The translations under genes were made by a program, and so were the position numbers. From Macrostomum hystrix (lineage: Eukaryota; Animalia; Platyhelminthes): a stretch of DNA of 64,000 nt. The notes beneath the pieces were generated by a model, which saw nothing but the letters and a program-made list of their open reading frames with translations, ran no database searches and was not told where the DNA came from. How positions within the stretch are numbered: position 1 is the first letter of the stretch; every line of letters starts with the position of its first letter. The stretch is from contig CATNEN010000005.1 in assembly GCA_950097015.1 (NCBI GenBank), positions 496,001 to 560,000 on the forward strand, in the 5' to 3' direction. Positions 1-64,000 of this stretch are shown here, one piece after another.

Positions 1-36
1 GACTCGTCTAGCCTGCAAACTGAAGAACTGTACGGG
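1..36 (+). CDS. Possible end of an upstream coding exon of the dispanin-like gene (DSSSLQTEELYG)
   Basis: Open frame from position 1 ends at GGG|gtgaga (donor at 37). Its phase 0 is compatible with the phase-0 acceptors at 911/914. Inferred only; no homology support. Confidence 0.3.
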
Positions 37-140
37 GTGAGACTGCAGTCACAAAAACTCTTGTTGAACATTGTACACTGTGATTAATCAATCCAGTAGA
101 TCCGCTTTCGCATTCGCTAATATAACTCGAGCAACAAGAC

Positions 141-760
141 ACAGGATTAAGTAGAACAACCTGTTAGGCACAGGAATGAGTTGAACAACCTGTTAGACAC
201 GGGATTGAGAACAACCTGTTAGACACGGGATTGAGTTGAACAACCTGTTAGACACGAGATTGAGAAGAACAACCTGTTAGACACAGGATTGAGTGTAACA
301 ACCTGTTAGACGGTAGATGGAGTGGAACAACTTGTTAGGCACAGGATTGAGTAGAACAACCTGTTAGGACTGGTTAGACACAGGAGGATGAGGTAGACCC
401 AGGAGGATTGGGTAGACACGGGAGGATTGGGTAGATACAGGATGATTGGGTAGAACACAGGAGGATTGGGTAGACACAGGATGATTGGGTAGACACAGGA
501 GGATTGGGTAGACACAGGAGGATTGGGTAGACACAGGAGGATTGGGTAGACACAGGAGGATGGGGTAGACACAGAAGGATTGGGTAGACAGAAGGATTGG
601 GTAGACACAGGAGGATGGGGTAGACACAGGATGATTGGGTAGACACGGGAGGATTGGGTAGACACAGGATGATTGGGTAGACACAGGAGGATTGGGTAGA
701 CACAGGAGGATTGGGTAGACACAGGAGGATTGGGTAGACACAGGAGGATTGGGTAGACAC
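141..760. repeat. 19-bp minisatellite (GACACAGGAGGATTGGGTA), degenerate at the 5' end
   Basis: Direct tandem repetition; the 19-aa period of the overlapping ORFs equals 3 x 19 bp. Confidence 0.9.
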
Positions 761-911
761 AGATTGAGTTGTATATAACTTTTTATATAGAATTGCGTTA
801 AACAACTGTTTAAACACAGGATTGAGTTATCTGTTGGATTATCTGATAGACAAAATATGATCGTAGAACAACTTGCTAAACATAGAAACATCTGTCTGAA
901 CAATTATCAAG

Positions 912-1349
912 CAGGCCCAGCAGCAGCAGCAGCAGCAGCTAGTTCTAGCTTGTCTCAGAGCAAGAGCTAAAGGACTCAGACAGCTCCAATCACGACGCTT
1001 GACGTCAACAACATTCGAGTCGATTCCTGACGACCAATACGTCGGCAATCCGCAAGCAATTACATTCCTCGGTGTTTCATTGGTCACCGCTGTCTTCTTC
1101 AACTGCCTGCTGGGCGGCGTTGCAGTCTGCCTATCGTTGAGATCGCACACCTGGTACAGACGATCCGGCGCTGACGGACTCAAACCGATCGATAAATTAG
1201 CTCTGGACAGGGCTAAGACGCTTGGCTACGCCGCCTGTGGTGTCAGCTTGGTTTCCATCGCCGTGACGATGCTGTTTGTTGGGGCTCTGCTGACTTCTAT
1301 CGCTGCGGGCAGCGCTGATCGCTTCTTCGGTGGTGGACAAGTCGATTGA
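912..1349 (+). CDS. Terminal exon of a CD225/dispanin (IFITM/PRRT/TMEM233-like) two-hydrophobic-segment membrane protein
   Basis: Frame is open from 900 to the stop at 1349, with AG acceptors at 911, 914 and 920. Translation has two hydrophobic blocks (ITFLGVSLVTAVFFNCLLGGVAVCLS; TLGYAACGVSLVSIAVTMLFVGALL) separated by a basic loop ending in ...DRAK, matching the CD225 pattern (F-C-x-x-G-x-x-A-x-x-x-S...A-K/R). Confidence 0.6.
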   Translation, partial: QAQQQQQQQLVLACLRARAKGLRQLQSRRLTSTTFESIPDDQYVGNPQAITFLGVSLVTAVFFNCLLGGVAVCLSLRSHTWYRRSGADGLKPIDKLALDRAKTLGYAACGVSLVSIAVTMLFVGALLTSIAAGSADRFFGGGQVD

Positions 1350-1413
1350 GATGGTAGCTCGAACTAGGCGGCTGTTGACTTGTGGTTAGATCGTCGGACT
1401 TACGGCTTGAACC

Positions 1414-1599
1414 CAGTGGCGTTGCCAGGATTTTTTTTCTAGGGGGGGGGCGTCTCTTGGGGCGCCTCAACAAGGCGGGGTGCCATTATTCTACGAGAGC
1501 GCCATTATTCCACGGGGTGCCACTACATGCATCTACATCAGCCGACAGGGGGGAGGGGCACGGCCCCCTTAATTGCCCCCCTGCATGGATAAGCCCCTG
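1414..1599. mobile_element. GC-rich MITE-like non-autonomous DNA element
   Basis: Imperfect terminal inverted repeats CAGTGGCGTTGCCAGG / CATGGATAAGCCCCTG, internal G and C runs; no clear TSD. Confidence 0.5.
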
Positions 1600-3954
1600 C
1601 TTAGGCTTCTCTCCCCAGTCCATGGACTGAACTGCTGTACGCAGCCTTCACATGCGTGCGCAAGGATTTAGTGATCCGCGGCTGACCTAATTGAGACAGG
1701 TGTAATAATTTTTGTAATTTTACGATAATGGATATTTAGTAAAAATGTAGTATTGGAAAAATGCATCGTATGCGTTAACGTGAAATCTTCGAATTTGTTC
1801 TATCGATTAATAATTGATAAAGATTAGTAGATAAAACCATATTGTTAATTGGTTTTTTATCACTTAATTACTAGACCAAGTAAGTTTTACGATTGCTTAA
1901 AATCGTTAAAATTGTTTCCAAGAATGAAAACATTTTTGGATCAGTACGGCATCCAAACTCGATATTCTGTCAAATAAAATTATTAATAGCCTAGTAGGGC
2001 TCTAACTAATGTACTATATGAGTCCAACTTTTAGCTATTAAGGCTGTAAGAATGCATTCAGACTCACACTTTTCTAATAGTACAAGCTTGCGATATCGAT
2101 AAAGTTTTTGATCCGGACATTGGAAATCACCCAGTCCTACACCACACTATGTATAATCAGCTCGAAAGTAATGATTTAAAACGTTTTCAAACTATATATG
2201 GACCCAGAAACTAGAATACTGTACAGTTAATGACAAATGATCAGCGGTCATTTATTGGTCCCACAGATCGTGAGGTCCAAACCAAAGAAATTGTGTCTCA
2301 ACGAACATTATATTTCATAAAATGACGCCATCGATCAAATTATGATTGGCTCGAAAGTTTTGAAAAAGTGCCGCGATTTTTTAACTTGCAGGCCGCTCAG
2401 AACAACAAAAACACATCAACATATCAGTCTTCAATTCTTAGCCAAAATTGTACTAAGCAAATGAATATTGCATGCATAGCAACAGCATAAAAAATTGCAT
2501 TAAAAAGCGGCGATTACAGACAATTTATATATTTAAATTACAAAAAGAAGCATATATAAGTCCATCTTTGTGGTAGATATAGTATTCATGTCCGATTGTG
2601 CATAATAATTTACAGTATCAGCTGAACCCAAATTGTTATAAAGACTTTTAGATGTGATCAGGCTCCATGAAGATCAAGAAATTGGTCCGCACGGTGAAAG
2701 TGTTTTATAGAAATGTAACACTTGGCTACTTAGAAAGTATTATTTTTACTTAGTACAGAAAATAGGGCATTCGCTTATATTATGGAACACACATTTACAC
2801 AATGCACTAAATGAAAGTACGTGCATTGAAGTTGAAATCATGCAGTTGAAAAAGTAAATTAACAAATAATCGCAAATAATTGTTGTCAGCATTGAAGCAA
2901 AATTTGCGGATCTAAAAGCAAACCAAAATATCACAATCAACGGTTTACTTAGAACAACGCTTTAAAGAAAAAGTTTAATTACTAGTGTGACCTTGTGATT
3001 GAAATTGTGAAATGGTGGCCTGATCTATATCAAAATAAAAAGATTAACATATAAGCAAAAATCCGCATTGAAAAGCAACTTGTATATTTAAACAAACATC
3101 TTCCCATTATCTCAAAAAAGTTAATGAAAAATGTAAGACAGCATAGCATGCATGAAAAAAACAAGTAAAAACTGGACTGAAAACACATATTGTTTCTGTA
3201 GTAAAAACAATGAAACATTCGTTTTTAAGCAACCAAATTTATGCAATAAAGCATCAAAGAACTATAAGTTTCACCACAAATTGATTATAGATACATCTAC
3301 TTGTAGCAATAAGGCTGAAAAAAATAATTAGCACTGTATTCAAACAAAAAAGCGAAGAAATAATTAAACTGTAATCTTCTATATGGAGTAAAACATTTTA
3401 TGCTTGCTTGCTTGTAGGTTAATATATCTGCAGCCACCTTCATATTGTAACACTGCAATGCAACTGCATTTTGTAACAAGTTTTTTAAGAAAATTCTCAT
3501 TAATCATTGCGTTAATTTCATTATAAAATTGAAAAAAAAATTGAAGCACAATTAGCAAAAAAGAATCTGATTCAAAACAAACGGTGTAGTATTTACAAGC
3601 AAAGAAATTTAAACAAAGCAATTCTCAGAGCAAACTGCTGTGAGCTGCAAGCAAAGTATGAGATGCAGAAATGAGTTTCTTCTATTTTTATCATAAATTT
3701 ACGACAAAAAAATCCGTAAAAAACACCTTTGTATTTAACAGAAGTGTGCACAATTATTAATATAATATCATGCCATCAGGAATAGCATAGCAAAACTTGG
3801 ATAGGGATTGACTGATATGTAAAAAATCAAACAAGCACGGTGTGTGCCTATGAGTTGGGAACGATGAGTTGGGAACAACAGGCAAATTTGAGTACAAAAC
3901 AGCCTCAACCAACCAGAACACTCGCCCACTAGCCGTACTGCAAGCTACATTCAA

Positions 3955-4135
3955 CTAGTTAGAGATTAGGACTTGTGACTGAGTGGTCGGAGGTTCGATT
4001 CTCATCTTAAGGGAAGCAGCCAGTGTCCTAGACCTAGAGCTAGACTACTCATACAGCTTCATTCAACTGAGCTGTAAAATAGGCCAGCCAGCAGCGACTT
4101 CACAGTCTGTGGACTGAATAGTGTAGCTGTAACAT
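3955..4135 (+). mobile_element. tRNA-derived, CORE-like SINE remnant, antisense just downstream of the PCBP stop
   Basis: B-box-like GGTTCGATTCTC near 3992 preceded by a tRNA-like TAGTTAGAG..GGACTTGTGA. The downstream GTGTCC...CAGCTTCATTCAACTGAGCTGTAAAATAGG resembles the CORE/MIR domain. Confidence 0.5.
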
Positions 4136-4148
4136 GGACAAGCGACAC

Positions 4149-13809
<9,661 letters not shown>

Positions 13810-14208
13810 TGTTTGCAGAAATTTCTTCCGTTGCAGGCGAGTGCGAGTCAACCACGCAGAAGTTTTTGGTAGCCAGAGGACTTGGCGAAAATGTTGGAGT
13901 CTGGAATTGAGCAGTTTTTAGATTCCTATTGTTTTGAGATAATTTATGCATACTCTGTCTGTCCCCTTCTGTAATCCGAATCAAAGCTGCTTTCTATTAA
14001 ATTTTCTCGCTTTCTCGTTTTCCGTGTCACGCTAGACGAGTGAGACGATAGAAACGGTCGTGATAAATTCCTACTAAACAAATGTTTACGCTTTTTAACT
14101 ACGCCAATAAACGGAGGGAAATGCCATGTTTTTAGTGAGGGATGGGTCCAAAAGAATCTGACCTTACTAAAATCTTCATTATGTCAAGAAAATCGATTCT
14201 GTGGCGAA

Positions 14209-14435
14209 GCCTGTCGTGCAATTTACCCCCTTTGAGGGCCAACCTCCAAGTCACAGTGACAGTGCACACTGCCCGACGATGAGAAAGTCAGGGCAGATGT
14301 ACACAGCTGTGTGAGGATATGCCTGAGTACAGTTTCTGTGCGCGGGTGCCTTGTCTAGTGTCCTTTAAGTCTAGTGTCAGCAAATGATGTTCCATTGCCC
14401 GCAGCCCTCCAGCAATTATTGTTCTTATCATTATC
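14209..14435 (+). mobile_element. 5'-truncated copy of the tRNA-derived SINE at 4738-5102
   Basis: Shared blocks GTCGTGCAATTT..GGGCCAAC..CACTGCCCGACGATGAGAAAGTCAGGGCAGATGTACA..GTCTAGTGTCA..GCCCGCAGCCCTCC.GCAATTATT. Confidence 0.8.
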
Positions 14436-15208
14436 ATGTCAGAATATGTATATTTCAATAGCTCGTATAAACAAATTTGTTTACTGAATCAGATTAAAAA
14501 TCGGCTTTCCAAGAAATCAAGATTTAGTGAAATCGGGATTCTTAAAAATCAAGATCCTAAGAAATAGAAATTTAAAACAAATCTGGATTTCAAAACTATT
14601 TATTCCAGGATTTTTTCAATAGAAATCAAGATTCTGGAAAAAGTCAAAAGAAAAAATACATTCTTAGGACAATTAAAGAAAAAATCGAACCTCTAGAAAG
14701 GGTAGGTGGGGGGAAAGGTAGTACTTTTGTAACAATTTTTGCAAGCTGACCTTCTAAACGACATAGGCAGGAATTTGCACGTAAAACTGAGGTTAAAGCT
14801 TAGATATAGATAAGCAAATTGGGTAAAAAAGAGAAAACCGTGTGCTATTGTTTGGTTGATTTACAATTGCCCTTATAAACAAATTATTATTTGTTCACGT
14901 TTAGTAAATTATTGCTACTTCTTGCCTTCTGCTAAATTTGATTCTTTTTGTTTAGAAATTTGACAGTCTTACTAAAAGTAGTGCAAAAAACAAAGCAAGA
15001 CATGAAGCATATTAGCAAAATAATGTGCGTTCAATCATATCGTGTTTGTTCCTCTCTCTACTCTCTCCTCTCTCTCCTCTCTCTCCTCTCTCTCTCCCCT
15101 CTCTCTCCCCCCTCTCTCCTCTCTCCCTTCTCTCCCCCCTCTCTCTCTCTCTCCCCTCCCCCCTCTCTTCCCTCCTCCCCATCTCTCCCTCCCTTTCTCC
15201 CTCTCTAT

Positions 15209-15455
15209 CAGGCCAGCACCGGCGTCTCATACGACCGAGTCAGTGCCACGGAGTTGAGTGAGTATGGATTGAGTTGCGGGGCGCTGCCGAATCGATTACG
15301 ATATGTTGAGATTGAAAGCTGGACTCTACTGATAAGCTCCAATAAGAGCGAAACGCGTCTGGAGTTGCCTTGGTTCGAATCCTGATTTCAATTTTTTCGA
15401 TACATATCGGAATCGATTCAAACATTAGATTTTTGAAATTCAATGGGCAGTGTCC
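15209..15455 (+). mobile_element. Hammerhead-containing SINE/retrozyme-like element, degenerate copy
   Basis: Near-identical to 47309-47600 but lacks the 45-bp A-box segment and has core CTGATAA (15329-15335). Flanked on both sides by CT-rich simple repeats (15050-15208, 15456-15790). Confidence 0.85.
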
Positions 15456-16259
15456 TCTCTCCTCTCTCCTGCTCTCTCTCTCCCTCTCCCCCTCTCTCCT
15501 CTCTCCCCCTCTCTCCCCTCTCTCCCTCTCTCTCCTCTCTCCCCCTCTCTCCTCTCTCCCCTCTCTCCCCCTCTCTTCTCTCTCTCCCCTGCCACCCGTC
15601 TCTGCCGCTCCGACTCTCTCCCTCCCTATGCCACTCTCTCCCTTTCCTCTTTTCTACCTCTCTTGCTTGTTATATCTTTATCTTTTGACCCTATTTCTTC
15701 TCTAGACCCACTCGCTTCACAAATCCTATTTTTTCTCTCCCTGACTCCCGTTCATCCAACCTTACCTCAGTTGTTCCTCCCTTAGACTAGTGAGCTACTT
15801 ATCCCTAAGGGAAGCCTAAAAACTTTGTCAAGTCATTTGTTAACATGTTATAAAATATCAGCCGAAGATTTTTTGTTAGTTTATTAGAAGACGGACAGAG
15901 ACAGGCACTGTACCTGGGACAACCTAGGATTGATGGAATCCAGTTAGAGAGACAGCAACAGAAACACTGACAACTTCGACCTCCCACCAATTCAAGTTCA
16001 ACGTTCAAGTATAGATGAACTTGGGCCATTGTGTGCAACAAGGGGCATTGCTACTGACAGTCGATCTCTGTAGAAGAAAGCAACAGCGTTTTGAGGAATA
16101 AATGCAACCCTGACGAATATTCGTGGGAATTTTTCCTTTAGCCGTCTTTCTTCCTATAGGTTGCTGCTTGCGTCACAAGGCTCAGGCTAGCAGCTTCGCA
16201 AATAGCCACCCAAATGGGAAGCGTTTCATGAAGAACAAAGATGAAATTAATTGAGAGAG

Positions 16260-17115
16260 TAGGAGAAGAGTAGAAAAGCAGAGGAAAGAGAGAGGAAAAA
16301 AGGGAGAGGAAGAAAAAGGAAAAGAGGAACAAAGGGGAGAGGAAGAAAGGGAGAGAGGAAGAAAGTGGAGAGGAAGAAAAAAGGGAAAGAGGAACAAAGG
16401 GGAGAGGAAGAAAGGGGGAGAGGAAGAAAGTGGAGAGGAAGAAAAAAGGGAAAGAGGAAGAAAGGGGGAGAGGAAGAAAGTGGAGAGGAAGAAAAGGGGA
16501 GAGGAAGAAAGGGGGAAAGAGGAACATAGGTTTGAGGAACAAAGGGTAGAGGAACAAAGGGAGAGGAAGAAAGGGGAAGAGGAAGAAAAGGGAAGAGGAA
16601 GAAAAGGGGAGAGGAAGAAAGGGGGAGAGGAAGAAAGGGGGAGAGGAAGAAAGGGGGAGAGGAAGAAAAGGGGAGAGGAACAAAGGGTAGAGGAACAAAG
16701 GGAGAGGAAGAAAGGGGGAAAGAGAAACAAAGGGAGAGAGGAAGAAAGGGGAGAGGAACAAAGGGTAGACGAAGAAAGGGGAGAGGAACAAAGGGTAGAC
16801 GAAGAAAGGGGGAGAGGAAGAAAGGGGGAGAGGAAGAAAGGGGGAGAGGAAGAAAGTGGGAGAGGAAGAAGGTGGGAAAGGAAGAAAGTGGGAGAGGAAG
16901 AAAGGGGGAGAGGAAGAAAGGGGGAGAGTAAGAAAGGGGGAGAGGAAGAAAGCGGGAGAGGAAGAAAGGGGAGAGGAAGAAAGTGGGAGAGGAAGAAAGT
17001 GGGAGAGGAAGAAAGCGGGAGAGGAAGAAAGGGGAGAGGAAGAAAGGGGGAGAGGAAGAAAGGGGGAGAGGAAGAAAGCGGGAGAGGAAGAAAGTGGGAG
17101 AGGAAGAAAGGGATA
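16260..17115. repeat. GA-rich ~16-bp satellite (GAGGAAGAAAGGGGGA)
   Basis: Direct repetition; purine-only strand. Confidence 0.9.
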
Positions 17116-17622
17116 GAGGGATGGATGGCGATAGGAAGAGAGAGGTGAGCACTGAAGCGTTGAAGAAGAAGCGCAGGGGTTAAGAAAAAAATTGCCAATA
17201 TTTTGATTTTTTTAAATATTCTTTGTCAGGGCAGAACGCCAGGCAGAACAGTAGGGAGAGGGGAGAGAGGTGGAGAGAGAAATAGCTGGATTAAGAAGGC
17301 GGAGAAGAAGAAAGAGGACGCAGAAGAGGAAGATTTAGCAACGAGTCCCGCGATAGAAGATTGTAGAACTAAAACAAAACGGAAATAATTTTGCGCTAAA
17401 AATTTGGAGGATAAAAAGGGAGTATAAAAGGGATTTGGCCTCCAGTAAAGAGGACCTGAATTCAGTTCCAAAGTTATTGCTTATAGTTTTATCAATACAA
17501 TTTGGTGATCTTTTGCTTTATTCCATTGACATTTCCCCTGGCGGCTATGGCTATGGACAATAAAACTGCACCTTTAGATTTAGTGATTGGATTTTCAAAT
17601 AGTTATGGGCTACCGGGAGACA

Positions 17623-18457
17623 GGAGGGTGAGAGGGAGGTTGGGAGACAGGAGGGTGAGAGGGAGGTTGGGAGACAGGAGGGTGAGAGGGAGGTTTGGAG
17701 ACAGGAGGGTGAGAGGGAGGTTGGGAGACAGGAGGGTGAGAGGGAGGTTGGGAGACAGGAGGGTGAGAGGGAGGTTGGGAGACAGGAGGGTGAGAGGGAG
17801 GCAGGTAGACAAGGGGGTGAGAGGGTGGCAGGTAGACAAGGGGGTGAGAGGGTGGCAGGTAGACAGGAGGGTGAGATGGAGGTTGGGAGACAGGAGGGTG
17901 AGATGGAGGTTGGGAGACAAGGGGTGAGAGGGTGGCAGGTAGACAAGGGGGTGAGAGGGTGGCAGGTAGACAAGGGGGTGAGAGGGTGGCAGGTAGACAA
18001 GGGAGTGAGAGGGTGGCAGGTAGACAAGGGGGTGAGAGGGTGGCAGGTAGACAAGGGGGTGAGAGGGAGGCAGGTAGACAAGGGGGTGAGAGGGTGGCAG
18101 GTAGACAAGGGAGTGAGAGGGTGGCAGGTAGACAAGGGAGTGAGAGGGTGGCAGGTAGACAAGGGGGTGAGAGGGAGGCAGGTAGACAAGGGGGTGAGAG
18201 GGAGGCAGGTAGACAAGGGGGTGAGAGGGAGGCAGGTAGACAAGGGGGTGAGAGGGAGGCAGGTAGACAAGGGAGTGAGAGGGTGGCAGGTAGACAAGGG
18301 AGTGAGAGGGTGGCAGGTAGACATGGGGGTGGGAGGGTGGCAGGTAGACAAGGGGGTGAGAGGGTGGCAGGTAGACAAGGGGGTGAGAGGGTGGCAGGTA
18401 GACAAGGGGGTGAGAGGGTGGCAGGTAGACAAGGGGGTGAGAGGGAGGCAGGTAGAT
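17623..18457. repeat. 27-bp G-rich minisatellite (CAGGTAGACAAGGGGGTGAGAGGGTGG / GGGAGACAGGAGGGTGAGAGGGAGGTT)
   Basis: Tandem units; two variant sub-arrays grade into each other. Confidence 0.9.
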
Positions 18458-18961
18458 AATGCACACAGATTAGGCCCAAAAAGAGTGAGGAAAGCTATAG
18501 TGAGAGTCAGAGAGAGCGAAAACACGGGGCACACTGGGAACCGAACTACAGCCAGATCTCTGTATATTTGATTCCTACACTGGCATGTATACACACTCAC
18601 TATACAGCCGCTATTATACTGGGGGCACATGAAAATCAGGTAAACAATTCCCTAGTCGTAGCACAGATTTTTGAAGCATGCATCACAAAACCTAGCCCAC
18701 TCATTCTACCACTCTCTCTCTCTGCAGTGTTTTGTCGTTTACTCTGATTTTTTACCGTATTCAATCAACGCGCCGCACAAACACACACACACACGGACAC
18801 ACAGAAAGATTGATGAACGAATTATATTTGGTCCTGTGGTTTTTGAATGAATTGTAAAGCTGTAGTGGTAGATTGGCACAGTTACATGTAAGATATTGTA
18901 CAGCTACATCCCAAATTATCGTTAATTTTACACTTATCTGTGTCCCCGAGTTTAAGAGAAT

Positions 18962-19582
18962 AAACAGAATAGGAGAATCAACAGAATAGGAGAATCAACA
19001 GAATAGTAGAATGAACAGAATAGGAGAATGAACAGAATAGTAGAATGAACAGAATAGGAGAATGAACAGAATAGGAGAATGAACAGAATAGGAGAATGAA
19101 CAGAATAGGAGAATCAACAGAATAGGAGAATCAACAGAATAGTAGAATGAACAGAATAGGAGAATGAACAGAATAGGAGAATGAACAGAATAGGAGAATG
19201 AACAGAATAGGAGAATCAACAGAATAGGAGAATCAACAGAATAGGAGAATGAACAGAATAGGAGAATGAACAGAATAGGAGAATGAACAGAATAGGAGAA
19301 TGAACACCATAGGAGAATGAACAGAATAGGAGAATGAACAGAATAGGAGAATGAACAGAATAGGAGAATCAACAGAATAGGAGAATCAACAGAATAGTAG
19401 AATGAACAGAATAGGAGAATGAACAGAATAGGAGAATGAACAGAATAGGAGAATGAACAGAATAGGAGAATCAACAGAATAGGAGAATCAACAGAATAGG
19501 AGAATGAACAGAATAGGAGAATGAACAGAATAGGAGAATGAACAGAATAGGAGAATGAACAGAATAGGAGAATGAACAGAAT
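18962..19582. repeat. 17-bp minisatellite (AACAGAATAGGAGAATG)
   Basis: Direct repetition. Confidence 0.9.
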
Positions 19583-20076
19583 GCTTTCATTCTTTTGAGC
19601 TATCCTTGAAGCATCAGGACTATTTCCGTAGCTCTCCTAGAAGACCAACAGTGACTCGGGGAAACCAGTACTATTACTCAAGCTTAAACAAGCAGATGTG
19701 CTGAAGGTGCTACAGAATATTGTTTTAGAGGCAATGGGCAGTGAGCCGACATGCGAAAGCTTTGACGTGTTCCTTCCTGAAGGACCGGGCTACCGACTGC
19801 AAAGGCGGGGTCAGGGAATGAGGTGTCAGTATTAATTTAGCTTCTCACTGTCTGTCTTGCCTAAATCCTTCACCCAGTCAGTGTCACAAAGGCTTGCGTT
19901 GCATGCAGTGCATAAAAAAAGAAACATAGAATTACATTTTTGTCTTCGGACACACGAATAACCAATATGCAGCCAAGTGAAAACATGTCATGTGTTGTTT
20001 TCTACCCGAAAGATAATGGGGATTATTCTGAGCATCATCTGGCTGAGTACTGAAATTTTTAAATTTCTTAGAAATG

Positions 20077-22250
20077 TTACACGGGAGAGATAATACACGC
20101 GGGAGAGATGAGACATGGGAGAGATGAGACACGGGAGAGATGAGACACGGGAGAGATGAGACACGGGAGAGATGAGACACGGGAGAGATGAGACACGGGA
20201 GAGATGAGACACGGGAGAGATGAGACACGGGAGAGATGAGACACGGGAGAGATGAGACACGGGAGAGATGAGACACGGGAGAGATGAGACACGGGAGAGA
20301 TGAGACACGGGAGAGATGAGACACGGGAGAGATGAGACACGGGAGAGATGAGACACGGGAGAGATGAGACACGGCAGAGATGAGACACGGGAGAGATGAG
20401 ACACGGGAGAGATGAGACACGGGAGAGATGAGACACGGGAGAGATGAGACACGGGAGAGACGAGACACGGGAGAGATGAGACACGGGAGAGATGAGACAC
20501 TGGAGAGATGAGACAGTGGAGAGATGAGACACGGGAGAGATGAGACACGGGAGAGATGAGACACGGGAGAGATGAGACACGGGAGAGATGAGACACGGGA
20601 GAGATGAGACACGGGAGAGATGAGACACGGGAGAGATGAGACACGGGAGAGATGAGACACGGGAGAGATGAGACACGGGAGAGATGAGACACGGGAGAGA
20701 TGAGACACGGGAGAGATGAGACACGGGAGAGATGAGACACGGGAGAGATGAGACACGGGAGAGATGAGACACGGGAGAGATGAGACACGGGAGAGATGAG
20801 ACACGGGTGAGATTAGACACGGGAGAGATGAGACACGGGAGAGATGAGACACGGGAGAGATGAGACACGGGAGAGATGAGACACGGGAGAGATGAGACAC
20901 GGGAGAGATGAGACACGGGAGAGATGAGACACGGGAGAGATGAGACACGGCAGAGATGAGACACGGGAGAGATGAGACACGGGTGAGATTAGACACGGGA
21001 GAGATGAGACACGGGAGAGATGAGACACGGGAGAGATGAGACACGGGAGAGATGAGACACGGGAGAGATGAGACACGGGAGAGATGAGACACGGGAGAGA
21101 TTAGACACGGGAGAGATGAGACACGGGAGAGATGAGACACGGGAGAGATGAGACACGGGAGAGATGAGACACGGGAGAGATGAGACACGGGAGAGATGAG
21201 ACACGGGAGAGATGAGACACGGGAGAGATGAGACACGGGAGAGATGAGACACGGGTGAGATGAGACACGGGAGAGATGAGACACGGGAGAGATGAGACAC
21301 GGGAGAGATGAGACACGGGAGAGATGAGACACGGGAGAGATGAGACACGGGAGAGATGAGACACGGGAGAGATGAGACACGGGAGAGATGAGACACGGGA
21401 GAGATGAGACACGGGAGAGATGAGACACGGGAGAGATGAGACACGGGAGAGATGAGACACGGGAGAGATGAGACACGGGAGAGATGAGACACGGGAGAGA
21501 TGAGACACGGGAGAGATGAGACACGGGAGAGATGAGACACGGGAGAGATGAGACACGGGAGAGATGAGACACGGGAGAGATGAGACACGGGTGAGATGAG
21601 ACACGGGAGAGATGAGACACGGGAGAGATGAGACACGGGTGAGATGAGACACGGGAGAGATGAGACACGGGAGAGATGAGACACGGGAGAGATGAGACAC
21701 GGGAGAGATGAGACACGGGAGAGATGAGACACGGGAGAGATGAGACACGGGAGAGATGAGACACGGGAGAGATGAGACACGGGAGAGATGAGACACGGGA
21801 GAGATGAGACACGGGAGAGATGAGACACGGGAGAGATGAGACACGGGAGAGATGAGACACGGGAGAGATGAGACACGGGAGAGATGAGACACGGGAGAGA
21901 TGAGACACGGGAGAGATGAGACACGGGAGAGATGAGACACGGGAGAGATGAGACACGGGAGAGATGAGACACGGGAGAGATGAGACACGGGAGAGATGAG
22001 ACACGGGAGAGATGAGACACGGGAGAGATGAGACACGGGAGAGATGAGACACGGGAGAGATGAGACACGGGAGAGATGAGACACGGGAGAGATGAGACAC
22101 GGGAGAGATGAGACACGGGAGAGATGAGACACGGGAGAGATGAGACACGGGAGAGATGAGACACGGGAGAGATGAGACACGGGAGAGATGAGACACGGGA
22201 GAGATGAGACACGGGAGAGATGAGACACGGGAGAGATGAGACACGGGAGA
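20077..22250. repeat. 16-bp minisatellite (ACACGGGAGAGATGAG), about 2.2 kb
   Basis: Near-perfect array; source of the SHLSRVSSLPCLISPV ORFs. Confidence 0.95.
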
Positions 22251-24444
22251 ACCAAGTCTGAAACGGATTAATCATTATCTATCAACGTTTTTCTTACGAA
22301 TTTTCTTTTTACTTAAAAATCCAATGAGAAAATATCAAGTAAAAATAAATTCGATATTTTACAAATCAAAATGTCTTGGATTACGCAAAAAATAATCACA
22401 ATAAAATGATTCTTCGAGTTGCGAAGGTGCGAATGTTTTGTTAGGTGAGCTGAATTGCGCTTTAGGGTAATTTACAGTGATGATGTTGTTTAAGTGTTCC
22501 GCGCAACACTGATTTAGGCGCGGAAAAGCGATGACGGTATGGACAGAATTCTAGTCGCAAAGAGAAGGACCTTATCCCATATAATTATACATACAAATTC
22601 TATAACCTGAAGATTCGTGAATGGCGTTAGAGCGACCGACCGAATCGCGTGTGTACGCTTCTTATAGGGGCTTTTTATCCCAGGATTATAATCCCAGCAG
22701 TATGGCTGAGCCGCAAAAGGCCTTCTTGAAGAAGTCTCTGAGAGATGGAAAGCAGATGAAGCAGACGAGGGACAAGCAGATTAACCAACTGCATGCTTTG
22801 GTTACTAAGAGGATAAAAGGGGCTCGGGAAATTCTCCTCGACCGACAGCTATTAGCTCGCTTAAAATATTTTAAGAATCTTTTGAAATATTCAATCAGAT
22901 TTAGAAAATACATGCAGCTAATAATATATATTTATATTGATTCGCTTCGATTTGGCCCAGTTACTCGTACATTTCTTTTGTTGACAGTTTAAATGTTTAA
23001 TTATTATTTTAAACTGATGTTATTTAATTTAATTAATGTTAAATTTTTCATTATTTTTGTTTTTTTTACTTTTATTTTTGTAATTGTTTCGTTTGTGTTT
23101 AAAGTTGCTTGTAATTTTATTTGAATTTTAACAAAAAGTGACTTGTAAAAAACATCTTTTTTGGTCCAAAATTTCATATGCAATTATTTTTATAAAGCAT
23201 AATATTAGCTTTTTGCTTAAATTTAATAAAAACTTCCTCTCGCCTTTTGTCGCTAACGTAATGATTTTATTCAGCATTGAACGAATTTAAATTTTTCAAT
23301 AAGTCAATATAGAACATTTAACTTCGTATTCTTGAGTCTATTCTCAATCGTATTAGAAAAGCCTGACATTTGACGATTAATTCTTAGCCTTGTGTCTCTC
23401 TCCCCCCAGCGACTTAATTTTGTTATTTCCTTAAATCAGAATAATTATGGCATTATGGCAGCATGAGGATTGTATATAAAGCCGGAAGATAATCATAATG
23501 GATAGGAGAGGTGAATATGTGACTCATTGTCGTGAGAATGTCGGGGTTGAGAATGTGCGAAGTAATAAACTAGCAGAGCTTTAATTTCGGTCGTTCATTC
23601 AGAATTTCCGGTTTGGCCAAAGCTACGTCCTTAAGACTCAATTGAGAATATTGGCTTTATAAATAGCTATATAGATCAAGCGCTTTGTTGTTGACAAATG
23701 AAAAATGCCAGATTTTAAGCGTCGAATAATTTGGCTAGATAGATTTGAAAAAACAGGGATTCTGGAAGATATGACGTACGGGAATAGAAAAACATGCAGT
23801 GATTTTGGGTGTAAGGATATTTGTCATTCTGATGGACCTTTTTTAGATTTTTTTAAAAGATGCTTGGAATTAAATTCTCCTAGCTCTACAATTCACCCCG
23901 GAACAAGGCAGATAAAAATATAATCCGCAAATAGGGATGATTTTTTTCTGGAATCTTAAACCTTTTTTTGAAGAAAAAAATTAGTATTTTCTAGTTAATA
24001 GATGACATGCAGGACCTAAAGTGAAAAATGAGATTCTTAGAAGCCTAGCGTGGCTCAAATTAACACGCCAGATAGATTTAGCAACAGTCTGTATTCAGTC
24101 TAAAATTTCTCGCATATGCCCGAGCATTGAAGCTGGAAAATGGTGCAGATTTTTCTTCTTCATCTTTTTTTAATCTGCCCTGATCTCAAAATTTTACTTA
24201 TCTTCAAATACGTTCGGCAGTGCGGAAATTAAAGAATTGGCGCGCGACCTGGACTGTCTCTCCTAGGCTTCGCTATGCTGCATATCCCATATAGAAATTT
24301 TACAATGAAAAATGTCAGGGCTAGCTAGACTCTGAAAAGCTTTCCAGGAAATTACTTTTCCAATAGACAAAACATGAGCAAATAGACAAAGGATTTTAGA
24401 CACGTTAAGGCTAGTTCGTAATAATTTACCATAGTATAGACAAG

Positions 24445-25410
24445 GACTTCCAAATCCTTCAGGTGTTTGGCGCTAACCCCTTCCCAATCCTTCAGGTGTT
24501 TGGCGCTAACTCCTTCCCAATCCTTCAGGTGTTTGGCGCTAACTCCTTCCCAATCCTTCAGGTGTTTGGCGCTAACCCATTTCCAATCCTTCAGGTGTTT
24601 GGCGCTAACCCCTTCCAAATCCTTCAGGTGTTTGGCGCTAACCCCTTCCCAATCCTTCAGGTGTTTGGCGCTAACTCCTTCCCAATCCTTCAGGTGTTTG
24701 GCGCCAACCCCTTCCAAATCCTTCAGGTGTTTGGCGCTAACCCCTTCCCAATCCTTCAGGTGTTTGGCGCTAACTCCTTCCCAATCCTTCAGGTGTTTGG
24801 CGCTAACTCCTTCCCAATCCTTCAGGTGTTTGGCGCTAACCCATTTCCAATCCTTCAGGTGTTTGGCGCTAACCCCTTCCCAATCCTTCAGGTGTTTGGC
24901 GCTAACCCCTTCCCAATCCTTCAGGTGTTTGGCGCTAACTCCTTCCCAATCCTTCAGGTGTTTGGCGCTAACCCCTTCCCAATCCTTCAGGTGTTTGGCG
25001 CTAACTCCTTCCCAATCCTTCAGGTGTTTGGCGCCAACCCCTTCCAAATCCTTCAGGTGTTTGGCGCTAACCCCTTCCCAATCCTTCAGGTGTTTGGCGC
25101 TAACTCCTTCCCAATCCTTCAGGTGTTTGGCGCTAACTCCTTCCCAATCCTTCAGGTGTTTGGCGCTAACCCATTTCCAATCCTTCAGGTGTTTGGCGCT
25201 AACCCCTTCCCAATCCTTCAGGTGTTTGGCGCTAACCCCTTCCCAATCCTTCAGGTGTTTGGCGCTAACTCCTTCCCAATCCTTCAGGTGTTTGGCGCTA
25301 ACCCCTTCCCAATCCTTCAGGTGTTTGGCGCTAACTCCTTCCCAATCCTTCAGGTGTTTGGCGCCAACCCCTTCCCAATACTTCAGGTGTTTGGCGCCAA
25401 ACCCTTTCCA
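24445..25410. repeat. 33-bp minisatellite (CCAATCCTTCAGGTGTTTGGCGCTAACCCCTTC)
   Basis: Direct repetition with recurring variant order; 11-aa ORF period. Confidence 0.95.
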
Positions 25411-26474
25411 ATGCTGCATATACTAGAAGCATTGGAAAGCATAAAGCACACTAGACTTTCCTATGAAATGAATTCTATAGTTTAGACAGGTAGGAATAAT
25501 TAAAGAACTTACCGAAAAATAGCAATTCTCAGAAAACACCTGGCTTTGTTAATCTAGTTTTTTTACTTTTTATGGTGAATAGAAATCGTAAAAAAATTAA
25601 TTTCGTTTCTTCCCTACGTGGAGAAAAATGTTACGGTTATGGTTTCTGGGAGGACATATAGGCACACAGAGTGAGTATTATAGGTAAAGGGTGAATTCCT
25701 TCATCAGAATCCCATCCGTTTGGGGAAGAGGATTGTGGGATAATCTGCCCGCACCAATTCTGCAATTGGCTGTTCGTTGAACCAAACTACGAATGGGGAT
25801 CGAGAGGGAGAGAGAGAGAGAGAGGTGCAGGGTGTGCTATGTTTGGCCGCCTCATCTCTTTCTGCGCTTCATGTTGGGCATTGTGTGAGCAATTAGGTTT
25901 TCTCGAGGCACAGATTTATTTTGTCTATATTTTGTCGGCCTTTTAATGAGCTCTAGACAACTGCTGCTTCTGCTGCTGCTGTTGTTGCCACTTCTGGCGA
26001 GAAAAAGTTTTATTTCTCATCAGTAAGCCGTGTGTGTTTTTTCACACTTTGAAGTTGCGAATACAAAGCTGCAGAAAGGCTGAACAAAGATTGCTACAGC
26101 CTACAGAAGGATATTGAATTTGACTTAATTATCGTAGGAGTCTGCTTTTAGGAGAAGAATTTCTGTAGCTTGGTCAAGACGCGGGAAGGCCTATAGTAGC
26201 TTTGTCTGTTTATGGTTTCATTATCCTCTGGGGGATTCAAACTGGCTTCTCGATCCAGTCTATGCTCAGAGGCCTACCTTTGCAAACTAATTAGTGTCAC
26301 GAGCAAATTCTGCGTCTTTCGAAGAAAATTAACAGATTCGCAGATTATAAAATGAGCTCGTAAATTTCGAATCTGTTTTCCATGGAAGCAACTTTTTAGC
26401 AGTGATTGCTGCTGATTAAAAAAAACAAATATTTCTGTGTTCAAATTTTAGCTTAGAAAAACGGTCTATAAGAA

Positions 26475-28368
26475 ATCTCTTCTCACCCGAATCTAATCTA
26501 ACCCGAATCTTATCTCACCTTTCTCACCAAATCTCAAATCACCCGAATCCCATCTTTTCCAAATCTTATCTCACCTGAATCTAATCTCACCCAAATCTCA
26601 TCTCACCCGAATCTCATCTCATCCAAATATTATATCACCCGAATCTCATCTCATCCAAATCTTATCTCACCCGAATCTTATCTCACCCGAATCTCATCTC
26701 ATCCAAATATTATATCACCCGAATCTCATCTCATCCAAATCTTATCTCACCCAAATCTCATTTCACCCGAATCTCATCTCATCCAAATATTATATCACCC
26801 GAATCTCATCTCATCCAAATCTCATCTCACCCGAATCTTATATCACCCGAATCTTATCTCATCAAAATTTTATCTCATCCAAATCTTATATCACCCGAAT
26901 CTTATCTCACCCAAATCTTATCTCACATGAATCTCATCTCATCCAAATCTTATCTCACCCGAATCTCATCTCATCCAAATCTTATATCACCCGAATCTTA
27001 TCTCATCCAAATCTTATATCACCCGAATCTTATCTCACCCGAATCTTATCTCATCCGAATCTCATCTCACCCAAATCTTATATCACCCGAATCTCATCTC
27101 ATCCAAATCTTATCTCATCCGAATCTTATCTCATCCAAATCTCATCTCATCCAAATCTTATCTCACCCGAATCTTATCTCATCCGAATCTCATCTCTCCC
27201 GAATCTCATCTCATCCAAATCTTATCTCACCCGAATCTTATCTCATCCAAATCTCATCTCATCCAAATCTTATATCACCCGAATCTCATCTCATCCAAAT
27301 CTTATCTCACCCGAATCTTATCTCATCCAAATCTTATCTCACCCGAATCTCATCTCATCCAAATCTTATCTCATCCAAATCTCATCTCACCCGAATCTTA
27401 TCTCATCCAAATCTTATATCACTCGAATCTCATCTCATCCAAATCTTATATCACCCGAATCTTATCTCACCCGAATCTTATCTCACCCGAATCTCATCTC
27501 ATCCAAATCTTATCTCACCCGAATCCTATATCACCCAAATCTTATCTCATCCAAATCTCATCTCATCCAAATCCTATATCACCCAAATCTTATCTCATCC
27601 AAATCTCATCTCATCCAAATCCTATATCACCCAAATCTTATCTCATCCGAATCTTATCTCACCCGAATCTCATCTCATCCAAATCTTATCTCACCCGAAT
27701 CTCATCTCATCCAAATCTTATCTCACCCGAATCTCATCTCATCCAAATCTTATCTCACCCGAATCTTATCTCATCCGAATCTCATCTCATCCAAATCCTA
27801 TATCACCCAAATCTTATCTCATCCGAATCTTATCTCACCCGAATCTCATCTCATCCAAATCTTATCTCACCCGAATCTCATCTCATCCAAATCTTATCTC
27901 ACCCGAATCTCATCTCATCCAAATCTTATCTCACCCGAATCTTATCTCATCCGAATCTCATATCATCCAAATCCTATATCACCCGAATCTTATCTCATCC
28001 GAATCTCATATCATCCAAATCCTATATCACCCGAATCTTAACTCATCCAAATCTCATATCATCCAAATCCTATATCACCCGAATCTCATCTCATCCAAAT
28101 CTTATCTCACGCGAATCTCATCTCATCCAAATCTTATCTCACCCGAATCTCATCTCATCCAAATCTTATCTCACCCGAATCTTATCTCATCCGAATCTCA
28201 TATCATCCAAATCCTATATCACCCGAATCTTATCTCATCCAAATCTTATCTCACCCGAATCTCATCTCATCCAAATCTTATCTCACCCGAATCTCATCTC
28301 ATCCAAATCTTATCTCACCCGAATCTTATCTCATCCGAATCTCATCTCACCCAAATCTTATATCACCT
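26475..28368. repeat. 16-bp minisatellite (CCGAATCTTATCTCAC / CCAAATCTCATCTCAT)
   Basis: Direct repetition over about 1.9 kb. Confidence 0.95.
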
Positions 28369-29249
28369 AAAGCGTGTACTACTTCCTGCGAAATGAAATC
28401 TCTATACTATCTACGAGCCGTAGAACTAGATTTCTAGATTTCTGTCGTTAGATTTGATACGAGCTTAAACAAATAATCAAAATATAAATCGAGTTCACAA
28501 CCGCTTTTTGTTAAAATGGTCAGTGAATGAGTCTTCTTACCGGTTCCAAAGTAATCATGCAACAAATAAGGAACTGATGAAAATTATTGCACAAATTAAA
28601 TAGCTTTGTGATTCAGTTTTTCGATCTAAGAGAAAAATTTATAAGTGAATATCGTCCCTAAGGAAATTCACTACAGAGACTATATACAATAGCAAAGATT
28701 ATAACTAAAATAGTGACATGTGAACTGTGGCTAGCGTGTTCGTGTGAGTGCAGTGTGTGTGTAAGTGTGTGTGTTCAGCACAAACTCACTCACGAATACA
28801 CAGACCCACAAGTATCCATTAAATATACTCGCGCATAGTTGACTTAATATTGAGATAGTAAGATAGAGCAGATTTGAGAACGAGTTTTCAACGAGTCAAA
28901 AAATACAATCTACGGCTCGTACGTTTGTAACAATGTTTAAATAGCGGAGCTCATAGCCAGTCATGTTCAGTTACCAGTGTCAGTCAAGATTGGATTTGAT
29001 CAAATATTTTGCCAGTCGAAATAAGTTTACTCTGCGTTTTTCATATCCGAGCAAGTAAATCTCATAGACTGTCTGTAACTAGTTATCTTACTGGCGATAG
29101 AAAGACTTTCATTTTAGTTAAAGAAAAGTCGTGTAACTAATAAATCATATATTTTGCACGAAGTTTTCATGCAACTTTAATGCTTTCTATACACTTCGTG
29201 TTCATTGCAGTGTGCAATAAAAAAGAAAGCATTGACAGTAATTTTCGTT

Positions 29250-29670
29250 AGATAAACTTCCGTTAGATTAGCATCCGTTAGATTAACAAACGTTAGATTA
29301 ACTGCCGTTAGATTAGCTTCCGTTAGATTAACTTCCGTTAGATTAGCTTCCGTTAGATTAGCTTCCGTTGGATTAACTTCCGTTGGATTAACTTCCGTGA
29401 GATTAACTTTGGTTAGATTAACTTCCCTTAGATTAGCTTCCCTTAGATTAACTTCCCTTAGATTAACTTCCGTTAGATTAGCTTCACTTAGATTAACTTC
29501 CGTTGGATTAACAAACGTTAGATAAACTTCCGTTAGATTAGCTTCCGTTAGATAAACTTCCGTTATATAAGCTTCCGCTAGATTAACTTCCGTTAGATTA
29601 GCTTCCGTTAGATTAACTTCCGTTAGATTAGCTTCCGTTAGATTAACTTCCGTTAGATTAGTTTTCGTTA
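29250..29670. repeat. 15-bp minisatellite (TTCCGTTAGATTAAC)
   Basis: Direct repetition. Confidence 0.9.
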
Positions 29671-29982
29671 GTTAATCAATTAATAAGCTTTCATTCGCAG
29701 CAATGTACGTTAAATTAACGGTCAAGTTCAATAGTTTCTCGATACATTAGTCGATCAAAAAGTCGCTTCCTGGAGTGTTTTACCGATCTCGCAAAATCAC
29801 TTTCAACAGCTAGAAAATCCCAGACCAACTGATGACAGCGTCACAATGTCTATCTATGTGTACAGGAATAATAATTCTATGCATCCTTAACACCTAATTC
29901 TAATTGAGAGGTCGAGAGTTCACATCTCAGGTAACCAAGGTAAGCAACTCGTGTCATTAGAGCGAGATACTGAATTCCCAAG

Positions 29983-30470
29983 TGCTGTGTACATTCAACT
30001 GCTGTGTACATTCAACAGCTGTGTACATTCAACAGCTGTGTACATTAAACAGCTGTGTACATTAAACAGCTGTGTACATTAAACAGCTGTGTACATTCAA
30101 CAGCTGTGTACATTCAACTGCTGTATACATTAAACAGCTGTGTACATTAAACAGCTGTGTACATTCAACAGCTGTGTACATTCAACTGCTGTATACATTC
30201 AACTGCTGTGTACATTCAACAGCTGTGTACATTCAACAGCTGTGTACATTCAACTGCTGTGTACATTCAACAGCTGTGTACATTCAACAGCTGTGTACAT
30301 TCAACAGCTGTGTACATTCAACTGCTGTGTACATTCAACAGCTGTGTACATTCAACTGCTGTGTACATTCAACTGCTGTGTACATTCAACAGCTGTGTAC
30401 ATTCAACTGCTGTGTACATTCAACTGCTGTGTACATTCAACAGCTGTGTACATTCAACTGCTGTGTGTAC
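29983..30470. repeat. 17-bp minisatellite (GCTGTGTACATTCAACA)
   Basis: Direct repetition. Confidence 0.9.
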
Positions 30471-31190
30471 AGCCATATGTATTTCTAAATGCTGAGTTTT
30501 TAGCCGTGTTCAAAGGCTGTGTGTACGGCTGTATACAGCTGTGTTACAACTGTGTGTACATCTACCAGCAGGCATTGGATTCTAACTGCAATTGCATCTC
30601 ATCTAATATCTCCCATTAACTGTCATAACAAATACAATAAAAATCAATTCAATAAAAGTGCTTGGATTAACAAGGCTGTAATCTTCAGAGTCACCATTTT
30701 CAGTTTTTATACTCGTAATTATTTTAACTTTGTCAATGCCCTCTGAGGTATCATTACAAAAGCTAAGAAATCTACTTAGATTCACATCCTAACCTCATTA
30801 TTGTAGTGGCACTCAATTTGATGACAATTTAGACTTAACTTTGCGGACTTGAAACGAAATGAAATGAAAGTTAATTACACTTGGATCCAAACGGGTCCAG
30901 ATCCCCTACGCACACTATTTATTTCATTCAATCTGTTTTCTCAAATCCGACTCAGGGGAATCTAATTTAGAATTGAACTGATTTGCCTAAGAGACAAAAT
31001 GGCAATCAAAATTGGCAAATCTCACATTCATTGCGATAGAAAGTGTGACCGGACAATGAGTATAGTTTATCAAATATTCAACAGCCAATATGCCAGTTTG
31101 GATGTGATTTTCGTTCAATTTTATAGTCTCACTGGGAGCTACAAATTGAATTCTTGAGAACGCATTTGATAAAAGCAGCTGAATATTATA

Positions 31191-32002
31191 AGGGATTCTA
31201 AATTGACCGATGGGATAGTTTTAGAAGGGATTCTGAATTGACCGATGGGATAGTTTTAGAAGGGATTCTGAATTGACCGGTGGGATAGTTTTAGAAGGGA
31301 TTCTGAATTGACCGATGGGATAATTTTTAGAAGGGATTCTGAATTGACCGATGGGATAATTTTTAGAAGGGATTCTAAATTGAACGATGGGATAATTTTA
31401 GAAGGGATTCTAAATTGACCGATGGGATAGTTTTCTAAGGGATTCTGAATTGACCGATGAGATAATTTTAGAAGGGATTCTGAATTGACCGATGAGATAA
31501 TTTTAGAAGGGATTCTAAATTGACCGATGGGATGATTTTAGAAGGGATTCTAAATTGACCGATGGGATGATTTTAGAAGGGATTCTGAATTGACCGATGG
31601 GATGATTTTAGAAGGGATTCTAAATTGACCGATGGGATGATTTTAGAAGGGATTCTGAATTGACCGATGAGATAATTTTAGAAGGGATTCTGAATTGACC
31701 GATGAGATAATTTTAGAAGGGATTCTAAATTGACCGATGAGATAATTTTAGAAGGGATTCTAAATTGACCGATGGGATAGTTTTAGAAGGGATTCTAAAT
31801 TGACCGATGGGATAGTTTTAGAAGGGATTCTAAATTGACCGATGGGATAATTTTAGAAGGGATTCTGAATTGACCGATGGTATGATTTTAGAAGGGATTC
31901 TGAATTGACCGATGGGATAACTTTAGAAGGGATTCTGAATTGACCGATGGGATAATTTTAGAAGGGATTCTGAATTGACCGATGGGATGATTTTAGATGG
32001 GA
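31191..32002. repeat. 35-bp minisatellite (GGGATTCTAAATTGACCGATGGGATAATTTTAGAA)
   Basis: Direct repetition. Confidence 0.95.
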
Positions 32003-32984
32003 TTATAATCCCAGTTAGTATTTTATGAGATTTCGTGCTCGGCGAATGTCAGTGAACTTAAAAAATTATGATAACTTTACTGGGATTGTCTCAGATTCCG
32101 TAAAGCTTGAGAAATAGACTACAGATTATAATATTTTCTGCTTGTCGTGTAGTGGAACAGTTTTTGATTAGAAAAACAACAAAACAGCTGTCAACAAAAG
32201 TACAACAAAGAAGGAATAAAGGAGTGAAATTTCAGCAGAAAGCTACGTGTATATCAAATTTTGTTCTTTGCACAACGACAAAAAATATGGGGAAAACCAT
32301 GTAGATCGCCGGGTCTGGTTGCAGCTAGGCTTAATTAGGCCCTGACTGTATGCGGAATTTCGCGTTTCTGTGCAACACAAATCTGTTGCTAGCTGATTTG
32401 AAATCTTGCAGAGGATTAGTACACTACCGTTTGGGGAGTAGAGGGAAAGGTTTGGCGTGTCAGTTGGTTTAGTTTTGTTCAGCGAAAGAAAATATTCTAC
32501 ACAATGCAAAATTTTTCTTGAAAAAAACAGTTGGAATAGCGATTGGGGAGGTGGGGAAAAATTGAGGAATCCTTTTTCGTCGCGGTGCATTTTTCTTTGG
32601 AAGTCATAGATTTCATTTTTATTCCAACCAAAACTGATGAAATCTAAAAAAACTAACATTTTCGTTGTTTTACTGCGCAGAAAAAATTAACGCAGGTTTT
32701 TTATCAGAAGTCTGCCGAACATTGTCACCTTAGCTGCGAAATTCTCGATACAAAATGTTATTCGCTGCTACTCTTTCTATACTACTGTTTCTGCCCGTAA
32801 CATAAGTAGAGCGTTTTAGATTAGTGTAAAAGAAGGAATGACTTTTAGCACCAATGTGCTCGAACCCTGAGAAAGATGGAATTTCTCGAATTGCGGAATT
32901 CCAACCAATTAGGATTCCACACAACCTCAGGATTTCATCTGAGCTCATTCTGCTAGATTTTCTCACGAATTCGGGATTTTTCCG

Positions 32985-33325
32985 AGACCTCTGGATATCC
33001 TAGGACCTCAGAATTTCCTAAGAATCTCGGGATTTCCCACGACCTCGGGATTTCCCACGACCTCGGGATTTCCCACGACCTCGGAATTTGCCACGACCTC
33101 GGATTTCCCACGACCCCGAGATTTCCCACGACTTCGGGATTTCCCATGACTTCGGGATTTCCCATGACCTCGGGATTTCCCACGACCTCGGGATTTCCCA
33201 CGACCTCGGGATTTCCCACGACCTCGGGATTTCCCATGACCTCGGGATTTCCCACGACCTCGGGATTTCCCACGACCTTGGGATTTCCCACGACCTCGGG
33301 ATTTCCCATGACTTCGGGATTTCTT
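32985..33325. repeat. 18-bp minisatellite (TCGGGATTTCCCACGACC)
   Basis: Direct repetition. Confidence 0.9.
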
Positions 33326-34019
33326 CGCTTTTAACTTTAGCTGCATTTCAATTAGTGATTTTTCGAGTAAAGTACATTTGGCTAGTTCTTATTTCTGTTC
33401 TGAATTACACAATGACCTAATTTGATTGTTCTCAGACTAGAAAGTTTTTATGACCTTGAGATTAGCCCTGAATAAAATAACTTTAACGGCATTCTAAGAT
33501 TCGAAAATGTAGGAGATTTCCCATAAAAAAATGTTTCGCATGACTAAACCCGGATCAAGCTGTCGAAAGTATTTTATCCCAACAATCTTTCCTTTCATTT
33601 TCACTTTTCATATAAGAATACATGCGTGCATTTGGAAAGATTGTAGCTCGTAAAAAATTGTACTAAAAATATTTTAAAGTTTTTTAACTTCTTCCTCGCT
33701 AACTTTGTTGGCATGCGCGAAGCTTATGCGCACTCGGTATGGACTAGCCGTGTTCATACAGTCCTGCGCTGGTCCATCATCGATTTGGTTCCGAACGAAT
33801 CCTCTCTACTATGTAGTATCCATACAATCTTATTTAAATATCTGTTCGCTATGTTTCACAGTCACATACGTCAGATGTTCTTTTTTATAGCCTTGAATCT
33901 CCACTCTCACTGTCCCAATCTCTATTCTCACCGTCCCAATTTCTACCCTCTGTATAAAAAGTTTCTAATCTCTGTGTCTTAATCTCTAATCTCACCATGT
34001 TTATGCCTAATGTCTTGTC

Positions 34020-34480
34020 ACAATCTCTAATCTCGCTTTTTCAATCTCTAATCTCACAGTCTCAATCTCTAATCTCACAGTCTCAATCTCTAGTCTCACT
34101 GTCTCAATCTCTAATCTCACAGTCTCAATCTCTAATCTCACAGTCTCAATCTCTAGTCTCACTGTCTCAATCTCTAATCTCGCTGTCTCAATCTCTAGTC
34201 TCACTGTCTCAATCTCTAATCTCACTGTCTCAATCTCTAATCTCACTGTCTCAATCTCTAGTCTCACTGTCTCAATCTCTAATCTCACTGTCTCAATCTC
34301 TAGTCTCACAGTCTCAATCTCTAATCTCGCTGTCTCAATCTCTAGTCTCACTGTCTCAATCTCTAATCTCACTGTCTCAATCTCTAATCTCACAGTCTCA
34401 ATATCTAGTCTCACTGTCTCAATCTCTAGTCTCACTCTCTCAATCTCAAATCTCACAGTCTCAATATCCAATCTCATTGT
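34020..34480. repeat. 21-bp minisatellite (GTCTCAATCTCTAATCTCACT)
   Basis: Direct repetition. Confidence 0.9.
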
Positions 34481-35239
34481 GTCTATCTGTATTCTCACAG
34501 GTCCAATCTCTATTCTCACTTTCCCTAATCTTCACTTTTATTGTCTCGATCTCCAGTCTGGACATACTTATCTTACCGATATGCGTTTTCCCTTCCCATT
34601 GTTCAGAGGTCTCACCTCCGTTCTCAAATGCGTCCCAAATGAGCTGTGGAACTGACAGATTAGATTTCCATTCTGGCCAAGTCGCATGGCAAAGTTTGCT
34701 TGAAGAAAACAAAAATCGCATTCGTCCACTAGAGGAGAGAAAGTGAAAGTCGGGCCTGCTTTGGCCAGTCGTAAAGCTTTGCTAAAAAGACGAAAATTGT
34801 CCCGGGCACTGTTTTAGTGAATTGTGGCACACACGAATCGGTTCTGAGTTCGGTTCACTGAATGCAGTCGCTTGTTTCAGAAAAAAAGAAGAAAATTGTT
34901 AAAGCCAAGAAACCTGATCGGATCTGACAGGGTGGGGTTTTGACGAGGCCAGGTCTTGCTGGGCACAATTCTATTTTGAGTTCTTTTTCTCTCTGCTCAT
35001 ACTGAGCTCATACTGAACCATGACATAGAAATACTGTTTTATAAATTAATATACATTAGCGTGCGTTACTAATAAAGTTAAAATCTCCCTGATTGTTTGA
35101 CTACATTTTCTAAACATTGTTTTGCAAATCTTACGCATTTATTTCTAGTTAATAATTTTTGTTATATTTTTTGTCTACAAAGTAGTTTGCAAATCTCTTC
35201 AGCCATTGCATTTACAATTCCTCTTGTAATTCCAGTTAC

Positions 35240-36020
35240 GATACAATCTGCGATTCCTGCTGCGATTCTAATTGCGATTCCTGCTGCGATTCCTACTGCG
35301 ATTCTAATTGCGATTCCTGCTGCGATTCCTACTGCGATTCTAATTTCGATTTCTGCTACGATTCTAATTGCGATTCCTGCTGCGATTCCTACTACGATTC
35401 TAATTGCGATTCCTGCTACGATTCTAATTGCGATTCCTGCTACGATTCTAATTGAGATTCCTGCTACGATTCCTACTGCGATTCTAATTGCGATTCCTAC
35501 TACGATTCTAATTGCGATTCCTGCTGCGATTCCTACTACGATTCTAATTGCGATTTCTGCTACAATTATATCTACCACTCTTTCTGCGATTCTATCTGCT
35601 TTTTCTGCTTCGATTCCTGCTACGATTTTAATTGCGATTCCTGCTGCGATTCCTGCTACAATTATATCTACCATTCCTTCTGCGATTCCATCTGCTATTC
35701 CTGCTTTGATTCCTGCTACGATTCTAATTCCGATTCCTGCTGCGTTTCCTACTACGATTCTAATTGCGATTTCTGCTACAATTATATCTACCACTCTTTC
35801 TGCGATTCTATCTGCTTTTTCTGCTTCGATTCCTGCTACGATTTTAATTGCGATTCCTGCTGCGATTCCTGCTACAATTATATCTACCATTCCTTCTGCG
35901 ATTCCATCTGCTATTCCTGCTTTGATTCCTGCTACGATTCTAATTCCGATTCCTGCTGCGTTTCCTACTACGATTCTAATTGCGGTTCCGTCTAGGATTA
36001 TATCTACCATTTCCTGCTAC
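35240..36020. repeat. 12/24-bp satellite (GATTCCTGCTACGATTCTAATTGC), diverged array with a 216-bp internal duplication
   Basis: Same family as 37915-39630; the block at 35535 recurs at 35751. Confidence 0.9.
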
Positions 36021-36604
36021 GATTTTTTCTGCGATGCGAGAGGCAAACCCGTTAGACGGCTGTGCCACTCAACCCTAATATAGCCAATAATAAATATTTG
36101 AACTCAAAGCCATAAACCTAGTGATGACCGGGTGACAAAAACAAAAAAGACAGCCTTAATCTTCTTCTTTCTCTACTCTATCTGTCGTTTTCGCCAAAAA
36201 AATCTTGCTTTCCTTCTATCGCGACACAGATTTTTTGACATTTCGTCCCTTTAAAAGGCTTTTTTGGGCATAGGAAAAGGCTCTAAAAACACTCCCAGGG
36301 AATCCCTACAGATTGTGATCCCGTTTCTTCATCCCCACCCAGAAACGCTGATGCAAATATTCCCAACCAAACCCTGTGCGACAGCTGACTGTAGACTCAC
36401 AGCGAGATTATCTAGGGTTGGAAGGTAGCCAAGCTTATACAGGAAGGATTTTAGTGTGACAGTCGGGAAGAAAGTGTGCTGTACGATAGCGAATGCGTCA
36501 TAAAATAAGTACATTTTATTAAAAAAAAATCAAATGTTTTCAACAAAAAAACATTTGATTTTATATTTCCCAAGAATTCTTATTTTTAGAATTGTAGTTA
36601 CAAC

Positions 36605-37355
36605 TGAGCGTCTCAGTCTCACCGTTACACTCTCACTGTCTCACTCTCACTGTCTCACTCTCACTGTCTTACTCTCACTGTCTCACTCTCACTGTCTCAC
36701 TCTCCCACTCTCACTCTCCATCTCACACTCTGTCTCACTCTTTCTCTCACACGCTTACTGCCTCACTCTCACTCTCACTGTCTCACTCTCACTATCTCAC
36801 TATCACTGTCTCACTCTCACTGTCTCACTCTCACTGTCTCACTCTCACTGTCTCACTCTCACTCTCTCTCTCACACGCTTACTGCCTCACTCTCACTCTC
36901 ACTGTCTCACTCACCCACTCTCACTCTCCATCTCACACTCTGTCTCACTCTTTCTGTCTCACTCTCACTCTCTCTCTCACACGCTTACTGCCTCACTCTC
37001 ACTCTCACTGTCTCACTCACCCAATCTCACTCTCCATCTCACACTCTGTCTCACTCTTTCTGTCTCAGTCTCAGTCTCACTCTTACACTCTCACTGTTTC
37101 ACTTTCACTCTCATTCTCACTCTCTCTCTCAAACTCTCACTCTCACACACTCTCTCTCACCCTCACACTCTCACTGTCTCACTCTCACTCTCTCTCTCTC
37201 TCAAACTCTCACTCTCACACACTCTCTCTCACCCTCACACTCTCACTGTCTCACTCTCACTCTCACTCTCACTCTCTCTCACTCTCACTGTAACTCTCTC
37301 TCTCTCAAACTCCCACTCCCACACTCCCACTCTGTCACTCTCACCCAAATTCTCA
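36605..37355. repeat. (CTCACT)n-like simple repeat
   Basis: Degenerate hexamer repetition. Confidence 0.85.
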
Positions 37356-37914
37356 ACCATACTAGCTCGTAAGTGAGTCTTTGTCGACAGATTATAATTT
37401 GACAAATAATGAAATTTCTACTTTTTTAATATATTTCATTGTGTTTCAGTTTAACACGTTTCTTACAGTTGTGGCATTTAAATTTTCGGACACAAGCAAT
37501 AGAAAACAATGTTCCCCAGTTCTATGTTCCTAGAACTGTACAAATTTTCCTAGAATCACATAGAAAATTATAGTTTGACAGTAAATTGTCTTCGTTTAGT
37601 AAAACTGGGCGTCATAAAAACAACGAGGGCTACCAGAACCAGAAGCAATAATATCCCCAGCTACTGTTGTCTAGACTCCCAAGACGGACGGACCTTAAAA
37701 TTCCCATTTCGCTGGCGCCAACTCTTGTGCTACTATCAAATTTTATACTAAGCCTTGTTCTTCTTGGGTAAAAGGGATAAGAAGTGATCCACACTCTCGA
37801 CACACTGCCAGCAGCATTGTGCAGCATTGTTATTCGCAATGCCATAAATGAGCATTCGATTGTAGTTTTCGTCTATGGCCATACATGCCGAAACGATGCT
37901 TGCAACGAAATAGG

Positions 37915-39630
37915 CTGCGATCTAATAGCGATTCCTGCTACGATTCTAATAGCGATTCCTGCTACGATTCTAATTGCGATTCCTGCTACGATTCTAATTG
38001 CGATTCCTGCTACGATTCTAATTGCGATTACTGCTACGATTCTTTCTTCGATTCCTGCTACGATTCTAATTGTGATTCCTGCTACGATTCTAATAGCGAT
38101 TCCTGCTACGATTCTAATTGCGATTCCTGCTACGATTCTAATAGCGATTCCTGCTACGATTCTAATTGCGATTCCTGCTACGATTCTAATTGCGATTCCT
38201 GCTACGATTCTTTCTTCGATTCCTGCTACGATTCTAATTGCGATTCCTGCTACGATTCTAATTGCGATTCCTGCTACGATTCTTTCTTCGATTCCTGCTA
38301 CGATTCAATCTTCGAATCCTGCTACGATTCTATATGCGATTCCTGCTACGATTCTGTCTTCAAATTCCTGCTACGATTCTAATAGCGATTCCTGCTACGA
38401 TTCTAATTGCGATTCCTGCTACGATTCTTTCTTCGATTCCTGCTACGATTCTAATTGCGATTCCTGCTACGATTCTAATTGCGATTCCTGCTACGATTCT
38501 ATCTTGGATTCCTGCTACGATTCTATCTTCGAATCCTGCTTCGATTCTATATGCGATTCCTGCTACGATTCTGTCTTCAAATTCCTGCTACGATTCTAAT
38601 AGCGATTCCTGCTACGATTCTAATTGCGATTCCTGCTACGATTCTAATAGCGATTCCTGCTACGATTCTAATTGCGATTCCTGCTACGATTCTAATTGCG
38701 ATTCCTGCTACGATTCTAATTGCGATTCCTGCTACGATTCTAATTGCGATTCCTGCTACGATTCTTTCTTCGATTCCTGCTACGATTCTAATTGCGATTC
38801 CTGCTACGATTCTAATTGCGATTCCTACTACGATTCTAATTGCGATTCCTGCTACGATTCTAATAGCGATTCCTGCTACGATTCTAATTGCGATTCCTAC
38901 TACGATTCAAATTGCGATTCCTGCTACGATTCTAATTGCGATTCCTGCTACGATTCTAATTGCGATTCCTGCTACGATTCTATCTTCGAATCCTGCTACG
39001 ATTCTAATTTCGATTCCTGCTACGATTCTAATTGCGATTCCTACTACGATTCAAATTGCGATTCCTGCTACGATTCAAATTGCGATTCCTGCTACGATTC
39101 TAATTGCGATTCCTACTACGATTCAAATTGCGATTCCTGCTACGATTCTAATAGCGATTCCTGCTACGATTCTAATTGCGATTCCTGCTACGATTCTAAT
39201 AGCGATTCCTGCTACGATTCTAATAGCGATTCCTGCTACGATTCAAATTGCGATTCCTGCTACGATTCTAATTGCGATTCCTGCTACGATTCTAATTGCG
39301 ATTCCTGCTACGATTCTAATTTCGATTCCTGCTACGATTCTAATTGCGATTCCTACTACGATTCAAATTGCGATTCCTGCTACGATTCAAATTGCGATTC
39401 CTGCTACGATTCTAATAGCGATTCCTACTACGATTCAAATTGTGATTGCTGCTACGATTCTAATAGCGATTCCTACTACGATTCTAATTGCGATTCCTGC
39501 TACGATTCTAATTGCGATTCCTGCTACGATTCTATCTTGGATTCCTGCTGCGATTCTTTTCTTCGATTCCTGCTACGATTCTATCTTGGATTCCTGCTGC
39601 GATTCTTTCTTCGATTCCTGCTACGATTCC
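37915..39630. repeat. 24-bp minisatellite (GATTCCTGCTACGATTCTAATTGC), about 1.7 kb
   Basis: Direct repetition; gives IPATILIA and DSCYDSNC readings. Confidence 0.95.
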
Positions 39631-40469
39631 TTGTACATTGCCATCTGCGTTCCCTGCTATTATTCTATCTGGCAGTTTTTTTGTAGAAATCGAACATCAT
39701 TGCCTAGTGTCCTTCTTTCGCTTCGAAAATAAATTCAAGAGAATAAGAGAAACCATGTATTCACTTGTCTTAAATCATTCAATCAGTTTATTGTTCCGTT
39801 ACAGTTCTGCAGCTGTGTAGATCTTTGTTTTTTTATTATTCCTAAATGCTTCAGCATTCTTCTGTGAAAAAGACTCGACTATAGAAAGGGAAATTATGGA
39901 TTGGAAAAACTGAGAGTCAGTGACCGTAGAGAGAGAGACAGCTGGTTAGAGGGCAGGGGGTGAGAATATTACCCCTCCCCCCCACCCGACGGGAAATGGG
40001 ATCTGGGCTAGGGGGGGGGATATTTTGGGATATTAGCAAACAAAAGCAGGGATCACCTATGGTACCGTTGCATGTCGGCATAACTGACCTTGGTGAGAGA
40101 GCCAGAGGGAGGACAGAAGGACAGACTCATTTTAAGCTAGCAGCATTTACTCACTGCTCACTCACTCAGTCACTCCAATGCTTTCTCGCAGACCAACTCC
40201 CCAACAACGAGTGGGAGGACACGCGAGTAATATGGGGCTAGCCAATGGAACTCTCTACTGCCATGCAACTTAGCAAATATTAGCCTTAGAATATACACGT
40301 ATTATAGGTAGAAGATATTATTTCATATTACCTATAGGGAGACAGAATTGCACAGAGGCAACTACGAACTACGTATTAGTATTATTATGAGAGATGTCTA
40401 CGAGTTGACTCTATGGTGTGTTCAGTTGTGGTGACACTGGGCAATTGAACAATTACAATGTTTGATTCG

Positions 40470-40730
40470 TTTACATCCAAGTCTATCTACCCAACATCTC
40501 TATCTGAGTCTATCTACCCTACATCTCTATCTAAGTCTATCTACCCTACATCTCTATCCAAGACAATCCGAGACTAGATCTGCCCTAATTCTCTATCCGA
40601 GACTAGATCTACCCTTAATTCTCTATCCGAGAATAGATCTACCCTTATTCTCTATTCGAGACTAGATCTACCCTTATTCTCTATTCCAGACTAGATCTAA
40701 CCTTTTTCTCTATCCGAGACTAGATCTACT
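40470..40730. repeat. ~30-bp minisatellite (CTCTATCCGAGACTAGATCTACCCTTAATT)
   Basis: Several diverged tandem units. Confidence 0.75.
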
Positions 40731-42639
40731 TGCTTCTTTAACTTGACCCTGTCGACCGAACTTCTTTATTCAAGCCAATAGACCAAAGACATCTTCTATA
40801 TCCAAGAATAAATCTACACAAGTTCTCTATCCAAGTCTATTTACTCTACTTCTCTTTTCAGAACTCTCAAACTGGGTATTCGTTGCCTATGTATTTTTTA
40901 ATTTTTTATATATTTTTTAATTATAGAGTAATGACGAAATGCGGTTTACTAAATAAACCACAACAGAATCAACTATAAACTACGAGGATGGGTAACAGTT
41001 ATAGTTTGGAATTAAAGATGCGAATATAATAAGTAAAAAATCTAGAGGTTAACACTTGAATGTGATAATTGTTTGGGATCATTTTGCTTCGCGCTGCCGT
41101 CTGATCTTCGAAGAAGATTTTGAAACAACGGAACATTTGATTTTCGAAGAATTGCATGGTCAGACAACTTTAAAAGACGTAAATTAGACTAAAGCCGGAA
41201 ATTTTACGGGAAGTGTAATTGGTGAAGAAAATGCATAAACAAGGAATTCCAGTTTTTTTATCCTAATCCCTAATTTAAAAAATAAAAAAAAATTGAAAAA
41301 ATACTCGCTCTTTTTACTAAAAACTGATTCAATACTTTTAAAGTGTCGCATGGTTTACTGCTAAGGCAATATATATTAATTATTAACACTTAAACTTAGG
41401 CGTATAACGGGTTGATAATACGTGACTTTCTTTCAGAGACCTGGAATTCCTTGGGGATAAGTATTCAAGTCTAAAGGTTGAGCGAGTGTTGCGAGATCAA
41501 TATTATGGTTAAATGGGGATTGCAAGCAATGCGCTTTAGCTGTGCTGATTAATTTATCAAAGAAATTGTGTGAGAGAAAGAGATAATTTATGGTAGAGAG
41601 ACTGGCAGGAGCGAGGTAGGAGAAACACAAATTTAGAGGGAAGGTAGGACAAAAGAACAATGTTTTCCTTTTTAGTTTAAATATAAACTCTAATTTGTTT
41701 AAATTTAATTTACGCGTAATTTGAATATTATGCGGGATGACGAATTACGATTGTTAAAAAGGGAATCGGTTAAACTTGCGCGGATATTTGAAGGAGCAAA
41801 ATTTGAGGAGCAAAATTGTTCCATTGTGCTTCTTTAGTGCTAATTAGTTTCTAACACGAAATAAAAAATGCTGTTTATATTGTATACCTTTTGCTTGCGC
41901 CGCACTGAAAACAAATGAAACAATGGTTTTTTTATGCGCAGAAAATGCTAATTGCCTTTGACTACATAATCGTTTGCAATACTGCAACAGAAATTTGTTA
42001 TAAATTAAATAAAACACAAATAAAACAAGAAACTTACTGATTTTTTACGCAGAGATTTAGAACTTCAATCGCAGGGTTGAAAACAAGCTTAGATTTACTC
42101 GAAAAATCCTAGGTTACAATGGATTTAAAAAAGTGTGTTTTTATCTATAATGTTTTTTCTGCACAATTCTTTTTCTATACTAAAATAGAGGAGAGAACAC
42201 AACACAGGGGGACTTCGCCAGTGGATTAGGCTATCGAATGTGACGGATTTAACGTTTTATTTCTCGTCCCCCATGCGGACAACTCCTAAGCTCCTGGAGG
42301 CTCTAGTCCGCCCACCCCACCCTCCTCCTCTCTGTGGTCACACGGCCTATAGAGAAATCACCGTATTAGAGACTTGGGGAGGTGGGCATATGCTGCTGCT
42401 GCTGCTGCTTCTACTAAACCTTGGCTAGCCAATCAGAACAGATTGTTGTAGATAACGTAAAATCTGCAGTATTGTAGCCGGTCAGTGGCGTCTGAGAAAT
42501 CGTGTATATTTTAGTGCGTTCGAATTGAAGGATTTAAGACAAGCTAATAGATTCTAGCAATACACTGCCTAGACACCCATAAAACACATGATCTAGCTAT
42601 CCTATTTTATGATTCTCAATCTCAGATTCTCAGATTCTC

Positions 42640-43610
42640 TTATTCTCATTCTCATTCGCCCATTCTCTCATTCTCTAATTCTCTGTCATTCTCATTCTCT
42701 CGTTTTCTTATTCTTTATGATAATTGCTATAATGATCTCTTTCTTTTTCTACTAATTTTCTCATCATTCTCTCTCATTCTCTCTCTTATTCTCTATTATT
42801 CTCTCTATTATTCTCTATTATTCTCTCTATTATTCTCTATTATTCTCGCTCTTATTCTCTATTATTCTCTCTATTATTCTCTATTATTCTCTCTATTATT
42901 CTCTATTATTCTCGCTCTCATTCTCTATTATTCTCTCTATTATTCTCTATTATTCTCTCTCTTATTCTCTATTATTCTCGCTCTTATTCTCTATTATTCT
43001 GTCTATTATTCTCGCTCTTATTCTCTATTTTTCTCGCTCTTATTCTCTATTATTCTCGCTCTTATTCTCTATTATTCTCTCTCTTATTCTCTCTATTATT
43101 CTCTCTATTATTCTCTCTATTATTCTCTATTATTCTCTCTATTATTCTCTATTATTCTCGCTCTCATTCTCTATTATTCTCTCTCTCATTCTCAATTATT
43201 CTCTCTCTTATTCTTTATTATTCTCTCTCTTATTCTCTATTATTCTCTCTCTTATTCTCTATTATTCTCGCTCTTATTCTCTATTATTCTGTCTATTATT
43301 CTCGCTCTTATTCTCTATTATTCTCTCTATTATTCTCGCTCTTATTCTCTATTATTCTCTCTCTTATTCTCTATTATTCTCTCTCTTATTCTCTATTATT
43401 CTCGCTCTTATTCTCTATTATTCTGTCTATTATTCTCGCTCTTATTCTCTATTATTCTCTCTATTATTCTCTCTCTTATTCTCTCTCTTATTCTCTCTCT
43501 TATTCTCTCTATTATTCTCTCTATTATTCTCGCTCTTATTCTCTCTCTTATTCTCTATTATTCTCTGCATTCTCATCATTCTCTATCATTCTCTCTCTTA
43601 TTCTCTCTTA
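42640..43610. repeat. (ATTCTCT/ATTATTCTCT)n simple repeat
   Basis: Low-complexity tandem array. Confidence 0.9.
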
Positions 43611-44179
43611 CGAGCGTATATTTCTCGTATTTTTTTCCTTTTTTCTTATTATTTTAATTAATTTTAAATTGATTAAGTTTATCGATTTTATTATCTTGAC
43701 ATCACTAAAGTTGAAACAGAATCAGGTTTGCTACAATTGGATATTGGATACTGATAAAATATTTTCTTAGAGAAAACCCATGGACACAAATCATTATACG
43801 AGTATTTGGTTGAAACAGCAGTGAACAACGAGCAACTCAATGTGTTGTTGTAGTTGTAGCAGATTTTCATGGCCGTGTGATTTATTAGAACCAGCAGTAT
43901 GGCTTCATAGATAAGCACATTTAAGGAATAATATTTTCTTTTCTATTCTGCGCTGTCATGTAGCGAAGCGCGGTTAGAGACAAAATGCATTCAACTGATA
44001 AAACCCGTGTGTAAAATACTACAGGTCTAATAACTTGATTTGCAAACTGCATGATTCAAATTATTGTACTTTAAACCGGATTAAATCTGATAGTCTGATA
44101 CTGTTGATGTTGGAAAGGAGTGTTACATGTTAGTGAGTGTTAAATTTTAACAAGTTAGTGTGCTATATTAGAATGAAGG

Positions 44180-44690
44180 AGTCTCCTCTCCTCTGTCCCT
44201 TCTCGTCTCCTCTTCTACCCGCTCCCCCTTCTCCCCTCTCCCCTCCTATTCTCCCCTCTCTTCTCCTCTTTTCCCTCTCCTTATTCCACTCCTCTTCTCC
44301 CCTCTCCCCATTCCCCTTCTCATCTCCCCTCTCTCCTCCTCTTCTCCCCTCTCTCCTCATCTTCTCCCCTCTCTCCTCCTCTTCTCCCCTCTCTCCTCCT
44401 CTTCTCCCCTCTCTCCTCCTCTTCTCCCCTCTCTCCTCCTCTTCTCCCCTCTCTCCTCCTCTTATCCCCTCTCTCCATTCCCTCCTCCCCTCAACCCCAA
44501 ACCCATTCCCCTCCTCTTCTCCCCTCTCTCCATTCCCCTCCTCCCCTCAACCCAAAACCCATTCCCCTCCTCTTCTCCCCTCAACCCCTCCTCTTCTCCC
44601 CTCTTCTCTACTCTCCCTTCTCTCTTCTCTCCTCTCCTCTTCTCCCCTCTCCTCTCCTCTTCTCCTATCTCCATTAATCTTCTCCTCCTA
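44180..44690. repeat. CT-rich low-complexity repeat
   Basis: Polypyrimidine tandem units. Confidence 0.85.
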
Positions 44691-45158
44691 CCCCTGACTG
44701 TTTTCCTACTATTCGTCATTTTGCTAAGAAACAAGCCAACATAAGGCATTAAAAAAATTCGAAAAAGCCTTCAAGCAACTAGATGGGAGATCAGGAAAGT
44801 AGAGAAGGCGCATGCCCGCGCGGGTCGGACCTTGTGGTTCTGAAATGTCATTTATTACCGGTTCCTGCATTTACCAAGTTCGTCCAACCGGACTCCTATC
44901 TTTCTCCCCCTTTCGACTCCGCATGGAACCGAATTTTCTGGGAATTCAATTATGTCTATGGCTTCCCTAATAGCCTCTTCGTAGACTAATAAATTCTTTT
45001 TTTATTGTCCCAATCCCTTTTAGTTCCAGTCAAAAGGATTCTTTGCCTTCAATTCTTTGCCTTCTGTCTTTCAATTTCAACTGTTCTCCCTTTATTCGTC
45101 AGTTCGCCATTGTGCGTGCCTGCAGTCGAACTATTTGATATTGACTAATGACGAAATG

Positions 45159-45930
45159 TTAATCCCTTCACTCCCATTCTCACAATCATAGAGTGTTAAT
45201 CCCTTCACTCCCATTCTCACAATCATAGAGTGCTAATCCCTTCACTCCCATTCTCACAATCATAGAGTGTTAATCCCTTCACTCCCATTCTCACAATCAT
45301 AGAGTGTTAATCCCTTCACTCCCATTCTCACAATCATAGAGTGTTAATCCCTTCACTCCCATTCTCACAATCATAGAGTGTTAATCCCTTCACTCCCATT
45401 CTCACAATCATAGAGTGTTAATCCCTTCACTCCCATTCTCACAATCATAGAGTGTTAATCCCTTCACTCCCATTCTCAAAATCATAGAGTGTTAATCCAT
45501 TCACTCCCATTCTCACAATCATAGAGTGTTAATCCCTTCACTCCCATTCTCACAATCATAGAGTGTTAATCCCTTCACTCCCATTCTCACAATCATAGAG
45601 TGTTAATCCATTCACTCCCATTCTCACAATCATAGAGTTTTAATCCCTTCACTCCCATTCTCACAATCATAGAGTGTCAATCCCTTCACTCCCATTCTCA
45701 CAATCATAGAGTGTTAATCCCTTCACTCCCATTCTCACAATCATAGAGTGTTAATCCCTTCACTCCCATTCTCACAATCATAGAGTGTTAATCCCTTCAC
45801 TCCCATTCTCACAATCATAGAGTGTTAATCCCTTCACTCCCATTCTCACAATCATAGAGTGTTAATCTCTTCACTCCCATTCTCACAATCATAGAGTAGT
45901 AATCTCTTCACTCCCATTCTCCCAATCTCC
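45159..45930. repeat. 37-bp minisatellite (TGTTAATCCCTTCACTCCCATTCTCACAATCATAGAG)
   Basis: About 21 near-perfect copies. Confidence 0.95.
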
Positions 45931-46401
45931 CAACTCTCATTCTGTGCTTCTTTCACTTTTTCATTTCCAATCTATTTTCAAGCCATATCACTCTATTCCC
46001 CACCGTTTTCCAGTTTCATTCAATGCGAAATGGGCACAATTATCTTTGAAAACTGCATGCACCACCTGGGTCTGGAATCGCAAAGCTGAATTGATTGCAC
46101 CTACTGAAGTAGACCATATTTCAATTCTATTCCTGAAATTGGCCAACGAAAAATAACTTATTTCTTTATTATGATTCAACACCTGCTATCAATTTTCCTG
46201 TCTGGAGTTCCGTGAGGCGGGCAAAGGAAATGAAAGATTTCCATACGATTAGCCTGGAAATAAGCAATTAATTATTTTTGTACTAAAGACAGTTTCTTTG
46301 AGAGGGCTTTCGTTTGCATATTATCTGCCCTTATGGTCTTTCTTTAAAACATTCTCTCTGCTTTCTTCACCTCTAACATTGCCTCTGCTCTTACTCCACC
46401 A

Positions 46402-47308
46402 TTAACTCCCTCTCTCCCTCTCCCCTCTCCCTCTCCCCTCTCTTCTTATCTCCCTCTCTCCCCTCTCCCTCTCCCCTCTCCCCTCTCTTCTTATCTCCCT
46501 CTCTCCCCTCTCCCTCTCTCCCCTCTCCCTATCCCCTCTCTTCTTATCTCCCTCTCTCCCCACTCCCTCTCCCCCTCTCTTCTTATCTCCCTCTCTCCCC
46601 ACTCCCTCTCCCTCTCCCCCTCTCTTCTTATCTCCCTCTCTCCCCTCTCCCCTCTCTTCTTATCTCCCTCTCTCCCCTCTCCCTCTCCCTCTCCCCCTCT
46701 CTTCTTATCTCCCTCTCTCCCCTCTCCCTCTCCCTCTCCCCTCTCTTCTTATCTCCCTCTCTCCCCACTCCCTTTCCCTCTCCCCTCTCTTCTTATCTCC
46801 CTCTCTCCCCTCTCCCTCTCCCTCTCCCCTCTCTTCTTATCTCCCTCTCTCCCCACTCCCTTTCCCTCTCCCCTCTCTTCTTATCTCCCTCTCTCCCCTC
46901 TCCCCTCTCTTCTTATCTCCCTCTCTCCCCTCTCCCTCTCCCTCTCCCCCTCTCTTCTTATCTCCCTCTCTCCCCTCTCCCTCTCCCTCTCCCCTCTCTT
47001 CTTATCTCCCTCTCTCCCCTCTCCCTCTCCCTCTCTCTTCTTATCTCCCCCTCTCTCTCCCCTCTCTTCCTCTCTTCTTATCTCCCTTTCTCCCCTCTCC
47101 CTCTCTCTCCTCTCCCTCTCTCCCCTCTCCCTCTCTCCCCTCTCCCTCTCTCCCCTCTCCCTCTCTCTCCTCTCCCTCTCTCCCCTCTCCCTCTCTCCCC
47201 TCTCCCTCTCTCCCCTCTCCCTCTCTCCCCTCTCCCTCTCCCCCTCTCTTCTTATCTCCCTCTCTCCTCTCTCTTCCTCTCTTCTTATCTCCCTCTCTCC
47301 CTCTATCT
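46402..47308. repeat. CT-rich satellite (CTCTCTTCTTATCTCCCTCTCTCCCCTCTCC), left flank of the hammerhead element
   Basis: Polypyrimidine tandem array. Confidence 0.9.
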
Positions 47309-47600
47309 CAGGCCAGCACCGGCGTCTCGTACGACCGAGTCAGTGTCACGGAGTTGAGTGAGTATGGATTGAGTTGCGGGGCGCGGCCGAATCGATTACG
47401 ATATGTTGAGATTGAAAGCTGGATTTAAACAAGCGCCAATAGCCTAATGGCTAAAGCGCTAGACTAGACTCTACTGATGAGCTCCAAAAAGAGCGAAACG
47501 CGTCTGGAGTTGCCTTGGTTCGAATCCTGATTTCCATTTTTTCGATACATATCGGAATCGATTCAAACATTAGATTTTTGAAATTCAATGGGCAGTGTCC
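47309..47600 (+). mobile_element. Hammerhead-containing tRNA-derived SINE/retrozyme-like element, intact copy
   Basis: Second copy at 15209-15455; A box 47440-47450, hammerhead 47468-47510, B box 47517-47527, T6 at 47537-47542, 18-bp inverted repeats 47389-47406 / 47547-47564. Confidence 0.85.
47468..47510 (+). ncRNA. Minimal type-I hammerhead ribozyme
   Basis: Helix I ACTCTA/TGGAGT (6 bp, one G-U); core CTGATGA (47474-47480); helix II GCTC-CAAAAA-GAGC; GAAA (47495-47498); helix III reduced to one A-U pair around a palindromic CGCG loop; predicted cleavage after GTC (47504). Confidence 0.9.
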
Positions 47601-50600
47601 TCTCTCCTCTCTCCCGCTCTCTCTCTCCCTCTCTCCCTCTCCCTCTCTCCCTCTCCCTCTCTCCCCTCTATCCCCCTCTCTCCCTCTCTCCCTCTCTCCC
47701 TCTCTTCTTATCTCCCTCTCTCCCCTCTTCCCTCTCTCCCTCTCTTCTTATCTCCCTCTCTCCCCTCTCCCTCTCTCCCTCTCTTCTTATCTCCCTCTCT
47801 CCCCTCTCCCTCTCTCCCTCTCTTCTTATCTCCCTCTCTCCCCTCTCCCTCTCTCCCTCTCTTCTTATCTCCCTCTCTCCCTCTCTTCCTCTCTTCTTAT
47901 CTCCCTCTCTCCCCTTCTCCCTCTCTCCCTCTCTTCTTATCTCCCTCTCTCCCCTTCTCCCTCTCTCCCTCTCTTCTTATCTCCCTCTCTCCCCTCTCCC
48001 TCTCTCCCTCTCTTCTTATCTCCCTCTCTCCCCCTCTCCCTCTCTCCCTCTCTTCTTATCTCCCTCTCTCCCCTCTCCCTCTCTCCCTCTCTTCTTATCT
48101 CCCTCTCTCCCTCTCTTCCTCTCTTCTTATCTCCCTCTCTCCCCTTCTCCCTCTCTCCCTCTCTTCTTATCTCCCTCTCTCCCCTTCTCCCTCTCTCCCT
48201 CTCTTCTTATCTCCCTCTCTCCCCTCTTCCCTCTCTCCCTCTCTTCTTATCTCCCTCTCTCCTCTCTCCCTCTCTCCCTCTCTTCTTATCTCCCTCTCTC
48301 CCCTCTCCCTCTCTCCCTCTCTTCTTATCTCCCTCTCTCCCCTCTCCCTCTCTTCTTGTCTTCCTCTCTCCCTATCTCTCCCCCTCTCCCTCTCTCCCTC
48401 TCCCTCTCTCCCTCTCTTCTTATCTCCCTCTCTCCCTCTCTTCCTCTCTTCTTATCTCCCTCTCTCCCCTTCTCCCTCTCTCCCTCTCTTCTTATCTCCC
48501 TCTCTCCCCTCTCCCTCTCTCCCTCTATCCCTCTCTTCTTATCTCCCTCTCTCCCCTCTTCCCTCTCTCCCTCTCTTCTTATCTCCCTCTCTCCTCTCTC
48601 CCTCTCTCCCTCTCTTCTTATCTCCCTCTCTCCCCTTCTCCCTCTCTCCCTCTCTTCTTATCTCCCTCTCTCCCCTCTCCCTCTCTCCCTCTATCCCTCT
48701 CTTCTTATCTCCCTCTCTCCCCTCTTCCCTCTCTCCCTCTCTTCTTATCTCCCTCTCTCCTCTCTCCCTCTCTCCCTCTCTTCTTATCTCCCTCTCTCCC
48801 CTCTCCCTCTCTCCCCTCTATCCCCCTCTCTCCCTCTCTCCCTCTCTCCCTCTCTTCTTATCTCCCTCTCTCCCCTCTTCCCTCTCTCCCTCTCTTCTTA
48901 TCTCCCTCTCTCCCCTCTCCCTCTCTCCCTCTCTTCTTATCTCCCTCTCTCCCCTCTCCCTCTCTCCCTCTCTTCTTATCTCCCTCTCTCCCTCTCCCTC
49001 TCTCCCTCTCCCTCTCTCCCCTCTATCCCCCTCTCTCCCTCTCTCCCTCTCTCCCTCTCTTCTTACCTCCCTCTCTCCTCTCTCCCTCTCTCCCTCTCTT
49101 CTTATCTCCCTCTCTCCCCTCTCCCTCTCTCCCTCTCTTCTTATCTCCCTCTCTCCCCTCTCCCTCTCTTCTTATCTCCCTCTCTCCCCTCTCCCTCTCT
49201 TCTTGTCTTCCTCTCTCCCTATCTCTCCCCCTCTCCCTCTCTCTGACCCTCTCCCTCTCTCCCTCTCCCTCTCTCCCTCTCTTCTTATCTCCCTCTCTCC
49301 CCTCTCCCTCTCTCCCTCTCTTCTTATCTCCCTCTCTCCCTCTCTTCCTCTCTTCTTATCTCCCTCTCTCCCCTTCTCCCTCTCTCCCTCTCTTCTTATC
49401 TCCCTCTCTCCCCTCTTCCCTCTCTCCCTCTCTTCTTATCTCCCTCTCTCCTCTCTCCCTCTCTCCCTCTCTTCTTATCTCCCTCTCTCCCCTCTCCCTC
49501 TCTCCCCTCTATCCCCCTCTCTCCCTCTCTCCCTCTCTCCCTCTCTTCTTATCTCCCTCTCTCCCCTCTTCCCTCTCTCCCTCTCTTCTTATCTCCCTCT
49601 CTCCCCTCTCCCTCTCTCCCTCTCTTCTTATCTCCCTCTCTCCCCTCTCCCTCTCTCCCTCTCTTCTTATCTCCCTCTCTCCCTCTCCCTCTCTCCCTCT
49701 CCCTCTCTCCCCTCTATCCCCCTCTCTCCCTCTCTCCCTCTCTCCCTCTCTTCTTACCTCCCTCTCTCCTCTCTCCCTCTCTCCCTCTCTTCTTATCTCC
49801 CTCTCTCCCCTCTCCCTCTCTCCCTCTCTTCTTATCTCCCTCTCTCCCCTCTCCCTCTCTTCTTATCTCCCTCTCTCCCCTCTCCCTCTCTTCTTGTCTT
49901 CCTCTCTCCCTATCTCTCCCCCTCTCCCTCTCTCTGACCCTCTCCCTCTCTCCCTCTCCCTCTCTCCCTCTCTTCTTATCTCCCTCTCTCCCCTCTCCCT
50001 CTCTCCCTCTCTTCTTATCTCCCTCTCTCCCTCTCTTCCTCTCTTCTTATCTCCCTCTCTCCCCTTCTCCCTCTCTCCCTCTCTTCTTATCTCCCTCTCT
50101 CCCCTTCTCCCTCTCTCCCTCTCTTCTTATCTCCCTCTCTCCCCTCTCCCTCTCTCCCTCTCTTCTTATCTCCCTCTCTCCCCTCTCCCTCTCTCCCTCT
50201 CTTCTTATCTCCCTCTCTCCCTCTCTTCCTCTTTTCTTATCTCCCTCTCTCCCCTTCTCCCTCTCTCCCTCTCTTCTTATCTCCCTCTCTCCCCTTCTCC
50301 CTCTCTCCCTCTCTTCTTATCTCCCTCTCTCCCCTCTTCCCTCTCTCCCTCTCTTCTTATCTCCCTCTCTCCTCTCTCCCTCTCTCCCTCTCTTCTTATC
50401 TCCCTCTCTCCCCTCTCCCTCTCTCCCTCTCTTCTTATCTCCCTCTCTCCCCTCTCCCTCTCTTCTTGTCTTCCTCTCTCCCTATCTCTCCCCCTCTCCC
50501 TCTCTCCCTCTCCCTCTCTCCCTCTCTTCTTATCTCCCTCTCTCCCTCTCTTCCTCTCTTCTTATCTCCCTCTCTCCCCTTCTCCCTCTCTCCCTCTCTT

Positions 50601-52100
50601 CTTATCTCCCTCTCTCCCCTCTCCCTCTCTCCCTCTATCCCTCTCTTCTTATCTCCCTCTCTCCCCTCTTCCCTCTCTCCCTCTCTTCTTATCTCCCTCT
50701 CTCCCCTCTCCCTCTCTCCCTCTCTTCTTATCTCCCTCTCTCCTCTCTCCCTCTCTCCCTCTCTTCTTATCTCCCTCTCTCCCTCTCCCTCTCTCCCTCT
50801 CCCTCTCTCCCCTCTATCCCCCTCTCTCCCTCTCTCCCTCTCTCCCTCTCTTCTTATCTCCCTCTCTCCCCTCTTCCCTCTCTCCCTCTCTTCTTATCTC
50901 CCTCTCTCCCCTCTCCCTCTCTCCCTCTCTTCTTATCTCCCTCTCTCCTCTCTCCCTCTCTTCTTGTCTTCCTCTCTCCCCTCTATCCCCCTCTCTCCCT
51001 CTCTCCCTCTCTCCCTCTCTTCTTATCTCCCTCTCTCCCCTCTCCCTCTCTCCCTCTCTTCTTATCTCCCTCTCTCCCCTCTCCCTCTCTCCCTCTCTTC
51101 TTATCTCCCTCTCTCCCCTCTCCCTCTCTCCCTCTCTTCTTATCTCCCTCTCTCCCCTCTCCCTCTCTCCCTCTCTTCTTATCTCCCTCTCTCCCCTCTC
51201 CCTCTCTCCCTCTCTTCTTATCTCCCTCTCTCCCTCTCTTCCTCTCTTCTTATCTCCCTCTCTCCCCTTCTCCCTCTCTCCCTCTCTTCTTATCTCCCTC
51301 TCTCCCCTTCTCCCTCTCTCCCTCTCTTCTTATCTCCCTCTCTCCCCTCTTCCCTCTCTCCCTCTCTTCTTATCTCCCTCTCTCCTCTCTCCCTCTCTCC
51401 CTCTCTTCTTATCTCCCTCTCTCCCCTCTCCCTCTCTCCCTCTCTTCTTATCTCCCTCTCTCCCCTCTCCCTCTCTTCTTGTCTTCCTCTCTCCCTATCT
51501 CTCCCCCTCTCCCTCTCTCCCTCTCCCTCTCTCCCTCTCTTCTTATCTCCCTCTCTCCCTCTCTTCCTCTCTTCTTATCTCCCTCTCTCCCCTTCTCCCT
51601 CTCTCCCTCTCTTCTTATCTCCCTCTCTCCCCTCTCCCTCTCTCCCTCTATCCCTCTCTTCTTATCTCCCTCTCTCCCCTCTTCCCTCTCTCCCTCTCTT
51701 CTTATCTCCCTCTCTCCCCTCTCCCTCTCTCCCTCTCTTCTTATCTCCCTCTCTCCTCTCTCCCTCTCTCCCTCTCTTCTTATCTCCCTCTCTCCCTCTC
51801 CCTCTCTCCCTCTCCCTCTCTCCCCTCTATCCCCCTCTCTCCCTCTCTCCCTCTCTCCCTCTCTTCTTATCTCCCTCTCTCCCCTCTTCCCTCTCTCCCT
51901 CTCTTCTTATCTCCCTCTCTCCCCTCTCCCTCTCTCCCTCTCTTCTTATCTCCCTCTCTCCTCTCTCCCTCTCTTCTTGTCTTCCTCTCTCCCTATCTCT
52001 CCCCCTCTCCCTCTCTCTGACCCTCTCCCTCTCTCCCTCTTACTCTCTTCCTCTTACTCTCTTCCTTTCTCCATCTGTGCAACCTCTCACCCTCACTCTC
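47601..52100. repeat. CT-rich satellite, about 4.5 kb, right flank of the hammerhead element
   Basis: Same unit as 46402-47308 with higher-order repeats; source of the 1501-aa L/S/P ORF. Confidence 0.95.
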
Positions 52101-52749
52101 TCTCTCGCTCTGTTTCTCTCCACCTTTAATCTTACTCTACCTTCCTCAATAAACTTCTAATCCCGTTCAGCTGTCTCTATTCTGTCACGAAGTATTTAAC
52201 AATTGCAAGCACTTTTGCTATACTGTTCAATCGTCATTAACCCTAAACCAAGGCACAACGAAAATCGGCAGTGTTTATCTACGTGCCAATTCAATCTTGT
52301 CGGTGAATTTTTTCAATATCATTGGTCAGACTACGACAAAAACAAACCGTTCCAACTTCAGTACCATTTCATAACGGAGTTATAATTTTCAGTTGGATAG
52401 CTTTATTGTTTGGTACATTTGCTCGCTTATTTTCTATCGCAAGTCACGTCCAGACTAATGCAGCAGCTTTTGCTGTCTTTTTCTCTTAACATATTGGATG
52501 TCCGATATATTGCTTAACTGAGGCTGATGATTTCAGAAAAAATAATTTTACCCCATTTTTATGTATTAAATGTCAATAAGCCTACGCTATCGTTTTTATA
52601 ATGTTTTCTCTCTGGGTTTATATATTTAAAACACTGCCGAGATAATGATGGTTTCCGAGAATTCCTTTGGTGACGAAATAATTTGTTTATTTAGGAATTG
52701 TCGGGACTTGTCGGGTTTAGTTGACAAGCTCAACTGGAATTGGTGGAAT

Positions 52750-53660
52750 AACTCACCTGAGATTAGTGGATTAACTCACCTGGGATTAGTGGATTAACTC
52801 ACCTGGGATTAGTGGACTGACCCAACTGGGATTATTAGATTAGCTCACTTAAGATTAGTAGATTAACTCACACGGGATTAGTGGATTAACTCACTTGGGA
52901 TTAGTGGATTAACTCACACGGGATTAGTGGATTAACTCACTTGGGATTAGTGGATTAACTCACACGGGATTAGTGGATTAACTCACTTGGGATTAGTGGA
53001 TTAACTCACATGGGATTAGTGGATTAACTCACCTGGGATTAGTGGATTGACCCAACTGGGATTAGTAGATTAACTCACTTGGATTAGTGGATTAACTCAC
53101 ACGGGATTAGTGGATTAACTCACTTGGGATTAGTGGATTAACTCACATGGGATTAGTGGATTAACTCACCTGGGATTAGTGGATTGACCCAACTGGGATT
53201 AGTAGATTAACTCACTTGGATTAGTGGATTAACTCACACGGGATTAGTGGATTAACTCACTTGGGATTAGTGGATTAACTCACATGGGATTAGTGGATTA
53301 ACTCACCTGGGATTAGTGGATTGACCCAACTGGGATTAGTAGATTAACTCACTTGGATTAGTGGATTAACTCACTTGGTATTAACGGACTAACTCACTTA
53401 AGATTCGTAGATTAACTCACCTGGGATTAGTGGATTAACTCACCTGGGATTAGTGGATTAACTCACCTGGGATTAGTGGATTAACTCACCTGGGATTAGT
53501 GGATTGACCCAACTGGGATTAGTAGATTAACTCACTTGGTATTAACGGACTAACTCACTTAAGATTAGTAGATTAACTCACATGGGATTAGTGGATTAAC
53601 TCACTTGGGATTTGTAGATTAACTCACCTTGGATAAGTTGATTAACCCAACCTGGGATTA
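52750..53660. repeat. 22/23-bp minisatellite (GGGATTAGTGGATTAACTCACCT)
   Basis: Direct repetition. Confidence 0.9.
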
Positions 53661-53699
53661 GCGGACTAACACAGCCAGAGATTTCTGATTAACTCAATG

Positions 53700-54330
53700 G
53701 GATTAGCGTAGTTTAAAATGGCCAGAATTCCCTCTAGAATTGTATTGCATACCTCGAGTGATTTAAGACACGAACTGACCCACTTTGCGGTTTCACAACC
53801 ACACCAAACATTTTCACAGCTGGCACGGCCCGGGCAACTTCAAAGAAATCATGTGCATCGTGTCACTAGCTGCCCCCTAGAAGCTGACACTATAAAACAC
53901 TGAATTTCTCTCCAAGAAGGTCAAACGAGTATCTTCCCAAAGTTCCTGAAGGCTATAGCAACTGTCGCTAAGCAAGAATTTTTGGGGCAGGCAAAAGGAA
54001 TCTCCAAGAAAATCAAAATGCGCATTGGCAAAGAAGATCATATAAGAAATAAGATAAAAGCAGTTATATTGTACCCAGCGGTTGGTGAAAGCTTTCCCAA
54101 TTTTCTCGCTCTGTGCTTTTTGTCACTCATATCTCTTTGTCTCTTCCTCTGCAATGCTATAACATATTGGTCTTGTGTTTTCGATCGCATTTTTCCGAAT
54201 TCCACAGCTAATAGCGACACATTTTTGGCTACATGCTTCCGATGCGATTGCATAATGCAAAGCGTTTCTGGGAAACGCACTAGGTTACGGTAAGTATCTA
54301 GGTGTTTCCATCTCCGATCCATTCTTTAAT
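53700..54330 (-). pseudogene. Possible decayed DNA-transposase fragment (P-element/THAP9-like?)
   Basis: Broken minus-strand frames give ..RRWKHLDT.., ..GKLS.. and LGRYSFDLLGEKFSVL*CQLLGGS, loosely like the P-type LGK.Q.D.LE.RF..YRQL.GG block; stops and frameshifts present. Confidence 0.25.
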
Positions 54331-54622
54331 ACTACAGACACATGTTGACACATTGCAGTGTGCTCCAACATTTTATAGCATGCTGTGTAATTCTGCGTAG
54401 AATAGGGTCACGAAATGGCAATTTTCGCACTACTTTCAGTAGCACCTTTAGCTTAATAAGTCATATAAATAACATATTTAAGGTAGTACGAGTATATGGA
54501 TCGATGAATTGAAAAACAAAAATTGTAAATTACATTTGCAGCAAGAAACCATTTTAATTCTTTGCGAAGTAGCTTGAAAATAATTTTGCCCTAAGCTAGA
54601 CCTCTTTATGGAGATTCTATAC

Positions 54623-54871
54623 TAGGTATAGCAGCTTTTCCTTTCGGGGGGCTAAACATTTTAGTTAGGGGGCCACCATGTGACAACCAAAAACCGCAAA
54701 TGGGTGCCATGCATTGGGCCAAAAAAGTGCCATTGTGCCCAGGGGGTGCTGTGAGGGCGTGGGCACTTTAAAGGGGGTGGAGCGAGGGGGGCGGCATATT
54801 TGAGTGGGCGGCAATCGAGAGGATCTAAATTTCGGAGAGCGATAGCCTCTTTTTAGCCGCGGCACGGCCTG
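54623..54871. mobile_element. GC-rich MITE-like remnant
   Basis: GC island in AT-rich DNA ending in GCCGCGGCACGGCCTG (typical TIR-like end); the left end is degenerate. Confidence 0.35.
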
Positions 54872-55772
54872 GATCCTATTTGAATACTATAAGTTATCAC
54901 AACTTGTGTTTCCAGTCCCGCATCCAATAGATATCATATTTTTCTTAAGAAACATTATAGCTGCTCTTGCTATTGGACATCTAAATAATGGCTTTTAGTT
55001 TTCGTCATCTGGACCCTAAAATTTAATTTATTCTAAAATCCATCTGGAATTTAGCTTAAAGCTGTTTGTTCTGCTTCTCAGAGTCTGTCATCTCAGAGTC
55101 TATCATTTGCAGCTTATAATTAAGCTCTTTTACCCAAATTCTAAACATAGTTTATTTTTAGTAGTGGACTCATGACTTTACAAATTTTGTTATAAGCGGA
55201 AACAATATTTCAAATGTCGCTAACCTTTTGGTTTCGTAGAATTATAGTATATTTCGATTTATTTCTGAAGACTTTACCTAACCTTACCTAATGAGGTGTT
55301 ACTCTTAGTAACACCAAACTTGTCTCGCTCTGATCTCAATGCCAATAGTGAGGTGGCCAAAGTCGAGCCTGAGCGGCTGAATTTTCTACATAAAGTACAA
55401 CTAGTACTAGGCCTAAAACTGCTTGTTGGGTTGTTGCTTGCCTTGCCAGTTTCCAGGAATCAAAACAGTTCTCAGGTCAGGAGGGTTACCAGAGACCTGA
55501 GTGGGCCTAAAGATTAAGAGCGATAATAGCTACAGCTGTCATGTGTTTCATTCCACCACCTCTTGAGCAAAGTATTTTAAACTTGTCAACAACTAAGTAG
55601 GTCAACCATTTTTACAGGGTGATAATTTTTTGATAGAAAGTGTGTAATGTGTATAAATTATAAGTAATGCTCTATTAGGATAGTTGAGTAAGCATTTTTG
55701 CACCTATAACTTAGTACAAATGCTTTTTTCTATTTGTACACTTGTACAGCCTTGTGGTTAGCAAATGTAAGT

Positions 55773-56469
55773 GCTTATTCCCATGGTCCCGTGCCGATAT
55801 TTTCAATTTTATCCACATGGATCTGTGCCAATAATTTTTGCTTATCCACACAGGCACAGCAGCTTGTATGAATAGGTCTACAACTCTTTATATATGCCAT
55901 GCCATTAATTTCAATTTTATTTACATGGATCTGTGACTCTAAGGGCATAATTTCAATTTTATCTGCACGGACTCATTCCAATAAGCTCCCATTTAGTTTG
56001 ACACATAGATCAATATGTGATGTCAATATGAAGTTGTGAACAATTCACTTAATTACTGTTGTGACAGAATTTATTATCATAGGTCAATTTGTCACTCAAG
56101 GAGTTTGCCATGCGCAGAGCAGAACAGAAAAAGGACGTGACATTCTAAAACAAAACAAATGTCAGTGTGATTTCTTATGAGATTGTTAGCAATGTTAGCC
56201 TACATATTATTCGAAATTAACAATTATTCAAAATTTAACATGTGCATTGCTCGTAATTAAAAGACTGCAGGTTCTGGAAAACATGTATGGCCAGTATGTC
56301 CAGTTGTATATAGTTACATGAAAATTGCTTCACAGTTCCTGTAAAATATGTGCTTTAAGTTCTTAAAGTTATCAGCAAAACAAGCTGCCATGTGGATAGG
56401 CAGAGAATTATCAGCAGAGATCCATGTGGATAAAATTGAAATTATTGGCACTGGACCATGGGAATAAGC
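55773..56469. mobile_element. ~700-bp element bounded by ~52-bp inverted repeats (foldback/MITE-like)
   Basis: GCTTATTCCCATGGTCC..TTTCAATTTTATCCACATGGATCT (55773-55824) is the reverse complement of 56418-56469 with few mismatches; internal partial copies near 55905-55975. Confidence 0.7.
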
Positions 56470-56548
56470 TCTGCCTTAGCAAATAGGCCTAGTGTCAAAC
56501 TCAACTTAAAGGTTGGATGTTCTATTACTAACTCCACTGGAACAATTT

Positions 56549-56636
56549 GTGTCCCTTGGCAAGACAAAGGACTCTTGCATTGACTCTGTATTAACTCTGT
56601 ATTGCTTCAGTTTACCTACCCAAATGTTGAATAGGT
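56549..56636 (+). mobile_element. CORE-domain SINE fragment
   Basis: GTGTCCCTTGGCAAGACA..TTAACTCTGTATTGCTTCAGTTTACCTACC..AATAGG resembles the MIR/CORE consensus. Confidence 0.45.
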
Positions 56637-57910
56637 AGGCCTAGGCCTACCAGAATTAGTTATAGTAATTGAGGATAGGTATGGCATCCCCTAGTCTATT
56701 GACTGAACTGAATAGCCATAGGCCTAAGTAGTCTTCAGATGCACCAGCCAATAGCTGCTATAGTTGTACTATGCTGTTAGAGCCTACATATTGTGCCTGA
56801 TTGGGGCAGCCTTAATAATGTATTATTATCTATTTAAATATAAAGCTAGGTCTATTAGTATAGCTATATTAATAAGTATTTAAATACAATATTAAAAAAA
56901 GAAATAAATAATTTTAATTTGAATATTTTTTCACACCTTCAAAGAATATAAAAATTGAGCATAGGGCCCGTAACATATATGACAGTTGTGACAAATAAAA
57001 TAAGTATCAGTTCTTAAGTCAATGAAGTCTTGTACAAGGATAGGTATAGTTGGCCTCTACAAAATTTTGCTAACACTACAGATATGTAATTTCAACCCTG
57101 GAAATGCTCATCCGGACTCCATTTTGGAGTCTAGGGTTTTGTATAGAGATTTCAAGATGAAAATTTATAAATAAAACAAATCTAATCAACATTAAAATAT
57201 ATATTAGTTTGGCATTACTGCAACTAAAATAGAATGTAAGTATAAAAAGTTACCATTACAAAAGACAACAAATAGGCTTTGAAAGTGGTCTTGTTTTTTT
57301 AAAGTGTTTATAGTAATTGGGGCATTCAGTGATAGATTCCAATGATGAACTCTTCATCATCCAGATTTCAGACTTAGGAGCCTAAATTAGTATAATACCT
57401 AGCACAGATTTCGTCTGTTAGTGCTTTTTAGTTAGTCATCCAAACTTCCTTTAGTAACCCCAGGAAAAAAGCTGAAAATTCTCCATTTCCTGGAATTTAT
57501 AAGGTCTGGGGAACATACACCATACTACAAATGTTGCATGGTATATGCTATAGTTATTGGCACTAATGCTCCATATTATATCAAATGGGGGTCTATGTTG
57601 ATGGTATTATGCACACTCAAATAAATTTATTGAGCATGTCTAAGTGACTAAGTTTTTTTATCTTCAATTGAAACCAAACCAAGTAAGCCTTTTGGTTTTG
57701 TGTCCAGTAATGCTTTGTCACTGCATATAAACTTAGGAAACATATAAACCATTTTTGAACTGTTTTAAAATTGTACACATCCCCCAGATGTATAATTGTT
57801 ACATGTAGTCTTGAATTTAATTTATTGTCTTTAAACATTTTCAGTCAAAATCTTATCACTCGTCAAATCTGTCAAAGTCGCTTGATTAAATTGCAGTTTA
57901 GTCAACAACA

Positions 57911-58447
57911 ATGCAAGCCGCCGCTCCGAGGCTGCTAACCTGCGGCCAACGACTGTCAAGAAGCCTGACTGCTTCGCAGCGTTGGCTAGCTGCAACACCG
58001 CGGCCATTTCACTATCAGGATGTGCTGGAGATGACCAAACCAGCTGATAGCGACACTCCATATAAGAAGCTAACAACAGACTATGTGTGCACTAGCGAAC
58101 ATCTCGGCAAGAAGATTCTACACGTTGATGGCAAAGCTCTGACTTTGCTAGCCCAGACTGCCATGGTGGACATAGCGCACCTATTGCGGCCTGGTCACCT
58201 GCAGTCTCTATCTAATATATTGAAAGATCCTGAAGCTTCTAAGAATGATAAATTTGTCGCTCTAGAATTGTTAAAGAATGCTAACATCGCTGCTAACATG
58301 GTCCTGCCGGGTTGTCAGGATACTGGCACAGCTATCGTTATTGGCAAGAAGGGTCAGTACGTTATGACGCATTGCGCCGACGATGCTAGCGCTCTTAGCC
58401 AGGGTGTCTACAATACCTATACTGGAACTAGTCTGCGTTATTCTCAG
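57911..58447 (+). CDS. fumA: Class I fumarase exon 1
   Basis: ATG at 57911; Arg/Ser/Leu-rich, acid-free N-terminus; ends CAG|gtgagt. Confidence 0.95.
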
Positions 58448-61400
58448 GTGAGTCATGGTAGCTAATTAAATATGCCAGCAATTGAACTGAAAGAAAACAC
58501 TGCACTTCCATACATTAATGAGGATAGATTATCAAAAAATCTTCTTTGTTAACAATCGACGAATCTCGTGGGTAATGATCGACGAATCTCGTGGGTAATG
58601 ATCGAGGATTGTCCTGATAAATGTTAAATGAAATTCGTGAGAGATGATCGACGAATCTCGTAGGTAATGATCGACGAATATCTAGGTATTGATCGACGAA
58701 TCTATAGGGTATTGATCGACTAATCTCTAGGTATTTATCGACGAATCTCTAGGTATTTATCGACGAATCTCTTGGTATTTATCGACTAATCTCTGGGTAT
58801 TGCTCGACGAATCTCTGGGTAATGATCGACGAATCTCGTAGGTAATGATCGACGAATCTCGTAGGTAATGATCGACGAATATCTAGGTATTGATCGACGA
58901 ATCTCTTGGTATTGATCGACGAATCTATAGGGTATTGATCGACGAATCTCTTGGTATTGATCGACGAATCTAAAGGGTATTGATCGACGAAACTCTAGGT
59001 ATTTATCGACGAATCTCTTGGTATTTATCGACGAATCTCTTGGTATTTATCGACTAATCTCTGGGTATTGATCGACGAATCTCTTGGTATTGATCGACGA
59101 ATCTATAGGGTATTGATCGACGAATCTCTAAGTATTGATCGACGAATCTCTAGGTATTGATCGAGGATTCTTCTGATAAATGTTAGATGAAATTCGTGAG
59201 TAATGATCGTCGAGTCTCGTGTATGATGATAGACTAATCTCGTGGGTAAAGACAGACGAGTCTCGTGATGATGATCGACGAATCTTCTAGTTAAGGATCG
59301 ACGAATCTAGTTAGTGATAATTACGAATCTCGTAAGTGATGATGATCAACGAATTTCTTAGATAATTATCGACGAATCTCTTAGGTTTTTAATCGCCGAG
59401 TCTTGTGGGTAAAAATAGACGAATCTTGTAGGTGATCTTTAATTTGTGCAAAAAACTTGCAGTTTTTTATCTACCCGTACTTCATTATTTAAACGGCAGG
59501 TTGCACCGCTAGATATGTACGAAGAGAAGAACACTGGCACTAATCTGCCAGCTCAAATTGAGCTCTATTCAACGCCCGGCCGAGAATACAAATTCTTATT
59601 CATGGCCAAAGGCGGCGGATCTGCTAATAAAACCTTCCTCTATCAGCAGACTAAATCTGTGCTCAATCCTGAGAAGCTGTTGAAATTTGTCGACGAAAAA
59701 ATTCGCACTCTGGGCACAGCCGCCTGTCCGCCCTATCACCTGGCCGTAGTGATTGGCGGCACTTCAGCCGAGGCCTGCCTAAAAACTGTCAAACTGGCAT
59801 CCGCCCGCTATTTGGACAATCTGCACAGCAGCGGCAATGAGCACGGCAGAGCGTTCCGGGATCGCGACTTCGAAGAGAAAGTTCTAGCTCTGACTAGGCA
59901 GTGCGGCATTGGGGCTCAGTTTGGCGGCAAATATTTCTGTCACGATGTGCGAGTGATTCGAATGCCGAGGCACGGAGCTTCGTGTCCGATTGGTGAGCCG
60001 CTGTTTAAACTGGATGAAACCAGTTTCGACTGGATTGATATGGAATTGATATTGATATGCAATGCGATTTTTAGAAGTTCAGAGCCTGATACCCCCGCTT
60101 CGGAATATTTTCAGTAGGATATCTCAATTTCGGAATCTCTTCGGTGGGATATTCTAGTTTCGGAACTTTTTTCGGTAGGATATCCGAATTTCGGAATCTT
60201 TTCGGTAGGATCCGAGTTTCGAAATATTTTCAGTGGAATATCAGAATTTCGGAAACATTCGGTAGGATATACGAGTTTTTTTAATCTTTTCGGTAGGATA
60301 TCTGAGTTTCGGAGTTTTTTCGGAGGAAATCAGAATTTCGGAATCTTTCGGTAGGATATCCGAGTTTCGGAATATTTTCAGTGGAATATCAGAATTTCAG
60401 AAACTTTTCGGTAGGATATACGAGTTTTGGAATATTTTCGTTAGGATATCCGAATTTCGGAATCTCGGTGGGATATCCGATTTTCGGAAGCTTTTCAGTG
60501 GAGTATCTGAGTTTCGGAAACTTTTCAGTGGAATATCTGAGTTTGCTAAAAAGTGAAAATTCGCATTGTTTGTTGCCATGCAGGCATCGGCGTGTCCTGC
60601 TCGGCTGATCGGCAGGCTTTGGGAAAAATCACCGAGTCAGGCGTCTACCTGGAACAGTTGGAAACTGATCCCAGCAAATACCTGCCGGAGGTGCGAGAAG
60701 ACGACCTAGGCGGAGAAGTTGTCAAAATCGACCTCAATCAGCCGATGGATAAGGTGCTGTCGTTGCTAGGCAAATATCCGGTCCGAACTCGCCTGTCGCT
60801 CAGCGGCACCCTCGTTGTGGCCAGAGACATTGCTCACGCCAAGCTCAAAGAGCGCTTGGACTCAGGCGAAGGCCTGCCGCAGTACATCAAAGATCATCCG
60901 GTTTATTATGCTGGCCCGGCCAAGACCCCGGATGGCTATGCTAGCGGCTCGTTTGGCCCCACCACGGCTGGTCGAATGGACTCCTATGTGGACCAGTTCC
61001 AGGTGAGCTGTAAATCAATTAGTGTGAATTGGTGACTGTGAATTGATAAGCGTGAGTTGGTAAGTGTGAATTGACAAGCCTGAATTGGTGAGTGAGAATT
61101 GACAAGCGTGAGTTGGTGAGTATGAATTGACAAGCGTGAGTTGGTGAGTGTGAATGGACAAGCGTGAATTGGTGAGTGAGAATTGACAAGCGTGAGTTGC
61201 TGAGTGAGAATTGACAAGCGTGAATTGGTGAGTGAGAATTGACAAGCGTGAGTTGGTGAGTGTTAATTGGTGAGTGTGAATTGGTGATGTTGTACCGGTC
61301 GTCCTGCTAACAATGAGGATCCGGCGGACTCCAATATGAAGTCCAAGAATATCAGGTAGTGTAGTAGTAGCGCTGCCACCAGGGCGTCAGGACTTCTGCC

Positions 61401-63391
61401 TTCGGTGAGGTGAAGGATCCTTGGCCCGAAAGAAACGAAGTCACAAAGTCTCGAGAAGCACACAGTGCAGAGTTCCAGTTGCAATTACAGGCTGTCAGTG
61501 TCCTGCGTAGCTCGGATGGTGGGGTGGAAGGCTAAGTTAGTTTCGGGACTTAGCCAGAACTGAGCTTACGAGCAGTCACATGCAGAGACTGAAGTAGGAA
61601 ACTTAGACACTGATGGCACAGAGAACAAGCTAAGAACGACGGTTATCAAGAGAAGGTTTAAACAAGGGATAGAAGGGTTAGAGAACCAGAGGAGCGGGGC
61701 CTTTCTTTTATAGGCAGGGGCCTCCCATAGGGTCAGTGCATAGTTAGAAAACACGTGATGAAATCACGTGGTTTCTAAAAATAGCAACTGACGTCAGTGG
61801 CGCCAGAAACGTCACTCCTACGTAGGCTCCTGTCCCATAATCAAAGCCCCAAGTGCAGTAAACATGTTTACGTGCACTTTAGGAGACAAAGAGAGAGGCC
61901 AGTCACGTGAGGAGAATCACGTGCTGACGGAGTGCAGACAAACGCGCACACAAAGAAAGGGACTGGCCAGCGCGGGACAAAGAGGTGATGACTCATCCCT
62001 GGGGGAGAGACAACACACTCTAAGTGCAAGCGCTGCCGCGGGAAAGGGAGGACAAAGAGGGCAGACCGGATAGCGCCAGAGAGGGCGGGCCGGACAGCCA
62101 CTCAGTGCCGGGAAAAGGGAGCCACCTAAGCTACGGCTCACTACAGTGAGTGTGAATTGGTGAGCGTGAATTGGTGAGTGTGAATTGGTGAGTGAGAATT
62201 GACAAGCGTGAGTTGCTGAGTGAGAATTGACAAGCGTGAATTGGTGAGTGTGAATTGACAAGCATGAATTGGTGAGTGTGAGTTGCTGAGTGAGAATTGA
62301 CAAGCGTGAATTGGTGAGTGAGAATTGACAAGCGTGAATTGGTGAGTGAGAATTGACAAGCGTGAGTTGGTGAGTGTTAATTGGTGAGTGTGAATTGGTG
62401 AGTGTGAATTGGTGAGCGTGAATTGGTGAGTGTGAATTGGTGAGTGAGAATTGACAAGCGTGAGTTGCTGAGTGAGAATTGACAAGCGTGAATTGGTGAG
62501 TGTGAATTGACAAGCGTGAGTTGCTGAGTGTTAATTGGTGAGTGTGAATTGGTGAGTGTGAATTGGTGAGCGTGAATTGGTGAGTGTGAATTGGTGAGTG
62601 AGAATTGACAAGTGTGAATTGGTGAGTGTGAATTGACAAGCGTGAATTGGTGCGTGTGAATTGACAAGCGTGAGTTGCTGAGTGAGAATTGACAAGCGTG
62701 AGTTGGTGAGTGTGAATTGGTGAGTGAGAATTGACAAGCGTGAGTTGGTGCGTGTGAATTGACAAGCGTGAGTTGCTGAGTGAGAATTGACAAGCGTGAG
62801 TTGGTGAGTGTGAATTGGTGAGTGAGAATTGACAAGCGTGAGTTGGTGAGTGTGAATTGACAAGCGTGAGTTGGTGAGTGTGAATTGGTGAGCGTGAATT
62901 GGTGAGTGTGAATTGGTGAGTGAGAATTGACAAGTGTGAATTGGTGAGTGTGAATTGACAAGCGTGAGTTGGTGAGTGTGAATCTGTCAGTGTGAGTATC
63001 AGTAGCGTGATATTTTAGTGAATATAAATTAGTTACCGGAACTGATAAGTTTGAATCGTGAATCGTTACATTTTCAAGCATAAATAGACAAATATTAAGC
63101 TTTTTCCAAACACGCGCGCAGGCTGCTGGCGGTAGCATGATCATGCTAGCCAAAGGCAACAGATCTCGCGCTGTTACAGACGCCTGCAAGAAGCACGGCG
63201 GCTTCTATCTCGGCAGCATCGGCGGTCCGGCTGCCATCCTGGCTCAGAACAGCATCAAGAAGGTGGAAGTGTTGGAATATGCCGAACTAGGCATGGAGGC
63301 AGTCTGGCGAGTGCAAGTTGAAAACTTTCCAGCCTTCATTGTGGTTGATAATAAGGGCAACGATTTCTTCAAGCAATGGCAGACGGACTAA
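57911..63391 (+). CDS. fumA: Class I (4Fe-4S) fumarate hydratase, fused two-domain type, with mitochondrial presequence (572 aa, 4 exons)
   Basis: Exons 57911-58447, 59500-59992, 60584-61002 and 63122-63391; all GT/AG, phases 0/1/0, 1719 nt. Motifs: [129 protein letters not shown]. Three Fe-S ligand cysteines are retained. Confidence 0.97.
58555..59430. repeat. 22-bp minisatellite (GATCGACGAATCTCTAGGTATT) in fumarase intron 1
   Basis: Direct repetition. Confidence 0.9.
59500..59992 (+). CDS. fumA: Class I fumarase exon 2
   Basis: ggcag|GTT ... ATT G|gtgagc. Confidence 0.95.
60075..60545. repeat. ~30-bp diverged minisatellite (TTTCGGAATCTTTTCGGTAGGATATCCGAA) in fumarase intron 2
   Basis: Direct repetition. 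Confidence 0.85.
60584..61002 (+). CDS. fumA: Class I fumarase exon 3
   Basis: atgcag|GC ATC GGC ... TTC CAG|gtgagc. Confidence 0.95.
61015..63000. repeat. 14-bp minisatellite (AATTGGTGAGTGTG / AATTGACAAGCGTG) in fumarase intron 3, interrupted by a solo LTR
   Basis: The same array resumes on both sides of 61288-62145. Confidence 0.9.
61288..62145 (-). mobile_element. Solo LTR (858 bp) of an LTR retrotransposon
   Basis: Termini TG...CA (TGTTGTA / CACTACA); 4-bp TSD GTGA (61284-61287, 62146-62149); TATAAAA on the minus strand at 61707-61713; U3-side cluster of CACGTG, TGACGTCA and TGACTCA motifs; no coding remnants. Confidence 0.85.
63122..63391 (+). CDS. fumA: Class I fumarase exon 4
   Basis: cgcgcag|GCT GCT GGC GGT AGC ATG ... 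stop TAA at 63389-63391. Confidence 0.95.
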
Positions 63392-63892
63392 CAATAATAT
63401 CCGGTCACCCATTCTGATGATATGACTATAAAAAATGACACAGTTACTATTAATTAACCTGTCAGCCTTTTTTACGAGTAAGTCGCGTTTCGCTTAGAAG
63501 ATTATGAAGAGCAGCTGGCGATTTTATGAAATAATTATCTTGACCTCGGTGTTTCTTTTATTGTCATTATTTTTTTATTAAAAAGACTTTGTCGTCTTAG
63601 TTTGGTTTGTAATAAAAAAAGTTTTTGTCTACTTTTAGTAGCATAGTCTCGTTAAAATTGCTTTGAATTAAAGCGATGATAGTGAAAAAGGATTGTTGTT
63701 TAAAGGCGCAATGAAATCTTTCAAAGGAAACATATTTTCTGAAAGTAAAAATGCTCAATAAATATGAGTGGCTTTAATTTTCTCTGTCTTAAACCAAGGT
63801 AGATTTTTAATTCTAATGTCGTCAATTGTCGTAACCATTGCTTGTTAGCTTCAAATTTTTCTTTAACCAATATAGTTTTTGAGATTTGCTAG

Positions 63893-64000
63893 ATCAAGAC
63901 TCTCTAGATCTCTAGATCAAGATTTTCTAGGTTTCTAGATTAAGACTCTCTAGATCTCTAGATTAAGACTCTCTAGATCTCTAGATTAAGATTTTCTAGG
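63893..64000. repeat. Minisatellite (TCTCTAGATCTCTAGATTAAGAC) running off the window end
   Basis: Direct repetition. Confidence 0.8.

Follow-up and report, generated by a model that had tools for sequence, protein, structure and literature searches.

The sequence at 47310-47641 of the 64-kb stretch of Macrostomum hystrix DNA analysed here (the window) is, with a probability of about 0.6, a solitary and almost complete representative of a retroelement that is present in many copies, non-coding, non-autonomous and associated with microsatellites. The element would belong to the same kind as Sm-alpha and the animal retrozymes and would be inserted by target priming. Read from its 5' end, the unit would comprise a 5' domain of about 120 nt, a rod closed by an 18-nt inverted repeat, and a CT-rich simple-repeat tail. 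The tip of the rod would be a tRNA-gene remnant, consisting of an A box, a B box/T-loop and a T run, with a type-I hammerhead ribozyme of the canonical animal form at the position of the anticodon loop. The features of the unit and of its surroundings are as follows.

46402-52111 (+): CT-rich satellite of 5.7 kb that hosts the studied copy (Tandem Repeats Finder: period 8, 722 copies)
47310-47598 (+): body of the repeat unit, 289 nt, GC 46%, delimited by end-to-end alignment with the copy at 15210-15453
47311-47388 (+): 5' domain, predicted as a separate hairpin in the minimum-free-energy fold and conserved in the second copy
47389-47406 (+): left arm of the 18-nt inverted repeat, 94% complementary to the right arm
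47433-47466 (+): tRNA-gene-like 5' half with the A box; weak alignment to the tRNA model, folds alone as a 4+5 bp hairpin
47440-47450 (+): A box TAGCCTAATGG, a match to the consensus
47467-47511 (+): type-I hammerhead, matched by Rfam HH9, with all core positions present and a predicted cut at 47504/47505
47498-47503 (+): palindrome ACGCGU in place of helix III, whose loop is absent; dimer interface, read from the sequence
47517-47527 (+): B box/T-loop GGTTCGAATCC, an exact 11-nt match found in the window only in the two copies of the element
47537-47542 (+): T6 run resembling a Pol III terminator, read from the sequence, 56 nt before the end of the body and kept in the second copy
47547-47564 (+): right arm of the inverted repeat, pairing with the left arm
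47599-47641 (+): CT-rich 3' tail of the unit, sharing 41 of 43 letters with the sequence that flanks the second copy and continuing in the same way in a DNA contig
15210-15453 (+): degenerate second copy of the unit with the same ends and the same CT-rich tail

The hammerhead is complete in its core. Helix I pairs 47467-47473 with 47505-47511 over 7 bp, including two G-U pairs, and is followed by the core sequence CUGAUGA (47474-47480), helix II GCUC/GAGC (47481-47484 and 47491-47494) with the loop CAAAAA, and GAAA at 47495-47498. The signature CUGANGA...GAAA, a residue other than G at position 17, the G10.1-C11.1 pair closing helix II and a helix I with open ends, which together define a type-I hammerhead core, are all found. 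C17 corresponds to 47504, and the cut is therefore predicted between 47504 and 47505. The initial annotation had recognised a complete minimal type-I hammerhead with a palindromic helix III that would cut after nt 47504; our reading agrees on both counts, and every letter string it quoted was found where it had been placed. It had also proposed a comparison with the Rfam hammerhead models. The model HH9 aligned over its full length (1-77) to 47456-47527 with 36.6 bits and an E-value of 6.7e-8 in a 321-nt search, yet this is below the gathering score of 52. A scan of the whole 64-kb window at the Rfam gathering thresholds returned no match, and the hammerhead is visible only when the scan is made by E-value. 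The low score is due to the lack of a loop on helix III and to the divergence of helix I in its outer part. Hammerhead_HH9, an amniote intronic ribozyme, shares the type-I topology and is identical in consensus over the 26 nt from CUGAUGA to GAAAC, which cover the core, helix II and loop 2. It differs in residing in a conserved intron, whereas the M. hystrix ribozyme is part of a repeat and has a bare palindrome as helix III.

Since helix III is replaced by this palindrome, a single copy is unable to close its own three-way junction. In the predicted structures, the domain-swapped double hammerhead formed by two copies reaches -28.1 kcal/mol (within 0.5 of the dimer minimum) vs. 2 x -10.0 kcal/mol for two monomers, and is thus better by about 8 kcal/mol. 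Being of the animal type, in which helix III is a palindrome, the hammerhead is likely to act as a dimer, in agreement with the published behaviour of most animal type-I hammerheads (PMC4209133). The transcript of a solitary copy would thus require a partner RNA.

The ribozyme and its surroundings belong to a repeat with fixed ends. Aligned from end to end with the body at 47310-47598, the second copy shows six mismatches outside a single 45-nt gap. The CT-rich tails of the two copies have in common an out-of-phase GC, which would be unexpected in a plain microsatellite; the tail therefore belongs to the unit, whose total length is about 332 nt. Upstream of the tRNA-like part, the conserved unit extends for another 123 nt, as seen in the second copy and likewise in contigs of DNA runs. 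The compact gene of about 110 nt that had been proposed from the sequence thus turned out to be the middle of a fixed-end repeat of about 330 bp, with a second copy and a very high word depth in DNA contigs. The body is largely self-paired in its predicted fold (-93 kcal/mol, z -2.8), in which the 18-nt inverted repeat closes a rod-like domain around the tRNA-like part and the ribozyme, the latter near the rod tip, and in which the B box pairs with 47421-47430. No Rfam match was found for the 5' domain (47311-47388).

The second copy lacks 47422-47466, i.e. the A-box half, within 2 nt on either side owing to GA microhomology that bounds the gap. It retains the T6 run and also a further T5 run of the body (47573-47577). 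In the hammerhead core, G8 is replaced by A (CTGATAAG), and an A in loop 2 is replaced by T; judged from the change at G8, the ribozyme core of the second copy is dead. The 45-nt deletion is probably private to this copy, as it is absent from the variants listed in the DNA contigs. The two copies are 32 kb apart, each of them solitary within the window, and their unique flanks are unrelated, so that they represent separate insertions. A segmental duplication was considered as the origin of the pair and rejected, as no similarity was found beyond the element and its CT-rich flanks.

The element is located in repeat-rich intergenic DNA outside the recognised exons. The CT-rich satellite around the studied copy is broken only by the element, and with respect to the CT-rich strand, the two copies of the window point in the same direction. 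No target-site duplication is readable at the borders, the flanks being microsatellite DNA. A reverse transcriptase gene was not found among the ten non-repetitive ORFs of the window that were tested, which yielded only KH and fumarase domains. The corresponding exons are a KH-domain exon at 5162-5617 (-) and an exon of a class I (Fe-S) fumarate hydratase at 57911-58465 (+). The window also contains two satellites with a purine/pyrimidine asymmetry in opposite orientation, one GA-rich on the plus strand (16000-22300, GC skew +0.7) and one CT-rich (46400-52100, GC skew down to -0.99); within the window, the hammerhead element was found only in CT-oriented arrays. Just upstream of the CT-rich satellite lies an unrelated 37-bp tandem repeat (45157-45927, 20.8 copies, 97% matches).

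A search with the element itself listed no RNA run; sequencing runs were found by means of the fumarase exon and then compared with the element. In the contigs of one DNA run (X1), which may derive from the source organism, the unit is covered at a word depth of 3,000-47,000, a range that is uncalibrated as a copy number and indicates that the hammerhead-bearing repeat is a very abundant family. The depth profile is not a simple ramp rising towards the 3' end. Instead, it peaks at 47490-47530, across the 3' half of the ribozyme and the B box, where it is 3-10 times that of the rest of the unit and reaches 25,000-47,000 over the B-box stretch. This suggests that several families share the ribozyme/B-box module, beyond what truncation alone would produce. 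Several contigs switch to unrelated sequence just before 47496-47501, one of them with another T-loop-like sequence (GGGGTTCGATTCCC), and these joins hint at further repeat families built on the ribozyme/T-arm module.

Between the studied copy and the majority letters of the contigs, 7 of 289 positions differ (47346, 47427, 47438, 47454, 47463, 47535, and 47565). None of these lies in the ribozyme or the B box, indicating that the copy is fairly young and that its ribozyme is of the majority type. In the high-depth contigs of the same run, no variant letter reaches 10% of the depth between 47464 and 47534. Loose contig ends reveal other copies in which CT-rich DNA directly precedes 47352 or 47490; these are 5'-truncated copies in CT-rich targets. 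Joints that would indicate permuted or circular forms were not found in any contig examined. Two RNA-type runs from a near-identical organism (0.74-0.82 of the words of the exon) contained no contig of the element, which is a weak negative result, as contigs and poly-A libraries miss small and circular RNAs.

The surroundings of the ribozyme resemble a tRNA gene in layout. A composite of an A box, 45-75 nt, a B box, 5-25 nt and TTTT has one match in the 64 kb and none in 100 shuffles. That the ribozyme is enclosed by an A box and a B box and followed by a T6 run had already been described in the initial annotation and is borne out by this count; the combination of boxes and T run around the ribozyme is not due to chance. 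The resemblance does not go much further. Against the tRNA-like part, the tRNA covariance model scored 14.5 bits (E 3, gathering score 29) and placed a 37-nt ribozyme insertion in the anticodon loop, so that the ribozyme does not, as had been proposed, take the place of the variable arm. ARAGORN called no tRNA in the whole window, with or without its intron option, and none in 432 in-silico excisions of the ribozyme at the default or the 90% threshold; calls at thresholds of 80% or below were mutually inconsistent and were dismissed as not credible. In the would-be acceptor stem, 4 of 7 positions are paired, and in the T stem 3 of 5. A likeness to tRNA-Ser, as had been suggested, is thus not supported even after excision. 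The proposed switch between a tRNA fold and a ribozyme fold also finds no support in the energies, since the cloverleaf-like pairing amounts to +6.1 kcal/mol vs. -23.7 kcal/mol for the hammerhead with the 5' hairpin, which makes it about 30 kcal/mol worse. The unit is therefore only weakly tRNA-like, with the likeness limited to what remains of a decayed tRNA-gene layout of boxes, T-loop and terminator, and the case for tRNA ancestry is made by short consensus boxes, the tRNA model scoring only 14.5 bits.

The position of the boxes also sets the unit apart from a typical SINE. They lie 123 nt inside the unit, and the T6 run precedes the end of the body by 56 nt, and thus a Pol III transcript cannot template the whole unit. 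A SINE would carry its Pol III promoter at the 5' end and would be free of internal Pol III terminators, whereas the M. hystrix unit has a conserved stretch upstream of the boxes and both the T6 and the T5 run within its body. The simple-repeat 3' tail, the 5' truncation, and the dispersed copies are features that it does share with SINEs.

Target-primed reverse transcription into microsatellites is consistent with the fixed ends and the simple-repeat tail, as well as with the 5' truncations and with an orientation that does not change relative to the CT-rich strand. We thus favour a model in which copies would be inserted by this route into microsatellites rich in CT, where the tail of the unit would pair with the target, and in which the reverse transcriptase would be borrowed from a Penelope-like element or a LINE. 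A microsatellite insertion bias is documented for Penelope-like elements. The hammerhead would cut only when two copies pair via ACGCGU, either in tandem transcripts or as two RNAs in trans. The boxes may be a relic of the founding tRNA gene or, at most, the promoter of a short Pol III transcript of about 110 nt.

The unit could alternatively have spread as a classical animal retrozyme, for which the transcript of a tandem array would be cut at each hammerhead and the monomer, circularised by RtcB, would serve as the template, leaving the present locus as a solo remnant. By definition, animal non-LTR retrozymes are tandemly repeated and are expressed in the form of circular RNA; they co-occur with Penelope-like elements (PMC7229834, Cervera and de la Pena 2020). 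The M. hystrix unit resembles them in several respects: their units are non-coding, 170-400 nt long and below 50% in GC content, contain a canonical type-I hammerhead and give a strongly self-paired RNA, and the size (289-332 nt), GC content (46%) and self-pairing (z -2.8) observed here fit this published description. The dimer-type helix III would also suit tandem transcripts. However, neither copy in the 64-kb window is part of a dimer or multimer, and in contrast to the tandem and circular retrozymes, both are solitary, with fixed rather than permuted ends followed by the simple-repeat CT-rich tail. Back-joints occur in no contig, and the 5'-truncated copies point to a linear template. We therefore regard a spread by this route as unlikely. 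Furthermore, tRNA-type boxes, which are present in the M. hystrix unit, are not mentioned for animal retrozymes in PMC7229834.

Two further readings concern the tRNA-like part, and both appear quite improbable to us. According to the initial annotation, each copy would be a Pol III mini-gene whose product, a tRNA-like RNA of about 110 nt, cleaves itself and switches between two folds. The A box, the B box and the T6 run are indeed ordered and spaced as in a tRNA gene, with the T run where such a gene terminates. This view is contradicted by the large energy difference between cloverleaf and hammerhead folds, by the lack of a tRNA call whether or not the ribozyme is excised, by the embedding of the 110 nt in a longer conserved unit and, weakly, by the absence of an element contig from the two RNA-type runs. 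Conversely, the hammerhead may be real and the tRNA likeness accidental, with the 5' hairpin and GGTTCGAATCC as peripheral structure of a rod-like RNA. The low score of the tRNA model and the null result of ARAGORN are in line with this possibility, as are the A-box stretch, which forms a perfect 5-bp hairpin instead of a D arm, and the pairing of the B box with another part of the unit in the minimum-energy fold. An accident of this kind is difficult to reconcile with an exact 11-nt B box and an A-box consensus at tRNA-gene spacing, with a T6 run directly behind the putative acceptor end, and with a composite that the shuffles never reproduced; moreover, the known relatives (Sm-alpha) are tRNA-derived.

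Among known systems, Sm-alpha and Sj-alpha, ribozyme-bearing, tRNA-derived and SINE-like repeats known in blood flukes since 1998 (PMC2770079), are similar to the target-primed element proposed here. These Schistosoma repeats are likewise high-copy and non-coding, measure about 330 bp, and combine a tRNA-derived part with a Pol III promoter and a canonical type-I hammerhead. In Sm-alpha, the tRNA part is recognisable: tRNAscan-SE called more than 2,300 copies as tRNA-Gln(TTG), and more than 1,000 of these were classed as intact. In contrast, no tRNA is callable in the M. hystrix unit, and the ribozyme is located between the boxes. The tRNA-like part of the M. hystrix unit begins 123 nt inside it and not at its 5' end. 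The comparison with Sm-alpha is one of published descriptions.

Minimal hammerheads of Penelope-like elements (PMC4209133, Cervera and de la Pena 2014) are also of type I, with a palindromic helix III and a proposed dimeric action. They differ in having a long helix II (about 6 bp) and in residing in the pseudo-LTRs of reverse transcriptase-encoding elements, whereas the M. hystrix hammerhead has a canonical 4-bp helix II with the loop CAAAAA and no reverse transcriptase gene nearby. Cassandra and Helenus (PMC10886601), which contain 5S- or tRNA-like units, provide a parallel for a Pol III promoter and terminator that are placed inside a non-autonomous retroelement and not at its 5' end. These elements have LTRs, a primer-binding site and a polypurine tract and lack a ribozyme; the M. 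hystrix unit is without LTRs.

A scan of metagenomes for hammerhead cores with a B box downstream yielded eight loci, none of them with the animal helix II. None of the six that were scanned against Rfam matched at an E-value of 0.01, the other two being sequence duplicates. These loci were treated as chance occurrences and rejected as relatives of the element. Two near-identical loci (metagenome contigs L005, 913-971, and L008, 887-945) combine a tRNA-like 5' stretch, CUGAUGA...GAAAC and a good T arm; in L005, Rfam recognises neither a hammerhead nor a tRNA, and the combination is probably due to chance.

In the initial annotation, the arrangement was not known to have been described. Novelty does not apply to ribozyme-bearing tRNA-derived repeats as such, which are known from the blood flukes, but full-text searches yielded no description of a hammerhead nested between the A and B boxes, even if Sm-alpha may share this layout. 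Thus, the ribozyme between the boxes, in a tRNA-like unit that is buried as a whole inside a larger element, may be new. The window newly contributes a copy from which the A-box half is deleted, a CT-rich tail common to both copies, the location within a satellite, and the argument that Pol III cannot template the whole element.

Whether the nesting between the boxes is itself functional is doubtful, although two routes are conceivable. Along one of them, transcription by Pol III from the boxes would yield large amounts of an RNA of about 110 nt, essentially a hammerhead framed by a tRNA scaffold. This RNA would pair via ACGCGU with longer transcripts of the family or with itself to form an active double hammerhead. 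If true, this would remove the problem that solitary copies cannot cut themselves and would represent a natural counterpart of engineered tRNA-embedded ribozymes. Along the other, the cut in the anticodon loop would create tRNA-half-like ends (2',3'-cyclic phosphate and 5'-OH) on a tRNA-like body, and the RNA would thereby become a substrate that the tRNA-splicing ligase could rejoin or circularise.

Repeats that carry ribozymes abound in many animal genomes, and little is known of how the RNAs of these repeats are produced and how dimer-only hammerheads find their partners. If the boxes are only a relic, the M. hystrix locus is one more copy of a common repeat. Nevertheless, a ribozyme inside a tRNA-gene-type promoter and terminator is a concrete candidate source of short ribozyme RNA, and a box-nested family of this kind would link the tRNA-derived Pol III repeat Sm-alpha of the blood flukes with the retrozymes of other animals.

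Follow-up and report, generated by a model that had tools for sequence, protein, structure and literature searches.

A trans-spliced gene for a class I [4Fe-4S] fumarate hydratase, probably mitochondrial, in the free-living flatworm Macrostomum hystrix

Introduction

Class I fumarate hydratase (FH) is already known as a flatworm feature. In trematodes it has been proposed to take part in malate dismutation, and it is missing from the mammalian hosts of the fluke (PMC5257007), while in the tapeworm Hymenolepis the protein itself has been detected (PMC6240649). The enzyme has also been catalogued in multicellular eukaryotes with a predicted mitochondrial location (Jayaraman et al., bioRxiv 10.1101/158956); according to the same work, where both classes occur in one organism it is often class I rather than class II that is the predicted mitochondrial one, some tapeworms have class I only, and Fe-S fumarases are oxygen-labile.

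Here we describe a gene of this kind found in a window of 64,000 nucleotides of the Macrostomum hystrix assembly GCA_950097015.1 (contig CATNEN010000005.1, positions 496,001 to 560,000; all coordinates below are those of the window). With the class I enzymes of the parasitic flatworms Fasciola, Schistosoma, Echinococcus and Hymenolepis it shares the phylum, the single-chain two-domain architecture and the proposed role in mitochondria and in malate dismutation, whereas its host is free-living and early-branching (Macrostomorpha) and its mRNA bears a Macrostomum spliced leader (SL). The gene has three introns, whereas that of Fasciola has at least four in the compared stretch from exon 2 into exon 3, one of them shared and three absent from our gene. 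The Leishmania major enzymes FH-1 and FH-2 (PDB 6MSO and 5L2R) belong to the same fold family and agree with it in every functional residue considered below, although their N-terminal region is much less alike (exon 1, 132 bits, the best L. major match being FH-1); kinetoplastids have a mitochondrial isoform and, beside it, a cytosolic one. E. coli FumA and FumB and the alphaproteobacterial FumA proteins (Rhodospirillales, Sneathiella, Emcibacter) are colinear with it over the whole FumA profile, with 69-81% identity in exon 2, but unlike our gene the bacterial ones have neither introns nor an N-terminal extension. Class II fumarase (FumC, human FH) catalyses the same reaction with an unrelated fold and no Fe-S cluster.

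Our literature search returned no paper linking Macrostomum with fumarase, fumarate or rhodoquinone. The novelty implied by the first-pass annotation of this DNA is nevertheless lower than it seemed, class I FH in flatworms having been published (PMC5257007, 10.1101/158956, PMC6240649), and the Macrostomum gene is an orthologue of the enzyme known from flukes and tapeworms, an expected and fairly ordinary find.

Gene structure and expression

The gene lies on the + strand at 57911-63391 and reads as four exons with a coding sequence of 1719 nt, i.e. 572 codons and TAA (Table 1). The open reading frame pieces and the total length agree with the fused 572-residue enzyme with three introns that had been annotated at first pass. 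The satellite-filled introns noted there were found as well, Tandem Repeats Finder (TRF) arrays being present in 3 of 3 introns (22-nt unit, 33 copies; 30-nt unit, 15 copies; 28-nt unit, 9 copies, and 14-nt unit, 61 copies), and by motif count those of intron 3 consist of GTGAGT-containing units. The annotation had further placed the locus beside a PCBP gene; a KH-domain gene does occur on the same contig, but it occupies about 4-12 kb of the minus strand, some 45 kb from our gene. Intron 2 splits the codon of G344, between the conserved cysteines C341 and C349.

Table 1. Features of the class I fumarate hydratase gene (window coordinates)
Feature	Position	Strand	Description
SL trans-splicing AG acceptor	57895-57896	+	X2 contig; mature 5' UTR is 57897-57910
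Short uORF	57897-57938	+	opened by the AUG of the SL itself; 14 residues; local translation of SL ATG plus genomic sequence
Exon 1	57911-58447	+	residues 1-179; putative presequence about residues 1-33 (57911-58009), first part of N-terminal Fumerase; C135-Q136-D137 (CQDTG), R176
Intron 1	58448-59499	+	1052 nt, phase 0, GT..AG; 22-nt tandem array at 58555-59308
Exon 2	59500-59992	+	residues 180-343 and first base of G344; KGGGS loop (G219), C255 (ACPPY), H337, C341 (ASCP)
Intron 2	59993-60583	+	591 nt, phase 1, GT..AG; 30-nt tandem array at 60099-60544
Exon 3	60584-61002	+	residues 344-483; C349 (GVSCSADR), Fumerase_C start, R424, T470, T471, R474
Intron 3	61003-63121	+	2119 nt, phase 0, GT..AG; 28-nt and 14-nt arrays at 61024-61287 and 62146-62995
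Exon 4	63122-63391	+	residues 484-572 and TAA; Fumerase_C end, K494 (AKGNRS)

Contigs of public reads were compared with 57851-60750, a stretch which covers the 5' end and introns 1 and 2 and outside which intron 3 lies. Exon 1 is covered by contigs of runs X1, X2 and X5; the junction 58447/59500 is present in an X5 contig and the junction 59992/60584 in contigs of X1, X4 and X5, so introns 1 and 2 are removed exactly at the predicted sites, and the length of the spliced X5 contig (1888 nt, word depth 100) fits the removal of intron 3 as well. Other runs differ at two positions, synonymously in each case. 'RNA?' or '?' is the only label of the runs, and spliced contigs that bear an SL are hard to account for as DNA.

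In the X2 contig 20 loose letters, GAAGACTCAATTTATTGCAT, stand directly before 57896, and together with G57896 they are identical to the last 21 nt of the 35-nt M. lignano SL published in PMC8629364. The spliced X5 contig also begins at 57896. The gene is thus SL trans-spliced, the leader being joined at a genomic AG acceptor in one contig of one run (X2), 15 nt upstream of the ATG at 57911, with 14 nt between splice site and ATG. The AUG of the leader is out of frame with the main one and opens an upstream reading frame that overlaps the start of the main ORF, so translation of the latter would need leaky scanning or re-initiation. Since the SL sits at its 5' acceptor, this is a flatworm nuclear gene and not a contaminant. 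The gene is real, nuclear, spliced and expressed in Macrostomum, as the first-pass annotation had held, and the spliced transcripts on which it had made that reading depend are there, with the junctions of introns 1 and 2 and the M. lignano SL.

Identity and proposed role of the enzyme

In Pfam, exons 1-2 match Fumerase (PF05681), at profile positions 4-101 and 105-255, while exons 3-4 match Fumerase_C (PF05683), at 1-120 and 122-205; the E-values across the exons run from 1e-22 to 1e-45. Both domains thus stand in one chain, as in the single-subunit FumA/FumB/LmFH type. The NCBIfam profile of class I fumarate hydratase FumA (NF011919) is covered colinearly and with no gap, at 4-148, 150-312, 314-452 and 453-540, far beyond chance; the per-exon scores of 166, 268, 220 and 158 sum to about 812 bits, a figure obtained from exons searched singly, while the curated cut-off of 1105 bits is a whole-protein score. 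The sum stays below that value, which would suggest membership of the family more than a FumA equivalog in the strict sense. Neither Lyase_1 nor FumaraseC_C gave a Pfam match on any exon, by which class II fumarase, of the aspartase/fumarase superfamily, was ruled out.

All 13 cluster-binding and active-site residues listed for the Leishmania enzyme LmFH-2 (bioRxiv 10.1101/2022.09.03.506457) are kept at identical spacing, those of exons 1-2 being mapped through PDB alignments, C349 by ungapped spacing from H337, and those of exons 3-4 by exact spacing rather than by alignment. The [4Fe-4S] ligands C135 (in CQDTG), C255 (in ACPPY) and C349 (in GVSCSADR) correspond to Cys133, Cys252 and Cys346 of LmFH-2. 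The catalytic and substrate residues Q136, D137, R176, G219, H337, R424, T470, T471, R474 and K494 correspond to Gln134, Asp135, Arg173, Gly216, His334, Arg421, Thr467, Thr468, Arg471 and Lys491. The cysteine motifs CQDTG, ACPPY and ASCP pointed out at first pass are all present, but the cysteine of ASCP (C341) is not the third ligand: in the mapping onto Leishmania FH-2 that place falls to C349, 8 residues further on. By its sequence the protein is a fumarate hydratase of class I [4Fe-4S], intact and in a single chain; the earlier assignment to a fused enzyme of this class agrees with the two domains, the colinear profile and the residues.

We propose, with good confidence in the picture as a whole, that this expressed, trans-spliced four-exon gene encodes an orthologue of class I FH which would be targeted to the matrix, would interconvert fumarate and L-malate and might take part in malate dismutation. 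The Arg-rich, acid-free extension would send the protein into the mitochondrial matrix; there C135, C255 and C349 would hold the cluster, whose fourth iron would bind the substrate, while T470 (with R424 and R474) may act as the base and D137 and H337 as the acid in the conversion of fumarate to L-malate and back. The reaction being reversible, the enzyme could serve the TCA cycle in air and could also run in the reverse direction. The weakest step of the proposal is the last one: in the oxygen-poor sand that the worm inhabits the enzyme could turn malate into fumarate for fumarate reduction, i.e. could have a role in malate dismutation and anaerobiosis, as was proposed in parasitic flatworms. 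The first-pass annotation had pointed to such a use by an oxygen-sensitive second fumarase, which the enzyme may be if a class II gene stands beside it.

A plain housekeeping enzyme of the mitochondrial TCA cycle with no special anaerobic link, any class II enzyme then being cytosolic or nuclear, is a serious competitor, to which we would give appreciable though less than even weight. It would agree with the frequent prediction of class I as the mitochondrial class where both occur and with the tapeworms that have class I only (Jayaraman et al., 10.1101/158956), as well as with a spliced X5 contig at depth 100 in seemingly ordinary material; the oxygen lability of Fe-S fumarases (10.1101/158956) and the published proposal of malate dismutation for flatworms (PMC5257007) speak against it, although they do not settle the matter. 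The housekeeping and the malate-dismutation roles are, for that matter, not mutually exclusive.

Intracellular location

Residues 1-36 contain 5 Arg and no Asp or Glu, and the 18-residue hydrophobic moment of the N-terminus is 0.57 against a mean of 0.23 for the body of the protein, which marks an amphipathic stretch. At the end of the extension stands an R-3-like motif RPF/HY (R31-P-F/H), and homology to the bacterial proteins begins at residue 31 (FumA profile). Comparable Arg-rich extensions precede a PFxYQ motif in presumably eukaryotic homologue fragments, of which only P0176, from a stramenopile, is named. The protein thus exceeds its bacterial homologues by an extension which is positive, acid-free and amphipathic and carries an Arg motif of the mitochondrial processing peptidase (MPP) type, and we infer that these about 30 residues direct the protein to the mitochondrial matrix, where the enzyme probably works. 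The acid-free, Arg-rich composition of the presequence was read correctly at first pass, and the mitochondrial targeting it was taken to mean is consistent with that composition and with the extensions of the presumably eukaryotic homologues.

It is unlikely, in our estimation, that the protein is instead cytosolic or dually targeted and that the extension is no matrix signal. Such a reading would follow the kinetoplastids, where a cytosolic class I isoform exists, L. major having both a mitochondrial and a cytosolic one, and leaky scanning beyond the SL AUG could reach downstream AUGs such as that of M41. The extension is nevertheless classical in composition and amphipathicity, its R-3-type motif lies exactly where bacterial homology starts, and exon 1 fits the chain of L. 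major FH-1, which we take to be the mitochondrial isoform, better than that of FH-2.

Substrate

Class I enzymes accept tartrate and mesaconate to a varying degree (bioRxiv 10.1101/158956), so a hydro-lyase of this fold with another main substrate, for instance tartrate or mesaconate/citramalate (TtdAB- or FumD-like), deserves mention, but we find it highly improbable. The FumA and FumB models score 158-270 bits per exon, against 26 bits on exon 2 for the TtdA model (NF006084) and, for the TtdB model (NF006082), 29 bits on exon 3 and 41 on exon 4, and the residues that contact malate in LmFH-2 are all identical. L(+)-tartrate dehydratase TtdA/TtdB, not being the best match, was rejected.

Relatives and origin

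Homologues were sought by a word search with single exons, which covers proteins of about 90-313 aa and returned fragments, few of them named; none of these matches could be recognised as a Macrostomum entry. In exon 2 the identity is 80% with the Fasciola gigantica protein, about 70% with L. major FH-2 and 77-81% with alphaproteobacterial FumA, the bacteria being here as near as Fasciola. P0003 and P0006, which are among the best exon 2 matches, were rejected as eukaryotic sequences: they are frameshifted bacterial genes adjoining sspB on metagenome contigs.

The position of intron 1 (RYSQ/VAP, before VAPxDM, phase 0) is common to our gene, Fasciola gigantica (L001) and two further sequences, L004 (SRR16767946) and L005 (GCA_052426985.1). 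That of intron 2 is unique to our gene: in Fasciola and L005 an intron lies 10 codons further on, and in L004 there is none. In a maximum likelihood (ML) tree of class I fumarases, built without kinetoplastid sequences, the clade of our gene, Fasciola, L004 and L005 has a support of 100/97; the six eukaryotic rows as a whole come together at 82/86, and they join Sneathiella and Emcibacter, the nearest bacterial rows, at 97/87. The first-pass annotation had left ancient retention and horizontal transfer to be decided by phylogeny, and the grouping at 100/97 with intron-bearing eukaryotic genes, together with the shared intron 1, argues against a recent transfer. Bacterial contamination or a very recent passage from a bacterium to Macrostomum, to which only the closeness of exon 2 to alphaproteobacterial FumA lends colour, is scarcely credible in view of three GT..AG introns full of host satellites, their splicing, the M. 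lignano SL, an animal KH-domain gene on the same contig, a clade in which Fasciola and a further two genes with introns all have intron 1 in common with it, and a gene neither nested within one bacterial genus nor missing from other flatworms; contamination, in particular, is refuted by the introns, the SL, the shared intron and the tree.

Biological meaning

A wider scenario may be put forward only tentatively, and we regard it as rather doubtful: class I would be the ancestral mitochondrial fumarase of eukaryotes, coming from the alphaproteobacterial ancestor of mitochondria, present in the animal ancestor with a presequence and at least one intron, then lost many times and kept by flatworms and a small number of further animal lineages. 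If it were true, Macrostomum would offer a tractable free-living animal for comparing the original Fe-S fumarase with the later class II enzyme.

The Fe-S fumarase of flatworms is not an adaptation to parasitism, since a free-living flatworm of an early branch has the gene too, intact, spliced and expressed, and one of its introns recurs in that of the fluke. Class I fumarase figures in discussions of selective drug targets in parasites, and with Macrostomum lignano there is a laboratory model where the location of the enzyme, its oxygen sensitivity and its role in hypoxia are directly testable.

Gene structure and transcription

The fumarase gene consists of four open pieces on the plus strand within 57911-63391, delimited by sequence reading and a boundary check. 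Together they make up 1719 nt, or 572 codons and a TAA, in agreement with the 572 residues and three introns of the first-pass annotation. All three introns open with GTGAG and close with a pyrimidine-rich tract and CAG, and their phases are, in order, 0, 1 and 0. Pfam and NCBIfam profile searches were made exon by exon; the Pfam matches adjoin in profile coordinates, and exons 1-4 match positions 4-148, 150-312, 314-452 and 453-540 of the NCBIfam FumA model, a colinearity that places the four-exon model beyond doubt.

Coordinates of the fumarase gene parts and of other features in the window
Feature	Position	Strand	Basis	Pfam domain
Exon 1	57911-58447	+	sequence reading, boundary check	PF05681 (Fumerase)
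Exon 2	59500-59992	+	sequence reading, boundary check	PF05681 (Fumerase)
Exon 3	60584-61002	+	sequence reading, boundary check	PF05683 (Fumerase_C)
Exon 4	63122-63391	+	sequence reading, boundary check	PF05683 (Fumerase_C)
Intron 3	61003-63121	+		
KH-domain gene	4149-12222	-		
First satellite region	16000-22300			
Second satellite region	46000-52200			

Contigs from public RNA-type runs were compared with 57851-60750, a stretch that reaches from just before exon 1 into exon 3. A 1888-nt contig from run X5 joins 57896-58447, 59500-59992 and 60584 onward, introns 1 and 2 being cut out precisely at the predicted GT..AG sites, and the intron 2 joint recurs in contigs from X1 and X4, which come from a different study and carry two further organism codes. 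The X5 length is accounted for by 1212 nt aligned to the compared stretch, a further 252 and 270 nt and about 154 nt of 3' UTR, which fits the removal of intron 3, whose junction lies outside the compared stretch. In a contig from run X2 the 20 letters GAAGACTCAATTTATTGCAT stand immediately 5' of 57896; with G57896 added, they reproduce the 3'-terminal 21 nt of the 35-nt Macrostomum lignano spliced leader (SL; sequence from PMC8629364), and the genomic AG at 57895-57896 is the SL acceptor. Trans-splicing thus attaches the SL to the fumarase mRNA 15 nt 5' of the ATG. The SL on the fumarase transcript assigns the sequence to Macrostomum and rules out contamination; the gene is real, as its initial description as a nuclear gene had claimed, and it is spliced and expressed. 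At 59691 and 59859, both third-codon positions, contigs from other runs (organism codes A and B) carry the synonymous changes GTC>GTA (Val) and CGG>CGT (Arg), as expected from purifying selection or from paralogous copies in this polyploid worm.

The terminal AUG of the SL, which is in another frame than the fumarase ORF, starts a 15-codon uORF (57897-57938) whose overlap with the main ATG amounts to 28 nt. Leaky scanning is suggested by the start contexts, weak for the leader AUG (T at -3) and good for the main ATG (A at -3).

The introns had been described as satellite-filled, and tandem arrays do make up most of each of the three: intron 1 has 33 copies of a 22-nt unit, intron 2 has 15 copies of a 30-nt unit, and intron 3 combines units of 28 and 14 nt. 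The satellite units of intron 3 are centred on the consensus 5' splice-site motif: on the sense strand this intron holds 54 of the 63 GTGAGT hexamers of the 64-kb window, 34 of the 54 as GGTGAGT. The spliceosome would have to pass over these decoy sites, unless it uses them stepwise. Kilobase-scale simple satellites with extreme strand skew, in which GC skew reaches +0.69 and -0.99, also occupy two other regions, the second being a 4.5-kb CT-rich array. The fumarase gene was earlier said to sit with a PCBP gene; a multi-exon KH-domain (PCBP/hnRNP-E-like) gene with Gln/Pro-rich linker exons does lie on the same contig, but on the opposite strand and 45 kb distant.

Enzyme class and predicted targeting

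In Leishmania major FH-2 the cluster ligands are Cys133, Cys252 and Cys346, the catalytic acid is Asp135 with His334, the base is Thr467 with Arg421 and Arg471, and Gln134, Arg173, Gly216, Thr468 and Lys491 contact the substrate (bioRxiv 10.1101/2022.09.03.506457). Mapped by PDB alignments for exons 1 and 2 and by exact spacing beyond, all 13 residues are kept (C135, Q136, D137, R176, G219, C255, H337, C349, R424, T470, T471, R474, K494). The Cys motifs singled out at first, CQDTG, ACPPY and ASCP, need correction in the last: C341 of ASCP is also conserved, yet the third Fe-S ligand is C349, the cysteine of GVSCSADR in the first codons of exon 3. Tartrate dehydratase models (NCBIfam) score far below FumA/FumB models, and no class II fumarase domain was found by Pfam on the fumarase exons. 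Judged by its sequence, this is an intact class I fumarase gene.

Homology to the bacterial enzymes starts at residue 31 (RPFHYQ). Ala, Leu, Ser and Thr abound in residues 1-36, which include five Arg but neither Asp nor Glu; over 18 residues the N terminus reaches a hydrophobic moment of 0.57, the remainder of the protein averaging 0.23, and R31-P-F↓H is similar to the R-3 processing motif. Comparable Arg-rich extensions precede PFxYQ in fragments of presumably eukaryotic homologues, such as the stramenopile P0176, the homologue on the Logan contig L004 begins with a similar AALPRLV, and exon 1 is closer to the L. major FH-1 chain (6MSO) than to FH-2. Taken together, these features make mitochondrial import likely; of the presequence proposed earlier, the acid-free, Arg-rich extension is there to see, and import itself is what we infer from it. 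In the L004 homologue (Logan SRR16767946), the closest one with introns, no in-frame ATG comes before a stop in the first coding exon (1700-1948); the start codon must therefore be supplied by an upstream exon or by an SL.

Origin and relatives

The queries of the similarity searches were exons 1 and 2 and the first part of exon 3. Exon 2 is highly conserved, its identity being 80% to Fasciola gigantica, 77-81% to Rhodospirillales-type Alphaproteobacteria, 75% to the ichthyosporean Sphaeroforma and 69% to E. coli; on origin, the positions of the introns say more. The position of intron 1 (phase 0, before VAPxDM) is common to F. gigantica (contig L001), L004 and the NCBI eukaryotic assembly contig L005 (GCA_052426985.1), and that of intron 2 is not shared with the intron-bearing homologues compared.

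A careful maximum-likelihood tree covered 59 rows and 551 columns, several rows being fragments and the window row residues 31-399; bacteria were taken from the closest 80 species, 31 near-duplicate rows were left out, and kinetoplastid and apicomplexan sequences were absent. The window sequence groups with Fasciola, L004 and L005 (support 100/97), this clade with Sphaeroforma and an ochromonad (82/86), and those six with the alphaproteobacteria Sneathiella and Emcibacter (97/87). On the question of retention or horizontal transfer, this fits an old eukaryotic gene of alphaproteobacterial affinity, passed down vertically to flatworms.

The best fragment matches to exon 2, from long-read metagenome contigs L002 and L003, were rejected: in both, frameshifts break up a bacterial fumA gene that lies just downstream of sspB, and they show that protein fragments in a large database can mimic exon-sized eukaryotic matches. 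Besides the class I fumarase gene, L001 (792-4851 minus strand; 10001-35567 plus strand) carries, upstream of it and on the opposite strand, a second gene fragment with Fumerase_C, perhaps the product of a local duplication or else of an assembly artefact. A 34-nt micro-intron follows EKIK in the Fasciola gene, and its position is common to L005.

Biological meaning

Our literature search returned no paper on class I fumarate hydratase (FH) or on rhodoquinone in Macrostomum. Jayaraman et al. catalogued eukaryotes with class I FH, which in multicellular species is single-subunit; flatworms with class I only exist, and where both classes occur class I tends to be the predicted mitochondrial form (bioRxiv 10.1101/158956). 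In Hymenolepis diminuta, mass spectrometry has detected the enzyme (PMC6240649). For class I FH in trematodes, McNulty et al. suggested a role in the reverse step of malate dismutation (PMC5257007). The reading of the present gene as one for a predicted mitochondrial Fe-S fumarase is well founded; use of the enzyme in anaerobic metabolism and a class II partner in this genome are possible. Class I FH, already documented in the phylum, is here found in a free-living basal flatworm.
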